A stretch of DNA of 64,000 nucleotides from an uncultured Bacteroidales bacterium (GTDB lineage Bacteria > Bacteroidota > Bacteroidia > Bacteroidales > VadinHA17): positions 6,275 through 70,274 of the forward strand of contig CAVRBS010000011.1 of assembly GCA_963719235.1 (NCBI GenBank), given 5' to 3'. This document shows positions 1 through 64,000 of the stretch, in pieces; positions within the stretch are counted from its first letter, which is position 1; every line of letters starts with the position of its first letter. Below the pieces are notes generated by a model. That model was not told where the DNA came from and did not search any database. It saw nothing but the letters and a program-made list of their open reading frames with translations. Both the position numbers and the translations under genes were made by a program.

Positions 1-1
1 A

Positions 2-1114
2 TGGATTGATGCATATGAACTTATCAATGCCTGCAACACGCTGCTTCAGGATGATGTGCTTGCCATCCTTGATGCCGGTGATGCAGACAGGGTGAAGGGA
101 GAAGCAATGTTCCTGCGAGGTTGGACAATCTTTGAGCTGACAAGATTATTCGGCCTGCCCTATGAGCCTGGTCAGGCTAACAGCCAACCGGGTGTCCCGA
201 TAATGCTTACACCTACAGAGGATATTTCAGATGCTGTGAAAGTGCCAAGAAATACAGTAGCAGCATGTTACGCTCAGGCTATAGAGGATCTGACAACGGC
301 GCGTGATCTTCTGCCCGGAGAAAACGATGTATACGCAACCTCATTTGCCGCGAGGGCTGTGCTTGCCAGGGTCTATCTGCAGATGAGCAACTTTGCTGCA
401 GCTGCCACTGAGGCAAACTATGTAATTGAGAACGGACCGTTCACCCTGACGCCAACACCTTTGCAGGCGTTCAATAACTCGGCGAACTCGCCGGAGGATA
501 TCTTCGCCCTGCAGAACAACGTGGCATCGAATACCGACTGGCTTACTGTCATGTACGCCTCTCTTAACGGTGCCGGAAGAGGAGACTATGAGATCCAGCA
601 GGTGTTTCTCGACAGGTTCGACCCGGCAGATCTGCGAGGTAGGTACCAGGACGATACTGATCCTTCATCTACCATTGACGACATCACCACCATGTACTAT
701 ACGGGTGTTGGCAATATTGCAAACAGCGGCGGCATCAACACAGCAAAATGGGGCGATTACTACAGGAATATCCCCCTGATAAGGCTTGCCGAGATGTATC
801 TCATAAGGGCAGAAGCCAACTTTGAGGATCCGGCTGCCGATATCGGGCCAAACAGTCCGACTGAAGATATCAACGTTCTGCGTGCCAGGGCTCAGGCACC
901 GCTCTACGCTGCTGCAGGAAGAGATGAGATCAGGGAAGAGCGGTATCTTGAGCTTTGCTGGGAAGGCCACCGCTTTCACGACCTGAAGAGGTGGAAGGAA
1001 GACATCGGCGATTATGCCTATGATGCCGGTAACCTGATACTTCCGATACCTTTCAGGGAGATGGAGGTCAATGATCTTCTTGTACAGAATGAATGGTATA
1101 CTTCAGGCAAATAA
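2..1114 (+). CDS. SusD/RagB-family outer-membrane nutrient-binding protein, C-terminal ~370 aa (5' end lies left of the window)
   Basis: The frame of ORF 56..1114 stays open to the window edge (WIDAYELINACN...). C-terminal EERYLELCWEGHRFHDLKRW matches the conserved SusD/RagB C-terminal motif. A terminator follows. Confidence 0.75.
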   Translation, partial: WIDAYELINACNTLLQDDVLAILDAGDADRVKGEAMFLRGWTIFELTRLFGLPYEPGQANSQPGVPIMLTPTEDISDAVKVPRNTVAACYAQAIEDLTTARDLLPGENDVYATSFAARAVLARVYLQMSNFAAAATEANYVIENGPFTLTPTPLQAFNNSANSPEDIFALQNNVASNTDWLTVMYASLNGAGRGDYEIQQVFLDRFDPADLRGRYQDDTDPSSTIDDITTMYYTGVGNIANSGGINTAKWGDYYRNIPLIRLAEMYLIRAEANFEDPAADIGPNSPTEDINVLRARAQAPLYAAAGRDEIREERYLELCWEGHRFHDLKRWKEDIGDYAYDAGNLILPIPFREMEVNDLLVQNEWYTSGK

Positions 1115-1131
1115 ACTGACAGTCTATACCC

Positions 1132-1169
1132 AAAAAAGGAGGGTAGCTCTTGCTTCCCTCCTTTTTTTT
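1132..1169. terminator. Bidirectional rho-independent terminator between convergent genes
   Basis: Stem AAGGAGGG (1136-1143) / CCCTCCTT (1156-1163), with an A-run upstream and a T-run downstream. Confidence 0.6.
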
Positions 1170-1179
1170 ATCTGACCCT

Positions 1180-1277
1180 CAACCTTTCAACTTTCTCAAC
1201 CTTTCAACCTCTTTCAACCTTTCAACTTTCTCAACCCTTCAACCTCTTTCAACCCCTCAACTTCTCAACCTTTCAAC
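1180..1277. repeat. Tandem repeat of 12 CAAC-initiated 8-10 bp units, organised as about 2.9 copies of a 35-bp higher-order unit
   Basis: caaccttt caactttct caaccttt caacctcttt (35 bp) is repeated almost exactly, then a degenerate third copy follows. The right end overlaps the stop codon of the minus-strand Mo-subunit gene. Confidence 0.85.
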
Positions 1278-3414
1278 GCCAGCAGCACCCTCTCAGCCGT
1301 AAACGGTACTCTGAACAACCGCGCTCCGGTAGCATCGAAGATTGCATTACCAACAGCGGCCCCGACGGCTATGATGGCTGGCTCGCCTCCGCCCTGCGGG
1401 GCCTGATCCTTCCTGTCAAGGATAACGCAATCGATCCTGGGAACCCATGAAAACCTCGGTATCTGATATGTGTCAAAATTCCTGTCGGTAATGTTCCCTC
1501 CCTCAAACTTAAGCTCTTCAGAGAGTGTATATCCCAGGGCCATGGTGATGCAACCCTCCATCTGTATCAGTGCACCCTCGGGATTGACACACAGACCCAT
1601 GTCCTGGCTGCAGGCAACCCTAATTAACCTTTACTTTGCCTGTGGTTTTGCTGACTTCCACCTCGACTATCTCTGCCACCCAAGTCCCTGCATCTGTTCC
1701 GCAGGCAATACCTATACCTCTGCCTGAAGGAGTCTTGCCGGGAACATATCCGAATTTATCAGCAACTGACTTCAGGCAGGCGATCATCTTTTCATCTTTA
1801 AGGTTTTTAAGGCGGAATTCCAGCGGATCAATTCCTGCTGCCGAAGCCATGATGTCTATCTGTGTCTCACGCGCAAAGGTGTTGGTGTTATTATTTGGGG
1901 CGCGCCATGGCCCTGTATCGAAAGGATGTACGGGATATTTGTCGCTGTCCTCGCTGTAACTGGTGACTTTCATATCCGGCACATCATAGATCACTTCTGC
2001 TCCCCTCGTACCGGCTAGGTATACATGGTAATCCCACATCGTTATCTTCCCGTTTTTGTCGATACCTGAATTAACTTTTACCACCGCTGCCGAATGGAAA
2101 TTATCGTAAAAGAATTCCTCATCGCGGGTCCAGGCGACCATAACGGGTTTTCCTGTCATCCGTGCAAGCCTTGCTGCTTCAATACCCTGCTGGTAAGCGC
2201 TCTTCCCTCCGAAGCCTCCGCCGACAAATGGGGTTATGACCCGCACGTTCTCCCGCTGTGAGGCCGAGTTCCTTCACTATACCGTCCTGTAAGCCAAAGG
2301 GCGACTGTGTGGCAGCCCATACGGTAAGCTTTTCTCCCTCGGACCGGGCAAGGGCTGTATGCGTCTCCATCGGGGCGTGGGCAAGATAAGGATCATGATA
2401 TTCATGCTCAAAGACCTTGTCACATAGCAGACGGCCGGCTTTGATGTCGCCGGCAGTTCTGGCAACATTTTTTTTGTATTCTCCTTTATTGATATAGTCA
2501 TAGAGAGTTTTGTCGCTGACAGTCAACTCTTCGAATGAATATTCGGCGTTTATCTGAACGATGGCCAGATCAGCCAGGTAACGTTCTTCGCTTAACACGG
2601 CAATAAAATCACCGTCACGCACAACCTTAACACCCTCGATCTTCTCTGCCGGTGTGACATCAGCCGAAACCAGCTTCGCTCCGTGCGACGGCGGTCTCAG
2701 TATCCTGGCAAACAGCATCCCCGGAAGCTTGATGTCACCCGCATATTTTGCCTTTCCGGTCACCTTATCATATGCGTCACTGTGTTTCAGGGGCTTCCCG
2801 ACATACGTGAACTTTGAGTAGTCCTCGACAGGCGGTTTCACATCCAGGTATTTCTCCAGTTTCTTTCCTTTAGCCAGCTCCGCATAGGTGACACTGTTCT
2901 TTCGATTATTAGTATCGACAACAATCCCGTCCTTAACTTCAAGCTGACTGACAGGAACGCCCATCTGTTCTGCTGCCATCCCTGTCAGGACAGCCCTGGC
3001 CTCTGCTGCGGCAGCCCGCATGTTCGGTCCGAAAGCCCTGGTTGTCAGAGACCCCCAGGTACCCATGTCATAAGGACAAAGATCAGTGTCGCCCATTATC
3101 ATCTTTACCTTATCAAGCGGCACATTCAGTTCATCAGCCATCATCTGTGCAAGTGAGGTGATGATTCCCTGTCCCATCTCAATCTTTCCGGTGAAGCAGG
3201 TGACAGTGCCGTCCTCCGCTATATGAAGGAATGCATTGTAGTCCTTCGTGAGAGACCTTGGCTGTGGAGCTGGTGATGCAAGCAGGTCAAGCGCGTTCCA
3301 CGGCTGAAAGAAAATAAATATCCCTCCGCCGAGAATTTTAAAGAAGCTTCTTCTTTTCATTCCCGATGACTTTTCGCGGGATGTCTTATCTGTTGTTTCC
3401 TGTGATCTTTTCAT
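1265..3414 (-). CDS. Xanthine dehydrogenase/aldehyde oxidase-family molybdopterin-binding subunit (IorB-like), Tat-exported; split into three ORFs by two 1-nt frameshifts
   Basis: ORFs 2179..3492 (true start MKRSQ at 3414; twin-arginine MKRRSFFKILGG), 1620..2246 (RVITPFVGGGFGGK) and 1265..1600 are colinear pieces of one ~750-aa protein. The frame switches at CCC 2252-2254 and AATT 1622-1625. Confidence 0.8.
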
Positions 3415-3416
3415 GG

Positions 3417-3893
3417 CTACTTCCCTCCTGTCATTACTTTTGATGCATCTTCCACAGCATCGATGATACGCATATGTGCTCCGCACCTGCACAGGTTGTC
3501 TTCAAGGCCTTCGATGATCTCCTGTCTCGTTGGTGAATGGTTGTTGTTAAGCAAAGCGACAGCCGTCAGGATCATTCCGGGTGTGCAGTAACCGCATTGC
3601 AGGGCATCATGGTCCGCAAAGGCCTGCTGAAGAGGATGCAGCTTGCCGTCTTCTGCAAGGCCTTCAATGGTAATGACACTCTTGCCGGCCACATCAGCGA
3701 CAGCAACCGTGCATGACCTTACCGCCTCGTTATCAATCAGAACCGTACAGGTTCCGCAAAACCCTATCCCGCAGCCGTACTTTGTTCCTGTTAGACCGAA
3801 GTGGTCTCTGAGAACCCAGAGAAGGATCCTGTTCGGGTCAGTGACCAGTTCAGTTTCCTTGTTGTTCAGTTTGAACCTGATTGTCTCTTCCAT
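3417..3893 (-). CDS. (2Fe-2S)-binding small subunit of the molybdo-oxidoreductase
   Basis: Two 2Fe-2S cysteine motifs are present (CGIGFCGTC and QCGYCTPG...CRCG). The stop abuts the start of the Mo subunit. Confidence 0.9.
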   Translation of the reverse strand: MEETIRFKLNNKETELVTDPNRILLWVLRDHFGLTGTKYGCGIGFCGTCTVLIDNEAVRSCTVAVADVAGKSVITIEGLAEDGKLHPLQQAFADHDALQCGYCTPGMILTAVALLNNNHSPTRQEIIEGLEDNLCRCGAHMRIIDAVEDASKVMTGGK

Positions 3894-4489
3894 GTCTGTG
3901 ATGTCTTGTTTATCTCGTTAAAGTAATCTTCATTGGTATCAATATCCATTAGAACCGACGGGTTCTCCGTCTCAACCTCCAGGAGGTCATCAGGGTGTCT
4001 TCGCAGAATGCCCTTCAGTCCTTCAGGATCATCAAAGTTAATGATCTCATCGCGGTATTTTCCATCTAACATGAGGGGATGTCCGCGTTTATTTTCAAAA
4101 ACTGGAACCAGGATGCCTTTACCTGATTCCTGGTAGACATTAATCATTTGGTTAATGACTGAGGTCTCAACCATCGGCTGATCGCCCAAAAAAACCATGG
4201 CAGCGCGAAAGTCGCCGGGTAAGAATTCAAAACCGCATTTAACTGATGACAGCATACCGTCCTGATAGTCTTTGTTATAACAATGCAGCACAGGAAGTTT
4301 ATCAATCACCTCCAGTACTTCATCTTTATGTGAGCCAAGCACAGTCACCACCTTCTCAACGTCAGAAGCCAGGACATTTTCAAGTACCTTTTCAATGATT
4401 GTCATCCCTTCATAAGGAAGTATCATTTTAGGCGAGCCCATCCTCTTTGACTCGCCACCGGCAAGCACTATCGCCCAGATTTCTCCCAT
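3866..4489 (-). CDS. MobA/MocA-like nucleotidyltransferase (molybdenum cofactor nucleotidylyltransferase)
   Basis: N-terminal IVLAGGESKRMG NTP-transferase loop. It sits between XdhC and the Mo-enzyme subunits. Confidence 0.75.
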   Translation of the reverse strand: MGEIWAIVLAGGESKRMGSPKMILPYEGMTIIEKVLENVLASDVEKVVTVLGSHKDEVLEVIDKLPVLHCYNKDYQDGMLSSVKCGFEFLPGDFRAAMVFLGDQPMVETSVINQMINVYQESGKGILVPVFENKRGHPLMLDGKYRDEIINFDDPEGLKGILRRHPDDLLEVETENPSVLMDIDTNEDYFNEINKTSQTWKRQSGSN

Positions 4490-4581
4490 CAGTTGTCAGT
4501 TATCCGTTATCTGTTGTCAGTTTTTTTGATTAAAGCCACATGTCAAACTATTGCCTGTTGCCTATTGCCTAATGCCCCATT

Positions 4582-5661
4582 TTACTTTAACCTTCGCTTA
4601 AGAACGAGTTGTGCCGCAATACTCACCGCAATCTCCTCTATGGTCTTTGAGCCTATCTCAAGACCTATCGGAGTGCATATTTCCTGCCACTGTTCTTCAG
4701 TTGCCCATTTGTTTTTTATGAATTCCTCATGCATTTTGGCCACTTTCTTTTTGCTTCCCATCATCCCGACATAAGCAGCCGTAGAGCCAATGCATGGCTT
4801 CAGGGCTTCAGCATCGTGGCTGTGACCGCGTGTTACAATGGCTATGTATGTATTGTTATCCTTCTTTTCTTCCTTCATCGCTTCGCCAATATCCTTCACG
4901 ATGATATGGTCGGCATCAGGGAGGTTGGCAGGATTGGCATACTCTTTCCTGTCATCGATGACTGTTACCTCAAAATCAAGCAGCCTGCCGAGGTGTGACA
5001 AAGCTCTTCCAATGTGTCCTGCTCCTGCTATCACCAGCCTGGGAAGAGGCACGACTGGCTCAAGGAAGAACTTTGCAGTTTGTTTCTCGCCAGGAACAGG
5101 AAGATCAAGTTCCTTAAGCACTGCGCCGGCAGGCGATGAAAGCAGGTCACTGACTTCCTGCATGATTTTCCCCTTGAAATGATCGGGCAGCGACAGATCT
5201 GTATCGCCGGTCGCCCAGAAACGTTTGACCAGAACATGCGGATCTCCCCATACAGTTAACTGGGTGAGAAGCACTCCCGGCATACCCGAAGCAAGCGATT
5301 TCCGCATATCGCGAAAGACTGGCAGGCTTACAAGAGGGTCCGCATCGACAAGTATAGAGATGGTACCTCCGCACACAGCCTCTTCCTTCATTTCGATATC
5401 ACTGTCGAGCGAAAAGTGCAGGTACGCCGATTCTTTAGTTGAGAAGCATTTGCCCGCATATTCCTGTATTTTGCTTTCGACTATTCCGCCTCCGACAGTT
5501 CCGGCAATCAGAGTGTTTTGAACGAACAGTGCTGAGCATCCGGGTTTCTGTGGAGTAGAGCCCCTGCTGGCGGTGACGGTGGCCAGGACAAGTCCCTGTG
5601 GCTGTTGGTCCGGCTCTGTGATCTGGAGGTAGATATTTTTCATCTGTCTGTAATGTACCAA
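4582..5661 (-). CDS. XdhC/CoxI-family molybdoenzyme maturation protein
   Basis: XdhC-like N-domain plus a Rossmann-like LVIAGAGHIGRAL...VTVIDDR segment. The start may instead be MKNIY at 5643. Confidence 0.8.
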   Translation of the reverse strand: MVHYRQMKNIYLQITEPDQQPQGLVLATVTASRGSTPQKPGCSALFVQNTLIAGTVGGGIVESKIQEYAGKCFSTKESAYLHFSLDSDIEMKEEAVCGGTISILVDADPLVSLPVFRDMRKSLASGMPGVLLTQLTVWGDPHVLVKRFWATGDTDLSLPDHFKGKIMQEVSDLLSSPAGAVLKELDLPVPGEKQTAKFFLEPVVPLPRLVIAGAGHIGRALSHLGRLLDFEVTVIDDRKEYANPANLPDADHIIVKDIGEAMKEEKKDNNTYIAIVTRGHSHDAEALKPCIGSTAAYVGMMGSKKKVAKMHEEFIKNKWATEEQWQEICTPIGLEIGSKTIEEIAVSIAAQLVLKRRLK

Positions 5662-5869
5662 ATATAATAAACCTGGTGGATTTTCATCACATCATGCCGG
5701 TCTGGGTATACCGGACCAAACTGAGCCACCCAATCCGGAGTGAACCGGCCGGTTGAGTTTGGTTATGGTATTACTACGTTCAACTAAAATCAGATTCAGA
5801 GCGTATGCGATATATTTAGACAAAAATATTTTGAGGTAAGGAAAAATGGATTAATTTTGCATCTCTTTT

Positions 5870-5947
5870 GGTGCGGTAGTTCAGTTTGGTTAGAATATCG
5901 GCCTGTCACGCCGAGGGTCGCGGGTTCGAGTCCCGTCCGCACCGCCA
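5870..5947 (+). tRNA. tRNA-Asp (anticodon GTC), with encoded CCA
   Basis: A hand-folded cloverleaf is consistent: acceptor GGTGCGG/CCGCACC, anticodon stem TCGGC/GCCGA with loop CTGTCAC, T-arm GCGGG-TTCGAGT-CCCGT, discriminator G, CCA. Confidence 0.95.
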
Positions 5948-5956
5948 AGACCTTCA

Positions 5957-5992
5957 AAATCCGATTAAATATTCATCGGATTTTTTATTTTT
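5957..5992 (+). terminator. Rho-independent terminator of tRNA-Asp
   Basis: Stem AAAATCCGAT (5957-5966) / ATCGGATTTT (5975-5984), followed by TTATTTTT. Confidence 0.7.
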
Positions 5993-6029
5993 CCGGGCCC
6001 GCTGAATGCTTGCATTCAAAAGGGACAGG

Positions 6030-6061
6030 AAAAATAGAAAAAAAGGTTGCGCCAGCAACCT
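6030..6061 (-). terminator. Rho-independent terminator of the minus-strand GPH transporter transcript
   Basis: Stem AGGTTGC (6044-6050) / GCAACCT (6055-6061). On the minus strand it is followed by TTTTTTTCTATTTTT. Confidence 0.65.
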
Positions 6062-6087
6062 GATTTTGAAGGTCTTGAAAAGGAAAC

Positions 6088-6245
6088 CTCAGGATGAAAG
6101 GGTCCGACCGATCCGAAGGGAGGTCAATCCCGGCATTTAGATGGAGGAGAGGGTCCGTCCTGACCGGGCGCAGCGAGCGTCAGGACAATCCCGGAATTCC
6201 AATTGAGGAAAGGGCCCGGTCGGGTAAAACCAGGCCATCACTGCT
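6088..6245. repeat. REP-like intergenic repeat array (about 3 units), copy A
   Basis: Shares the 20-mer cctcaggatgaaagggtccg (6088-6107 = 10695-10714). A 50-mer at 6151-6200 matches 10708-10757 at 46/50. The unit contains the hairpin GTCCTGAC...GTCAGGAC. It lies between the transporter stop (6278) and its terminator. Confidence 0.8.
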
Positions 6246-6277
6246 TATGGCCTGCCAGGATTTAGGGTCGGAATTTC

Positions 6278-7655
6278 TCAATGGGGTATTACGTCGATCT
6301 GATTCTCCTTTTCACGCAGCCCACTCAGTTCCTTTTTCATGATATCAGTGGTCTTGGAATCGATTTTATAAAACAGCATGAAAATGGCGCACGACATATA
6401 TAAGATACCAGGAATTACTGAGACCAACAGTTTAATTCCGGTGATTGCTGTTTCGGATTGAACCGCATTGGGTACGAACTTTGAGATTGCGAGTATCCAG
6501 CCGGCAATAGCCGCACCAATTCCCCATCCGGCCTTTTGAGCAAAAACAGCAGCTGAGAAGTACAATCCTGTAGCTCTCCGGCCTGTTGTCCATTCACCGT
6601 AATCAGCCGCATCGGCAATCATGGTCCATAGCAGGGGAACAGCCGGCGCATAGGCCATCTTGGCAATAATGTTAAAAGCATAAATGGTCGGGAGGTTGTC
6701 TACCCCAGGAAGATATATCAGCATAAAAAAGAGTCCCGAGATCAGGGAGCTGGCAATAAAAACATTTTTATTCCCAAACCTTTTGGCAAGTGGTTTGGAG
6801 AAAGGCAGCGCTGCAATTAAGGCAACGGTACCGATTACGTTAAAAAGCTGAACATTGTTTTCGCGGCCCAAGGTAGTATTTGAAATAATAGGCAATGGCT
6901 GCATTTTGCATGGCGAACATAATGAATGAAATAATGCCTACCAGGGCCAATATTATCCAGGCTTTGTTCCTGAACAGATTTCTAATGTCTTCTTTCAGTG
7001 AATTCACTTGCTCTTTGGGAGGTTGAACGCGCTCCCTGGTTGTTTTAAAGGTTATAAAAAAGAATATTAAGCTCAGTCCTGCAAACAAAATTACAGTATA
7101 CTGGAATCCCTGGGCTTTATCGCCGCCGCCGAAAAATTCGGCCAAGGTCAGTGCCAGTCCGGTCACCACAAATTGGCCGGTGAAGCCGGCGATGAAACGA
7201 TAAGTATTCAATCCTGCCCTTTCATACGTATCATCGGTCATTACAGCTCCCAAAGCCGAATAAGGCAGATTAATAGTTGCATAGGCCGTCATTAAAAGAA
7301 TGTAAGTTGCTCCGGCGTAAAGAATCTTACCTGTTTCGCCAAAATCAGGTGTTGTAAAAGTCAGAATAGCCAAAACTGCATAAGGAACAGCACCGAACAG
7401 TATATATGGTCGGAATTTACCCCAACGTGTGCTTGTCCTGTCGGAGACTATACCAATTATCGGATCAATGCCCATGTCCCAAAACCTGGCGATAAGCATA
7501 ATAGTACCTGCAGCAGCAGCAGAAATGCCATACACGTCGGTATAAAAGAACAAGAGCCAGAATCCGACCATGTCCCATACAAAGTGGGAAGCGGTATCGC
7601 CCAAACTATAACCTACTTTTTCTTTAAAGGAGAGCTTCGCAGTTATTTTTTCCAT
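6278..7655 (-). CDS. MFS transporter, glycoside-pentoside-hexuronide (GPH):cation symporter family; one frameshift
   Basis: GPH loop motif DPIIGIVSDRTSTRWGKFRPY. ORFs 6840..7655 and 6278..6904 are colinear, with a frame switch at GGCCC 6865-6869 (YFKYYLG / RENNVQLFNV). Confidence 0.8.
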
Positions 7656-7713
7656 TATTTCTTTGAATTGAAAATTTTGTATGGACTAAAGATAATGTTC
7701 TCTTTAAAACCAT

Positions 7714-9384
7714 TTATTGTTTGGCAGCAGGTTTACTTTTCCGAGCTATTTCGTTCGCCCAATCGCCTCTGAATATTATTTTCTGATCGTGAATTTTGAA
7801 ACTGCACTTTCCGTAATGAACTGTAACCCCTGCGGAGGCATTTACAATCCAACAATTATCGGGGATCTTAAAAAAGCGCTCAAACTCAATGTTTTTCTTT
7901 TCAAGCTGATCTTTAATTGAAACGGTTGCCTGTTCGCCAACTTCCCAACCTATATGGGTATTGTAACTAACCCGTACTTCATCAGCCAGTTTAAAAGCCT
8001 CTTTCGACTGAATTTTTGTTTTCACACAGGCAATTTTTCCGTCATTCAAGTCTTTATCGGGCGTAACTTCTATGATCAAGGTGGGTAATTCAATTGGCTT
8101 ATCGGAGGCCAAGATCATGATGGATTCGGTTTTGACCAGCTTGTTTTCTTTGTTATAAAACTCAAATGCAAGTTCCATGTCCTCAATTCCTTCTGGTGAA
8201 ATGCTGAGTTGGTCGGCAAAATAGCCTTCTTTAACTATATTTTTTGAAAACAGCACTTTATCATCCAGCTTGACGGTTACTTTGCTCACATCTTTATCAG
8301 TAAAAAGCTCCAATGGGATTTGTCCCGATTGATAAATATTGTTCTTCTTAGGGCTGATAATCAATGCTTTCATATAATCGCGCATGGCAAACCAAACCGG
8401 ACGCGGCGTACCGAATTTATCATCTGCATCGCTGTAGCCCCAGAAACCAAACCATTCTTCGGGTTGATCGGCGTTGTGATAATGTGCATCGCCGCCTTTC
8501 CACCAGCCATCGGCGTAATAAAACGGACACATGCCTGTGGCTCCCGCATCAATCAGATCCCGGTAATTGGCAATGAGACCATTGCTTTGCTGAGTAAGAG
8601 TATTGCCACCGTAACGGCCATATCCTTTATGCGAAACGGAATATCCAAATTCGGTGCAAATAAAGGGCTTTGCAGTATCTCCATTCAGGCTGATCAATCC
8701 TTTAACATAATCCTTAAAACCCATGGTAGCCGTCTGAGCTTCAGTGTGATCGTAACAATTATAGGCATATACATCAAAGATATTTTCATCAATATAATCG
8801 CTTATCATGGCGTTGGCAGAAATGGTTACAGGAACGCCTGTATGTTCTTTGTGAATAATTTCCGTTAAAATTTTCATCAATTCCACAAAAGCTTTTCCGG
8901 TAACTTTATGAATATGATCGGTTTGTGGTTCATTCAGAATGAGGTAAGTAATGATGCAATCATATTTTTTAGCATAACTCATTACCCGCATCAGCTTCTC
9001 CTGACATTCCCGGATAAATATCGGATCGCCATAATCTCCTTCCGGATTGATATCAATACCCATAATCAGTTTTAAACCCGAAGCTTGTACAAGTTTTAGT
9101 TGTGGTTCAGTGAACTGGCTCCAGGTTCGAATAGTATTGTAACCACCTTCTTTAATCACTTTCAGGTCGAATTTCATCAAATCCAAATCATCGGCACGTA
9201 CACCCTCGTAAGGATGCTGGCCAGGACGTGCGCCAATTTCATAACCAAGGGCTTTGATAAAATATTTTTCGTTATTAAGGTAGTACCAGTTGTCCTTTAT
9301 TTCCAGTTTAGTTTTTGATTGTGCATATCCTGAAAACAAAACTAACTGGCACAATAAAAATAAAAGCCCAACTTTGTTTTTCAT
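7714..9384 (-). CDS. Secreted clan GH-A (beta/alpha)8-type glycoside hydrolase with a C-terminal beta-rich region; family not assignable by eye
   Basis: Signal peptide MKNKVGLLFLLCQLVLFSGYAQ (the ORF extends to 9438). LILNEPQ and ICTEFGYS look like acid/base and nucleophile strands. Paralogous to the N-terminal domain of 47582..50765 (shared DGWWK...EEWFG block). Confidence 0.55.
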   Translation of the reverse strand: MKNKVGLLFLLCQLVLFSGYAQSKTKLEIKDNWYYLNNEKYFIKALGYEIGARPGQHPYEGVRADDLDLMKFDLKVIKEGGYNTIRTWSQFTEPQLKLVQASGLKLIMGIDINPEGDYGDPIFIRECQEKLMRVMSYAKKYDCIITYLILNEPQTDHIHKVTGKAFVELMKILTEIIHKEHTGVPVTISANAMISDYIDENIFDVYAYNCYDHTEAQTATMGFKDYVKGLISLNGDTAKPFICTEFGYSVSHKGYGRYGGNTLTQQSNGLIANYRDLIDAGATGMCPFYYADGWWKGGDAHYHNADQPEEWFGFWGYSDADDKFGTPRPVWFAMRDYMKALIISPKKNNIYQSGQIPLELFTDKDVSKVTVKLDDKVLFSKNIVKEGYFADQLSISPEGIEDMELAFEFYNKENKLVKTESIMILASDKPIELPTLIIEVTPDKDLNDGKIACVKTKIQSKEAFKLADEVRVSYNTHIGWEVGEQATVSIKDQLEKKNIEFERFFKIPDNCWIVNASAGVTVHYGKCSFKIHDQKIIFRGDWANEIARKSKPAAKQ

Positions 9385-9608
9385 TTGACCCCGTCCGAAG
9401 GGAGCCGAAAAAGTGCGGGAAAGGGAGATTTCAGTCATGGGATTTTATATTCAGATTACATTATTTGTAAATTTAAACGGGTTCTTGCTATTTTCAAAAT
9501 TTACTGCACCCCGGTACTCTGAGGACTCAGGTTAATCCGCAACAATGATCGTTTGTATTGCCTGGGCGCTTATCTGCACTTCAACAGAACGATTACCGAG
9601 TGACAGCT

Positions 9609-10414
9609 TTATGTTTTTTGATGCCGTATCCATGTTTGTGTTCCGATAAAGTAATCGCCGCCAGGCACTGTCTTCACTATACCTTCATGGTATTGAATAA
9701 GCCCCTGTTCCTCATCATATATCCATAAAATGTCATTTACGTAATATGAAAAATGAAATCTCGAATGCGGATAAATAATATCTATTCCCCCGTCCTGGTA
9801 AATAAATATCGCCTTAAATGATTGAAAAACAATGCCGAAATTTGTTTTATATATCTTCCATATTTCATCAAAATCTCCAATCTTGCCCTTTATCAAACTG
9901 GCAAGAGAATAATATTGTAAAGTGCCTCTTTCATTTTCTTCATAATATCCAAAATCATTAAATGCTCCCACATAAATCCGGTCGCCTTCTGCGCATACAA
10001 CTCTGTTATTGGCATTTACTGATTGATATATTGTCCATGTGTTTCCATTGTATTCAATCATGCCACTGTTATTTGCGAAATACAACAGCCCATTTTCAGT
10101 TTCTGCGAACGACCAGGTCTGAATCCCCCCGAATATTCCGACTTCGAAAAACTGCGTATCCAGGGTATGCCATTGGATAGTGAAGAAGCGTGAAGATCCA
10201 GATTAATGACAGAAGCATACCATATGATCAGAAATATCCTGATTATTTTAATAATCATAAGATTCCATTTCAGGAGCTTCATAAGAGAGAGTCTTGAAAC
10301 AAAAGCCAGGTCACATTCCGGCTTAATATTATTGGTGAGAAATTGTCCTGCTTGACCACATTCACAGTTATCGCTCTTTGACGACAGCCTAAGATCAGGT
10401 ATTGTGTCTGACAT
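9609..10414 (-). pseudogene. Truncated remnant of a Y_Y_Y / two-component-regulator-propeller sensor (N-terminal ~260 aa only)
   Basis: Colinear with the N-terminus of 44443..47311 (KSEYSGG-IQTWSFAETENGLLYFANNSG vs KSEYNAGTQNWVISQDNNGFIYFANNDG). There is a frameshift in the C6 run at 10125-10130. No Y_Y_Y, TM or LuxR part follows. Confidence 0.65.
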
Positions 10415-10694
10415 AAAGGGATCTTTCTGTATTAAATAAAGATCAATTATGACTTCCTTGATATTTTTACAATCGCATAATTAAATAACTCCTTCATTTC
10501 AGGTATAGAAATCATTTAATTCATCGCTAAATTACATTGGAATTTGCAATTTCAGAAGTATTGTACCAAGAATAAATACCTTCTGGTATCTTTAAGACTG
10601 CAACGCTGGCAGCTTGCTGAGTAAAGCTATCCCTCCCCTGCAATCTGGCAGCTGCCTGTCCCGACATACCATGTCGGGACTTTACGGTCGTTCC

Positions 10695-10830
10695 CCTCAG
10701 GATGAAAGGGTCCGTCCTGACCGAGCGCAGCGAGCTTCAGGACAATACCGGTATTCCCATAAATGAGAGGGTCCATCTTGAAAGAGCATGGCGAGTGTCC
10801 GGATAATCCCGCCAAAAAAGCTCCCGGAGC
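10695..10830. repeat. REP-like intergenic repeat array, copy B
   Basis: Same family and orientation as 6088-6245. It is preceded by a perfect 10-bp hairpin GTCCCGACAT-acc-ATGTCGGGAC (10659-10681) and lies in the 3' flank of the minus-strand OMP gene. Confidence 0.8.
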
Positions 10831-10902
10831 TGATTTCCGGGGGACCGAACAAGTGATTGTTTTCTGTGGTGACTGATCCTTTGGACAATGCACCGTAATA
10901 TG

Positions 10903-11484
10903 TCAAAGCAAAATGAACCTGTAACCGATTGAAAACGCAACCGGGAGTAACCCGATGCCAAACTCCACTCCTTGATTTTGCTCTAAATCATCTATATAAT
11001 CCTTTGCTTCCGGGCTTCTTATTGGCACTAATAATGCGAATGACCAATAACCTCTTTTTTCAGGACGTGAACGATAATCGAATCCAATTCCAAATGAGGG
11101 TCCATAAAACAATTTGTTAAACTCCTCTGCACCCTGTACATATACAGCAGCATTATATCCATACATAGCTACAGCATATGGAGTAAATTTTGCTGATGGT
11201 TTTTTGGATACTAACCGAAACTTAGCCCCTGCATTAACCCCAAGACCAGAAATTGCATAGCCTGCACCGGCAAAAAGCCCGACACTTTTAACCGGATAAA
11301 ACAAAAAATTTGCCCCTAATCCGCCATAATCAAGACCTCCTCCGATGCCTATTGTTATTTTATCAGTATGAACTGGTGCATAGATGCTATCTTGCTGTAT
11401 TGGCACATAGGCGCCACCCTGTGCATTTATCTGAATTGCAGTGAAGAATAAACCCAGCAATAGATAAATTTTGTCCTTTTTCAT
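10903..11484 (-). CDS. Small outer-membrane beta-barrel (porin-family) protein
   Basis: Signal peptide MKKDKIYLLLGLFFTAIQINAQ. Gly/aromatic-rich alternating strands. Confidence 0.6.
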   Translation of the reverse strand: MKKDKIYLLLGLFFTAIQINAQGGAYVPIQQDSIYAPVHTDKITIGIGGGLDYGGLGANFLFYPVKSVGLFAGAGYAISGLGVNAGAKFRLVSKKPSAKFTPYAVAMYGYNAAVYVQGAEEFNKLFYGPSFGIGFDYRSRPEKRGYWSFALLVPIRSPEAKDYIDDLEQNQGVEFGIGLLPVAFSIGYRFILL

Positions 11485-11741
11485 ATTTTAAGATTTTAGT
11501 AAATAATTAAGGTTTTTTGCTTTAATATTTCTTATTTGATTTTATAAATACCCTTCACTAAAAGTTTATCAAACATATCCTTACACGAAGTTCGGATACC
11601 ATGGCAGGGATGGCAAAATTATTCGTCAAAAAAAATAATAGTTTGGTCACAAATTATGAAGCCCCATACAGTAAGACATCAGATTGGATGAACAAATAGG
11701 CTGCCCACGGAGCTGAGTTACGAAAGCTGACATCGGGTTAT

Positions 11742-12230
11742 TTAGAATTTATAGCCAAATCTTACTGCACCCCAGGGAAAGAATTCACAGCCTGTCTTTA
11801 TTCTGCCCAGCAATGGCGTAAACGCTATGCCAACATAGAACCTGTCTTTTATTATAGAGTATTTATATCCGACTTGAGCAAAGATTGCAATGTCAAGAGG
11901 AATTTCAGATTCCAGTTCAGAGCCTCCGTCGCCCAATATGGTAAATCCCATGCCCCCCTCGATTGAATGTTTTCCAAATTGATAAAATAATTTGGCTTGG
12001 ACAGGTACTAATAATGTTCCCTGACCAATTATGACCAATGGGGAGAAACCAATCCCTATGTTAATACCAATAGTATCACTTAAATAAAAACTTCTGTCAT
12101 AGTTCAGCGACATTACTTCAGCCATTCCACCTAACTCAAGAAATACACTGTTTTTTGGCTTGTCATTTTGTCCATTAGCCTGTAATGATATTAAAATCAA
12201 AATAATGGGACTTATCAGTATTCTTTTCAT
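11742..12230 (-). CDS. Small outer-membrane beta-barrel protein
   Basis: Signal peptide MKRILISPIILILISLQANGQ (the ORF extends to 12251). Alternating-strand pattern and a C-terminal ...RFGYKF beta-signal. Confidence 0.6.
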   Translation of the reverse strand: MKRILISPIILILISLQANGQNDKPKNSVFLELGGMAEVMSLNYDRSFYLSDTIGINIGIGFSPLVIIGQGTLLVPVQAKLFYQFGKHSIEGGMGFTILGDGGSELESEIPLDIAIFAQVGYKYSIIKDRFYVGIAFTPLLGRIKTGCEFFPWGAVRFGYKF

Positions 12231-12311
12231 AGATTGAAGGTGATTAGTCAATCAAAGTCAGGGCAGCGAAAAGCTGAAGTCAGGTTAGACCTCCTAATAG
12301 GTTAAACTATT

Positions 12312-13593
12312 TTATTTACTGGAAAGGACATTATTTATCAGGTAAGGTTCTTCTGAAAACTGAGATGATCGGTTAAATGTTTTTTCGCCTTTCCCTGAAA
12401 ACTGGCCTGTCTCGAGGTATTGAATTGCCTCTTTAAGGCACTCTTCCTGCCTGTCATCAAATTCGCGTGTTATGTCGTCAATTTCCCTTTTATCAGGAGG
12501 GAACCCATCGTAAAAATCCTGATCGAGGGAGTTTACTGTTTTGGCTGTAACCAGCAAGAAATAGTACTTTTTAAGACATGGCCATCCATTCATAATTTCA
12601 GGAGCACCCTGAGTTGTATCACCCACGCTGACGATGTTTATATTTGGTGATAGTCCGTTTATTACCACTTCACTCGCACCTGATGTTGAACGGGAAGTAA
12701 TAACCACCAGCTTTGATACTGCCAGTGGATAATCTGTGTCCGCAAATAGCATTGTCTTGTTTAAATTCTGGTTCTTATTATTGTAGATTAGTTTTGCGTA
12801 GACCGAACCGGTCGCACTGGTGCCGGCAATATAGCTGGAAAGTTCCTTTCCAACCGAAATCAAGCCACCATTGTTATATCTGAGATCCAGAATAAAGTCA
12901 GTAACATTGTTTGCCTTAAAGAATTGAAAAGCTGCTTTCAATTCATTCGATGTATTTCCTATAAAAGAAGAGAGAACCAGGTGACCTGCAACTGATCCTT
13001 TTGAAAGGTGTAAGGTATCGAAGAGAAGAACAGTGTTGACTGTAAACGCTCTCTTTGTTGATGAGATTGATATATCTGCCTGCCCGGGGGGTGAAAAAAG
13101 AAAAACATTAGTCACACCTTCCGTCGCGGGTCCAAGTACCTCGGCAAGCTTTTTACTGTCATTCCGAAACAGGATATCTGCAATATCCTGTCCGTTAATA
13201 GTTTTTATTATCCAGCCTCTGCGCACACCTGCGTCATACAATGGAGAATTCTTATAAATCATTGCTATCCTGGCTTTATTGGATTCATCAAGTGCCATTC
13301 GTATCCCATGTGTCACGGAAGTCCCCTGATTTTGCGCCATGTAGGTGTCGTAGTCAATCACGTAACTGGTCTGCCTGTCGAGTTCTTTATACCTCAATGC
13401 CTCAAGCAATTCATAGCGGATCAGAATAGTCTTCTTTATCAATCGATGGCATCTTGTCATACCAGTAATACCACTGGTTCATTAACTGGTAAAGCGTATC
13501 GCGCGCCATGGTGTCCGGTGTCGGTTCAGGCTCTTTCTTACATGACATGAGTATGGACAAACATGCCGCAAGTAGAAACAGGATATTTTTCAT
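12312..13593 (-). CDS. S41-family (C-terminal processing) peptidase lipoprotein; one frameshift
   Basis: Lipobox LSILMSC in ORF 13411..13593. S41 core DLRYNNGG ... TSRSTSGASE in ORF 12312..13460. Frame switch near 13420 (DYSDP / YELLEALRY). Confidence 0.75.
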
Positions 13594-13761
13594 GGTTTCG
13601 GATGATTTTTTGGTTTTATATCAGGTTCAACAGGATCACAGTAATTATTCATATAATTCAAAAAATGATATATCGCGATCGGCTGCAGCTGCATGATATT
13701 TTCAAATAATTGAATATCAATGAAATGTTGCTTACGATACTTCATTTGTTCAAACCTTTAT

Positions 13762-14817
13762 TTATTCAATTCCGTACTCATCAGTTAAATACTCAAGAGC
13801 CTTTTCAAAAACCAGATCGATGTCAGATTGTATATTGTAAGCGGAGTTTCTTATTTGCATATCCGGGGCATGTCCTTTTCCGTCCAGACTTCTGCCATCA
13901 GGCAGCAGGGTCATCATTATAGAATATTGATATTGCCATCCGTTTGATAAAAACCTTCTCATTCCTACAGGAGAAAAATCACCTGCAGTGGTATCCCCGA
14001 TCTGGGTGACCTGGCTAAATGCTTTCAGATGAAGCAATAATATTTCTGCAGAACTCATTGTAATTCTATCCGTTAACACTATCAGGGGACTATAAAAGTG
14101 TTCACTTCCGCTGACGTGAGTGTAATAATTCTTCTTTTCTGCAAAATCGGCATGCTCCGGTCCGTTTCTTTCCTGTCTGGTGTAAATGAAATGTTCGCCA
14201 TCTGCAAATCGACCTGCTATTGCTTCGGCAATCTGACCACTGCCTCCCCAGTTGTTTCTGAGATCCAGAATTATGGCTTTATGATTTCCTATCTGCCTGA
14301 GAACATAATCCATAAAATCCAGGTCATCTGCCTCCATTCTGTTTAAATATACATAACCAATATCCCTGCTTTTAACCTTGCCGTATATGTATTCATCATC
14401 GTCATTTGAATCTGTATTGGGAATGTTTTCCCAGGTATCAAGATACTTTCCCTTTACCAAGCCTAAACTGAATTCCGCTTTTACAAAACTGTTGTCCTCT
14501 GAACCCGATCTAAAAAACCAGTCCTTTGAAGGATTATCAATAAAAGTATGGCTGTCATCAAGATAGGAAATCATTTTCCTGAAGACAATCCAGAGTTCTT
14601 TTTCGGTAGTTTGCGTGGTTACCTGCGGTTGATAAATATTGTAGATGCTATCCCAATCCCATCCTCTCGCCTGAAAAAGTCCATAATGCTGATCAAAATC
14701 ATGCCAGAAAAGTTCGAAGTTGTTCACGGGATCGTTGGTTTGATCTTCACCTAAAAAAAGCTTTTCACACCCCGGGAGGGTTACCAGTAATATCAGTATT
14801 ATTGAGATTCTTCCCAT
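13762..14817 (-). CDS. S41-family peptidase lipoprotein
   Basis: Lipobox LVTLPGC. S41 core ILDLRNNWGGSG ... LTDRITMSSAE. Confidence 0.75.
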   Translation of the reverse strand: MGRISIILILLVTLPGCEKLFLGEDQTNDPVNNFELFWHDFDQHYGLFQARGWDWDSIYNIYQPQVTTQTTEKELWIVFRKMISYLDDSHTFIDNPSKDWFFRSGSEDNSFVKAEFSLGLVKGKYLDTWENIPNTDSNDDDEYIYGKVKSRDIGYVYLNRMEADDLDFMDYVLRQIGNHKAIILDLRNNWGGSGQIAEAIAGRFADGEHFIYTRQERNGPEHADFAEKKNYYTHVSGSEHFYSPLIVLTDRITMSSAEILLLHLKAFSQVTQIGDTTAGDFSPVGMRRFLSNGWQYQYSIMMTLLPDGRSLDGKGHAPDMQIRNSAYNIQSDIDLVFEKALEYLTDEYGIE

Positions 14818-14821
14818 TAGT

Positions 14822-15610
14822 TTAAAAACTGAAGCGTGTTCCGGCGGTGAATTGATTGGATGGGATGATTGCCGTTTTTAACTCATCCGTTCTGTAATAC
14901 CTGAACTGATATTCTGCGGTTAAACTCCATCTCGGGGTTATAGCAAACTGATACTGAATATTCCAGTTAAAAGCAAAGAATTCATTGAGTGAAGTCCATT
15001 TCCCTCTGAAGAACAAAGGAAGACGATTGTCTTCGTGCTCGGTAATATATATGTCCCAGCCGATCCAGGGAGGCCTTATCAATAGTCCAAAAACGGGTAA
15101 AGAGATTGTGCTGCTTAATTCATGTTTTGAGGAGATATCCCAGGAGATGCTGCCTGAGAGGTCTAAACTGTGCAGTCCGTAAAAGGTAATAGCCAATTCA
15201 TCGTCATAGAATATAATATCGAAGTAAGCATGATACTGTCCGCCAAGCCAGAGTTTAAGTTCAGAAGCATTAACGGGTATATTTCCCAAAAATCCCAGTT
15301 CCAGGTTAACATTATAATGGTCGGAAGAATTATATTCAGAAACAGCTGTATTCAATTCGCCAAGTTGAATGTTCGATGAAAAGAAAAGGCGATTATCATT
15401 CTTAAGATATCTCTGGTAGCCTAAACTTATTGCTAATCCACTGTTGGAATAATTCAGCGGCGAAAAGTTCAAATCTTTAAAATATCCACTCTCCAGACCA
15501 AACTGCAAATGAAGTATGTTTTTTCTGATTACTTCATCTTTATAATCCTGTGCCGGCAGTGTTAAGATGCTTAAAAGTAAAAGTGTACTCGTTAATGTTA
15601 AATTTTTCAT
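14822..15610 (-). CDS. Hypothetical outer-membrane beta-barrel protein
   Basis: Probable start MKNLTLTSTLLLLSILTLPAQ (the ORF extends to 15745). Alternating aromatic strands and a C-terminal ...GTRFSF. Confidence 0.5.
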   Translation of the reverse strand: MKNLTLTSTLLLLSILTLPAQDYKDEVIRKNILHLQFGLESGYFKDLNFSPLNYSNSGLAISLGYQRYLKNDNRLFFSSNIQLGELNTAVSEYNSSDHYNVNLELGFLGNIPVNASELKLWLGGQYHAYFDIIFYDDELAITFYGLHSLDLSGSISWDISSKHELSSTISLPVFGLLIRPPWIGWDIYITEHEDNRLPLFFRGKWTSLNEFFAFNWNIQYQFAITPRWSLTAEYQFRYYRTDELKTAIIPSNQFTAGTRFSF

Positions 15611-15676
15611 TCCGTTATTTATTATTGAGTACTTTTCGATAGTTATTCCAAAGTTACAACAGCAAAAAATAAAAGT

Positions 15677-15769
15677 CAAGTTCGACATTTCTCGGGAAAC
15701 AAATTGTTCTGTGCGTACCAAAAATTGTTCTCTGTGTGCCAACATGGGGAGTTTGTAATAAAAGAAAAG
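15677..15769. promoter_or_regulatory. Conserved 93-nt intergenic element, copy X, containing two tandem 21-mers (15701-15721, 15722-15742)
   Basis: Gapless alignment to 18094-18186 gives 69/93 identical by hand count. The 21-mers are aaattgttctgtgcgtaccaa and aaattgttctctgtgtgccaa. It lies upstream of the minus-strand barrel gene. Confidence 0.55.
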
Positions 15770-15936
15770 TCAGCTCCCCTGGTAAGATTCCTAAATATCA
15801 CTTGTTTGGTTCATCATCAGGGATAACCTGTTCATCATTCAAAAAATCACGCTAATAAAAAGCTTATTGGTTGATATTTAATTATTTATAACATTTGGTA
15901 TCCTTTATATTCACAAGTCTCATTAAACTTAAGCTT

Positions 15937-16170
15937 ATGAAAGCATTTAAGTTGATAGGATGGATTGCCCTGGGATTGGGTGTATTATTGCTCATCTTAG
16001 GCGAGTTTATGGCAGTATATGGAAAGGCTCTTGGCAATTTTCTTTCAAGTGCCACAGATTTCTTCCTTATAGTAATGGTTTCGTTCATTGTAACATCTAC
16101 AATACTCATTTGCCTTTTGAATTGTATTGGTGAAAAGGAACAAACCCACATCGAAAAGGGGAAGCAATAG
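15937..16170 (+). CDS. Small membrane protein (two predicted TM helices)
   Basis: MKAFKLIGWIALGLGVLLLILGEF... and FFLIVMVSFIVTSTILICLL hydrophobic segments. No recognisable family. Confidence 0.4.
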   Translation: MKAFKLIGWIALGLGVLLLILGEFMAVYGKALGNFLSSATDFFLIVMVSFIVTSTILICLLNCIGEKEQTHIEKGKQ

Positions 16171-16300
16171 ACCCCCATCAGGTTATAAAATTTTCCCGAC
16201 TGAATTTCTTAAAGTCAATTTTTTACACATCTTTGCAGGTTTCAGGTCAGAATTAGCCTCGGCTACTAACCGGAATAACTTCAATCGGGATAACCATCTT

Positions 16301-16894
16301 ATGACAAAAAATGAATTCTGGACCATACCGAATGTGATCACCTCCTACCGGCTGTTCATGGCCCCGGTAATTCTATATTTCATCATTTCAGGACAGGAGA
16401 GTCTGTTTGCCATTTTCCTGGTAATCAATCTTCTGACCGATGCCGTCGACGGCTATATTGCCAGGAGATTCAAGATGGAGACAGAGCTAGGGGCCAGGCT
16501 TGATGCATTTGCTGATTATTTTACCTACCTGCTGGTATTCATAGGTGTCTTCGTTTTTAAAATGGACGACCTAAGGCCGTATCTTGTCAGCGTCGTCATT
16601 TTCATCAGCATGCTGGTGCTTACTGTTATTGTTTCCCTGATAAAATTCAGGAAGTTTCACAGTTACCACACCATAATAGAAAAGAGCGGCGGATATGTTC
16701 AGGCTGCATTTTTTATCGGCCTTTTTACAATAGGATTGATTGCCCCGCTTTATTACTTCATGATAGTACTGGGCATTCTGGGCGCTATTGAGACAATTGC
16801 CATAGACATTTTAATACCTGAAATGCGATCAGACATTTTAGGACTTTACTGGGTGCTTAAAGAGAGAAAAGCCGGGAAGAAACAATCAGAGTGA
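16301..16894 (+). CDS. CDP-alcohol phosphatidyltransferase-family protein
   Basis: The complete signature DG-x2-AR-x8-G-x3-D-x3-D is present in DAVDGYIARRFKMETELGARLDAFAD. Start taken at MTKNEFW (the ORF opens at 16127). Confidence 0.75.
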   Translation: MTKNEFWTIPNVITSYRLFMAPVILYFIISGQESLFAIFLVINLLTDAVDGYIARRFKMETELGARLDAFADYFTYLLVFIGVFVFKMDDLRPYLVSVVIFISMLVLTVIVSLIKFRKFHSYHTIIEKSGGYVQAAFFIGLFTIGLIAPLYYFMIVLGILGAIETIAIDILIPEMRSDILGLYWVLKERKAGKKQSE

Positions 16895-16898
16895 TCTT

Positions 16899-18005
16899 TC
16901 ACTCCTGATTAAAATCAGTGAGATCAGATCCTTTTCTACGGTAGGCTTTGCTGCCCGCGTGGTCACCGTAAAATTCACTTATACGGCTGAGTCCGAAATA
17001 GCCATAAGCACAAAATTCCTTATTGTAATCACCAAAGAGTGACCCAAAACTAATTCCATCTTCATAGAATTGTTTTGCGAGAGTATAATTTTTGTATTTC
17101 TTTTCCTGGATAATGCCGTTAAATATCAGTATCTGTGCGTCGTATAAGGCATTGCCTTTCACTTCCAGGGAGTCTTTAATAATAAATTCAGCCAGGTCAA
17201 ATTCATTCAGAAAAAGAAGGTTCTTAATATGGTCTGATTTAAACAAAGGATTCTCCGGATACTGGTCGGTCAATATTTTGCTGAACAGTGATGCCTGTAA
17301 GTGATTATTTTCAAATCCTGAATATATCGATATGAGCCTTGAAGAAGATTCAACTTTTACGAAAATTGACTGGTCTGCTGCCGTAGCCAATTCATGTAGC
17401 CCTTTTATCCTGTCCCCGGCGGGAAACAGAGCTGCAAGAGGCTTGTAAACAGGATGCACTCTGGGATATGCTTCCCAGTAATAATTATAGGTTCCGGTGA
17501 AAAAATAAAAATCAGCAAAAACCGATACAAAATCAAACGATCTTTTTAAGTACTTGTATGTTGCGGCAGTCAAAGGGATGACATTCATACTAAGATTATT
17601 ATTGGTATAATAGGTCAGCAGCAACCCTCTTGCACACAAATTTGTCAGCAGACTCTCCGCTTTATAGTTTTCTGAATAAGGTTTTTGAGCGCTCAGTTCA
17701 ATGCATTTGTGTAAATCATCTTCAAAAAGGGTATGTGAAGGAGAGGTTGGTAGAAGCGGATAATCTTCATAATATCTCATAATTCCCCTTAAAAGGTAAT
17801 TTACAGGATGACCCGGGTATAATTGTTCGATCCCGATAAATATATCATCAGCCTTTTCGTATTCCAGGTTGTACATATTGCTGATGCCCTCTTTAATCAT
17901 TGATACTGCCAGGCTGTCATGCAGTATCTGGGCACTGATGCCAGATGTGCCAATGACTATCGCAAGTAATGTGGAACTGATCTTATACTTTAGCAGCCTT
18001 ATCAT
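16899..18005 (-). CDS. Hypothetical secreted protein (helical/TPR-like appearance)
   Basis: Probable signal peptide MIRLLKYKISSTLLAIVIGTSGISAQ (the ORF extends to 18068). No diagnostic motif recognised. Confidence 0.4.
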   Translation of the reverse strand: MIRLLKYKISSTLLAIVIGTSGISAQILHDSLAVSMIKEGISNMYNLEYEKADDIFIGIEQLYPGHPVNYLLRGIMRYYEDYPLLPTSPSHTLFEDDLHKCIELSAQKPYSENYKAESLLTNLCARGLLLTYYTNNNLSMNVIPLTAATYKYLKRSFDFVSVFADFYFFTGTYNYYWEAYPRVHPVYKPLAALFPAGDRIKGLHELATAADQSIFVKVESSSRLISIYSGFENNHLQASLFSKILTDQYPENPLFKSDHIKNLLFLNEFDLAEFIIKDSLEVKGNALYDAQILIFNGIIQEKKYKNYTLAKQFYEDGISFGSLFGDYNKEFCAYGYFGLSRISEFYGDHAGSKAYRRKGSDLTDFNQE

Positions 18006-18093
18006 CACCGGAAAGGTAGTCAATAGGGTCAGGCAAAAGTAACTACCGGTATTTAACCATTTTATCAAAGCTACACAAATAAAAAGCCGAAGG

Positions 18094-18186
18094 CAAGTTC
18101 AACTATTTTTATCAGACAAACTTTGCTATGTGTCCCAAAGATTGTTCTCAGTGTGCCAAAATGCGGGATTTGTGACAAATGAAAAG
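18094..18186. promoter_or_regulatory. Conserved 93-nt intergenic element, copy Y, containing two tandem 21-mers (18118-18138, 18139-18159)
   Basis: See copy X. It has the same orientation, lies upstream of minus-strand gene 16899..18005, and is followed by the hairpin GGAAGCC...GGCTTCC. Confidence 0.55.
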
Positions 18187-18234
18187 GAAGCCTGTGGCTT
18201 GGCTTCCCTGTCAGAATTCAAAAAGAATGAATAT

Positions 18235-18840
18235 CTACTGCCCCTTCAGCTTCTGTATTGCGCGAAAATTATCCATTTCCAATTTTTCACGGGCGAGCCT
18301 TGAAGTCTGTTTGTAGGCGGCAAATTCATCTTTAAGCTCTTTCAGGTCTTTTTCTGTTCTGAGGAGTACTGTAAGATTTCTTTTAAAAACAAGAAATCCC
18401 AAAGCCAGGAGCAATGCTAATCCTCCAACAACTGTCCACATAATGGTGTTATAAGCTCCCTTTTTTATTTCCACACCCAATACTCTTATATTGTTTTTTG
18501 TAGTGGTAACTTCCTCGAGGTTTATTCTGGTAGTGTTAAGCAAAACATTAAGGGAATCGGTTTTGCCGTTTAAACTGGCAGTAAGGTTTTCCAGGCCTTT
18601 GATCCGGCTTTTTTCCGCTAAAAGGGTATCAATGAAATTTCTGTTGATTTTCTGGAACATGTCTTCCCTTATCGCCCGGTAGCCCTCGTATATCCTGGTA
18701 TGTTTCTCCAGATAATTAATCTGCTCCTGGATTGTGTTGCTGGAAAGCTCTGCTGGCATTGCCGTCTGTCCGATGGCTCTGGCGACTGTAAAAAAGATTA
18801 CAGTAAATACCAGTACATGTTTGAAGTTTATACGTTTCAT
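18235..18840 (-). CDS. Hypothetical coiled-coil protein with a signal peptide and a C-proximal TM helix
   Basis: MKRINFKHVLVFTVIFFTVARAIGQ signal (the ORF extends to 19029), heptad-like central region, and TM segment IMWTVVGGLALLLALGFLVF. Confidence 0.4.
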   Translation of the reverse strand: MKRINFKHVLVFTVIFFTVARAIGQTAMPAELSSNTIQEQINYLEKHTRIYEGYRAIREDMFQKINRNFIDTLLAEKSRIKGLENLTASLNGKTDSLNVLLNTTRINLEEVTTTKNNIRVLGVEIKKGAYNTIMWTVVGGLALLLALGFLVFKRNLTVLLRTEKDLKELKDEFAAYKQTSRLAREKLEMDNFRAIQKLKGQ

Positions 18841-19082
18841 TTTCCCCCGGTTTAGATTTCTGATAAGCACAGGTATATAATGATTAACGTACAGGTGAGT
18901 AAAAAATTTTATAATCAGCCAAAATGCGTTGAAAAGGAGGTGATGCTCTTCATTTACAAAAGAAAACATAAAAGAAAAAGCCCCGGTAGCTGACTTCCGA
19001 GATAAGTCTTGATGGCAATCTCCATCCAATAATTCTTCATCCGGATTTGACCTTGAAACATTATTGTTTTAAGTTTGCAGTG

Positions 19083-19268
19083 ATGAAAAGGCTACTCCTT
19101 TTTTTGCTTCTGGTCATTCTGCTGAGTGCCTGCAACAAGGCTGTCTGTCCGGCATACAATGACTCTGTCAATAATATGGCCAACACGCTCACCCAGAAAG
19201 GCAATTACAGGGCTAACGGTATAAACAGGGTCTACCGTGATTCTCCCCAGAAGAAATTCAGGAAGTGA
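19083..19268 (+). CDS. Small lipoprotein
   Basis: MKRLLLFLLLVILLSAC lipobox. 61 aa. Confidence 0.45.
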   Translation: MKRLLLFLLLVILLSACNKAVCPAYNDSVNNMANTLTQKGNYRANGINRVYRDSPQKKFRK

Positions 19269-19668
19269 ATCTCTTTCATCTGTACATGTGATTTATTATA
19301 TGATGAAAAAGGGCCATCTGCTTGGACGACCCTTTTCCTCTGATCTGATGTTAACCTAAACTCTTATCTCTGACTCCGCTCATCCCTGTTGGTTAATATT
19401 TAATTTAACTGGAATAATTTGCCATAACCCACACGGCCTTCTTTAAGAAGGATATCATGTGGCGACAGTATTTGCATTTCTCTTTTAATCTGAAAAATAG
19501 ATATACTGGTATGTAAATCCTTTTTCACGCAACCACCAGCGAAGGGCTTTTGCGATTTTTCGTTTTTTGAGCCGAACCGTTCCACATTCTTCTGATTTTA
19601 TCTGATATATTGTTCTCATTGCATGCTCTTTATTGTAGGCTCTCATAATTTATTATGCGGCTTATCAG

Positions 19669-20265
19669 TCAGGAGGCTTTTAGTTCAACCGGCCGATGAA
19701 CACAGTGTGAATGAAAATAAGTATGGCCACTTATCGTAGTCATATTCATGATCTCAAAACCGTTTCTTTCAAGAAGTCCCCTGACATCATTTGTATTCAT
19801 TACCCGGTCAGTTTTACCGTCCAGCATATTGATAAGTCTGCCGTACATTCCCGACAACCTCCTGACCAGGCCATTCTGAAAAGGGGCATTGTTATCTGAA
19901 AAATACCCTACAAAACTTGTTTCCGGGGGCAAAATCCGCACGAGAGTATTCAGAAACATGTCAAGATGCTTGATCACATTCAGTTTCCTGAGGTTAACAA
20001 GTACCCTGACTCTTATTAAATCGTTTTCATCATAGAAGTAATGGCTCTTTGAAGAAAGAACAATCAGGTCAGTCTCATCAGACATACCGCGCTTTTTAAG
20101 GTAACGGAAGAAGTTTATCCCACCCTCAGTTATCAAAGTGGTGGCAGAATCGCTGAAACCCGTAACCCTAGGTGATCTTTTATTATCATTGACTTTGGTC
20201 CGGTATGTTTCTTCACCTGCAATTCCGGCATGCGTTAAAACTGAAACATCTCCCATAATGTTCAC
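19669..20265 (-). CDS. Hypothetical protein
   Basis: 198-aa ORF with no signal peptide. A weak resemblance to the methyltransferase fold cannot be supported by motifs. Confidence 0.35.
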   Translation of the reverse strand: MNIMGDVSVLTHAGIAGEETYRTKVNDNKRSPRVTGFSDSATTLITEGGINFFRYLKKRGMSDETDLIVLSSKSHYFYDENDLIRVRVLVNLRKLNVIKHLDMFLNTLVRILPPETSFVGYFSDNNAPFQNGLVRRLSGMYGRLINMLDGKTDRVMNTNDVRGLLERNGFEIMNMTTISGHTYFHSHCVHRPVELKAS

Positions 20266-20580
20266 TGTTTAATTATAGATTAAAGGTAAAGCAAGAATGT
20301 CTTGTTGCAAATCGCAAATGTCCAATTAGTGGGCAAATGAGATATTTTGGCTTTACATTAACCTAACTAAACAGGATGATTGTAAACAGTAATGCTCTGT
20401 CCGCCCCGGTCAGGGGGCAATTGGTCAAAACAGGACTTGTTTTTACGGAAATACGGGCATGATTTGCCCGACGGCCTGACAAATGGTTGTTATTAACTTG
20501 ATTATATGCGCAGTACGGTGACGGTTCCATCAAAATCGTGCCGGTTTCCGTATTTGACCAACGGTTGTAAGGGATTGATG

Positions 20581-20607
20581 AAAAATACGGAATTGGGCCA
20601 ATTCCGG
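20581..20607 (-). terminator. Rho-independent terminator downstream of DPP-IV
   Basis: The minus strand reads CCGGAATTGG-CC-CAATTCCG followed by TATTTTTC. Confidence 0.65.
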
Positions 20608-20640
20608 GGTGACATTCAGGATCTCAGGCTTTGAAAAACG

Positions 20641-22866
20641 TCATTTCGGACCGGGAGGACAATATGTCTTAAGATAATTGGTATAAAGTGTCTGGAGGTG
20701 TTTTCTTGTACCATCACCTTCCGAAATACCATGGGTACGGTTCGGGTAGGGCATGATCTGAAAGTGCCTGTTGTATTTTATGAGCTCGTTCACCAACATT
20801 TCAGCATTTTGATAATGAACATTGTCGTCGCCGGTTCCGTGGATATACAACAAATTCCCTGTCAGGTTGCTGGCATAGGTGATGGGAGAACCTTTTGTAT
20901 ATGGCTCAATATCTTCCTGCGGAAGGCCAAGATAGCGCTCCTGGTAGATGTTGTCATAAGTAAGCAGGTTAGCCACAGGTGCAATCGCAATGCCTGTCCT
21001 GTAGATCTCAGGATACTGAAACAACAGGCCAAGGGTTGCACTTCCTCCGCCGCTCCAGCCCCAGACAGCAACTCTTTCAGAATCGACAAACTCCCATTTT
21101 AATATCTCTTTTGCCGCCATAGCCTGGTCTCGGATGTTGATCTGGCCAATCTGTTTGTAAATGGACTTCCTCCATGCTCTCCCCTTGGGAGCAGGCGTCC
21201 CTCGATTATCGACTGAAACATAGATGTACCCGTCTTCAGACATGTTTCCTGAATACAGATTGTTACTGCTTACACCGTAGACATCTGATACGGTAGTGCC
21301 CCCGGGTTCAGTGTAGACAAAAAATACAATCGGGTATTTCCTGCCGGAATCAAAATTTTTCGGCTTCACAACCCAACCGTCCATTTCAACACTGTCGGAT
21401 GTCACAACCTTAAAAAACTCAGTTGTGGGGGGTGTTATAAGCTTATCCAGCCTCGCAATAATACTTTCCTTTTCATTCAGCGGTTTGTGATCAGGCAGTG
21501 AGACCAGTTCCTGAGACGGCCTGGTAAAGTGATTTGAAAAAGTGTGTGTGGCAAATCTCCCACCCGGGGATATGGAGTATTCATGTGTTCCCATGAGTGT
21601 GCCAGGGCTCAGCACTTCTGGATTTCCAGTGCCATCAAGCCTTGCGCGGTAGAGATATTTCTGTGTGGCATTGTCGGGCGAAGCGGTAAAATATACAGCA
21701 CCACCTGTCTGATCGACTCCCTTGAAGTCAATGATATCAAAATCACAATTGGTTATCTTCGTTTCTTCTCCGTTTTCAAGTGAGATCTTATACAGCTGTC
21801 TCCAGCCGCTTTTTTCGGATATCCAAAGTATGCTTTTGCCATTATCCAACCATGTATAGTCATTGGTGAAGTCGATAGCATATGGATTTTTTGTATAATT
21901 TACATCTAACCAGGCTTCGTCAGTTTCCTCACTGATTAATAACGGATTGCCGGTCTGCGTATCGCAGACAAAGAGTTTACTGCAGTTCTGTTGCCTGTTA
22001 AGCTGGTTTATCAGAAGCTCTCCTGTAGAGGGGATAAACTCTGCCCTTATGATATAGTTCTGATCCGGCTTGCCGGGGATTTTCATCCAGACGGTTTTGC
22101 CGTCAGAAATATTAATAATACCTACTTTACAGGAAGAAGGATTTTCGCCCGCAACCGGGTATTCAATCGGAACCGGCCGGGGATAAATCGAATCAGTATT
22201 GTTAATCATGTAAAATTTTTTGATTGAACTTGCATCTAGCTGCCAGTATGCAATCGACTTGCTGTCGGGACTCCATCTGAAACCGTCCCTGCAATAAAAC
22301 TCTTCTTCATAGACCCAGTCGAACGTTCCGTTAATCAGTGTAACTGAACCGTCGGTGGTAAGAGCCTTCATCCGCGACTTCTTAAGGTCTTCCACATAAA
22401 TATTATTACCGCTGACGTAGGCAACCGATCTGCCGTCAGGAGAAAATTTGGCGAACATCAGTGAAGAAGGCGGAAGTGTTTTTCCCAGTTGGTTCAGTTC
22501 TCCGGTCTTCATATCCAGGACCCAGTAATCGCCTTTTGTATTCACCCTCCAGACCTTTATTGTATTGGTGAACAATAGAACCTTCCGCTGATCATCAGAA
22601 AATGCAAAGTAACTGACCTCCAGCGGACCGGAGCTCCCGTCGGGGACAAACTGTTTTTTCGAAATTATTGTGTCTGTCTCATCACCCGGAAGAGTGTGTC
22701 TTATGATCTCATTATTTACCAGCTGGAAATAAGAATTGCCATCATCAGACCATGTAATTCCCTTGCGCTGGGCACTGAGGTTGAGCGAAATAATAAGTAT
22801 TAATATTGAAAATAAGAGAGTTTTGAAACCTGATCTTTTTTGCAGGAGGCTTACGGTTGCGTACAT
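20641..22866 (-). CDS. Dipeptidyl-peptidase IV (S9B prolyl oligopeptidase family)
   Basis: Own start and signal MYATVSLLQKRSGFKTLLFSILILIISLNLSAQ. DPPIV N-terminal propeller region. Catalytic triad context WGWSGGGS, GTGDDNVH, NRTHGI. Confidence 0.85.
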   Translation of the reverse strand: MYATVSLLQKRSGFKTLLFSILILIISLNLSAQRKGITWSDDGNSYFQLVNNEIIRHTLPGDETDTIISKKQFVPDGSSGPLEVSYFAFSDDQRKVLLFTNTIKVWRVNTKGDYWVLDMKTGELNQLGKTLPPSSLMFAKFSPDGRSVAYVSGNNIYVEDLKKSRMKALTTDGSVTLINGTFDWVYEEEFYCRDGFRWSPDSKSIAYWQLDASSIKKFYMINNTDSIYPRPVPIEYPVAGENPSSCKVGIINISDGKTVWMKIPGKPDQNYIIRAEFIPSTGELLINQLNRQQNCSKLFVCDTQTGNPLLISEETDEAWLDVNYTKNPYAIDFTNDYTWLDNGKSILWISEKSGWRQLYKISLENGEETKITNCDFDIIDFKGVDQTGGAVYFTASPDNATQKYLYRARLDGTGNPEVLSPGTLMGTHEYSISPGGRFATHTFSNHFTRPSQELVSLPDHKPLNEKESIIARLDKLITPPTTEFFKVVTSDSVEMDGWVVKPKNFDSGRKYPIVFFVYTEPGGTTVSDVYGVSSNNLYSGNMSEDGYIYVSVDNRGTPAPKGRAWRKSIYKQIGQINIRDQAMAAKEILKWEFVDSERVAVWGWSGGGSATLGLLFQYPEIYRTGIAIAPVANLLTYDNIYQERYLGLPQEDIEPYTKGSPITYASNLTGNLLYIHGTGDDNVHYQNAEMLVNELIKYNRHFQIMPYPNRTHGISEGDGTRKHLQTLYTNYLKTYCPPGPK

Positions 22867-22910
22867 CTTAATCTGGTGTTTTATTGCAGGATAAAAGTAA
22901 AAAATATAGT

Positions 22911-23652
22911 TCAGAATGTAAATCCGGCGACAAGAAACATCTGCTCCGAATTCAGGATTGAATATCAGCTGCCCGGTCACGGGTATGCTGAAGCGGTCAG
23001 TTATTACGATATCTTTTGAAACTTCAAGTCCGATATTGCAGACATTGAAGGCAGCTTCATCCGTCTCAGGATCATATGTATGCCATCCGTTGCCGGCTCC
23101 CATGAATACCCTGAAATAATCAAACGAGATGCCTGCTTCGAAATACATATCTCCTCCAAGGGATCCGGCACCACCTGCTTCGTTGATTACATAATCAGCT
23201 TCCAGACTTACATGCTCTCCCGAATAGTTAAGGTTGATTTCGAATGCATGGCTACCCGTTTCTGCAGTGTAGTCAAAATACTCTAATTCCGGGAAGTAGT
23301 AATCCTGAAAACCGATCGTAAAACCTGCAGGGAGATCAAGAGAAAAGTACAGGTCAACCTCCTCATAATCACTAAAATTGGTTGTCCCCCATGCTCCTGC
23401 AGTGAATGGTCCTGCTGAAAATTCAATCACCGGCTGAACATGCGGGCCGGTGCCCTGTTTTGTCCCCCTCCAGATATAGCTAGTTAGAAAGTCAGCCCCG
23501 ACGTTCCATTGAGAAGCGCGTTCCGGTGTCTGGGCAGACAGGTTCATATTAACCGTTGCCACCATCAAAAAAAGAAAGCTACAGAAAAGGTTTAAGTCCG
23601 CTTTTCCTAAATTCCGCCGATGGCGGCTTGCCAGGTGTTTTTTATAAATCAA
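22911..23652 (-). CDS. Small outer-membrane barrel, TorF/Gcw_chp-like putative porin; a frameshift fuses it to the DPP-IV ORF
   Basis: SYIWRGTKQG motif near the N-terminus. After a frame switch at about 22946-22956, the alternative frame reads NSEQMFLVAGFTF-stop (TGA 22911-22913), a typical barrel C-terminus. Confidence 0.55.
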
Positions 23653-23660
23653 AATCAGGG

Positions 23661-24891
23661 TTAGAAACTTTTTCTCAGCTGGATATAAATTCTCTGAAAG
23701 GTATTATTCTGTTCAAAGGTTCCCTCATAATTTGCAGAAAATGATAGTTTCTCAAAGACATGCCAGTAGAGGTTCAGCTCTCCTATATGCTGAAGAAGAT
23801 CAATCTCGTTTTCCGGAATCCGGTTGTCCACCAGCCGGTACCCTATACCGGACTGGAACTTTCCTCCTGCAAAGTCCTTTAAAAGGCTCAGCCCTGCAAT
23901 CGAACTGTTAATATGACTTGTTTCCAGGTAGGTGCCTGATAGTGTGGCCGAAAAATTCAGTCCTCCGATATTGCTGTAAGTATAATAACCGCTCAGGCTT
24001 CTGGAGGGAAAAGGATCACTCTTCAGAAATCTGTACCCTGCATGAACGCCGACAGCCATATTCCCAAGAATCCGCCAGTTGCAGGATAACCTGTAACCTT
24101 GTCTCATTCCCTCCTCCAGTATCCTGTCAGTATACGTTTTGTAGGTTTCATAATATACCACGTTTTTCCTGGCATCATAAGAACCACTGAATGATAATTT
24201 TCCTGAAATTCTGTAAGATAGTGAAAGGTACAATCCTGAAAGGTCGAATGTGCTCTGGGGGACGTCATTAACGATGCTGAACAGGTCCATTTCAACAGTG
24301 CTGAAGAAATTCAAATTCTTAATCAGGTTGTTTGAATGCTGAAAATAAATAAATCTCCTGTCAGTCTTGAAATCATTTGTCTGTTCAACATAGGCTATTG
24401 AACTCTCAGTGCGCTTTCCCGGGCTTTTTGTGCTATAAGCCACGTATGCACCATACTGAAAAAGTTTCGGATTAAAGCTATAATTTTGATAATCAGGCCT
24501 TGATCCGGCCAGAACACCAACAGTAAAGTTATTTATGGATTTCTCAAACTGAATTCCATCGCGTTGCTCCCATGCTTGCTATCCGGGTATTTATCCTTCG
24601 CCCGAGACTGAAGCTTGTGGTTTCGTTCAGGTCATATCTGACTGCGAGATTATATATCTTGAGTGCACTGAAAAGATCGTCCTGTACCTCCTGCCATTCT
24701 CCCGCTTTATGTCTGAATGACGCATAGGTTTCGAAGGAAAACCCGGATCCGCCAATTTTCGGGGCATTTAATGACAATGTATACCTGAAACGCTGGATAT
24801 CAGGCACATCAGTGTCAGAGAAATCAGTATAGGAATTCAGCGAGATACTCCCCCATACCTTTTGTTTTTTTTCAGCTGCTTTTATGTTCAC
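23661..24891 (-). CDS. Outer-membrane beta-barrel (about 410 aa) encoded directly downstream of the multiheme cytochromes; one frameshift
   Basis: ORFs 24544..24891 and 23661..24443 join after a frame switch near 24560-24575 (the lower frame stays open upstream: AWEQRDGIQFEKSINNF...). Alternating strand pattern, C-terminal ...YIQLRKSF. No signal peptide of its own. Confidence 0.6.
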
Positions 24892-24894
24892 GGT

Positions 24895-25272
24895 TTACTG
24901 AATCAGATTTAGTCTCCTGTTGCCGGGAGGCATCAGCTGATAACAACAGGCTGCAAAATTTTCGGTTTCCGGTTTGTCAGTCCTGATCCGGGCAATTATT
25001 ATATGATCTACAGGAACCGGATGATCAGATACAGAACTGCACAAACAAGAGACAGATGATAAGCTGTTTACAATCAGGGCAGGAACCAGACTATCCCCTG
25101 CCGGGATATAGAGTGTATCGCCTGCAGATATTCCTTCACAGGACTTGAATTTTACATAAATATTCTGAGAGCTCACAAATGAAACCTTCCCAACCAGGTT
25201 TTCAGTTACTGTTTGTCCTTGTAGCCCTGTAAATAAAAAAAGACACCACAATATTAATGTTACTTTTTTCAT
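24895..25272 (-). CDS. Secreted small beta-rich domain protein; probably the N-terminal part (signal peptide plus plug-like domain) of the barrel below
   Basis: Start MKKVTLILWCLFLFTGLQGQ lies one nucleotide after the cytochrome stop. It is in the same frame as 24544..24891, separated only by a single TAA (24892-24894). Confidence 0.5.
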   Translation of the reverse strand: MKKVTLILWCLFLFTGLQGQTVTENLVGKVSFVSSQNIYVKFKSCEGISAGDTLYIPAGDSLVPALIVNSLSSVSCLCSSVSDHPVPVDHIIIARIRTDKPETENFAACCYQLMPPGNRRLNLIQ

Positions 25273-25273
25273 C

Positions 25274-26308
25274 TCACTTTCTGTCGTCAGCCACGCCTGT
25301 CGGATGACAATTGAGACACGCTGCGCTTGTATATGAATAACCGCTTTCCTCATTATGTTTGCTGTCCATAGAGGCTTTGTTATGCTCGTGGCAGCTCAGG
25401 CATGTAAACTGAGAATAATCTGAAGGACTCGGATGGCAGTCATTACACGATGCCCATGTCCCCTTGTGCTTTCCGGAATATATCGGGAATGACTGGCTGT
25501 CATGCTCGGTAAATGATGCCGGCACCCAACCAGGGCTCAGCGTATGGCAGGTAGTGCAGGTTGTGGGGAAGCCCATGGTTGAGTGCGCCGGATTCGTCGT
25601 TGCCAGATAATCATCCTGATGGCATGAATAGCAATCCGGGTTTGCGTCAGAATAACTGCCGGTGACATGACACTCAGCACATTCGGGCGTGGAGTGACCC
25701 TCCGTCAGTGGAAAGAAGCCATGATCAAATCCTGCGCCGGTCCACTGAAAGGCATTAACGGGATGACAGGCAGAGCAATCTTCCTGGAAACCGGCCTGAA
25801 CATGGTTTGGCTGTGTGGTGGCCGTGTAATCCTGCCTGTGACAGTCAATGCAATTAACTCCGATGACATCAAACCGAACAAGACTTTCCGAGAGGTGGCA
25901 GTCCGTACAGTCAGCCGTACGATGCGCTCCCAGCAAAGGGAAACGGCTTAGCTGATGGATCCCGGTAATGTTGGTCACAAGCCAGCTGTCAGTGGAATGA
26001 CACCTGGCACAATCTGACCCGACAGTTTCCTGGTGAATGTCGGTATGGCAATCATTGCAATCAGTCTTTGCTTCTTTGAATACCAGCGTTGGATGACAAA
26101 GTCTGCAATCTGTTTTTGTATGCTGCCCGGTGAGCGGTAACTTTGTAGTACCGTGATCAAATGAATATATCGTTTTATCAAGGTGCCACCCCTCCGGGCT
26201 ATGGCAGATGCTGCAGCTGAGCTTGAAATCCTCGCCGTGCGGATGACCATCTCTCTGTCTGAGAAACAGGAAGAGGCAGCAGATTACTATAAATGACAGG
26301 ATTCGCAT
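25274..26308 (-). CDS. Multiheme cytochrome c, 13 CxxCH motifs
   Basis: 13 CxxCH sites were counted in 344 aa. There is an N-terminal hydrophobic signal or anchor. Repeated F-D-H-x3-5-(F/L)-P-L-x-G-x-H-x4-5-C-x2-C-H modules resemble cytochrome c7/c3. Confidence 0.9.
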   Translation of the reverse strand: MRILSFIVICCLFLFLRQRDGHPHGEDFKLSCSICHSPEGWHLDKTIYSFDHGTTKLPLTGQHTKTDCRLCHPTLVFKEAKTDCNDCHTDIHQETVGSDCARCHSTDSWLVTNITGIHQLSRFPLLGAHRTADCTDCHLSESLVRFDVIGVNCIDCHRQDYTATTQPNHVQAGFQEDCSACHPVNAFQWTGAGFDHGFFPLTEGHSTPECAECHVTGSYSDANPDCYSCHQDDYLATTNPAHSTMGFPTTCTTCHTLSPGWVPASFTEHDSQSFPIYSGKHKGTWASCNDCHPSPSDYSQFTCLSCHEHNKASMDSKHNEESGYSYTSAACLNCHPTGVADDRK

Positions 26309-27888
26309 CTGAAATCTTTGATTTTATAAGTAATGTAAGTTACTGAACCTTCACTGTGCGGTTTATGACATTCCGCACAGGGAACATTAATATGCTTTCC
26401 GTCAAGCCTGAAAGCAGTTTTATTGTGATCGAACCCTGAAGCCTTCCAGGTCTCTGTATTATGGCAATCATTGCAGTTTGTTGCACCGTTCTTCTCAAAC
26501 TGCCCATGATGGTTATCAATATGGCAAGTGGTACAGCTGGCTGATAGTCCCGAAAATTTCTGTTGCACTGCTCCGGCGTGGTCGGGTCGGAAGTGACAGG
26601 CTCTGCATTCCTGCCTTGTATGTGCTCCTGTCAGGCTGTAGTTTGTCTTTGAATGGTCAAACGATATATCAGGCCACCTGTTTTCATTATGACAGAACCG
26701 GCAATCTGCCGCAGGATAGTATTTTGTTTGAATAAAATCCTTGTGTATATCAGTGTGGCAGTCTGAACAGCCTGTGCCGATCTCCCTGAAACTCCATTTT
26801 TCCTGTTTCTTATGACATTCCAGGCACGGGGTTGCCGAATGAGATCCCTTTAAGGGGAACAGGCCTGCATTATGCTGTGATACAGTATAGGTGAAATAAT
26901 TAAACCCTTTAACCGTGTGGCACTGTGAACAGTCAGGAGAGATTCCGTTCCTGGTAAACTGACTCTTATGGTAATCAACATGACAATCTGTGCACCTGTC
27001 ATGCTTAAGGGGATCGGTAGTTTTGCCCTTATGACAATCCTTGCACCCGACTGCCAGGTGTTTCTCCTCAAGTTTAAAATTTGTCTTGTTATGATCAAAC
27101 CTCGAGAGTCCTCCTGATACCGTAAGAAATGAATCCTCAGTATGGCACTGACGGCAATTCTGGCCGAACTGGTTCTGATGTGGGTCTTTGTGACAACTTG
27201 TGCAGTTGCTAAAGGGCACACCCCTGAATTCCTGGAAGGCCTTGCCGTTTATTGTCTCTTTCCTGTGGCATTTCAGGCAATCGACGGTTTTATGTTTCCC
27301 GGTAAGCGGGAACCGTGAAGTGCTGTGGTTAAACTTCGAAGCCGGTTTAAAGGAATCAGTGCTATGGCAATCGAGACATGAGACAGGCAGGGTCTGCTGA
27401 TGGTAGTCAGTATGGCAGCTCAGGCATTTTTCATCCAGGCCGAGCCAGGTGTTCTTTTTTGATTTGAGTTTTTGATCTGAAATGTACCTGGAATTGTGGC
27501 AATCAGGGCATTCCTTTGCCGCATGAGCGCCTGATAAGATGTATCCGGTAAGAGAGTGGTTGAAATTTTCGGCATTGAACCATATGAGTTTAGCGTCCTT
27601 TCCGTTATGTTCACTATGGCAGGTGAAACAGGAATTTTCCTTTACCTCTGCGGATGAATGGTATCCTTTCCCTGCAGCTATTCTGGATTGGATCTCAGTA
27701 TGACAGACAAGGCATTTTGCATCTGAAACCTTATTGCCAAGCACATGGCACTGGGTACAGTTTGAAATGCCTTCGAGGTTTGAATGATAATTTGATAAAG
27801 CACCTGGTGAAAGCTGTGCGGACAAGCGGATGCCGGCAAGGAAGTAAAGGATGAAAATTCCTCTGAATTTTATTGTTGCACGATCCAT
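26287..27888 (-). CDS. Multiheme cytochrome c, 20 CxxCH motifs
   Basis: 20 CxxCH sites were counted. Signal peptide MDRATIKFRGIFILYFLAGIRLSAQ (the ORF opens at 27921). There are six F(N/D)H..T.F.L.G.H....C..CH modules. It overlaps the next cytochrome gene by 22 nt. Confidence 0.9.
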   Translation of the reverse strand: MDRATIKFRGIFILYFLAGIRLSAQLSPGALSNYHSNLEGISNCTQCHVLGNKVSDAKCLVCHTEIQSRIAAGKGYHSSAEVKENSCFTCHSEHNGKDAKLIWFNAENFNHSLTGYILSGAHAAKECPDCHNSRYISDQKLKSKKNTWLGLDEKCLSCHTDYHQQTLPVSCLDCHSTDSFKPASKFNHSTSRFPLTGKHKTVDCLKCHRKETINGKAFQEFRGVPFSNCTSCHKDPHQNQFGQNCRQCHTEDSFLTVSGGLSRFDHNKTNFKLEEKHLAVGCKDCHKGKTTDPLKHDRCTDCHVDYHKSQFTRNGISPDCSQCHTVKGFNYFTYTVSQHNAGLFPLKGSHSATPCLECHKKQEKWSFREIGTGCSDCHTDIHKDFIQTKYYPAADCRFCHNENRWPDISFDHSKTNYSLTGAHTRQECRACHFRPDHAGAVQQKFSGLSASCTTCHIDNHHGQFEKNGATNCNDCHNTETWKASGFDHNKTAFRLDGKHINVPCAECHKPHSEGSVTYITYKIKDFRCESCHL

Positions 27889-27958
27889 AATGCACTCACT
27901 TTGATCAGACAAAAACCCCAATAAACCTCCCTTTTAGGGTATGGGTGTTTAGCCAAAT

Positions 27959-29305
27959 TTAGTGTTTTAAAACAGTTTCCCCAAACTTCCTTGTGATTTT
28001 GATCCCGGCTTTTTCGAGAAACTGTGTGGGAAGCTCACCACCGGCAAAAATATATACCAGATCATTCTCAAGTTTAACCGGTTCTCCTCCGTCAGCAGTC
28101 ATAATATAAACATGCTCATCCTCAATGGAAACAAGATTACTCTTGAGGAGCAACTTGATCTTACCTGCCTCAATTGCCTCATTTATTGCGATGCTGTTTT
28201 TTGGTTTTATGCGGGCAAACACTTCATTCCTGTAAGAAAGAGTAACGTTATTCTGATCGGACAGGAGCAGTGCAGATTCAATTGCTAAATCACCACCACC
28301 TACTACAACAATATTTTTCCCGGATAAATCTTCCGGCTCAAGCAACCGGTATGCAACTTTCTCCCTGTCCTCCCCGGGGATATTAAGTTTACGGGGAGTT
28401 CCCCGCCTTCCTATAGCAAGCAGGACGGCCGCTGCAGAAAACACCTCGCCTCGCAGGGTTGTAACCTTAAATATATCGCCATCAGAAACTACAAATTCAA
28501 CCTTTGAATTCTCATTAACCTTGATATTGTTTTGCTTCAGCGCAGTCTGCCACAGGTCGAGCAACTCTGCTTTAGTGGTCTCAAACAGTTTCACCTTTCC
28601 GTACAAAGGAAGGTCCATCGGTGATGTCATCACAATTTTCTTTCTCGGAAATGAATAAACTGCTCCTCCAAGAGTATCCTGGTCCACCAACAGAAGATTC
28701 AGATTAAACTTCCTTGCAGTTAGTGACCCCGAGATGCCTGCCGGTCCTGATCCTATTATAATCAGATCATATGTTGCCGAATGATTTTTCCTCAAAGATC
28801 TGGCTATATTTTCGACCGCCTGTCTGCCCTGTTCGACTGCATTCCTGATAAGGCCCATGCCACCAAGTTCTCCGGCGATAAATATCCCGGGAACATTTGT
28901 CTCAAAGTTGCTGTTGATATGAGGAAGTTCCACTCCCCGCTTTTCAGTGCCGATTCGCAGCGTAATAGCTTCTGTCGGACAGGCATGAAAACAAGCGCCG
29001 TGCCCGACACATTGCGAAGCATTTATAATTGTTGCTTTACCGTTATAGATCCCTATTATATCCTTTTCGGGGCATGCAGCAACACAGGCTCCTGTACCGA
29101 TACAGGTATTTACATCAATAAACGGATGAAGTGAAACAGGTTCATGCAAGCCTTCCTCCTGTGCCTTTTTAATTTTTGCCTCAACTTTTCCTGATTCTTT
29201 TTTCTTCCTGAAAAGGTAGAACCAGACCACTGCAACACAAAGTATGGCAACAAGCGAGTAGGTAATGATTTTTTCAAGAAGCATTTCCATGGTTAAAAAA
29301 TCCAT
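27959..29305 (-). CDS. Membrane-anchored NAD(P)/FAD-dependent oxidoreductase with an N-terminal ferredoxin-like (2x Fe-S) domain
   Basis: N-terminal TM helix followed by RKKKESGK (bulk predicted cytoplasmic). Motifs CIGTGACVAACP and CVGHGACFHACP. Two dinucleotide folds: LIIIGSGPAG and IVVVGGGDLAIE. Confidence 0.75.
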   Translation of the reverse strand: MDFLTMEMLLEKIITYSLVAILCVAVVWFYLFRKKKESGKVEAKIKKAQEEGLHEPVSLHPFIDVNTCIGTGACVAACPEKDIIGIYNGKATIINASQCVGHGACFHACPTEAITLRIGTEKRGVELPHINSNFETNVPGIFIAGELGGMGLIRNAVEQGRQAVENIARSLRKNHSATYDLIIIGSGPAGISGSLTARKFNLNLLLVDQDTLGGAVYSFPRKKIVMTSPMDLPLYGKVKLFETTKAELLDLWQTALKQNNIKVNENSKVEFVVSDGDIFKVTTLRGEVFSAAAVLLAIGRRGTPRKLNIPGEDREKVAYRLLEPEDLSGKNIVVVGGGDLAIESALLLSDQNNVTLSYRNEVFARIKPKNSIAINEAIEAGKIKLLLKSNLVSIEDEHVYIMTADGGEPVKLENDLVYIFAGGELPTQFLEKAGIKITRKFGETVLKH

Positions 29306-30163
29306 CTGTAGCCAAACAATATGGTTACACCCACATGAATGACCATAATTAACAACATTACCAGGGCAAAAGGCAGGTGAGCAACATGCCAGTATTTGAA
29401 AAGATTCTTCATACTGTCAAGGCGCTCTATTCTCCTGCTCAATTTGATATCTGCCTTTACAAGAGAAATAATCTTTCTGTAATCATTCCCCTGAAGGTTA
29501 TTCCTTTTCAATTCTCTCCGCACAGTGTGAATTGACTTCAGGTCATCCGTATAGTTTCGTATTAAACTGACAAGTAAGGACCGGGATGATGAGACAGTTT
29601 TCTTTTCAACTGATTCTACTATTTTTCTGTAAGCTTCCTCTTCAAGTCCACTGGAGTTTTTCAAGATATCCGTAAGGTTGCTTTTCATGGCGCGGACTTC
29701 GGTCAGGTCCAGCTCTCTGCCCTCGATAGACCTTGGTATCTGAATATAAATAAACCTGCCGGCAATTCCGCTGAGAAAGACAGCTACCATGCTCCAGAAG
29801 CTGACTGCCACCAATCCCCCGAATTTGAAAGCGGTATGGAACAATATCAATACCGGTCCCAGGGTGCAGAGGAAAATGTGGAACTCAAGCCAATGTTTAA
29901 CCAATCCTGTTCTTGACATAAAACGATACCTTTTTCGTGCCATGTAGATGGCTACGCCAATGATTATTAAGAGAGTACCAAATATGCCCAGCCCGTGACC
30001 CAATATACCGCTCGGCTTCAGAGCATCGTGGTCTGAACTGATATGCTCTCTCCTCAAGTCCTGTCTTATAGTATTCCAAACCATTGAACAGAAGAAGTAC
30101 AAAGGCAAATCCAACGATCACAACCATCATACCCAGGAATATTCTGTGAATTGTTTTTGGCAT
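29293..30163 (-). CDS. Polytopic membrane protein with two H-x13-H transmembrane motifs (candidate di-heme b-type electron carrier); probable frameshift near 30043-30055
   Basis: EFHIFLCTLGPVLILFH and HLPFALVMLLIMVIH lie in separate predicted TM helices. ORF 29897..30163 supplies a plausible first TM helix (MPKTIHRIFLGMMVVIVGFAFVLLLF) in another frame. Confidence 0.5.
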
Positions 30164-30227
30164 TATTTATTACCGTTAATTGTCAATGTCACTGCAAATA
30201 TAGTTTACTATGCTTTATTTGCATCTG

Positions 30228-32480
30228 TCAGAACCTCCCGCTCAGGCGTATGCTATAATTCCTCTGGGGCTGGATATCACCAGGGCGACCCATATATTCA
30301 GTGTTCGTGATGTTCTTGACCGCTATGGAGACTTTCAGGGCTTCACTGATCCTGTAACCAATATTCCCGTCCATCAGGAAATAGCCCGTATTGTTTTCCT
30401 GCCAGTAATCGTAGAATCCCGGAAGGATCTCCTCTCTTGTGGCCGGATTCAGGAAAACGTCATCGATATTCAGGGTCTTTGACCTGGCATAAAGATCGAG
30501 ACCCGATTCAATCCTGTGCCATGTCGAAATAAAACTCATCTTGGCGGAATGTTTTCTCCTGTATTTCAGGTAAATATCAGTGTTCTGATTAGTATAGGAA
30601 TTGAATTCAACCGGATATATAAATGTATACCCGCCAGTCAATGTTGCCTCAAGCTCTCCAAACGATCTTTTCAGAATTACCTCCAGTTCGCCGCCGTAGA
30701 CCCTCGATTGCTCAACATTTGTGGCTTTAAAACCAACATCGGAAATGCCTGTTGACGGATCCTGATGAATACCAAAAACATACTCGATCATATCAATATT
30801 CTGCGAGAAAAAGAGCGACAGATCGCCCTCTCCCATCATTTCTCCAAACATTACTCCCTGTTTTATCCCTAGTTCTGAGCTCCATCCTGATTCCGCCCTT
30901 ACATAAGGGCTGGGAAAGATCCTCACCGAACCGAGGGTCGTCGAGGCATACTTCTCAGCGATGGACGGATAGCGGTAACCCTCGCCGAAAGAAGCCCTGA
31001 TAAAAGTATATTCAGCGGCCTGGAAATTTATGCCTGCCCTGAAGACCGGGACGATACCGTCGGGTTCGCCATCGAGAGAATTTTGTTCAATGCGCAGCCC
31101 GCCGATGACTTTAAGCCTGCTTACCGGTCTTACCTCAAGTTGCGTAAACCCGGCAACATTAAGCCCGCGATGATCACCATAGAAGTTTGATGTTATATTG
31201 CTCCAGTTTTCAGAAATGCCAGCAGTCAGATTCAAAAAACCGGTAATTTTGTAATAGAACAGATATTCTCCGTACACGGAGGAAGAGCTGGCATCATTAT
31301 TTGTTCTGACAGGAAACCTGTTGGCGGAATACTGATATCGCATCCGGAAATCATGTTTAATCTTGCCTTTACCCCCAAGAGTTATAAAAGGATCGGCCGT
31401 AAAATAATATCCATGCAGGCTCGATACTGTTGATGTATCCTGCTTCAGGGCTCCGGTAGTGGCATCCTCCCATAGTATGAAGTCAGTTTTATATGTTGTC
31501 CCAGCATTCAGGTTCAACCCGTATTTCAGACCTTCGGTCCTGCTGCTGTGATGCTTCAGCCTGAGGCTTATTCTTCCGAGGTTTTCGTCGTTGAATTTTC
31601 TGTATCCCCTGTCAGCGGTCAGGTTGACACCCACGCCTATATCATTCTTCCCGAATTTCTGCAGGTGAGAGAATGAGGCATTGGCAAAGACCCTTGGTGT
31701 GTCCCACCATTTCCAGTCTTCATTCGACGGGCCGCCAAAGACCCCGCCTTCAGCAAAGAATTGGGTCACCGGAATATTTGACGCGTCTGCCGTCCTGAAG
31801 TTAATGACCCCGTTGAGGGCGGAAGATCCGTACAGCACTGAGGAAGCTCCCTTGATTATCTCCACCTGCGACAGGTTCTCCAGCGGCAGGAAGTTCCATT
31901 TTATACCTCCGGCGTCAGCCGACATCATCGGCAGGCCGTCTATGAGAGCCAGCACACGGCTGCCAACACCATAGCTGTACCCGCTGCCACCTCTTATTGA
32001 CGCCTGCCCGTCAAGTACCTCGATACCCGGAGTTTTATTTATCAGTTCCTGGGCATCAGTAATGTGGCTGCGTGTAATCAGGTCGGATTTGATAACCTCC
32101 ATCGATACAGTCAGCTCTGATTCCTTCTGCTCCATCCTGTCAGCACTCACTACTATCTGGTCAATTAACTGCGACTCAGGCTCCATCATTACATTCATTT
32201 TCAGCGTCTCCCCGGCAATGATGTCAAGTATCTCCGTATGTGACCTGTAACCAACGTACTTGAATTCAACAGAGAGCTTGCCGGGACTGGCTGCAAATGA
32301 GAAAAACCCATTTTCATCAGTGCTGGTGCCTGTTCCTCTGCCAAATATGACATGAGCCCCGGCAAGAGGTTCATGGCTGTCTTTGTCTGATACCCTGCCG
32401 CTTACCAGGCTCTGAGCATTTAATACCGGTGAGATTAAGAAGACCAGAGCGGCAACTGTCAAAAAACGCCGGAGCATCAT
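30228..32480 (-). CDS. TonB-dependent receptor with a carboxypeptidase-regulatory-like N-terminal domain
   Basis: Signal peptide. GRVSDKDSHEPLAGAHV CarbopepD_reg-like domain. Plug (IEVLDGQASIRGGSG...IIKGASSVLYGSSALNGVINF). C-terminal ...IRLSGRF. Confidence 0.9.
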   Translation of the reverse strand: MMLRRFLTVAALVFLISPVLNAQSLVSGRVSDKDSHEPLAGAHVIFGRGTGTSTDENGFFSFAASPGKLSVEFKYVGYRSHTEILDIIAGETLKMNVMMEPESQLIDQIVVSADRMEQKESELTVSMEVIKSDLITRSHITDAQELINKTPGIEVLDGQASIRGGSGYSYGVGSRVLALIDGLPMMSADAGGIKWNFLPLENLSQVEIIKGASSVLYGSSALNGVINFRTADASNIPVTQFFAEGGVFGGPSNEDWKWWDTPRVFANASFSHLQKFGKNDIGVGVNLTADRGYRKFNDENLGRISLRLKHHSSRTEGLKYGLNLNAGTTYKTDFILWEDATTGALKQDTSTVSSLHGYYFTADPFITLGGKGKIKHDFRMRYQYSANRFPVRTNNDASSSSVYGEYLFYYKITGFLNLTAGISENWSNITSNFYGDHRGLNVAGFTQLEVRPVSRLKVIGGLRIEQNSLDGEPDGIVPVFRAGINFQAAEYTFIRASFGEGYRYPSIAEKYASTTLGSVRIFPSPYVRAESGWSSELGIKQGVMFGEMMGEGDLSLFFSQNIDMIEYVFGIHQDPSTGISDVGFKATNVEQSRVYGGELEVILKRSFGELEATLTGGYTFIYPVEFNSYTNQNTDIYLKYRRKHSAKMSFISTWHRIESGLDLYARSKTLNIDDVFLNPATREEILPGFYDYWQENNTGYFLMDGNIGYRISEALKVSIAVKNITNTEYMGRPGDIQPQRNYSIRLSGRF

Positions 32481-32878
32481 TTCGGTTTAAACGTCATCCT
32501 GATATTCTTAGTGCCCTCCAGGGTCGGATAAGGGAAAGTAACCTTCAGAGATGTTTTTGTGAGCTCAACAATGTGAGTTGTCAGGGTAAAAGTAAGTTCA
32601 GGTGAACTGATTGCAATGTTGGTCTCGTTATCAACAAACCTCCATGTCCCGGTGTATTGGCCAAAGGTCCCCGTGCCATCCACATTGAATACAACATCGC
32701 CTTTGAATTTCTCAAGAAGCTCACCCGGGTCACTTGCATCAATGCCATCGGCAAGAAGGCTGTCACTCGTCCATACGTGTGATGTAAGCAAGTCAAAGCT
32801 TTCCGAAGTCTTGTCTTTATTGCATGCAGCTGCAAAGACCAGTCCCGCAAGCAGCAACCATATAACAATATTTTTCAT
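32477..32878 (-). CDS. Lipocalin-like small lipoprotein
   Basis: Lipobox LVFAAC. 133-aa beta-rich protein. A 4-nt ATGA overlap with the receptor start implies translational coupling. Confidence 0.5.
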   Translation of the reverse strand: MKNIVIWLLLAGLVFAAACNKDKTSESFDLLTSHVWTSDSLLADGIDASDPGELLEKFKGDVVFNVDGTGTFGQYTGTWRFVDNETNIAISSPELTFTLTTHIVELTKTSLKVTFPYPTLEGTKNIRMTFKPK

Positions 32879-32895
32879 TTATGTCAGTTTTAAAT

Positions 32896-32907
32896 TCTGA
32901 TATCAGA
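32896..32907. promoter_or_regulatory. Perfect 12-bp palindrome TCTGATATCAGA, 18 nt upstream of the first gene of the cluster
   Basis: Read directly. It lies in the divergent intergenic region 32879-33056. Confidence 0.3.
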
Positions 32908-33056
32908 TAAGCCGGTAACGGAACAAATTCCAATCAATTAAGTTCAACAATTCCGATCAAGTCCAAAGTTAATAAACATTACGCTGATAACAGATGACTG
33001 AACTTTTTGTAATTTTATAATCTCCTGAAAGCAACATTAATTAAAACATAAACATC

Positions 33057-34692
33057 ATGAGTGTACAGTATTCGATAAGTCCCAACGGTGAAAAATTTGC
33101 CCTGCCGAAACCTGAGGATTATAAAACTGAGTTTGAGAAAATAAGCAAACGTGTTAAAGCGGAGCGCGCCAAAGGCCGCGAGATAGTCGTGGTCATGGGT
33201 GTAGGTTTCGTAGGGGCTGTCATGGCGGCTATCGTGGCCGATACTGTTGATTCAAAAGGCAAACCCTCGAAATTTGTCATTGGGATGCAGCGTCCCAGCC
33301 TGCGCAGCTTCTGGAAGATACCCATGCTCAACCGCGGTGTCTCCCCTGTCAAGGCTGAAGACCCGGAGGTCGACCCGATGATTGAACGGTGCGTTAAGTA
33401 CCAAGAAGACCCTGATGGCCACCTATACATACGAGGTCCTTAAGCTGGCCGACATTGTTGTGGTAGACGTGCAGTGCGACTATATCAAGGAAGAACTGGG
33501 CAACGTGCGTGCCGGACAGACCGATATGGCAGCACTCGAGGCATCTCTGGGGGTTATAGCAGACCATATCCGGCCTGAAGCGCTGGTGCTCATTGAGACC
33601 ACTGTGGCTCCGGGAACCACCGAGCAGGTGGCCTACCCGATCATGAAGAAGGCATTCACAAAACGCGGCATCAAATCAGATCCGCTGCTGGCACACAGCT
33701 ACGAGAGGGTAATGCCCGGACGCAATTATGTAGCAAGCATACGCGATTTCTGGAGGGTGTGCAGCGGCATCAACGAAGAGGCAAGGAAACGTGTCGTGAA
33801 GTTCCTCAATGAAGTGCTCAACACAAAAAAATTTCCTCTCACGGTCATGGACAGGCCAATCGAGTCAGAAACGGCCAAGATCGTCGAGAACAGCTACCGT
33901 GCCACCATCCTCGCTTTCCTCGATGAATGGAGCCTCTTTGCCGAGCGTAACGGTGTCGACCTGATCAAGGTTATCAAGGCAATCAAGATGAGACCCACCC
34001 ACAGCAACATGATATTTCCCGGGCCCGGCATTGGCGGCTACTGCCTCCCGAAAGACGGAGGACTGGGTGTCTGGGCATATAAACATATTCTTGGCTTCGA
34101 GGATGACATCTTTAAAATCACTCCAATGGCCATAGATATTAACGACACCCGTGGCCTGCATGTGGGCCAACTGACCCGTGACGCTCTGCGCAACATGGGC
34201 AAGCCTATTGCAGCCACAGACGTTCTGGTACTGGGAGCAGCATACCGTGAGGATGTCGGAGACACACGCTACAGCGGCTCCGAGATAGTGATACGCAAGC
34301 TGGCAGAGATGGGTGCCGAGATACGCGTGCATGACCCCTATGTTGAACACTGGTGGGAGTTCGAAGAGCAGGACAGCTATCCGGGCGTTGGCCAGAGCAA
34401 GTCACAGTTCTTCCGCAACCAGGAGAAGCTGAAGGAGATAAGGATTGAACAGAACCTGAATAAGGCTCTCAAGGGAGCTGAGGCAGTAATCCTGGCCGTA
34501 CCTCATTCAGCCTACATGGACCTTGATCCTGACAAGGTTGTGAAGACCATAGGACAGCCGGCTGCCATAATAGACTGCTTCGGTATCCTGACCGATGACA
34601 AGATCCGCCGTTACTTCCAGCTTGGATGCGAAGTAAAGGGACTGGGAAGAGGACACATCCAGAGAATTAAGGAAGAGACACGTAAAGCCTGA
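33057..34692 (+). CDS. Nucleotide-sugar dehydrogenase (UDP-glucose/GDP-mannose dehydrogenase family); one frameshift
   Basis: N-terminal VVVMGVGFVGAVMA NAD fold and catalytic GPGIGGYCLPKD. ORFs 33057..33443 and 33382..34692 are colinear, with a frame switch near 33390-33400. Confidence 0.8.
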
Positions 34693-34733
34693 TTCTGACA
34701 AAATCATATCTTTATTCCATTAAAACTATCATC

Positions 34734-35591
34734 ATGAAAGACAAAATGACCGGGTTATTGGACGATTTCAGTTCCGGAAAGGTAGACAGAAGGACATTCA
34801 TGAAGAAGCTTACCCTTGTTACCGGGGGAACAGCCGCCGCTGTCATCTTCTTACCTGATCTTAACAGGGCAGATGCGTCACGCCCTATGCGCGGAAAATT
34901 TGAGTTGATAAATGAATTCATCACCTACCCCGGCGCTACCGGTGAGATGAAGGCTTATCTGTCGATGCCGGAGGGTAAAAAGAAACTGCCCGGAGTGATA
35001 GTGATCCATGAAAACAGGGGGCTGGTACCGCACATCCAGGATGTGAACAGGCGGATGGCGATGGAAGGGTTTATCTCGCTGGCACCTGATGCCCTCTCCC
35101 CACTGGGAGGCACACCGGAAGATCAGGATAAGGGGCGTGAGATGATGGGCCAGCTCAACCGTGAAGAGACGGTAAAGAATTTCGTCGCTGCAGTGAAATA
35201 CCTCAAGACTCATCCGCGGTCAACAGGCAGGGTGGGTTGTACAGGCTTCTGCTGGGGAGGCGCCATGACCAACCAGGTGGCGGTAAATGCACCTGATCTC
35301 AACGCCGCAGTGCCCTATTACGGTTCAACCCCTGCACCGGACGATGTGCCAAAAATCAAAGCCTCAGTAATGGCACACTATGCAGGCAATGACGAACGTA
35401 TTAATGCCGGAATACCGGCATTTGAGGAGGCGCTGAAAAAGGCAGGCATAGATTACCAGATCTTTATCTATGAGGGTGCGGAACATTCCTTTAACAACGA
35501 TACCAACCCTCCTCCGAGATACAACAAGGAGGCAGCCAGTCTTGCATGGGGCAGGACTATTGGCTTTTTCAGGGAGAAACTCGGAGGTTAG
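34734..35591 (+). CDS. Dienelactone hydrolase-family protein with a Tat signal
   Basis: DRRTFMKKLTLVTGGTAAA twin-arginine leader. DLH core GVIVIHENRGL...GCTGFCWGG. Confidence 0.8.
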   Translation: MKDKMTGLLDDFSSGKVDRRTFMKKLTLVTGGTAAAVIFLPDLNRADASRPMRGKFELINEFITYPGATGEMKAYLSMPEGKKKLPGVIVIHENRGLVPHIQDVNRRMAMEGFISLAPDALSPLGGTPEDQDKGREMMGQLNREETVKNFVAAVKYLKTHPRSTGRVGCTGFCWGGAMTNQVAVNAPDLNAAVPYYGSTPAPDDVPKIKASVMAHYAGNDERINAGIPAFEEALKKAGIDYQIFIYEGAEHSFNNDTNPPPRYNKEAASLAWGRTIGFFREKLGG

Positions 35592-35609
35592 CAGTCAGGA
35601 GGTTAGCAG

Positions 35610-36743
35610 TTACTTCGTCCATAAACGGGCAACCTCATCGATGAAAGGCCGGCAGTGGTTGAAAAAATATCTGTAGCCTTCGCACAGGTTATTTAATCCA
35701 TCTTCACCTGTCGGGGCAGTGATGAACCTGTTTTTCGGACATTCACCGTTGCACATATCCAGCACCTCGCATTCAAGGCAATAACGCGGAAGGGAAGCTC
35801 GCTTGTTTTGCCCGAAGGTTTTCTGCCGCGGGTCATCAAGCATGTCTGCCAGAGATGTTTCCCCTATGTTACCTATCCGGTGCTCTGCCTTCACATAGTG
35901 ATCGCATGAGTAGAAGTCGCCATTCATCCCGACAACAGGAACTCCACCGCAAACAGGCTTAAAAATGCAAAGCGTATGACCCTGGCTGAATGCGGTACGC
36001 AGGGCTTCCTCAAAGATCTGTACCTTCACCTTACCGATATCCTCTTCGATCCACTCATCAAATATCGCCACAAGAAATTTACCAAAATCCATAGGTCTGA
36101 CACTTAACGGTGTTGCTTTGCGGGAGCCTTTGCCAGCTTCTTCAACCATTGGCAGAAACGTTATGTATGAGGAACCAAAGCCCTTGAAGAACCGGTATAA
36201 CTCAAGAGGTACAGAAACGTTGGAATTGCTTACGACGCACAGGAATTCGTGAGGCACATTGTACCTTTTAAGTATTTCAAGACCTCTCATCACCTCCTCA
36301 AAAGTCCCGTTGCCACCGCCACGGGTCCTGCATATATTATGATAGTGCTCAGGCCCGTCAAGACTGATGCCAACATAAAAATTCTCGTCAAGGAAGAATT
36401 TCCCCCACTCATCAGTGATCAGCGTTGCATTTGTCTGAATCCCGTTAAGGATAACTCTTCCTGAAGGTTTGTGCCGCCTCTGGATATCAACGGCTCTCCT
36501 GTAGAAGTCAAGTCCGGCCAGTGTGGGTTCACCCCCATGCCATGAAAAAATGATTTCTTTCCCTGTTGAAGCCTCAATATGTTGACGGATATAGAGATCC
36601 AGAACCTCATCACTCATACAACCGTCTCCGGAAGCAGAATAAAGATTCCTTTTATCAAGATAATAGCAATAAGAACAGTTCAGGTTACATCTTGCGCCGA
36701 CGGGTTTGGCAAAAATCTGGAATTCACGGAAGTCTGAGTTCAT
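35610..36743 (-). CDS. Anaerobic sulfatase-maturating enzyme-like radical SAM/SPASM protein
   Basis: FAKPVGARCNLNCSYCYY (Cx3Cx2C) plus C-terminal SPASM cysteine clusters (CGG...SCDH, CLECEVLDMCNGECPKNR). Confidence 0.8.
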   Translation of the reverse strand: MNSDFREFQIFAKPVGARCNLNCSYCYYLDKRNLYSASGDGCMSDEVLDLYIRQHIEASTGKEIIFSWHGGEPTLAGLDFYRRAVDIQRRHKPSGRVILNGIQTNATLITDEWGKFFLDENFYVGISLDGPEHYHNICRTRGGGNGTFEEVMRGLEILKRYNVPHEFLCVVSNSNVSVPLELYRFFKGFGSSYITFLPMVEEAGKGSRKATPLSVRPMDFGKFLVAIFDEWIEEDIGKVKVQIFEEALRTAFSQGHTLCIFKPVCGGVPVVGMNGDFYSCDHYVKAEHRIGNIGETSLADMLDDPRQKTFGQNKRASLPRYCLECEVLDMCNGECPKNRFITAPTGEDGLNNLCEGYRYFFNHCRPFIDEVARLWTK

Positions 36744-36769
36744 AGTAGCAAGATAATCCCGTTTTTCAA

Positions 36770-38074
36770 CTAGTGTAATGAATACCTGTTCTTGAGGTAT
36801 TCCTCGAGGTGAGTGTATCCGGGCTTCATGAGCAAAGCTTCTTTCTTCCGCTCCCGCAATCCCTTCAGGTTTTCTGGCATTGCCAGTTTGGTGCCGATGA
36901 CAGGTTCAACTATGTCACTGAATTTACCTGGATGAGCCGTCCCGGCAAATATGCCTGCAGAAGCCGGATGGTCTTCAAGGTAACAATCGAGCCCCATGCT
37001 GGCAACAGCTCCGTGAGGATCAAGAATATATCCCGACCTCTGATATTCATCCCTGATATGCTGTCTGATCTGATCATCATCAAACCAGGAGCCTGATACC
37101 ATGGAAGACATCCTATTCCAGTCATTGTCAAAAATGTCAAGCAATCTTTCAAAGTTACTGGGGTTGCCCACATCCATGGCGCTGGCAATGGTCTGAACAG
37201 ATGCACCCGGACTGTAAAGGCCTGTCCTCAGGTATTCCGGAACAACGTTGTTGATGTTTGTGGATGCCACAAAATGTTCAATCTGCAGGCCTGACTTCCA
37301 TGCCATTACGGCAGCGGTAAGATTGCCAAAGTTACCGCTTGGAACGGAGAGAATTGTATTTCCTGAGCCGGCGCGGCTTACGGCATAGTAATAATAAAAG
37401 CTCTGGGGAATTAGGCGTGCAATGTTTATTGAATTGGCCGATGTCAACCTTATTCTTCGGTAAGTTTGCAGCCCGGTGAAAGCGCTTTTAACCATAGACT
37501 GGCAGTCATCAAAGGTCCCTTCTATCTCAAGAGCTGTAATATTTTCCCCCGGGGTGGTCATCTGGTTCTCCTGCAGGCGGCTTACTTTGCCCGAAGGATA
37601 AAGGATAATGACATCGATGCCTTCCATCCCGAAGAAGCTGTTGGCTATCGCTCCGCCGGTGTCGCCTGAGGTTGCAACCAGTACCACTGTCTTCAGATCA
37701 TCAGTCTCTGAAAAATACCTGAAGCACTGAGCCATAAATCTTGCACCGAAGTCCTTGAATGCCGCAGTCGGTCCGTGATAGAGCTCAAGTACGTGTTTCC
37801 TTTCGCTCATCTTTCTGAGCCTAACAGGGAAATTGAATGCTTCATCACATATTGCCATCAGGATCCCGGCGGGTATTTCGTCTCCGATGTACCTCACGCC
37901 AACTTCAAAAGCAATCTCAGGCAACGCCATCCCCGGAAGCCGTCTGAAAAAATCTGGTTCCATCAGCGGGATTCTTTCGGGCATGAACAATCCCATATCA
38001 GATGATATGCCGCGGCTGACCGCTTCACGGAATTTGACACTTATGCTCCGGTCCCTAATGTTGCAGTATCGCAT
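36770..38074 (-). CDS. thrC: Threonine synthase
   Basis: PLP-lysine context HGPTAAFKDFGARF. Length 434 aa. Last gene of the thrA-thrB-thrC order. Confidence 0.9.
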   Translation of the reverse strand: MRYCNIRDRSISVKFREAVSRGISSDMGLFMPERIPLMEPDFFRRLPGMALPEIAFEVGVRYIGDEIPAGILMAICDEAFNFPVRLRKMSERKHVLELYHGPTAAFKDFGARFMAQCFRYFSETDDLKTVVLVATSGDTGGAIANSFFGMEGIDVIILYPSGKVSRLQENQMTTPGENITALEIEGTFDDCQSMVKSAFTGLQTYRRIRLTSANSINIARLIPQSFYYYYAVSRAGSGNTILSVPSGNFGNLTAAVMAWKSGLQIEHFVASTNINNVVPEYLRTGLYSPGASVQTIASAMDVGNPSNFERLLDIFDNDWNRMSSMVSGSWFDDDQIRQHIRDEYQRSGYILDPHGAVASMGLDCYLEDHPASAGIFAGTAHPGKFSDIVEPVIGTKLAMPENLKGLRERKKEALLMKPGYTHLEEYLKNRYSLH

Positions 38075-38096
38075 TTAGAATCAGATATCTTATTAA

Positions 38097-39023
38097 TTAA
38101 CAAATCTTTACCCCTTCCCTGTTTACAGTAGACAGATAGGCGCTGTAATTAATACCCCGTGCATCCATGCAGGCTTTCATAGTTCTCAGGACTGCCTCAC
38201 CACATGCCTCTCCCCTGCAGAGTGCAAAGACTGAAGGCCCGGAGCCGGAAATACCAGCACCTAGCGCGCCGTTCTGCATCGCTGCCTTCTTCATTTCATG
38301 GAAACCCGGAATAAGGGATGACCTTTTTGGTTCAGCAACATGATCGACCAGGGAGCGGCCTATAAGGTCATAATCCTCACTGTAAAAACCCGCAATTAGT
38401 CCGCCTACATTCCCCCACTGTTTAACCGCTGTTCCCAGGGGAATGTGCTTGTCAAGGATGCCTCTTGCCATCGATGTCTTTATTTCCATTTCAGGGTGAA
38501 TAACAACACAGAGGAGCTCAGGCGGAATATGAATCTGTACTATTTCAAGCGGCTCATAGCTTCGGATAAGGGTAATACCTCCCAGCAGTGCCGGGGCCAC
38601 GTTATCGGCATGTGCCGTGCCTGAAGCCAGCCTCTCGCCTTCCATGGCGCATGTCACAAGCTCTTTCAACGAAAAAATATTGCCCATAAGTTCGTTTGCA
38701 GCAAATGCTGCTGCTGCTGAGCTGGCAGCGCTGGAGCCTATACCGCTGCCCGGAGTGATGCCTTTTTCTATATAAGCTCTGAACCCGGCTTTAGTTCCTG
38801 TTTTTCTGATCATGGCATTCAGAACCACGCCAACGACATTCTTATCCGGATCCTTGCTGAGACTCTGGCAACCCTTTATCCCTGCGATCTCGACTGCCCC
38901 GCTGTCAGTCATCTCAAGATCAATGAAATCGCAGGGTTCATTGATTGCCATTCCGAGAACGTCAAATCCGCAGTTCAGATTTGAAACTGTCGCGGTGGCT
39001 TTGGCTCTGACTTTTTTGCCCAT
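38097..39023 (-). CDS. thrB: Homoserine kinase
   Basis: GHMP kinase motif TPGSGIGSSAASSAAA. 308 aa. Lies between thrA and thrC. Confidence 0.9.
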   Translation of the reverse strand: MGKKVRAKATATVSNLNCGFDVLGMAINEPCDFIDLEMTDSGAVEIAGIKGCQSLSKDPDKNVVGVVLNAMIRKTGTKAGFRAYIEKGITPGSGIGSSAASSAAAAFAANELMGNIFSLKELVTCAMEGERLASGTAHADNVAPALLGGITLIRSYEPLEIVQIHIPPELLCVVIHPEMEIKTSMARGILDKHIPLGTAVKQWGNVGGLIAGFYSEDYDLIGRSLVDHVAEPKRSSLIPGFHEMKKAAMQNGALGAGISGSGPSVFALCRGEACGEAVLRTMKACMDARGINYSAYLSTVNREGVKIC

Positions 39024-39027
39024 TTCT

Positions 39028-41473
39028 TCAATTGTTTATTATAGAAAGTATATCCGTGAAAATACCTGATGCGGTTACGTCAGCACCTGCCCCGGCACCC
39101 TTTATTATTAACGGTCTCTCGGGATAACGTTTAGAATATATGGAAACGACATTATCATTCCCCTCAAGATAGAAAAATGAATGAGAGGAGCTTCCACTTC
39201 CTTTCAGAAAGATGCCAGCCTTTCCGTTTTCAAACCTGGCAATGATTCTCATTCTTCCATTCCGTGCAATGGTACCCTCTCTTATCTTTTCAAAATATTC
39301 ATTATAGCTTTTCAACTGATCCTGGAACGCGTCAGCTTTATATACCTCAGGCAGTGGGTGAGGAAGATAGCTTTCGAAGACTATATCAGAAGCCTCAATT
39401 TTTATCCCTGCTTCCCTGACAAGTATTAACAGTTTTCTCGAAACATCATCACCGCGCAGATCGATTAACGGATCCGGTTCTGTATATCCTTCCTTCATGG
39501 CTTTTAAGTACAGAATCACTGAATTTCATGCCTTTGCAATAGTTGTTAAATATAAAATTAAGGCTTCCGGAAAGCACAGCTTCAATCCGGTAAAGCTGAT
39601 CGCCTGTTTTTACCATATTGTCAATCGTCTGAATTATAGGCAAACCTGCAGCAACATTGCTCTCAAACCTGAAATGGACCCTCTTGCCGATTGCTATCTT
39701 TTTCAATTTAAGAAAGTTATCATACGGAGATGATGCAGCAATTTTATTACACGTCACAATAGAAATACTTTTAGAAAGTATTCTTTCGTATAATTGAGAG
39801 ACATCAACGTTTGCAGTATTATCAATAAAAATTGAGTTTGGCAGGTTCAGCCTGAACATTTCATCAATAAACTCTTCAAGGTTTGTATTCCTTTCGCTTG
39901 ACATCATTGACATTTTTCCAATCCTTTACTTCAATGCCTTTCTTCCTGATGAGCATTTTCCTTGAGTTTGCCAGGCCTGCAATTCTGAAATCAGTCTGAT
40001 ATTCGTGATGAAGAAGACAGACTGGGAAAGTATCTGTTTAACAAAGGCTGTTCCAACATTGCCTGTACCAACAATAAACAGGTTAATTATCTTATTCGCT
40101 GAAAGCAGAAACTCCTGGTGAATTGCGTTTACGGCTTTGTGACAATCAATGTTTTTTACAACTACCGAAATATTCAATTCGGATGAACCCTGTGCAATGG
40201 CATGAATATTTATACCGTTTTTACCGAGTGCTGAAAAAGCCTGGCCACTTATCCCTACAGCATATTTCATTCCTTCACCTACCATCACAACAATTGAATA
40301 TCCTGCTTCAAGTATCGACTGCCTGACTCTTCCGGTTTGAATTTCAAATTCAAACTCATCATTCAGAACTTCACTGGCCTTCTCTCCTGACTTCTGATCA
40401 ATGGCAATGCAGATTGACTGTTCCGATGATGCCTGAGTAATCAGTATGACATTAATATTATTTCTGGCCAGTGCAGTGAACATTCTTGCTGCGATTCCCA
40501 CCACACCGACCATTCCGCTTCCGGTTAATGATACCAGGCAGACCTCATTGATAGCTGATACTGCTTTAAGAACATTGCCATTCGCAGAGGGTGTATCACT
40601 TATCATAGTACCCTTGGCATGCTGATCAAAAGTATTCTTAACCAACACTGGTATCTTTTTCTTCATCACTGGCTGGATGGTAGGAGGATAGATGACTTTT
40701 GCCCCAAAATGGCTGAGTTCCAGAACCTCAGCGTAAGACAACTCAGGTATGGGGTAAGCATCTTCGGTATAGGATGGGTCAGCTGTATATATTCCGCTTA
40801 CATCAGTCCATATTTCAAGAATATCAGCGTTTAAGGCTGCCGCGATGATAGATGCTGTGAAATCTGACCCTCCCCTGCCAAGTGTGGTAGGATAACCCTG
40901 TACTGAACTCGATATATATCCTGAGGTGATGGTTACATCGATATCAGGTAACAGTTTTTCCCTGATAGCATGCTCAGTGGTTTCTGCTTCCACCCTCTCG
41001 GCTCCGTTAATCAGTTTTGTGAAGATCATGCTTCTTGCATCCACATATCTGACATTAGGCAAATTCTCTGTCAAAACAGCATGGATAATCTGCATAGACA
41101 TCTGTTCGCCAAACCCAAGCACCAGATCAGTCGACCGCAAGGTAACCTCCCCGATATTTGAAATTCCTCCGAGGATGTCTGTCAGTCTCGCTTTCAGTTC
41201 TTTTATTTTCCCGGTGACATTGAGGGCATTTTCTGAATTGAGAAGCTGTGTGGATATAGCCTGATGTCTCTTTTCAATATCATCTAAAACTGAAATGTAC
41301 CTGTCATTCTTTGCTGAAGCAAGCTCCAGACACTCAGAAAGCATGTTTGTTACTCCGGAAAGAGCGGAGAAGACAACAACCAAAGGCTCATCCTGCCCCC
41401 TGATAATCTCAGCTACTGTTCTGATGCTATCGACACTACCGACAGATGTTCCCCCGAATTTCAAGACTTTCAT
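39028..41473 (-). CDS. thrA: Bifunctional aspartokinase / homoserine dehydrogenase; at least 3 frameshifts
   Basis: Starts MKVLKFGGTSVG. The ACT region and the homoserine dehydrogenase NAD fold LFIVGTGNVGTAF are present. The pieces 39926..41560, 39449..39913 and 39028..39519 are colinear, with frame switches near 40020, 39905 and 39480-39519. Confidence 0.85.
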
Positions 41474-41699
41474 ATTCAATTGATTATAATCATTCTCTAA
41501 ACGGGAATGCCCGTTGTAGCACAAATATAATAAACAATTGTTTTCATCCCCGGTGATCATGAAAGATGCATCTCATAACAGGCTATACCTCCTTTATGCA
41601 ACCCTCTGCCCTATTATCATGTCTGTTTAATAGTTGATAATGATAATATGCAGTTATGATTTGCGTTAAAAATGCTAAGTTTGGCACAATTTCAGGGAA

Positions 41700-43733
41700 G
41701 TGATGAGAAGATTCTGTATATATAGCATACTGCTTTTTATTTTTTGTCTTCCGTTAACAGCACAGACTTTTACCAGCAGCAACCTTCCTATCTGCATAAT
41801 CACAACTGACGGTGGCGTGTCAATCCCAGATGAGCCCGGCGTGCTTGGCAATCTGAAGATCATATACCGTGGCCCCGGTCAAAGAAACTATGTAACCGAT
41901 CAGAATAACCCGGCTTACCTGAACTATAACGGCAGGATTGACATAGAAAAGAGAGGGTCGTCATCGCAGGCATCCCCAAAGAGGAACTACGGTTTTACGA
42001 CCCTGAAGGCTGATAATACCACCAACAACAATGTCAGCCTGCTTGGCATGCCTGAAGAAAATGACTGGATACTGGGCGGGATGGTTTTCGATACCGCCCT
42101 GATACGCGATTATCTCTGCATGAACCTGTCACGTAAACTTGGCAACTATGCCTCACGCACTGAATACTGCGAGGTCATGGTTAACAATGATTATAAGGGT
42201 CTCTTCGTCCTCGAGGAGAAAATCAAGGCTGATGACGGCAGGGTTGATGTACTGAAGATAGGTACCGGTGACAACACACAGCCAAACGTTTCCGGCGGTT
42301 ACATCACCAAGGCGGACAAGACCACAGGAGGTGACCCCGTTGCCTGGACCATGTATTCATTCGAAGGGTCACCGGTGGAGTATATTCATGACCTGCCGAA
42401 GCCTGAAAACGCAACCGCCTACCAGACAAGTTACATCAAGGGTGAATTCACCAAGCTCGAGACAGCAGCAAGATACAACGATATCTCGATCGTCAACGGT
42501 TATCCTGCAATAATTGATATTCCATCTTTCATTGACTTCATGATCATTAATGAGTTCGCCTCCAATCCCGATGCTTACCAGTACAGTACTTTCTTTCACA
42601 AGGACAGGAACGGGAAGCTGAGGGCAGGACCGATATGGGATCTGGATCTTTCTTTTGGCAATGATCTGTTCATGTGGGGGTTCGACCGCAGCAAAACAAA
42701 CATGTGGTACTTCGAGGACATGTACTATAATAATGGTTCCAGGTTCTGGTATGATCTATTTAATAGCAGCACCTACAGATGCTACCTGGCCAGAAGATGG
42801 AATGAAGTCATTCAGCCTGGCCAGCCGATGTACCCTGACAGTATTAAAGCATTCATAGATAAGACTGTGACTTACATAAGCGAGGCTGTGGAAAGAGACT
42901 ATGAAAGGTGGGATAAGCTGGGAAGCCATGCTCAACGTATTACCGGCATTAAAAACTTCATAAATGCCCGGATGGCCTGGATGACGCTCAATCTTGGTTC
43001 ATACACAGCATGCAGCAATATTACGGTGCCCGGACTCGTGATAACGAAAATCAATTACCACCCCTCCCCCACAGTAGCCTACCCTGACGATGATGATCTC
43101 GAATTCATTGAAATACGTAATAACAGCGATGTGGCAGTCAGTCTGACAGGTATTTATTTCAGGGGCACCGGGCTGACATACGTCTTCCCGTCAGGAGCAA
43201 CCCTCGCTCCGCATTTGTGCGTCATCATCGCAAGCAATAAAACCGCTTTCCAGGCGAACTGGGGTTTTACCCCGTTTGGTCAGTTCACCAGGCATTTATC
43301 GAACAGCAGCGAAGACCTGGTGCTTCTGGATGCTTTTGGAAATGTCATCGATGAAGTGTACTATTATGATATGGCGCCATGGCCTGCAGCAGACGGAAAC
43401 GGCTATTACCTGAAGCTGGCGGATATAAACCTTGACAACAGCCTTGCCTCAAGCTGGACATCATCAAATGGTGTCATCAGCTCTGTCGGAGAGACGCCTG
43501 AAGATATCTCCCTTGATATTTACCCTAACCCGGTCAGTGACTTGCTTTACATAAAATCAGGACCGGAAATTATAAGCCTGAATATATATGATCTTCAGGG
43601 CCGGTTATTAATGACGGTCACCGGAGGTGATAATACGTGTGAAATTGATGTCAGGCACCTTATGAAAGGTACCTATATTATCAAGGTTATTACCGATGGT
43701 GGTAACCGGACAGAAAAGATAGTGAAAGACTGA
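41700..43733 (+). CDS. Secreted CotH kinase-family protein with a lamin-tail domain and a T9SS C-terminal sorting domain
   Basis: CotH-like LPICIITTDGG..IPDEP and IRDYLCMNLSRKLGNYASRTEYCEVMVNNDYKGLFVLEEKIK. LTD ITKINYHP...LEFIEIRNNSD. CTD DIYPNPVSDLLYIK...GTYIIKV. Confidence 0.75.
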   Translation: MMRRFCIYSILLFIFCLPLTAQTFTSSNLPICIITTDGGVSIPDEPGVLGNLKIIYRGPGQRNYVTDQNNPAYLNYNGRIDIEKRGSSSQASPKRNYGFTTLKADNTTNNNVSLLGMPEENDWILGGMVFDTALIRDYLCMNLSRKLGNYASRTEYCEVMVNNDYKGLFVLEEKIKADDGRVDVLKIGTGDNTQPNVSGGYITKADKTTGGDPVAWTMYSFEGSPVEYIHDLPKPENATAYQTSYIKGEFTKLETAARYNDISIVNGYPAIIDIPSFIDFMIINEFASNPDAYQYSTFFHKDRNGKLRAGPIWDLDLSFGNDLFMWGFDRSKTNMWYFEDMYYNNGSRFWYDLFNSSTYRCYLARRWNEVIQPGQPMYPDSIKAFIDKTVTYISEAVERDYERWDKLGSHAQRITGIKNFINARMAWMTLNLGSYTACSNITVPGLVITKINYHPSPTVAYPDDDDLEFIEIRNNSDVAVSLTGIYFRGTGLTYVFPSGATLAPHLCVIIASNKTAFQANWGFTPFGQFTRHLSNSSEDLVLLDAFGNVIDEVYYYDMAPWPAADGNGYYLKLADINLDNSLASSWTSSNGVISSVGETPEDISLDIYPNPVSDLLYIKSGPEIISLNIYDLQGRLLMTVTGGDNTCEIDVRHLMKGTYIIKVITDGGNRTEKIVKD

Positions 43734-43737
43734 TCAC

Positions 43738-44274
43738 CTACCAGATATAAGTGGCAGCCGCACCACTTTCGAGGCTCAGCTGTACAGTGTTCCCCCTGAA
43801 TTTTACATTGAAATTCTTCTTTGCCGGAGCAGTATTTATCACTATCAGGACTTTCTTTCCATCCGGTGTTCTGAATGCCACATTTGGAATGTTTCCAGGG
43901 GCGCCTACCCACTGCTCGGTGAAGTAAAGGTTCTTGTCCGGATAAGCATCATGAACGGCCGTAAGCGCATTAATTGTGCCTCCGTACAGGTGAAATGCTG
44001 ATCCGTCGACATACTCCCTGGCGCCTGGGTCATTCAGTATGCTGAGAGGATAGTCAGTCCTGTCGGCATTATGATCATAGACAATGATTTTTGTGGTTAT
44101 GCCTGCAGCCGCAAATGCCGGTCCTTGGCTCTGTTTGATAAATAGTGCCTGATCGGCCGCTGTCATGTACATACTTGGGTTATTGCCGGGATAAAGAGTC
44201 TCATTCTGAATGATGATGCCATCAATTGTGATACCATCTGCCTGCATCGCCTGGATATATTTTACAAAATACAT
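43738..44274 (-). pseudogene. GH30-family glycoside hydrolase remnant (178 aa; N-terminus missing and an apparent internal deletion)
   Basis: It retains the IIIQNE (acid/base) and LYFTEQW (nucleophile) strands and the final beta-domain strand. It lacks the ~200 N-terminal residues and the segment after the nucleophile. Confidence 0.55.
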
Positions 44275-44442
44275 TTGACTTTTATCCTTTGCGACATCAT
44301 ACCACTCTCAAGATCCGGGCCTCTGCATTAATTGTCTCAATCAATCTTCGGGTTGTGTCCGGGCTTAAACCAAGTTATTCATATATGCAAAATTTATTTT
44401 TAATATGGAAATTAGCTATTTTAACAGCCCGGAAACTGAACA

Positions 44443-47311
44443 ATGGGAAGATTACTCTTTATATTATTGATTTCAATCCCAATCTCAACATTGGCTCAGA
44501 TAAAGTCCATAGGCACACCTAATATCAGGAACTACCCTAAATCAGAATATAATGCCGGGACTCAGAACTGGGTCATTAGCCAGGATAATAATGGGTTTAT
44601 CTATTTTGCAAATAATGACGGACTATTGTGCTTCAATGGAGTTGAATGGGATCTGACCAGGGTCTCCACAAGTTCTCCGCTAAGAAGTATCATGGTAGAT
44701 GATAATAATAATATTTATGCCGGATTGATAAATGACTTCGGAATAATTTACCGAAAGGCGAACATGGCCTCCAAGTTCCATAGTCTCAAGGACCTTGTAC
44801 CGGAAGAGTGTAAAGAATTCGATGATATCTGGCGCATTTATGAAGTTGATGGAGGGATATTTTTTCAATGCTATAAGTACATATTCCTGTACAAAGACGA
44901 AAGAATTGAGGTTATAAAGCCTGAAAATCTGTATCACTTTTCATTTAAGGTCGGTAACAGACTTTTCATTCAGGAACCGGGCATCGGGCTGTTTGAATTT
45001 CGAAACGGGAAGATGGAAGCATTGACCTGGTGGCAACAGCACGCCGGGAAAGAAATCAGCGTAATACTGGAGACAGATGGCAATAATATGCTTATAGGAA
45101 CAGCTCACAATGGAATATATCTTCTCGAAAACGGAACATTAAGGGAGTGGAATACGCCTGTTAACCAATATGTTAAAAAGAACATACTTTATTGTGCCAC
45201 CATGCTTCCGGGCAACTATTACGCCTTTGGGACAATACTTAACGGGCTTGTAATATCTGATAGGAAAGGCAATATTGTACATATTCTCAACGCTAATGCC
45301 GGGATACAAAATAATACCATACTCAGTTTATTTACTGACGGGGCCAAAAATCTATGGCTTGGGCTGGACAATGGGATTACCTATATTGAAACAAACTCTC
45401 CCATAAGCTATATCGGATCAAAAAAGATTGGAACAGGTTACTGTTGTAAAGTTTTTGAAGGGAACCTTTACCTTGGCACCAACCAGGGTCTTTACGTAAC
45501 GCCGTTTGACAGTCTGTCATATGCCGGAGATTTAAAGCTGGTAGAAAATACTGCAGGCCAGGTATGGACACTTGAAGAATTCGACGGACAATTACTTTGT
45601 GGACATGACAAGGGTACTTTTATTGTACATGGACTTACCGCTGAAAATATTTGTGACGAAGCAGGTGCCTGGAAATATATACAATTGAAGGGCGATCCGG
45701 AACTATTAATTGCAGGGCATTACCATGGCCTGGTTTTATTCAGGAATATAAACAGTCAATGGAAATTTTATAAGAAGGTAGAGGGATTTGAAGAATCCTG
45801 CCGCTACCTATACCAGGATCAGGATGGATATATATGGGTTGGCCATAGCGGAAGAGGTATCTTCAGATTGAAACTTGATGAGGATGCCTGCAGAGTGGTT
45901 GATCTTGTCATGTATACTGATATTCAAGGACTTCCGTCGAATGTTGGCAATATACTCCTTAAGTCCTGGAAAGATATTTTCGTAGCCACAGATAAGGGTT
46001 CTTTTGAGTTTGATAAAGCCAGCGGGACATTCTTGCGGTCACCCGGAATGAATGAAGTATTCGGAGGTTCCGGCAAGGTAAAATCCCTGGCTGCAGACAA
46101 TGCCGGAAACATTTGGTTCATTGCTGATTTCAGCGGCAGGGTTTGTCCGTGAGAATGAAGACATGAGCTATACAAGAATAACTGTTCCTTTAAGAAAACT
46201 TCATAGGAAGTATGTTAAGGAATTCGAGTTTATTTATCCCTATGACAGCAAAAACATATTTATTGGCCTGGAAGATGGATTTGCTCATTACGCACCTCTT
46301 ATTCCCAAGTCTTACAATGAAAAATTCAAGGCATTTATAACAACGGTTGAATTGCCTTATATGGACTCTGTGTTGTATCTAATGGCTGCCGAGGTAAATG
46401 CAGGTCATAAGTTCCCTTACAGGAATAATTCATTCAGATTTCAGTTTGCTGCACCGTATTTTGAAAATATGGGACCCCTGGAGTTCAGTTACCAGCTGGA
46501 AGGGCTCTCTGATGAATGGTCTGACTGGACAACTGACAGATATAAGGATTTTGCCATGCTGCATGAAGGCAGCTATACAATAAAACTGAAATCAAGGAAT
46601 ATTTACGGCGTAGAAAGTGAACCAGCCTATTTCTCCTTTAAGATACTGCCTCCCTGGCACAGGTCTGTCACAGCCTATTTAATATACACGGCACTTTCTC
46701 TTGGTCTGATATTTTTAATCATAAGGTACATATTATACCGGGTCAGACAGTCAGTTCTCAGACAGGAGGAGAAGCACAGGCAGGAAATAAAAGAAAAGGA
46801 AGAACAATATCAGCGTGAGGCCCTTATCTCTGAAAGAGAGATTATCAAATTGCGAAATGAAAAATTGCAAAATGAAATGATAGCAAGGGATAAGGAGCTT
46901 GCAAATCAAACAATGGGTATTATAAATAAGAATAAGTTCCTGAAAAAGGTTAATGAAGATCTGGGTAATATCCAGGATTTTATTGTCAACGATGCTGCTA
47001 AGGCAAAGATACTTGGACTGAAAAAACTTATAAAGAAAGAGATTGACCTAAAACTTCAGAATAAAATCTTTGAAACTTATTTTGATGAAGCAAATGAAGA
47101 TTTCTTTAAGCGGTTGAAAGAGAAATATCCCGACCTGACTCCATATGACTTAAGGTTATGTGCCTTTGTCAAAATGAATATTTCTACGAAGGAAATCGCT
47201 ACTATCCTAAATATTTCATACAGGGGAGCTGAAGTCAGCCGTTACCGGCTTCGGAAAAAAATGGACCTTCCCAGGGAAGTAAACCTTTCATCCCACCTTG
47301 CAAGTTTTTAA
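44443..47311 (+). CDS. One-component transmembrane sensor/regulator: beta-propeller repeats + Y_Y_Y domain + TM + LuxR-type HTH; one frameshift
   Basis: Y_Y_Y block FSYQLEGLSDEWSDWT...GSYTIKLKSRN. TM helix AYLIYTALSLGLIFLII. C-terminal HTH LRLCAFVKMNISTKEIATILNISYRGAEVSRYRLRKKM. ORFs 44443..46152 and 46100..47311 are colinear. Confidence 0.8.
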
Positions 47312-47380
47312 TGCTCGCGGGTGATTGAGCCATTCTTATAGTCTCCTTATTTCCGTTTCAATACCGGAATAGACCAAACC

Positions 47381-47469
47381 GTAGTACTTTTAGCTAATAA
47401 AACAAGGCTTATGATAACTGATATGTAGTGTTGTTGAAGTGTTGGTAATTACATGCTGTAGTATTTTAG
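47381..47469 (+). promoter_or_regulatory. Direct repeat GTAGTA(C)TTTTAG (47381-47393 and 47458-47469) in the 270-nt region between the sensor gene and the first glucan-locus gene
   Basis: Read directly. The copies are about 77 nt apart. This is a candidate operator pair for the adjacent LuxR-type regulator. Confidence 0.25.
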
Positions 47470-47581
47470 TAGTGTCGGTTATATAGGATTTGCATTTAGT
47501 TTATTGACAGCTTTATGTAATAAAATTCCCGAAAAAACAAGAATCTTAGAAATTAGAAAATAACATCAAACAGAAAGATCT

Positions 47582-50500
47582 ATGAAAATTATTACCTGTT
47601 TTTTAATTCTTACTTTGATTTCTGCAGAAGCAATTTCTCAGGATAATGCAAAGCAGGACAAACTCGCTATTCCTGCTGGTACTGAAAGTGCTCAGGAAAT
47701 TAAAGTCGTTCAAAGTGAAGCCGGAGTTAAATTAGTTGTCGATGGGAAAGATTTCATGATAAATGGAATGAACTGGGATTATTTCCCAATTGGCACAAAT
47801 TTTTCCTACAGTCTGTGGAATCAGTCTGATGCATTTATCAAAGCTGCACTTGATCAGGAAATGTCGTTACTGCGTAGTATGGGTGTAAACGTGATACGAC
47901 AGTACACTGGAATCCAGCCAAAATGGATTGAGTATATATACCGTAATTATGGTATATACACTATGCTTAACCACTCGTTTGGACGATATGGGCTTACCCT
48001 GGGCGGTGAATGGGTGGCAAATACGGAGTATTCTGATCCAAGGGTACGTGAATTGCTTTTAAAAGAGGTAACCTCTTTAGTTAAAGAGTATAAGGGAACA
48101 CCCGGCCTGTTGATTTATCTTCTCGGAAATGAGAATAACTATGGTCTTTTCTGGGAAGGTGCTGAAACTGAGGATATTCCTATTGAAGACAGGAAATCAA
48201 CAACTCGTGCCATCTCACTGTACAAGCTGTTTAATGAAGCAGCAAACGCCATGAAGGAAATAGATACTTCTGTCCCTGTTGCAATGTGTAACGGGGATTT
48301 GCTTTTCCTCGATATCATAGCTAAGGAATGTGCTGATATTGACATTTTCGGAGTGAATATTTACAGGGGGGTATCCTTCGGCGACGCTTTTGAGAGAGTA
48401 AAAAAAGAATATGGTAAACCGGTTATGTTTACCGAATTTGGTGCTGATGCCTTTAATGCCCGTGATAATGAAGAAGACCAGTATGCACAGGCATATTACT
48501 TAACAGGTAACTGGAAGGAGATTTATGAAAATGCCGCCGGACTTGGCAAAGCAGAAAACAGCATAGGTGGTTTTACATTCCAGTTCAGTGATGGATGGTG
48601 GAAATTCGGGCAGACCAAAGGGACTGGATGTTCATGACAATAACGCCTCATGGGGCAATGGCGGATACCTGAATGACTTTGCCGAAGGTGAGAATAACAT
48701 GAATGAGGAATGGTTCGGGATTTGTGCGAAAGGTTCCCCAAACACTAACGGGCTGTATCAGCTCTTCCCCAGGGCAGCATATTATGCATTGCAGGAAGCA
48801 CATAATCTTGATCCTTATGCAGAAGGCATGACAACTGAAAGCATTGGCGCTCATTTCATGACAATTGAACTGATGGATGCTGTGCTGAAAGCCAGGGGTG
48901 ACAAAGCGGCACTGACTGCGGAGAAGATACAGAAGGTAAGAATAAGCGGATTGCGTACAGAGTTAACCACTTTCAGCACAGGTGGTACAAGAATATCGAC
49001 GCCTGATGATCCTGTAGAGGGTGAACGGAAATATCCCGATCAGCTTGGCTTTGATCATATGGAGTCGTTTTATCTTGAGGTACAGGCGCAGCCAACCGAA
49101 AGCGTCCGTGCAAATGTCTCATTCAACGTTCTCGGAAATGTTGCCGAAAACCCGATTGATGAAATTTTTTATGAAAACAGGGGACGGACGGAGGAAATTA
49201 ACACTGAAAACGGCAAGGTGGTTCTAAACTCCCTGTACAGGTTAGCGGTTTACAATGCCGATTTCACATGGAACCACAAATTATTCAACCTGACCAGTTT
49301 CTACCGTACCGGTCATTACCACTGGGGATATGAGGGGGATTTCTTTGGTCTTTATCCTGAAGCAAATTACGGTCCCAACATTGATATATACAACGGCCAG
49401 GCCCCGTTCGGAGTGGAATTTGAGGGCAAGCAATACCTTAATGGTTTAAAGGTGGCTTTCGGGCCTGAGCTCTGGTGGGGTGCCAACCCGGCTGTCCTTG
49501 TTAAATACAGTCGCAAATTCGGCAAATTTGATGTATCAGGCATTTTCCATGAGGATCTTGACGAACAGGCAAACACGGTAAGCTCATTTGCCATCCCGTT
49601 GCCTCCAACTCGCAGGACTACCCTTGCAGTAAAAAGAACTTTTGGAAAACTTGGCATTGAATTGGGTGGTATATGGGCTGGTCAGCCCCGGATTGGAGAA
49701 ACCTTCCAGCTTGTTCAGGGTGAAGAAGGAAATTATACTGTTTACGAAGATCAGATAAACTCTAACGATACCTGGGGAGGGAAAATGAAGGTCACATTCT
49801 CTGCAGGTCCTGTAAAGTGGTATGCCCAGGGAGCGGCAATGGGATTAGTTGCAGGCGGTGGTGCTGATTATACGAAAACATTTACAGGATGGAGGCTTAA
49901 AGACAGCGGAAGCGGAAACCAGTACAACTTCCTGACTGGCTTTGCCTATACAATCGGAAATCTGCAGTTAGCTCCAAACTTCCTCTGGCAAAAGCCGATT
50001 ATTGATCCCATGCCGGCAGATGTGCCTGCACCCGGCAGGTCAAGAAATATCCTCGATGATCCTTTTGCAGTAAGGCAGAACAGGGAAACCGTTGCAGGAG
50101 AGTTGTTGATTACATATGACCCGACACCCGGAACCTGGTTCTATGAGTGGGAAAATGATGAGGCTGAAGATGCATCATTTGCAATAAGTGCCGGAGTGGT
50201 TTATCGTCATCACACTACCACACAGGATGCCGCAATTGGAATAACTGGTGACGGACGTACAACATTTGCTTTTCCGGGCGCACCTCCGGCAAGAGATTTA
50301 TGGGAAGCAAACGCCCGTATAGTTTCCAGGATTACACCTGAGTTTGGTCTTATTGCTAATCTTCTGGCAGGCGATGGTGAATCGAACGGAAGCGATGAGC
50401 GGTTAATTCGTCGCTATGGCGGTGATATCAGGCTGGTATACAAGAATACCAAACTAATATCAATGGTTAAGGTCAATGACTGGGGCCCTTACGATTATCA

Positions 50501-50765
50501 CCGTGACTTCAACCTCACATATCCGCTTCAGGTAAAAATTGATCTTTCGACCACCGTTGCAAAGCCAAAATGGTTTGATATTCCTGAAACAAGGATAGGC
50601 ATACGTTTTACAGACAGAACACTGGATCAATATTCTCCCCGCTATTGTCCTACCAAAAATCCGGATGCTAATGGCGATTTAGTCTGTGACCCCACTGTTC
50701 CAGGTTATCCAAATGGAAATGAATGGGAGATCAGAACTTATTTAATTTTCAATATAGGCATGTAG
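47582..50765 (+). CDS. Secreted ~1060-aa protein: N-terminal clan GH-A (beta/alpha)8 hydrolase-like domain plus a ~700-aa Gly/aromatic-rich C-terminal region of unknown function; one frameshift
   Basis: Signal peptide MKIITCFLILTLISAEAISQ. LLGNENNYG and VMFTEFGADA strands. ORFs 47582..48637 and 48567..50765 join near 48600-48625 (SDGWWKFGQTK / LDVHDNNASWG). Confidence 0.55.
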
Positions 50766-50790
50766 CCAATTCAATCAGATAAAAAGATGA

Positions 50791-50848
50791 AACCCGCATG
50801 AATTGCATACAAAAACACATATGTATATAATTTTCAGACATGCGGGTT
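50791..50848 (+). other. Long intergenic stem-loop: 10-bp inverted repeat AACCCGCATG / CATGCGGGTT with a 38-nt loop
   Basis: Arms at 50791-50800 and 50839-50848, between two co-oriented glucan-locus genes. Confidence 0.5.
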
Positions 50849-50881
50849 CCATCAGACCATTAAAATAAAAAATATATACTG

Positions 50882-53800
50882 ATGAAAAATAGAAAATACA
50901 ACTATTCTGTAATTGCTCTTTTAACAGCAATTATACTTGTATGGACATTGAGCTGTACAAGAGATTATAATGAACTGGAACTGGCTAAATTCCCAAGTAT
51001 ACCTGAAGTATTTATTGACGGTTTCAGCCAGGGATTGAATTACGCTGCCTTTGGTGGCAGCAAGGTTACTGCTTTTGATGTTGACAAGGATGTAAGATAC
51101 TCAGGGTCTGCTTCCATGAAGATTGAGGTACCCGACGCTGGAGATCCTATGGGAGCTTATGCAGGCGGCGTATATTATACCAGCATGGGACGAGACCTTA
51201 CTGAATTTACCGCTCTTACTTTCTGGGCAAAAGCATCAAAATCCGCCACAATCGCACTTGTAGGTTTCGGCAATGATCTTGGAGAATCGAAATATCTCGT
51301 TTCCCTGAAAGATGTTGCTGTAAACACTAACTGGCAGAAATACATTATCCCGATACCCGATGCTTCAAAACTAACACAGGAAAGAGGTATGTTCTATTTT
51401 TCCGAAGGTCCTGAAGACGGAAATGGTTATACTATCTGGTTTGACGAAGTGAAGTTTGAAAACCTGGGTACCATAGCCCATAAACAACCTGAGATTCTTA
51501 ACGGGGATGATAATGTCGAATCAGCGGTAAACGGATTGAAGTTCCCGGTAACCGGATTGAGTGTTTCCTTCAATATGCCAACCGGCATTGACCAGTCAGT
51601 CATTACCGCACCTGCATACTTCGTATTTTCTTCATCAAATACCGGTGTGGCAACAGTGGATACCCATGGCTGGGTAACGGTTCTGAGTGCCGGCACTTCT
51701 GTCATTTCTGCCACTCTTGGAGGTGCTGATGCTGACGGTTCATTAACTGTTCAATCATCGGGTGACTTCACTCATGCACCTGCTCCTACAGCAGAACCGG
51801 AGGATGTGATTTCAATTTTCAGCAACGCCTACACAAATGTGCCGGTCGATTTTTACAATGGATACTGGCAACCATACCAGACAACAACATCAGCAGACTT
51901 TACAGTCAATGATGATGATGTCCTGGTTTATGCCAATTTCAACTTCGTGGGGATACAGTTTACAGCTCCAACCATAAATGCATCGGATATGACGCACCTG
52001 CATATGGATGTGTGGATACCAAATGCAGTAAGTCCTTCAGATAAATTATCTGTCAAGCTGGTTGATATGGGACCTGATGGTACTTTAGACGGTAACGATC
52101 CTTCAATCACCTATGCAATTCCCGGCCCGCTCGTTTCTCAAAGCTGGATCAGCGTGAACATAAGCCTGTCCGGCTTATCAAGCAAGAGCAGGCTGGCTCA
52201 GATTATTCTTGAGAACCTGGGAACACAACTCTCAGGCTTCTATCTTGACAATATTTATTTATATGGTAATGGAGGTGCTTCAGGGACAATGCCAGCCGTA
52301 GCAGCACCAACACCACCGGCAAGAGATGCTGCTGACGTGATTTCCATCTACGGTGATGTCTATACTAACCTGCCAGGTACCGATTACCCATTCTGGGGAC
52401 AGGCTACAGTGGTTTCTGATGTGGTAATAGCAGGTAACAATACCCTGAAGTTTGCGGGTCTGAATTTCCAGGGTATTCAGCTGGCTGCCAGCCAGAATGT
52501 CACAGGAATGCAATATTTGCATCTGGACTTCTGGACAGCAAACTCAACTGACCTCAAGGTATTTTTAATAAGCACCGGCCCGGTTGAAAAGGCTCATGTC
52601 CTGACTGTGCCGACAACGGGCTGGTCAAGCGTTGATATACCCTTATCAAACTTCTCACCGGTGAATCTGGCAGATATCATTCAGTTTAAATTCGAGGGAA
52701 ATGGTGATATTTATCTGGACAATATATATTTCTATAAAACCGGGGGAGGAACAACCGGACAGCCAACCACTGCCGCACCCATACCACCCGCACGCGACGC
52801 TGCTGATGTAATTTCATTGTTCAGTAATGTCTATGCCAATAAGACGGTTGATGCCTGGTCAGCAGTATGGGATGATTCTGACGTTGCAGATCTTCAGGTT
52901 GCCGGTGATGATGTGAAGAAATACACATTTACGAATTTTGCCGGGATTGATTTCAGCAATCATAAATTTGATGCCTCGGGAATGACACGCTTCCATATGG
53001 ATATCTGGACGCCAAATGAAGTATTGAATAAATCACTGACGGTGAAATTGGTTGATTTCGGAGGCGGCATCGCAGAAGCTACAAATTGTATTCTTACAGT
53101 TGTCCATACGAGCAGTGGTGGCATACCTGCCCTGGCAACAGGTGCATGGGTCTCAATTGACGTACCTTTCACGGCTTTTACAGGCAACATTACAAGGTCA
53201 GATCTCGCACAGATAGTCCTTTCATGTAACCTGAGCACTGTTTATATTGACAACCTCTATTTCTATAAAACCAGTGGTGGGACCGCCACGGAACCTACCG
53301 CGGCAGCCCCCACACCACCGGCAAGAGATGTCGCCAATGTAATTTCACTGTTCAGCGGTGCTTATGCAAATGTAACTGTTGATACCTGGAAGACCGACTG
53401 GTCAGCGGCAAACTATCAGGAGGTAACCGTTGCCGGAGATCCAACGAAGAAATATTCAGCGCTTGACTTTGTTGGGATAGAAACAGGGTCTGCTCCCATA
53501 AATGCAACAGGCATGACCCATGTTCATCTTGATGTCTGGTCAGCCGACATCACCAATTTCGGTGTCAAGCTGGTTGACTTTGGTGCAAACGGGGTATTCG
53601 GGGGAGGTGATGATGTGGAGCACCAGGTCAATTACGCCTCACCTGCCAAGGGTGAATGGGTGAGCTATAACATCCCGCTGAGTGATTTCACAAACCTGAC
53701 AACCAGGGCTCACCTGGCACAGTATATCCTTGTAGGTCAGCCATCGGGAGCAACAACCATCTGGGTTGATAATTTCTATTTTTACAAGGATGGTGGCAGT

Positions 53801-54859
53801 ACCGCCACTGAACCGACTGCAGCAGCCCCGACACCACCTGCCAGAGATGCCGCCAGTGTAATTTCAATGTTCAGCGGTGCCTACACCAATGTGACTGTAG
53901 ATACATGGAAGACCGACTGGTCAGCGGCAACATATGAGGAGGTTACTGTTGCCGGAAATCCAACGAAGAAATACTCGGCGCTTGACTTTGTCGGGATAGA
54001 AACAGGGTCTGCTCCCATAAATGCAACAGGCATGACCCATATTCATCTTGATGTCTGGTCAGCCGACATCACCAATTTCGGTGTCAAGCTGGTTGACTTC
54101 GGGGCTAACGGAGTATTCGGGGGAGGTGACGATGTGGAGCACCAGGTCAACTACGCCGCACCTGCCAAAGGTGTATGGGTGAGCTATAACATCCCGCTGA
54201 GTGACTTCACAAACCTGACAACCAGAGCTCACCTGGCACAGTATATCCTTGTCGGTCAGCCATCGGGAGCAACAACCATCTGGATTGACAATATCTATTT
54301 TTACAATGATGGAGGCGGCGGCGGCCCAACCGGACCAACTGCAGCCGCTCCTACGCCACCTGCACGGAATGCTGCCAATGTGGTTTCTGTTTACAGTGAT
54401 GCCTATACTCCCATTACTATAAATAATTTTGATGCCGGATGGTGCGGAGGCAGCGCAGTCACGCAGGTTACGGTAGCCGGGAATAATACACTGAAAAAGA
54501 ATGCCGGAATAGACTGCCAAGGCATAGATTTTTCCGCTAACAGGCAGGATCTGTCTACATTCACACATATCCATTTCGATCTGTATACTGATGACACAAA
54601 CCTGACAGGGGATGTATTCAATGTGAAACTGGTTGATTTTGCAGGCGGAAGCGGTGAAGCCTCTGCCCTGGAAGTAAATATCAATACAGGAACAACACCG
54701 GCAATAGTTGCAGGCCAATGGGTCTCCGTGGATATTAATATTACTTCCCTGGGAGGGGTTGTCACGGGTAACTTAACAAGAAGTAATGTTGCCCAAATTG
54801 GGATTACAACTGCCAACCTGACCAATGTATGGTATGATAATATTTATCTCTGGAAATAA
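50882..54859 (+). CDS. Surface lipoprotein (1325 aa) with an N-terminal CBM-like domain, a Big_2 Ig-like domain and six tandem ~170-aa putative glycan-binding modules
   Basis: Lipobox VWTLSC. Big_2-like SSSNTGVATVDTHGWVTVLSAGTSVISATLGG. Six modules each open with AP(T/I)PPARDAADVIS(L/I)(F/Y)S and end with (Y/W)(L/I/V/Y)DN(I/L/F)Y(L/F)(Y/W). Confidence 0.65.
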   Translation: MKNRKYNYSVIALLTAIILVWTLSCTRDYNELELAKFPSIPEVFIDGFSQGLNYAAFGGSKVTAFDVDKDVRYSGSASMKIEVPDAGDPMGAYAGGVYYTSMGRDLTEFTALTFWAKASKSATIALVGFGNDLGESKYLVSLKDVAVNTNWQKYIIPIPDASKLTQERGMFYFSEGPEDGNGYTIWFDEVKFENLGTIAHKQPEILNGDDNVESAVNGLKFPVTGLSVSFNMPTGIDQSVITAPAYFVFSSSNTGVATVDTHGWVTVLSAGTSVISATLGGADADGSLTVQSSGDFTHAPAPTAEPEDVISIFSNAYTNVPVDFYNGYWQPYQTTTSADFTVNDDDVLVYANFNFVGIQFTAPTINASDMTHLHMDVWIPNAVSPSDKLSVKLVDMGPDGTLDGNDPSITYAIPGPLVSQSWISVNISLSGLSSKSRLAQIILENLGTQLSGFYLDNIYLYGNGGASGTMPAVAAPTPPARDAADVISIYGDVYTNLPGTDYPFWGQATVVSDVVIAGNNTLKFAGLNFQGIQLAASQNVTGMQYLHLDFWTANSTDLKVFLISTGPVEKAHVLTVPTTGWSSVDIPLSNFSPVNLADIIQFKFEGNGDIYLDNIYFYKTGGGTTGQPTTAAPIPPARDAADVISLFSNVYANKTVDAWSAVWDDSDVADLQVAGDDVKKYTFTNFAGIDFSNHKFDASGMTRFHMDIWTPNEVLNKSLTVKLVDFGGGIAEATNCILTVVHTSSGGIPALATGAWVSIDVPFTAFTGNITRSDLAQIVLSCNLSTVYIDNLYFYKTSGGTATEPTAAAPTPPARDVANVISLFSGAYANVTVDTWKTDWSAANYQEVTVAGDPTKKYSALDFVGIETGSAPINATGMTHVHLDVWSADITNFGVKLVDFGANGVFGGGDDVEHQVNYASPAKGEWVSYNIPLSDFTNLTTRAHLAQYILVGQPSGATTIWVDNFYFYKDGGSTATEPTAAAPTPPARDAASVISMFSGAYTNVTVDTWKTDWSAATYEEVTVAGNPTKKYSALDFVGIETGSAPINATGMTHIHLDVWSADITNFGVKLVDFGANGVFGGGDDVEHQVNYAAPAKGVWVSYNIPLSDFTNLTTRAHLAQYILVGQPSGATTIWIDNIYFYNDGGGGGPTGPTAAAPTPPARNAANVVSVYSDAYTPITINNFDAGWCGGSAVTQVTVAGNNTLKKNAGIDCQGIDFSANRQDLSTFTHIHFDLYTDDTNLTGDVFNVKLVDFAGGSGEASALEVNINTGTTPAIVAGQWVSVDINITSLGGVVTGNLTRSNVAQIGITTANLTNVWYDNIYLWK
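53282..54319 (+). repeat. Tandem duplication of a 519-bp (173-aa) module inside the lipoprotein gene
   Basis: 53282-53800 versus 53801-54319 is roughly nine in ten nucleotides identical by eye, with identical runs of 48 and 58 nt. About 15 of 173 aa differ. Confidence 0.85.
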
Positions 54860-54867
54860 TATTAATT

Positions 54868-54907
54868 GGCTGAGGTTTCAGTTTTCCGGAACCCTGAAAC
54901 CTCAGCC
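54868..54907 (+). terminator. Perfect 14-bp stem-loop after the lipoprotein gene (no U-tract)
   Basis: GGCTGAGGTTTCAG (54868-54881) / CTGAAACCTCAGCC (54894-54907). Confidence 0.5.
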
Positions 54908-54951
54908 TGATTAAGAAACAAGAGTTTATAATTAAGATAAAATCAAAGAAT

Positions 54952-55758
54952 ATGAAACCTGTAATTTCAGAATATATTAAAGGCACCCTGGTCCTGGCAC
55001 TCCTCTTAATTCTGGGCGGATGTGAGAATAATACGGGACTTGAAGATCGCAACTATCAGCTTGTCTGGCAGGATGAGTTCGAAACCAATGGAGCCCCGGA
55101 CGGATTAAAATGGGCTTACGACCTCGGAGGCGGTGGCTGGGGCAATAATGAACTTCAAACCTATACAAATAATCCTGAGAATGTTATCATCGAGGATGGA
55201 TCCCTCAAAATAACCGCAATCAATAACGGTGGTTCCTACACCTCAGCAAGGATTAAAACGCAGGGGTTATTTGATCAGGCCTACGGCCGTTTCGAGGCAC
55301 GTATAAAACTGCCATGGGGGCCCGGGATATGGCCTGCATTCTGGATGCTGGGATCCAATATTGAAACTGAGCCATGGCCTCAATGCGGTGAGATTGATAT
55401 AATGGAATACCGGGGGCAGCAACCAAGCCTTGTTTATGGCAGTGTTCACGGACCAGGATACTCCGGAGGTGCAGCCATAACAAAAGGCTACGGCCTTGAT
55501 AATAGCAGGTTCGATGTTGATTATCATATCTTTGCCATAGAATGGGGAGTTGATTTCATACAGTATTTTGTCGATGACGTACTTTATCAGGAGATTAATC
55601 CGGCTGACGTCACTGGCGAATGGGTATACGATCATCCTTTCTTTATGATACTGAATGTGGCTGTGGGAGGTAACTTTGTAGGATTCCCTACACCCGATAC
55701 CCCATTCCCCCAGACAATGTACGTTGACTGGGTACGGGTTTACGAGGAAGTCGAATAA
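54952..55758 (+). CDS. GH16 endo-beta-1,3-glucanase (laminarinase-type) lipoprotein
   Basis: Lipobox LILGGC. Catalytic ExDxxE as GEIDIMEY. Typical GH16 blocks WPAFWMLG and FFMILNVAVGG. Confidence 0.9.
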   Translation: MKPVISEYIKGTLVLALLLILGGCENNTGLEDRNYQLVWQDEFETNGAPDGLKWAYDLGGGGWGNNELQTYTNNPENVIIEDGSLKITAINNGGSYTSARIKTQGLFDQAYGRFEARIKLPWGPGIWPAFWMLGSNIETEPWPQCGEIDIMEYRGQQPSLVYGSVHGPGYSGGAAITKGYGLDNSRFDVDYHIFAIEWGVDFIQYFVDDVLYQEINPADVTGEWVYDHPFFMILNVAVGGNFVGFPTPDTPFPQTMYVDWVRVYEEVE

Positions 55759-55876
55759 ATCCTTTTCATGATTATGCGAAAGTCTGATTCAGAATAAAAA
55801 ATCAGAAAAGATAATATATATTAGTCTCTGTAGAAATATTAAACGTTGTCTGCAAACATATCATAATAATAATCAT

Positions 55877-57307
55877 ATGGGTCAATATCAAACAGCCGCT
55901 AGAGACAAGGTGCCATTTACACAAAAGGCTGCATTTGGTGCCGGGCACCTGGTAAACAACCTGTTACCGGGTTCACTGGGAATATTTATGTTTTTTCTGC
56001 TTACAGCCTTTGGGATGGATCCGTTTCTGGCAGGCCTGCTGGGTGGTCTGCCCAGGCTGTATGATGCCATTACCGACCCCATAATGGGATTTATCTCAGA
56101 TAATACAAAATCAAGATTCGGACGCAGAAGGCCCTATATCTTCGCAGGGGCCATATTGAGCGGAGTGCTGTTCGCCGTTTTGTGGCAACTGTATCCTCAT
56201 AATTCACAGATGTACAATTTCTGGTACTTCCTCATATTTTCCCTGATTTATTTAACGGGCAATACCATCTTCTCAACCCCCCTGATCGGACTGGGATATG
56301 AAATGAGTTCTGACTACAATGAGCGGACCCGGCTGATGGCATTTTCGCAAACTTTCGGACAGGTTGCATGGATGATTGTACCATGGTTCTGGGTTTTGAT
56401 TGCCAACCCTAACCTTTTTGAGACACAGGCAATAGGTGTCAGACGTCTTTCTGTGGTTGTAGGAGCAATCTGTATTGTTCTGGGTGTATTGCCGGCAATA
56501 TTCTGCAGAGGTATTGATGCCTCAAAAATGGAGAACAGAAAGGAGATAACATTCAAGACCCTTCTTTCAAATCTGACAGACCTGATCAGGGGAATTGGCC
56601 TGGTTTTCAAAAACAAACCCTTTGTGAAACTCTGTGCTGCCACTTTCCTGGTATTCAACGGCTTTCAGCTCGTGGCTTCATTCAGTTATTTCATAATCGT
56701 ATTTTATTTATTCAAGGGCGATTATGGTCTGACCGGCAACTGGCCTGCATGGTTCTCCACAGCATCCGCAGTAACCACTGCATTCCTGGTCATTCCGGTT
56801 ATTTCCGCTATTGCTAATAAAGTGGGCAAGCGCAACGCCTTTATCATTTCCACGGCAATCTCCATCGTGGGCTACGCCTTGAAATGGTTTGGGTTTAACC
56901 CTGAGAATCCCTGGCTGATGTTTATGCCTCTTCCCTTAATGGCTTTTGGTATTGGCGGATTGTTTACGTTGATGATGAGCATGACAGCCGATGTGTGTGA
57001 CCTGGATGAACTGAGTAACGGCATGCCACGCAAAGAGGGAACATTTGGCGCCATCTACTGGTGGATGGTAAAACTGGGCCAGGCGATTGCCCTGGTACTG
57101 GGCGGACTGGTACTGAAGCTGGTTGGCTTTGATCAGAATGCAGCTATCCAGTCGGCAGAAACAATTATCAGGCTTCGTATTGCTGATATAGCTATTCCTG
57201 CACTTACTGCATCCATAGCCATAATTGTGATGTGGAAATACGACCTTACTGAAGAAAAAGCCCGTGAAATCAAAACAGAACTCGAAGCAAGACGAGGAGT
57301 GCTTTAA
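55877..57307 (+). CDS. MFS transporter, GPH family (oligosaccharide:cation symporter)
   Basis: GPH loop motif DPIMGFISDNTKSRFGRRRPY. About 12 hydrophobic segments. Confidence 0.85.
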   Translation: MGQYQTAARDKVPFTQKAAFGAGHLVNNLLPGSLGIFMFFLLTAFGMDPFLAGLLGGLPRLYDAITDPIMGFISDNTKSRFGRRRPYIFAGAILSGVLFAVLWQLYPHNSQMYNFWYFLIFSLIYLTGNTIFSTPLIGLGYEMSSDYNERTRLMAFSQTFGQVAWMIVPWFWVLIANPNLFETQAIGVRRLSVVVGAICIVLGVLPAIFCRGIDASKMENRKEITFKTLLSNLTDLIRGIGLVFKNKPFVKLCAATFLVFNGFQLVASFSYFIIVFYLFKGDYGLTGNWPAWFSTASAVTTAFLVIPVISAIANKVGKRNAFIISTAISIVGYALKWFGFNPENPWLMFMPLPLMAFGIGGLFTLMMSMTADVCDLDELSNGMPRKEGTFGAIYWWMVKLGQAIALVLGGLVLKLVGFDQNAAIQSAETIIRLRIADIAIPALTASIAIIVMWKYDLTEEKAREIKTELEARRGVL

Positions 57308-57369
57308 TCAAAGTTGATTTGTTGAGATCTGTTTGATGTAATGCTAATTATCCTCCAAATACTATTCAT

Positions 57370-59040
57370 ATGACAAACCGGACCGTGCATCTTTTAATCT
57401 TGTTGTTGACTGCAGCCGTAATGCAATCATGTAATTCCAGGGAATCCATGCTTACTACACAGAAAATCTACATCACATCCGAGAGCGGCGATAAAATGTC
57501 AGAACAGGAAAATGTCCGCTTTATCAGGGGCAAGGCAAAAGGGACTGTGTTAACTGTAAATCCCGATTCCGTTAAGCAGACAATGGACGGCATCGGGTCA
57601 TCCTTCACGGAATCATCTGCATTCGTTCTCTCCCATCTGGAACCCTCAAGGCGCATGGAAGTCATGGAGGCAATCTTTGGCCAGAATGGAGCTAATTTTT
57701 CCCTGACGAGAACCCATATCGGCGCATGTGATTTCTCCGTCAAAGGCAAATATTCGTATGCAGATAAACCCGGAGATAAAACACTGAACTCATTCAGCCT
57801 GAAACCTGACATGGAGGGATTCAGCAAGACCGAATACCCGGGAGTGACAGATGAGAAGTATGACCTGTTGCCGATGATAAGGGAGGCACTAGCCATAAAG
57901 AACAATCAGAATGATAAGGAACTGAGAATAGTCGCCTCAGCCTGGACAGCCCCGGCGTGGATGAAGGATATAAACGACTGGTACATTACAGGTGCCCCTG
58001 AGAATAATTACCAGGGTACAGGCGGTTCACTCAAGAGGGAGTACGAAGAAACCTATGCTGATTACCTGATTAAATACCTCGACGCTTACAGGGCAGAAGG
58101 TGTTGACATCTGGGGAATTACTCCCGTAAATGAGCCCCACGGAAATAACGGACAGTGGGAAAGCATGAATTTCACTCCCGAAACCCAGAACGAGTTTATC
58201 AGGAAATACCTGGGCCCCAAACTGATAAATGGCAACAATGCCGATGTCAAACTTCTTATTTATGACCAGAACAGGGATGGCCTTGAGCACTGGACAGATG
58301 TAATCCTTGGTGACAGTGAGACCGCAGCTTATGTTTACGGCACTGCAGTTCACTGGTATGAAAGCACATTCATGGTTTATGAAGACGTTTTTGACAGGGT
58401 TGCCGAAAAATTTCCTGACCATGCCATTATCCACACAGAGGGTTGCATAGACGATCTTGGCAAGCCCGCACCGCAAGGAATCACAGACCCTGTTAAATTT
58501 CAGGAAACAGACTGGTTTGACAACGATTCCTTCTGGTGGAACGATAACGCTACCGACTGGGCATATACGGCTACCTGGCAAGGAGTAAAAAGCGAGGATC
58601 ATCCGATCTATGCGCCAGTACATCGCTATGCGAGAAATATTATAGTCAGTATCGACCACTGGCTCAGAGGGTGGATAGACTGGAATGTCGTACTGGATCA
58701 TAATGGCGGCCCAAACCATGTTGGCAATTATTGCGGTGCACCCATTATGATAAATACGGAAACAGGGCAGGTTTACTACACACCTATCTACCATATACTC
58801 GCCCAGTTCAGCAAAACAATCAGACCGGGTGACAAGGCAGTTAAAACATCCATGATCCTGGAGGGTCCGGCAGAGGATGATCTTTATGCATGCGCAACAA
58901 TAAATAAGGATAATCTGCTCAGCGTGCAGGTGCTTAACACAAGCAGCGAAAAGATCCCGTATCAGATCGACATAAAAGGCAGGCAGGCAGAGATTACTAT
59001 TGACGCCAATGCCCTACAAACGATACAGGTTCAGCTATAA
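57370..59040 (+). CDS. GH30-family glycoside hydrolase lipoprotein (beta-1,6-glucanase / glucosylceramidase-like)
   Basis: Lipobox VMQSC. SAWTAPAWMK. Acid/base ITPVNEPH. Nucleophile IIHTEGC. Confidence 0.8.
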   Translation: MTNRTVHLLILLLTAAVMQSCNSRESMLTTQKIYITSESGDKMSEQENVRFIRGKAKGTVLTVNPDSVKQTMDGIGSSFTESSAFVLSHLEPSRRMEVMEAIFGQNGANFSLTRTHIGACDFSVKGKYSYADKPGDKTLNSFSLKPDMEGFSKTEYPGVTDEKYDLLPMIREALAIKNNQNDKELRIVASAWTAPAWMKDINDWYITGAPENNYQGTGGSLKREYEETYADYLIKYLDAYRAEGVDIWGITPVNEPHGNNGQWESMNFTPETQNEFIRKYLGPKLINGNNADVKLLIYDQNRDGLEHWTDVILGDSETAAYVYGTAVHWYESTFMVYEDVFDRVAEKFPDHAIIHTEGCIDDLGKPAPQGITDPVKFQETDWFDNDSFWWNDNATDWAYTATWQGVKSEDHPIYAPVHRYARNIIVSIDHWLRGWIDWNVVLDHNGGPNHVGNYCGAPIMINTETGQVYYTPIYHILAQFSKTIRPGDKAVKTSMILEGPAEDDLYACATINKDNLLSVQVLNTSSEKIPYQIDIKGRQAEITIDANALQTIQVQL

Positions 59041-59168
59041 ACCCGGCAACAGTCACTCATTTTCAGCGCAGGTGTTATTTCTCCCGGATCCTCATTGTTA
59101 ATTATTATTTGTAATTTTTGAGCGTCATAATATTGTTGGAATGTGCACATTGTAAGCAATAACAGGAA

Positions 59169-62100
59169 ATGGAGATGAAAAATATATATATCGGTAATAC
59201 AAGTTTACAGGAAAATCCGGCAGAGACAGAGGGCCAGATAGTTGAAATTGAAGATGAGAAGTACTACAGGATAAGTAATTATCATCTTATGCCCGATTTT
59301 TTCATTACCATTGTCAGTGACTCCGACCATTGGATGTATATCTCCAGCAACGGATCACTGTCCGCAGGCCGAAAAAACCGCGATAATGCACTCTTCCCCT
59401 ATTACACCGTTGATAAGATTCATGATTACCGTGATAAAACCGGCAGTAAGACCGTTTGCCTGGTTTCAAAAGACAATCGGACTTACCTGTGGGAACCATT
59501 TGCCTACGATTTTGAAAAATTCTACAGGATCGAGAGAAATCTCTATAAGAGCATTTTCGGCAATAAGATAATATTTGAGGAACGGAACCTGGATCTTGAA
59601 GTAAGTTTCAGCTATGGCTGGTATAACAGCGAAAAGTACGGATGGATAAAAAAGTCAAGCCTGAATACCACTTGTGAAACAGATGTAAAAATCAACATAC
59701 TTGATGGGATAAGGAACATCCTCCCCTACGGAATTGATTTTGCCTTTCAAAACGAATACAGCAACCTGCTGGAGGCATACAGGAGAAATGAACTGCTTTC
59801 TCAAAGCAAACTGGGATTGTATGTGTTGAGTTCCATCCCGACAGATACCGCCGAACCCAGTGAAGCACTAAAAGCAACAACAGTATGGGCTGTAGTGGAA
59901 GGTTTAGATGCCAGATACCTGGTATCTGACAAGCAACTTGAGTATTTTAAAACCGGAGGTGAAATCAGAACCGAATCGGAGGTTTTTGCATCGCGTGGAG
60001 CATATTATATAATTAATGAGTACCGGCTCGTAAAGAATCAGGAGAAATGCTGGTACATAATCGCTGATGTAAACAAGGACTCCAAAGATGTTATTAATCT
60101 GGATGCCTATATAAAGGGTGAGAAGAATCACGCTCTTAAGCTGAAAGAAGATATTGCAGCCGGTACCCTGAAACTGGTTAAGATTGTTGCCGGAGCTGAT
60201 GGTTTGCAGATGGGGAATGACGGATTGATCAATGCACGTCACTTCTCAAATACACTCTTTAATGTAATGAGAGGCGGGATATTTTCAGATAATTACCGTA
60301 TAGATACAGATGACTTCAGGCAGTTTGTACAACATTGTAACAGGGAGATCAGCGGGCAATTCGATGCAGAACTGCACAACCTGCCGGATGAAATTAATTT
60401 CGACGAACTCCTTGCCCTGGTTAAAAGCATGGGAAGCCCCGGACTGGAAAGGATTTGCTATGAATATCTGCCATTAACCTTCAGTCGCAGGCATGGTGAT
60501 CCAAGCCGGCCCTGGAACCAGTTTTCCATAGAAACCAAGAAGGCTGATGGCACCAAAAAACTGGATTACCAGGGGAACTGGCGCGATATTTTTCAGAACT
60601 GGGAGGCATTGACCCTGTCATTCCCGGAGTATATTGAATCGGTGATATGTAAATTCGTTAACGGCTCTACAGCTGACGGATACAACCCTTACAGGATATC
60701 CAGGGCAGGGTTGGACTGGGAGCGCCCCGACCCTGACCATCCATGGGCACATATCGGATACTGGGGCGATCACCAGATTATCTATCTGCAGAAATTTCTG
60801 GAGCAATCCCATAACTTCCACCCGGGAAAGCTTGACGAACTGCTTACCAGGAAAATCTTTGTCTACGCCAACGTACCCTACAGGATAAAAACCATTGGCC
60901 AGATCATAGAAGATCCCAAGAATACTATCCTTTTCGACACCGGCCTGAACAGCAGGATTGAGGCTTTAGCTGCCAAAAAAGGGTCTGACGGCAAATTGCT
61001 TACATTGAAGACAGGCGAGATATACAGGGTAACCCTGATGGAAAAAATTCTCTGTTCCCTGCTCTCCAAATTGAGTAATTATATCCCCGAGGCAGGCATA
61101 TGGCTGAATACACAGCGTCCCGAGTGGAATGATGCAAACAATGCACTTGTAGGCAACGGAGCCTCTATGGTTACGCTGTGTTACCTGCGGAGATCACTCG
61201 GCTTCTGGGAAAAAATACTGGATCGATCAACAATCAGCGGGTTTGATTTATCAGAAGAAATCGTAACATTTTTCGAGAAGATTTATCCGGTTTTCGCTGA
61301 TAACAGGCATCTGATTAAAAAAGGATTTTCCGACCACGACAGGTACATTTTTGCCACGGAGCTTGGAAAAGCAGGGAGCGAATACAGGGAATCTGTCTAC
61401 AAACACTCATTCTCCGGAAAGGTATCTGGGCTGAGCGCCGGACGTCTAAAGGAGTTTATCCGGAATGTTCTTGACTTCATAGATCAGTCTATAGATAAGA
61501 ACAGGCGTCAGGATGGACTGTACCATTCCTATAACCTGGTATCCTTCAATGGTGACAGGGTTACGGTAAGATCATTGTATGAAATGCTCGAAGGTCAGGT
61601 CGCAGTTTTAAGCTCGGGGTATATAGTCACTGATGAAAGTCTCAGGGTCCTGGATGCTTTGAGATCAAGTAAACTTTACAGAAGTGACCAGGACAGTTAC
61701 CTGCTTTATCCTTTTCGGGTCCTGCCGAAATTCACCGAGAAGAATAATATCCCTCATGAAAAAGTATTTTCATCAAAATTGCTTGGAAAATTACTGGATG
61801 ACAACAACAACGCTTTCATTAACAGGGATGAAATCGGAAATTACCATTTTAACGGAACCTTCAGGAATAATGGGATGGTATCTCTGGCACTCGAAAATCT
61901 GGACAGGAAACAATATGGCGCACTGGTACGGAAAGAGAGAGAATTAATCCTGGATATTTATGAATCCGTCTTTGACCATCAGTCATTTACCGGACGGTCC
62001 GGCACCTTCTATGGTTATGAAGGCCTGGGCAGTATTTACTGGCACATGGTATCCAAGCTTCTGCTGGCAACCAGGGAAATATACCGGTCCGGAGAAGAGA

Positions 62101-62627
62101 CGAATGCAGATAAACATACTCTCGGGAAAATTAAGGATCATTATTATAAAATAAGAAACGGTCTGGGGACACATAAATCGCCTGCCCTGCACGGGGCTAT
62201 TCCTGTCGACGCTTATTCTCATACGCCTGCCGGCGCAGGGGCTAAACAACCCGGACTGACCGGCCAGGTAAAAGAGGATATCGTTGCCAGGTTTGGTGAA
62301 TTGGGGATCGTTATTAATGATGGCACTATTGTTTTTTCTCCATCCATGCTGAATAAAGGGGAAATACTGGATCGGGAAAAAGTGTTCGATTTCATTGACC
62401 TGGATGGAAAGATCAGGAAACTTGAATTACATGCGAATCAGCTTGCCTTCACAATATGCCAGGTGCCGGTGGTTTATACTGCTGGCCTGAAACAGGAAAT
62501 AATAATTGAATATGCAGGCGGAAAACGTAAAGTAATACAGGGTTGTGTCATTGACGCAGATACAAGTCAAAAGATATTCAGGAGAAATGGCGAAGTAAGT
62601 AAAATTGCATATACAACAGCTATTTAG
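59169..62627 (+). CDS. Cytoplasmic GH94-related glycan phosphorylase, most consistent with GH149 beta-1,3-(oligo)glucan phosphorylase
   Basis: No signal peptide. 1152 aa. WRDIFQNWE (GH94-type RDxxQ), RPEWNDANNAL (catalytic DWND-like) and QPGLTGQ (WLTGT-like). Context of GH16/GH17/GH30 and a transporter. Confidence 0.55.
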   Translation: MEMKNIYIGNTSLQENPAETEGQIVEIEDEKYYRISNYHLMPDFFITIVSDSDHWMYISSNGSLSAGRKNRDNALFPYYTVDKIHDYRDKTGSKTVCLVSKDNRTYLWEPFAYDFEKFYRIERNLYKSIFGNKIIFEERNLDLEVSFSYGWYNSEKYGWIKKSSLNTTCETDVKINILDGIRNILPYGIDFAFQNEYSNLLEAYRRNELLSQSKLGLYVLSSIPTDTAEPSEALKATTVWAVVEGLDARYLVSDKQLEYFKTGGEIRTESEVFASRGAYYIINEYRLVKNQEKCWYIIADVNKDSKDVINLDAYIKGEKNHALKLKEDIAAGTLKLVKIVAGADGLQMGNDGLINARHFSNTLFNVMRGGIFSDNYRIDTDDFRQFVQHCNREISGQFDAELHNLPDEINFDELLALVKSMGSPGLERICYEYLPLTFSRRHGDPSRPWNQFSIETKKADGTKKLDYQGNWRDIFQNWEALTLSFPEYIESVICKFVNGSTADGYNPYRISRAGLDWERPDPDHPWAHIGYWGDHQIIYLQKFLEQSHNFHPGKLDELLTRKIFVYANVPYRIKTIGQIIEDPKNTILFDTGLNSRIEALAAKKGSDGKLLTLKTGEIYRVTLMEKILCSLLSKLSNYIPEAGIWLNTQRPEWNDANNALVGNGASMVTLCYLRRSLGFWEKILDRSTISGFDLSEEIVTFFEKIYPVFADNRHLIKKGFSDHDRYIFATELGKAGSEYRESVYKHSFSGKVSGLSAGRLKEFIRNVLDFIDQSIDKNRRQDGLYHSYNLVSFNGDRVTVRSLYEMLEGQVAVLSSGYIVTDESLRVLDALRSSKLYRSDQDSYLLYPFRVLPKFTEKNNIPHEKVFSSKLLGKLLDDNNNAFINRDEIGNYHFNGTFRNNGMVSLALENLDRKQYGALVRKERELILDIYESVFDHQSFTGRSGTFYGYEGLGSIYWHMVSKLLLATREIYRSGEETNADKHTLGKIKDHYYKIRNGLGTHKSPALHGAIPVDAYSHTPAGAGAKQPGLTGQVKEDIVARFGELGIVINDGTIVFSPSMLNKGEILDREKVFDFIDLDGKIRKLELHANQLAFTICQVPVVYTAGLKQEIIIEYAGGKRKVIQGCVIDADTSQKIFRRNGEVSKIAYTTAI

Positions 62628-62652
62628 TAAAAACAAATAAAACGAAAAGAAT

Positions 62653-63537
62653 ATGTCATTCAGAAGCGATAAACTATTATCTCTGGTAGGAGAAGACTTC
62701 AATAACAAATCAACTGAAGATTTAAAAAAACTATTCAGGAAATACCTTGAAAATGGGATCCATGGTCTCTGCTACAGCTCATATCTGGAGGGTCAGAGTC
62801 CCGGAAGCATTATCACCGTGCAGCAGATCAGGGACAGAATGCAGATTATTAAACCTTTCACAACCTGGATCAGGACTTTCTCCTGTACAGATGGTGGTGA
62901 ACTGATACCTGCAATTGCCAGGGAGAATGGCCTGAAAGTTATGGCAGGTGCATGGCTAAGTGATGATAAGGAAAAAAACGATGTTGAAATAGAAAACCTG
63001 GTTAACGTAGTAAAAGCAGGTAATGCTGACCTGGTCGCTGTCGGAAATGAAGTATTATATCGTGAGGAGCTGACCGAGCAGGAACTGCTGGAATACATTC
63101 ACCGGGTTAAGGAACAGGTTCCGGAAGCCAGCGTCGGATATGTTGATGCCTATTACGAATTTGTCAACCGGCCAGCAATCACTGAAACATGTGATGTATT
63201 ATTTATTAATTGCTATCCCTTCTGGGAGGGCTGTCATATTGATTATTCACTGGTCTACATGAAAAACATGTACTACAGCGTAATGCGGGTTGCCAGAGGA
63301 AAAAGAATTGTCATAAGCGAAACTGGCTGGCCAAATATCGGATCGTCTTTTAAATCATCAGAACCATCTACAGACAATGCCCTCAGATATTTCATCAATG
63401 CCCAGAGATGGAGTATTGAAGATAATATTGAAATGATGTATTTCTCAAGCTTCGATGAAAGCTGGAAGATTGGACCGGAAGGCGATGTCGGAGCCTACTG
63501 GGGCTTATGGGACAAAAATGGAAAGCTAAAATACTAA
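62653..63537 (+). CDS. GH17-family beta-1,3-glucanase/transglycosylase, no signal peptide
   Basis: AVGNEVLYRE (acid/base) and VISETGWPN (nucleophile) blocks. Confidence 0.75.
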   Translation: MSFRSDKLLSLVGEDFNNKSTEDLKKLFRKYLENGIHGLCYSSYLEGQSPGSIITVQQIRDRMQIIKPFTTWIRTFSCTDGGELIPAIARENGLKVMAGAWLSDDKEKNDVEIENLVNVVKAGNADLVAVGNEVLYREELTEQELLEYIHRVKEQVPEASVGYVDAYYEFVNRPAITETCDVLFINCYPFWEGCHIDYSLVYMKNMYYSVMRVARGKRIVISETGWPNIGSSFKSSEPSTDNALRYFINAQRWSIEDNIEMMYFSSFDESWKIGPEGDVGAYWGLWDKNGKLKY

Positions 63538-63555
63538 CCCGTTTATTTTAGCCTG

Positions 63556-64000
63556 GTGGGTAATTACAAACAATCAGACATCCCTTACGGGAAAGCAATA
63601 TGCTATTCGGGCTACAGGAATGGCCAGAGCCCTGAGACAGATATCCATCCTACCTATGAACAGGTTAGAGAAGACTTGCTGATATTGCATGGACGGTGGG
63701 ACTATATCCGCTTATACGATTGCAGCCTGCATGCAGAAACTGTCCTGGACGTAATTCAGAAGGAAAAGCTGAACTTTAAGGTAATGCTGGGAGCCTTTAT
63801 CATAGCAGAGATGAACAATTATGGTTGTCCCTGGGGAGGAGTTTTTCCGGAAGAAGAGCTGCGCAGGAACAGGGAGTTGAACCTGGGAAAGATTGAGAAG
63901 CTGATTGAAATGGCAAACAGGTACCCGGACATTGTCTTTTCAACTTCGGCCGGTAATGAAGCAACAATCGACTGGACTGATCATTATGTCCCGGTTGAGA
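63556..64000 (+). CDS. Second GH17-like paralog, 5' part (continues beyond the window)
   Basis: The open frame runs to the window end and is not in the ORF track. KAICYSGYRNGQSP...IRLYDC...KVMLGAF...SAGNEATIDW is colinear with the preceding GH17. The only candidate start is GTG at 63556. Confidence 0.55.
   Translation, partial: MGNYKQSDIPYGKAICYSGYRNGQSPETDIHPTYEQVREDLLILHGRWDYIRLYDCSLHAETVLDVIQKEKLNFKVMLGAFIIAEMNNYGCPWGGVFPEEELRRNRELNLGKIEKLIEMANRYPDIVFSTSAGNEATIDWTDHYVPVE

Follow-up and report, generated by a model that had tools for sequence, protein, structure and literature searches.

A conserved five-gene cassette of uncultured bacteria, a possible trans-envelope electron conduit with a flavoprotein/bis-His input module

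The window analysed here, a stretch of 64,000 nt from an uncultured Bacteroidales bacterium, contains a conserved unit of five genes encoding a bis-His membrane protein, an Fe-S flavoprotein, a 20-haem cytochrome (cytA), a second cytochrome with 13 to 58 haems (cytB) and a ~22-strand barrel (Table 1). We propose that this cassette conducts electrons across the cell envelope and draws them directly from pyridine nucleotide in the cytoplasm, a reading to which we give about an even chance. In a preliminary description of the window, the genes had been read as a complete conduit from cytoplasm to outer membrane whose input is a flavoprotein and a bis-His protein; synteny and topology agree with it, but the TonB-dependent receptor (TBDR) and the lipoprotein that it included are not members of the unit.

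Table 1. Features of the cassette and its surroundings, in window coordinates
Feature	Coordinates	Strand	Listed ORF	Characteristics
Small lipoprotein	32477..32878	-	32477-32878 (133 aa)	Lipobox LVFAAC; 4-nt overlap with TBDR
TBDR	30228..32480	-	30228-32480 (750 aa)	Pfam CarbopepD_reg+Plug+barrel
Promoter-like motif TATATTTG	30195..30202	-		Matches TAnnTTTG, the Bacteroidota -7 promoter consensus; 31 nt upstream of membrane-protein ATG
Core gene 1, 5-TM bis-His membrane protein	29293..30163	-	29293-30114	Homologues 289 aa
Core gene 2, N-terminally membrane-anchored flavoprotein	27959..29305	-	27959-29305 (448 aa)	Pfam 2x Fer4 (Fer4_10) + Pyr_redox_3/2
Core gene 3 (cytA), secreted 20-haem cytochrome c	26287..27921	-	26287-27921 (544 aa)	c7-like trihaem modules
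Core gene 4 (cytB), secreted 13-haem cytochrome c	25274..26308	-	25274-26308 (344 aa)	13 CxxCH
Core gene 5, outer-membrane protein	23661..25272	-	24895-25353; 24544-24891; 23661-24443	Signal peptide, ~100-aa N-terminal domain, linker, ~22-strand beta-barrel
Small outer-membrane protein, ~226 aa	22951..23652	-		Lineage-specific, downstream of barrel

Gene content and conservation

The co-directional cluster and its tight packing, as first described, were re-found in the sequence, with overlaps of 4 nt (32477-32480), 13 nt (29293-29305) and 22 nt (26287-26308), and a 1-nt spacing between the cytB stop codon (25276-25274) and the following ATG (25272). Indels are present in the barrel gene, the membrane-protein gene and several unrelated genes of the window, and since genes outside the cassette are also hit, assembly errors are a more probable cause than pseudogene formation. 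The true start of the membrane protein is at 30163 (MPKTIHRIF...), upstream of that of the listed ORF, and its gene carries a 1-nt insertion near 30043, as seen from the frame change in tblastn and from the sequence. The barrel gene is broken by a frameshift at ~24561 and an in-frame stop at 24892-24894, which may alternatively be two compensating shifts in the linker. The preliminary description had taken a small domain and a ~410-aa barrel as separate products; the two belong to one gene of ~550 aa, and in more than 50 loci core gene 5 is a single ORF of 526-580 aa. Pseudogenisation of the barrel, which had been considered, is likewise not borne out, the damage matching the indels in unrelated genes.

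Synteny was examined in 80 species genomes, drawn from at least 568 species matches. The exact order membrane protein-flavoprotein-cytA-cytB-barrel was found in 47 of these 80 species-representative loci, the remaining loci being mostly order variants or interrupted by contig ends. Strand and overlaps, like the order, are shared by most of the sampled genomes. The 13-nt overlap between the flavoprotein and membrane-protein genes recurs in 36 loci, and a 22/19-nt overlap between cytA and cytB in 59. Even at phylum-level distances the five core genes keep strict synteny, in an order beyond chance, and the linkage suggested by the preliminary description is upheld for them. All carriers found are uncultured MAGs; they include Bacteroidales, Saprospiraceae, Cytophagales, a "Chlorobiota" MAG and Ca. 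Eisenbacteria, the last among the distant high-GC relatives in which the cassette is retained. Many of them (Saprospiraceae, Cytophagales) come from mostly aerobic groups, which makes a role in mineral respiration less obvious. No other gene family is conserved beside the cassette in the neighbourhoods of the sampled loci, and, as noted earlier for quinol dehydrogenases in the window, no gene of the CymA/ImcH/CbcL/NrfD type is conserved near it.

The inner-membrane input module

The Pfam domains of the flavoprotein fit the FAD/NAD(P) oxidoreductase with a ferredoxin-like domain that was first described. It combines a ferredoxin-like dicluster domain with a thioredoxin-reductase-type FAD/NAD(P)H domain that is without the redox cysteines, and among solved structures it is closest to YpdA/Bdr and TrxR-type ferredoxin-NADP reductases. 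Across 75 flavoprotein sequences, C-I-x-T/S-G-A-C-x2-A-C-P, C-I/V-G-H-G-A-C-F-H-A-C-P and GGGDSAxE...SYR..F.R are conserved or invariant, and a Tat motif is present in none. With 7.0 K+R within the 18 residues after the TM helix, the catalytic part is predicted by the positive-inside rule to face the cytoplasm, as originally supposed.

Two H-x13-H motifs had been noted in the membrane protein and are present at residues 79 and 246 of the listed ORF. In an alignment of 39 sequences H109, H262 and H276 are invariant and H95 is nearly so, with the two pairs placed on TM3 and TM5. The AF2 model of the 5-TM protein has a pLDDT of 88.6, and a 115-aa helical insert is assigned to the cytoplasm by the positive-inside rule. 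Sub-threshold matches were obtained to DUF4405 (16/39 members), Ni_hydr_CYTB (9/39) and Ferric_reduct (7/39), and these weak matches recur only to di-haem cytochrome b families. Since no structural relative was found in the PDB, haem binding is predicted from the motifs, and the protein is a putative di-haem b transmembrane electron carrier.

This combination recalls quinol:fumarate reductase, which has an FAD, Fe-S, di-haem b 5-TM architecture. By this parallel, the bis-His protein could be a (mena)quinol:cytochrome c oxidoreductase, or a quinone reductase anchor of the kind found in type-B succinate:quinone oxidoreductase/fumarate reductase; through it the flavoprotein would feed or drain the quinone pool, and the conduit would be quinone-dependent like other porin-cytochrome systems. 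Both Ni_hydr_CYTB and DUF4405 include quinone-reactive cytochromes b, and the membrane protein may have a quinone site. However, all quinone-binding families remain below threshold for this protein, and with the tight coupling to the 20-haem cytochrome and no other conserved partner, direct transfer from haem b to haem c is simpler. Quinone coupling is judged unlikely.

Clusters of multihaem cytochromes with a barrel have been reported from Bacteroidetes and Ignavibacteria as uncharacterised or distantly Pcc-like (PMC8258643, PMC4245776, PMC11495043). The earlier view that the gene combination is undescribed in Bacteroidota must be narrowed: these uncharacterised porin-cytochrome-like clusters may include the outer half, but no description of the flavoprotein/bis-His input module was found in the literature.

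The cytochromes, the barrel and the proposed electron path

Exactly 20 and 13 CxxCH motifs were counted in cytA and cytB, the haem numbers originally given. Both cytochromes are bis-His, consist of c7-type modules and are of the Cytochrome_C7/c3 type by Pfam. CytA, which probably starts at the ATG at 27888 (MDRATIKF...), contains 44 His and 1 Met, matches Cytochrome_C7 in 7 stretches and has a Sec signal peptide with the conserved end ...AQ↓L/ISPG; no sequence relative was found in the PDB. Of 74 loci, 62 encode a cytA with 20 haems and 9 a form with 23. The cytB of the window is the smallest version in a family whose members carry up to 58 haems in a single protein; in all longer homologues its counterpart is the conserved N-terminal part of ~340 aa. 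The longer homologues have C-terminal extensions made of repeated modules and show weak similarity to the DmsE/MtrA family. CytB has a Sec signal peptide and no conserved lipobox, and a T9SS C-terminal domain is absent from the four large homologues scanned; as neither a surface lipoprotein cytochrome nor a T9SS signal was found, exposure of cytB outside the cell is proposed only by analogy with MtrAB/MtoAB.

The barrel has no significant sequence match in Pfam, NCBIfam or the PDB, and no relation to MtrB or OmbB was detected. In the AF2 model of the homologue P0156 (pLDDT 84), ~22 strands are formed and the barrel part contains no plug; Foldseek returned only generic large barrels (FimD/PapC, porins, TBDRs) with TM-scores of at most 0.54.

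From the gene content, motifs, conserved order and overlaps, and the predicted topology and folds, we infer the following path, including cofactor binding, each transfer step, flow direction, outer-membrane crossing and acceptor. On the cytoplasmic side, NAD(P)H would reduce the FAD of the anchored flavoprotein, and electrons would pass to two atypical Fe-S clusters, one with Cys3-His ligation and the other with Cys3 plus Thr/Ser, or a 3Fe cluster. The next carriers would be two b-type haems of the bis-His protein, held between TM3 and TM5 and stacked so as to cross the inner membrane, with H95 and H262 toward the cytoplasm and H109 and H276 toward the periplasm. The b-haems would hand over to periplasmic cytA, a wire of roughly periplasm-spanning length, which fits its fixed haem number. 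CytA would then reduce cytB, whose conserved 13-haem N-terminal core may lie in or at the ~22-strand barrel, with the C-terminal extension, which differs between lineages and adds up to ~45 haems, projecting toward an acceptor such as Fe(III)/Mn(IV) minerals, humics or a partner cell. No proton pumping would be expected from this electron flow. If the proposal is correct, the role is probably NAD(P)H re-oxidation, giving heterotrophs that ferment or are short of oxygen an electron sink.

The plain Sec signals on both cytochromes, with no surface-targeting signal, would also suit a periplasmic electron sink or capacitor, in which electrons from NAD(P)H are stored in the large periplasmic cytochromes or used by them, for a reaction in the periplasm or for redox buffering during oxic/anoxic shifts, and the barrel has another role such as solute passage or anchoring. 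One locus (L084) contains only the genes for the membrane protein, flavoprotein and cytA, cytB and the barrel being absent, and a capacitor role has been proposed for giant Saprospiraceae cytochromes (PMC11495043). Against this, the barrel gene lies 3' of the cytochromes with near-zero gaps in 58 loci, and a plug-less ~22-strand barrel together with open-ended C-terminal growth of cytB fits a threaded outward wire; we regard a purely periplasmic function as improbable.

The outward direction of the proposed conduit could also be reversed, with electrons from extracellular Fe(II), a cathode or partner cells passing through the cytochromes to NAD(P)+ or ferredoxin. Porin-cytochrome conduits such as MtoAB and PioAB are able to run both ways. 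Bidirectionality has been noted in the literature (PMC8258643), but reduction of NAD(P)+ from bis-His c-haems would be uphill and against the membrane potential, the cassette is without an energy-coupling subunit, and its carriers are described as heterotrophs. We consider inward uptake very improbable.

Lineage-specific neighbours

The TBDR was correctly recognised in the preliminary description, and its Pfam architecture agrees. Its plug region is most like haem/B12 receptors (closest solved structures PhuR, ShuA and BtuB, for the plug only), and no riboswitch was found. The lipoprotein gene is, from its 4-nt overlap, predicted to be translationally coupled to that of the TBDR. It had been called lipocalin-like, which is not confirmed: the window protein has no Pfam, NCBIfam or PDB match, and its orthologue in L001 (the same contig as L004) gave only a match with an E-value of 0.17. 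Only in the five most closely related species genomes (L004-L008) do both genes precede the cassette.

TAnnTTTG is the consensus of the Bacteroidota -7 promoter element. The 150 nt that precede the membrane-protein gene contain this motif in 50 of 76 loci, versus none of 76 coding control windows, and the copies cluster 30-70 nt before the gene. Because a match lies directly upstream of this gene in the window, a separate promoter is suggested for the core cassette.

These observations bear on the alternative raised at the outset, that the cassette acts with the adjacent TBDR in reductive acquisition of iron, haem or siderophores. In the window, as in its nearest relatives, the cassette is immediately preceded by the two genes, the plug resembles that of haem and B12 receptors, and MntE/FieF-like CDF transporters are encoded within 10 kb of the cassette in 9 loci. 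However, the TBDR and lipoprotein are missing from ~75 of the 80 loci, a promoter motif separates them from the cassette, no PepSY_TM/FoxB match was obtained, and 33 to 82 c-haems are far above the number in known assimilatory reductases. With the TBDR and lipoprotein outside the conserved unit, the siderophore-uptake idea loses its sole argument, and an iron-acquisition role appears very improbable.

Downstream of the barrel, the gene for the ~226-aa protein was found only in L001 and L004-L007. The protein has a weak Gcw_chp match (E 0.002), and tblastn on the window recovered residues 9-214 only; the window copy is fused by a C-terminal frameshift into the ORF of the adjoining next gene, a DPP-IV-like peptidase. 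In L001 the 226-aa gene starts 4 nt past the barrel stop.

Gene cluster and frame breaks in the window

The preliminary description had placed a tight minus-strand gene cluster at 23661-32878, and this was borne out by ORF listing and translation. The quoted overlaps of 4, 13 and 22 nt and the 1-nt gap between a stop and a start agree exactly with the ORF coordinates. The CxxCH counts of the two multihaem cytochromes c (here cytA and cytB) are likewise exact, the paired H-x13-H motifs of the polytopic membrane protein are present in its translation, and the domain assignments were supported by Pfam and NCBIfam profile searches (see table).

Features of the window discussed in the text, ordered by position
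Feature	Position	Strand	Length	Remarks
MoCoBD (xanthine-dehydrogenase-like) gene	1620-3492			split
MFS_2 transporter gene	6278-7655			split
Fused ORF	20641-23652		1003 aa	
Small outer-membrane-protein gene	22951-23652			next after barrel; C-terminal frame break
Barrel gene	23661-25272	minus		frame change near 24561; in-frame stop 24892-24894
ORF within barrel region	23661-24443	minus		no Pfam/NCBIfam family match
ORF within barrel region	24544-24891	minus		no Pfam/NCBIfam family match
ORF within barrel region	24895-25353	minus		no Pfam/NCBIfam family match
cytB	25274-26308	minus	344 aa	13 CxxCH
cytA	26287-27921	minus	544 aa	20 CxxCH
Flavoprotein	27959-29305	minus	448 aa	N-terminal TM helix, dicluster ferredoxin-like domain, Pyr_redox_3/2 flavodomain
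Unusual-ligand region of flavoprotein	28970-29120			residues ~62-112
Polytopic membrane protein	29293-30163	minus		H-x13-H twice; frame change near 30043
TAnnTTTG match	30202-30195	minus		31 nt upstream of membrane-protein ATG
TonB-dependent receptor (TBDR)	30228-32480	minus	750 aa	Pfam/NCBIfam match
Lipoprotein	32477-32878	minus	133 aa	lipobox LVFAAC
UDP-glucose dehydrogenase gene	33057-34692			broken
Dienelactone-hydrolase-family gene	34734-35591			twin-arginine-like leader RRTFMKK
Radical SAM/SPASM gene	35610-36743			
Reg_prop/Y_Y_Y sensor	44443-47311			possibly split

The cluster and its flanking genes recur, at ~80% amino-acid identity, on a 1.4-Mb MAG contig (L001). Comparison with this contig did away with the separate small domain and barrel of the preliminary description: L001 has one 552-aa gene for the last three ORFs of the window cluster, encoding a signal peptide, a ~100-aa domain, a linker and the barrel. 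Its membrane protein has 289 aa and starts with MPK..HRIF, a start that the window carries at 30163 in another frame. The frame changes in the two window genes and the in-frame stop were located by tblastn, as were a break near 22950, at the C-terminus of the small outer-membrane-protein gene, and one at ~33250-33400 in the UDP-glucose dehydrogenase gene.

Such breaks could be taken to mean that the barrel gene is a pseudogene, but this was rejected as the likeliest reading, as unrelated genes of the window are equally split and intact orthologues are known at 78-97% identity. Because those unrelated genes are split in the same way, and two loci from other long-read MAGs (L018 and L059) are fragmented in the same manner, the breaks are most likely assembly indels and not decay of the system; the window has the appearance of a long-read assembly left unpolished. 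In the 1003-aa ORF, the small outer-membrane protein and a DPP-IV-type peptidase are artificially fused.

A five-gene cassette and its surroundings

One genome per GTDB species was scanned with 8 sequences as the query, which gave at least 568 species-level matches. The best 80 of these carriers are all MAGs, with no isolate among the 80 loci examined, and are labelled Bacteroidales, Rikenellaceae, Lentimicrobiaceae, Prolixibacteraceae, Marinilabiliales, Saprospiraceae, Lewinellaceae, Cytophagales, Cyclobacteriaceae and Vicingus, with one "Chlorobiota" label also among them. Six-frame ORFs of the 80 loci were searched with the L001 proteins. Synteny in other genomes, set beforehand as a refuting check, was kept: the exact order membrane protein, flavoprotein, cytA, cytB and barrel, on one strand, was found in 47 of the 80 loci. 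Variants with a second cytB, cytB after the barrel or a split barrel account for 10 further loci, and most of the remainder end at contig ends. The membrane-protein and flavoprotein genes overlap by 13 nt in 36 loci, and cytA and cytB by 22 or 19 nt in 59. The neighbours are also kept in a remote, high-GC branch of the membrane-protein family (27% identity): in a Ca. Eisenbacteria MAG and a further contig they are Fer4 plus Pyr_redox, an unannotated protein of 538 aa and cytochromes of 425-1692 aa. The gene cluster is real, far beyond chance.

Clustering of all flanking ORFs in the 80 loci revealed no conserved family in more than 20 loci beyond the cassette itself. The claim that a quinol dehydrogenase is missing held, as none is conserved beside the cassette, and none of the NapC/NirT, ImcH, CbcL or NrfD type was found in it or conserved near it. 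The lipoprotein and TBDR genes, which had been counted as parts of the unit, are lineage-specific, lying upstream only in L001 and L004-L008 among the 80 loci (L001 is the same contig as L004), and the small downstream outer-membrane protein is found only in L001 and L004-L007.

Several other neighbours were observed. A lipoprotein family of ~245 aa, which the window lacks and to which Pfam gave no convincing match, occurs in 20 of the 80 loci, among them L020, L025, L029, L031, L032, L041, L042, L045, L049, L050, L058, L064, L066, L069, L079 (L079:18000-18752), L080, L082 and L083. In most of its loci it is directly beside the cassette, where it follows the barrel or, in divergent orientation, precedes the membrane-protein gene. 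Genes for MntE/FieF-like cation-diffusion facilitators (Mn/Fe efflux) lie within 10 kb of the cassette in nine loci (L010, L014, L019, L020, L023, L030, L052, L056 and L061; for example, L019:1580-2488), a weak hint at metal handling. The dienelactone-hydrolase-family and radical SAM/SPASM genes just beyond the window cluster have the same position in L001, and therefore represent local synteny, not part of the cassette.

The sequence TAnnTTTG is the Bacteroidota -7 promoter consensus. Besides its occurrence in the window, it was found at most 150 nt upstream of the membrane-protein gene in 50 of 76 loci, compared to 0 of 76 control windows, and for this reason the cassette is predicted usually to begin its own transcription unit at that gene. 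A scan for sigma-70 promoters and terminators was uninformative for Bacteroidota, and no riboswitch or RNA was found upstream of the TBDR. The preliminary description had offered, as an alternative to an electron conduit, reductive metal or siderophore uptake with the TBDR, by analogy with reductases of the FoxB/PepSY_TM type. The receptor does adjoin the cassette in the window, but among the 80 loci this adjacency is confined to the five closest species (L004-L008), and no PepSY_TM match was obtained in a Pfam search of the window protein and 39 members of the membrane-protein family. Since the TBDR is lineage-specific and the promoter motif stands between it and the cassette, iron or haem acquisition with the TBDR is a weak rival, and the TBDR-based alternative is not supported.

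Components of the cassette

The membrane protein belongs to a family that lacks a Pfam model and comprises more than 7,600 near homologues and, at E ≤ 1e-3, 2,667 clusters at 50% identity. In an alignment of 39 sequences, down to 27% identity, H109, H262 and H276 are invariant and H95 is nearly so. Both pairs, H95/H109 on the third TM helix and H262/H276 on the last, are spaced by 13 in these sequences, the two-His-pair pattern of the ferric-reductase-domain superfamily. The AlphaFold2 model (pLDDT 88.6) has five TM helices and a helical insert of ~115 aa between TM4 and TM5, and charge counts assign the N-terminus, the TM2-TM3 loop and the insert to the cytoplasmic side. Given this topology, one His of each pair should lie near each membrane face, and the modelled His placement is the geometry of two stacked b-haems. 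Weak Pfam matches recur only to di-haem cytochrome b families: DUF4405 (16/39), Ni_hydr_CYTB (9/39) and Ferric_reduct (PF01794; 7/39, sub-threshold, best E 5.5e-4). Foldseek with the model returned nothing at E < 0.1 and just spurious F-BAR or coiled-coil matches at E > 0.1, and a PDB sequence search gave no match.

The nearest solved relatives of the flavoprotein are YpdA/Bdr and TrxR-type ferredoxin-NADP reductases (PDB 7A76, 7A7B, 2ZBW, 3AB1 and 5YGQ; E 1e-29 to 1e-14). GxGxxG and GGGDSAxE are invariant in 75 sequences, and the protein is predicted to have the two-Rossmann FAD/NAD(P)H fold without CxxC that marks TrxR-type ferredoxin-NAD(P)+ reductases. The longer invariant pattern GGGDSAxE...SYR..F.R would be compatible with NADPH. 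Of the seven cysteines, six belong to the Fe-S motifs and the seventh to the TM helix, which leaves none in the FAD/NAD(P)H domains; a disulfide reductase of the YpdA or thioredoxin-reductase type was rejected because the flavodomain has no redox-active Cys or CxxC. In all 75 sequences both ferredoxin motifs lack the canonical second Cys, motif 1 having Thr/Ser in its place and motif 2 an invariant His, so that one Cys3-His cluster, and one cluster with Cys3 plus an O-ligand or of the 3Fe type, would be expected. H107 is also conserved, as is C23 of the TM helix (93% of 75 homologues), and together with the replaced cysteines this suggests unusual Fe-S cluster ligation. The cofactor domains should be cytoplasmic, because the segment behind the TM helix is strongly basic and a Tat motif is present in 0 of 75 sequences. 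A second flavoprotein gene was seen on the opposite strand in L075.

Both cytochromes are c7/c3-type electron-transfer cytochromes by Pfam and NCBIfam. Membership of a known enzyme family (Nrf, Hao/OTR or ACIII ActA) had been named in advance as a ground for discarding the conduit, and the cytochromes fall in none of these: matches to NrfB, HmcA, DmsE and ExtN, all of electron-transfer type, stay below threshold, which argues against a catalytic family. For the catalytic multihaem enzymes NrfA, Hao/OTR and ACIII ActA there was neither a family-level match nor a catalytic haem signature; no Cx3-4CH motif occurs in cytA or cytB. Sec signal peptides are conserved in both, with no conserved lipobox Cys at either N-terminus, and no T9SS C-terminal domain was detected in four large cytB homologues scanned. 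The cytochromes gave no significant PDB sequence match. The spacing of CxxCH indicates trihaem modules of ~75-80 aa, and Pfam Cytochrome_C7 matches seven stretches of cytA, whose ligation appears to be bis-His because it contains 44 His and 1 Met.

The two proteins differ in how far their haem number varies. The haem count of cytA is 20 in 62 of 74 loci, whereas nine loci, mostly of Saprospiraceae type, have 23 (L027, L034, L046, L047, L053, L057, L060, L063 and L075, from Saprospiraceae, Lewinellaceae and Phaeodactylibacter-type genomes); L057 and L060 also have a cytB-like gene ahead of cytA. cytB ranges from 13 to 58 haems per protein, or 11-62 when summed per locus, the 11 coming from a fragmented locus. 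Every longer homologue contains the equivalent of the 13-haem window protein as its conserved N-terminal ~340 aa, and is extended C-terminally by repeats of the same module. These longer cytBs match the DmsE/MtrA decahaem profile weakly and below cut-off, though almost over its full length (E down to 5e-14). In poly-c7 cytochromes such as GSU1996 each haem spans ~1 nm, and MtrA sits in MtrB; by analogy, the constant cytA and the freely expanding cytB would fit a wire limited by the width of the periplasm, followed by a free distal end.

For the barrel, an AlphaFold2 model of a homologue (P0156; pLDDT 84) has ~22 strands over ~400 residues with short loops. Foldseek matched it to generic large barrels only (FimD/PapC, porins, AlgE and TBDRs; TM-score ≤ 0.54), with MtrB absent from the top 50. 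No Pfam match at E ≤ 1 was obtained for the L001 orthologue, no significant NCBIfam match for 51 homologues, and no family match for the N-terminal domain. In these profile and fold searches, membership of the MtrB/PioB or OmbB families is not supported. An ExtJ-like N-terminal domain was rejected (NCBIfam E 0.077, recurring in just 2 of 51 homologues), as was a relationship of this domain to the ~245-aa accessory lipoprotein (hhalign probability 1.4%).

Proposed electron path and relation to known systems

We infer the electron-transfer steps, cofactor content, direction of flow and outer-membrane crossing of the following model, which is the simplest that uses every conserved part. Electrons would pass outwards from NAD(P)H to FAD, to two Fe-S clusters at the cytoplasmic face, across the inner membrane through two b-haems, and to the 20-haem cytA in the periplasm; cytA would reduce the cytB core in or at the barrel, and the C-terminal extension of cytB would deliver electrons to an external acceptor. 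The predicted flow is electrogenic but not proton-pumping, and a redox-balancing sink is therefore expected, not a coupling site. A conduit, as proposed in the preliminary description, is the best available interpretation once trimmed to the five-gene core. A purely periplasmic sink or capacitor is a rival to the last steps; the barrel gene lies directly downstream of cytB in 58 loci. Inward electron uptake, another rival, is energetically unfavourable.

In its fullest form the proposal is tentative, possible but short of probable: a widespread, quinone-independent, trans-envelope pathway of Bacteroidota and related FCB-group bacteria, respiratory or electron-dumping, in which a hitherto unclassified two-protein NAD(P)H:cytochrome c transmembrane oxidoreductase (a TrxR-type Fe-S flavoprotein with a new di-haem b family, working in a NOX-like manner) would feed a fixed-length, periplasm-spanning wire of 20 haems. 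From there electrons would enter a cytochrome that evolution can lengthen, from 13 to ~60 haems, and that would run through a barrel of a new family.

The inner half has two sets of functional relatives. In NOX and other ferric-reductase-domain proteins and in MsrQ-Fre, a cytoplasmic NAD(P)H flavoenzyme passes electrons through two b-haems to the outer membrane face, the haems being bound by two His pairs with a spacing of ~13 residues in the third and fifth TM helices. The cassette shares this logic and His-pair placement, with predicted haems, but its membrane protein has five TM helices and a 115-aa cytoplasmic insert, its dehydrogenase is TrxR-like with an Fe-S domain and not FNR-like, and its electrons are predicted to go to a cytochrome c chain instead of O2 or MsrP. 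In type-B SQR/QFR and in Hmc/Tmc of sulfate reducers, a cytoplasmic flavin and/or Fe-S module reduces a di-haem b subunit towards the periplasmic side, where the partner in Hmc and Tmc is a multihaem cytochrome c. The inner half resembles the FAD-FeS-dihaem b chain of type-B succinate:quinone oxidoreductase/fumarate reductase, and a quinone site on the b-type protein, following QFR-like logic, is a rival to direct transfer to cytA. No family-level subunit homology was detected with SQR/QFR or Hmc/Tmc (HmcA matched weakly), an HdrD-like or NrfD-like subunit is lacking, and the Fe-S ligand sets differ. The inner half is not demonstrably a member of the NOX/MsrQ or type-B fumarate reductase families.

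The outer half would work like the two-component porin-cytochrome conduits (MtoAB/PioAB, and Pcc without an outer cytochrome). With MtoAB/PioAB and the Pcc of Anaeromyxobacter and Kuenenia it shares a secreted multihaem cytochrome encoded beside a large plug-less beta-barrel, and the weak DmsE/MtrA likeness of longer cytBs points the same way. Unlike these conduits, the cassette has a barrel that is not detectably linked to MtrB/PioB by sequence or by a specific fold and that bears an extra N-terminal domain of ~100 aa, far more haems (20, plus 13 to 58), and its own inner-membrane input module. MtrCAB with CymA in Shewanella and Pcc/Ext with ImcH, CbcL or CbcBA in Geobacter follow the same logic of inner-membrane entry, periplasmic haem relay and barrel-cytochrome exit, whereas the cassette lacks both their quinol dehydrogenases (NapC/NirT, ImcH, CbcL or NrfD-type) and an MtrC/OmcB-type lipoprotein cytochrome, and one fixed 20-haem protein would bridge its periplasm in place of small diffusible cytochromes. 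Tandem trihaem c7-type modules of ~75-80 aa also make up the poly-c7 'nanowire' cytochromes of Geobacter, among them the dodecahaem GSU1996; the cassette cytochromes appear all bis-His (with 1 Met in cytA), are much longer proteins and are encoded inside a membrane-to-barrel cassette.

A full-text literature search found no description of a bis-His protein with an Fe-S flavoprotein as a conduit entry module. The earlier view that the system is undescribed in Bacteroidota holds only in part. Uncharacterised or "distantly related" Pcc clusters with multihaem cytochromes and a barrel, possibly akin to the outer half, have been reported from a Bacteroidetes anode MAG (PMC8258643). Alike by description are the 'distant' Pcc cluster IALB_1837-1840 of Ignavibacterium album (Shi et al. 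2014, PMC4245776) and multihaem-cytochrome and barrel clusters in Ignavibacteria MAGs (PMC7399161), and the term "undescribed" has been applied to the giant cytochromes of Saprospiraceae (PMC11495043). The cassette is best read as a putative porin-cytochrome conduit whose input would be new, linked to NAD(P)H and apparently independent of quinone.

Such an entry mechanism for extracellular electron transfer would bypass the quinone pool and resemble eukaryote-type NADPH oxidases in logic, and it would give a testable function to the bis-His protein and the barrel, two families for which Pfam has no model. Sediments, soils, lakes, digesters and activated sludge all have Bacteroidota among their most abundant heterotrophs. 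To our knowledge the phylum is not counted as electroactive, yet the cassette is widespread in it. If the model is true, fermenters could unload electrons from NAD(P)H to minerals, humics or partner cells, and a link of this commonness between cytoplasmic NAD(P)H and the cell surface would alter the assignment of carbon turnover, and of iron, manganese and humic reduction, in anoxic habitats.

Two distant relatives show other arrangements. In L086 (L086:1-8800) the cassette adjoins Alternative Complex III-like genes (c7-type ActA, Fe-S ActB, NrfD and ActD) and a cytochrome oxidase subunit II gene. In L084 (L084:1-14130) the membrane protein, flavoprotein and cytA genes occur without cytB or barrel at the locus, divergent from a HoxFUYH-type NAD-linked [NiFe] hydrogenase cluster with HypF, and the inner-membrane module may also operate alone.
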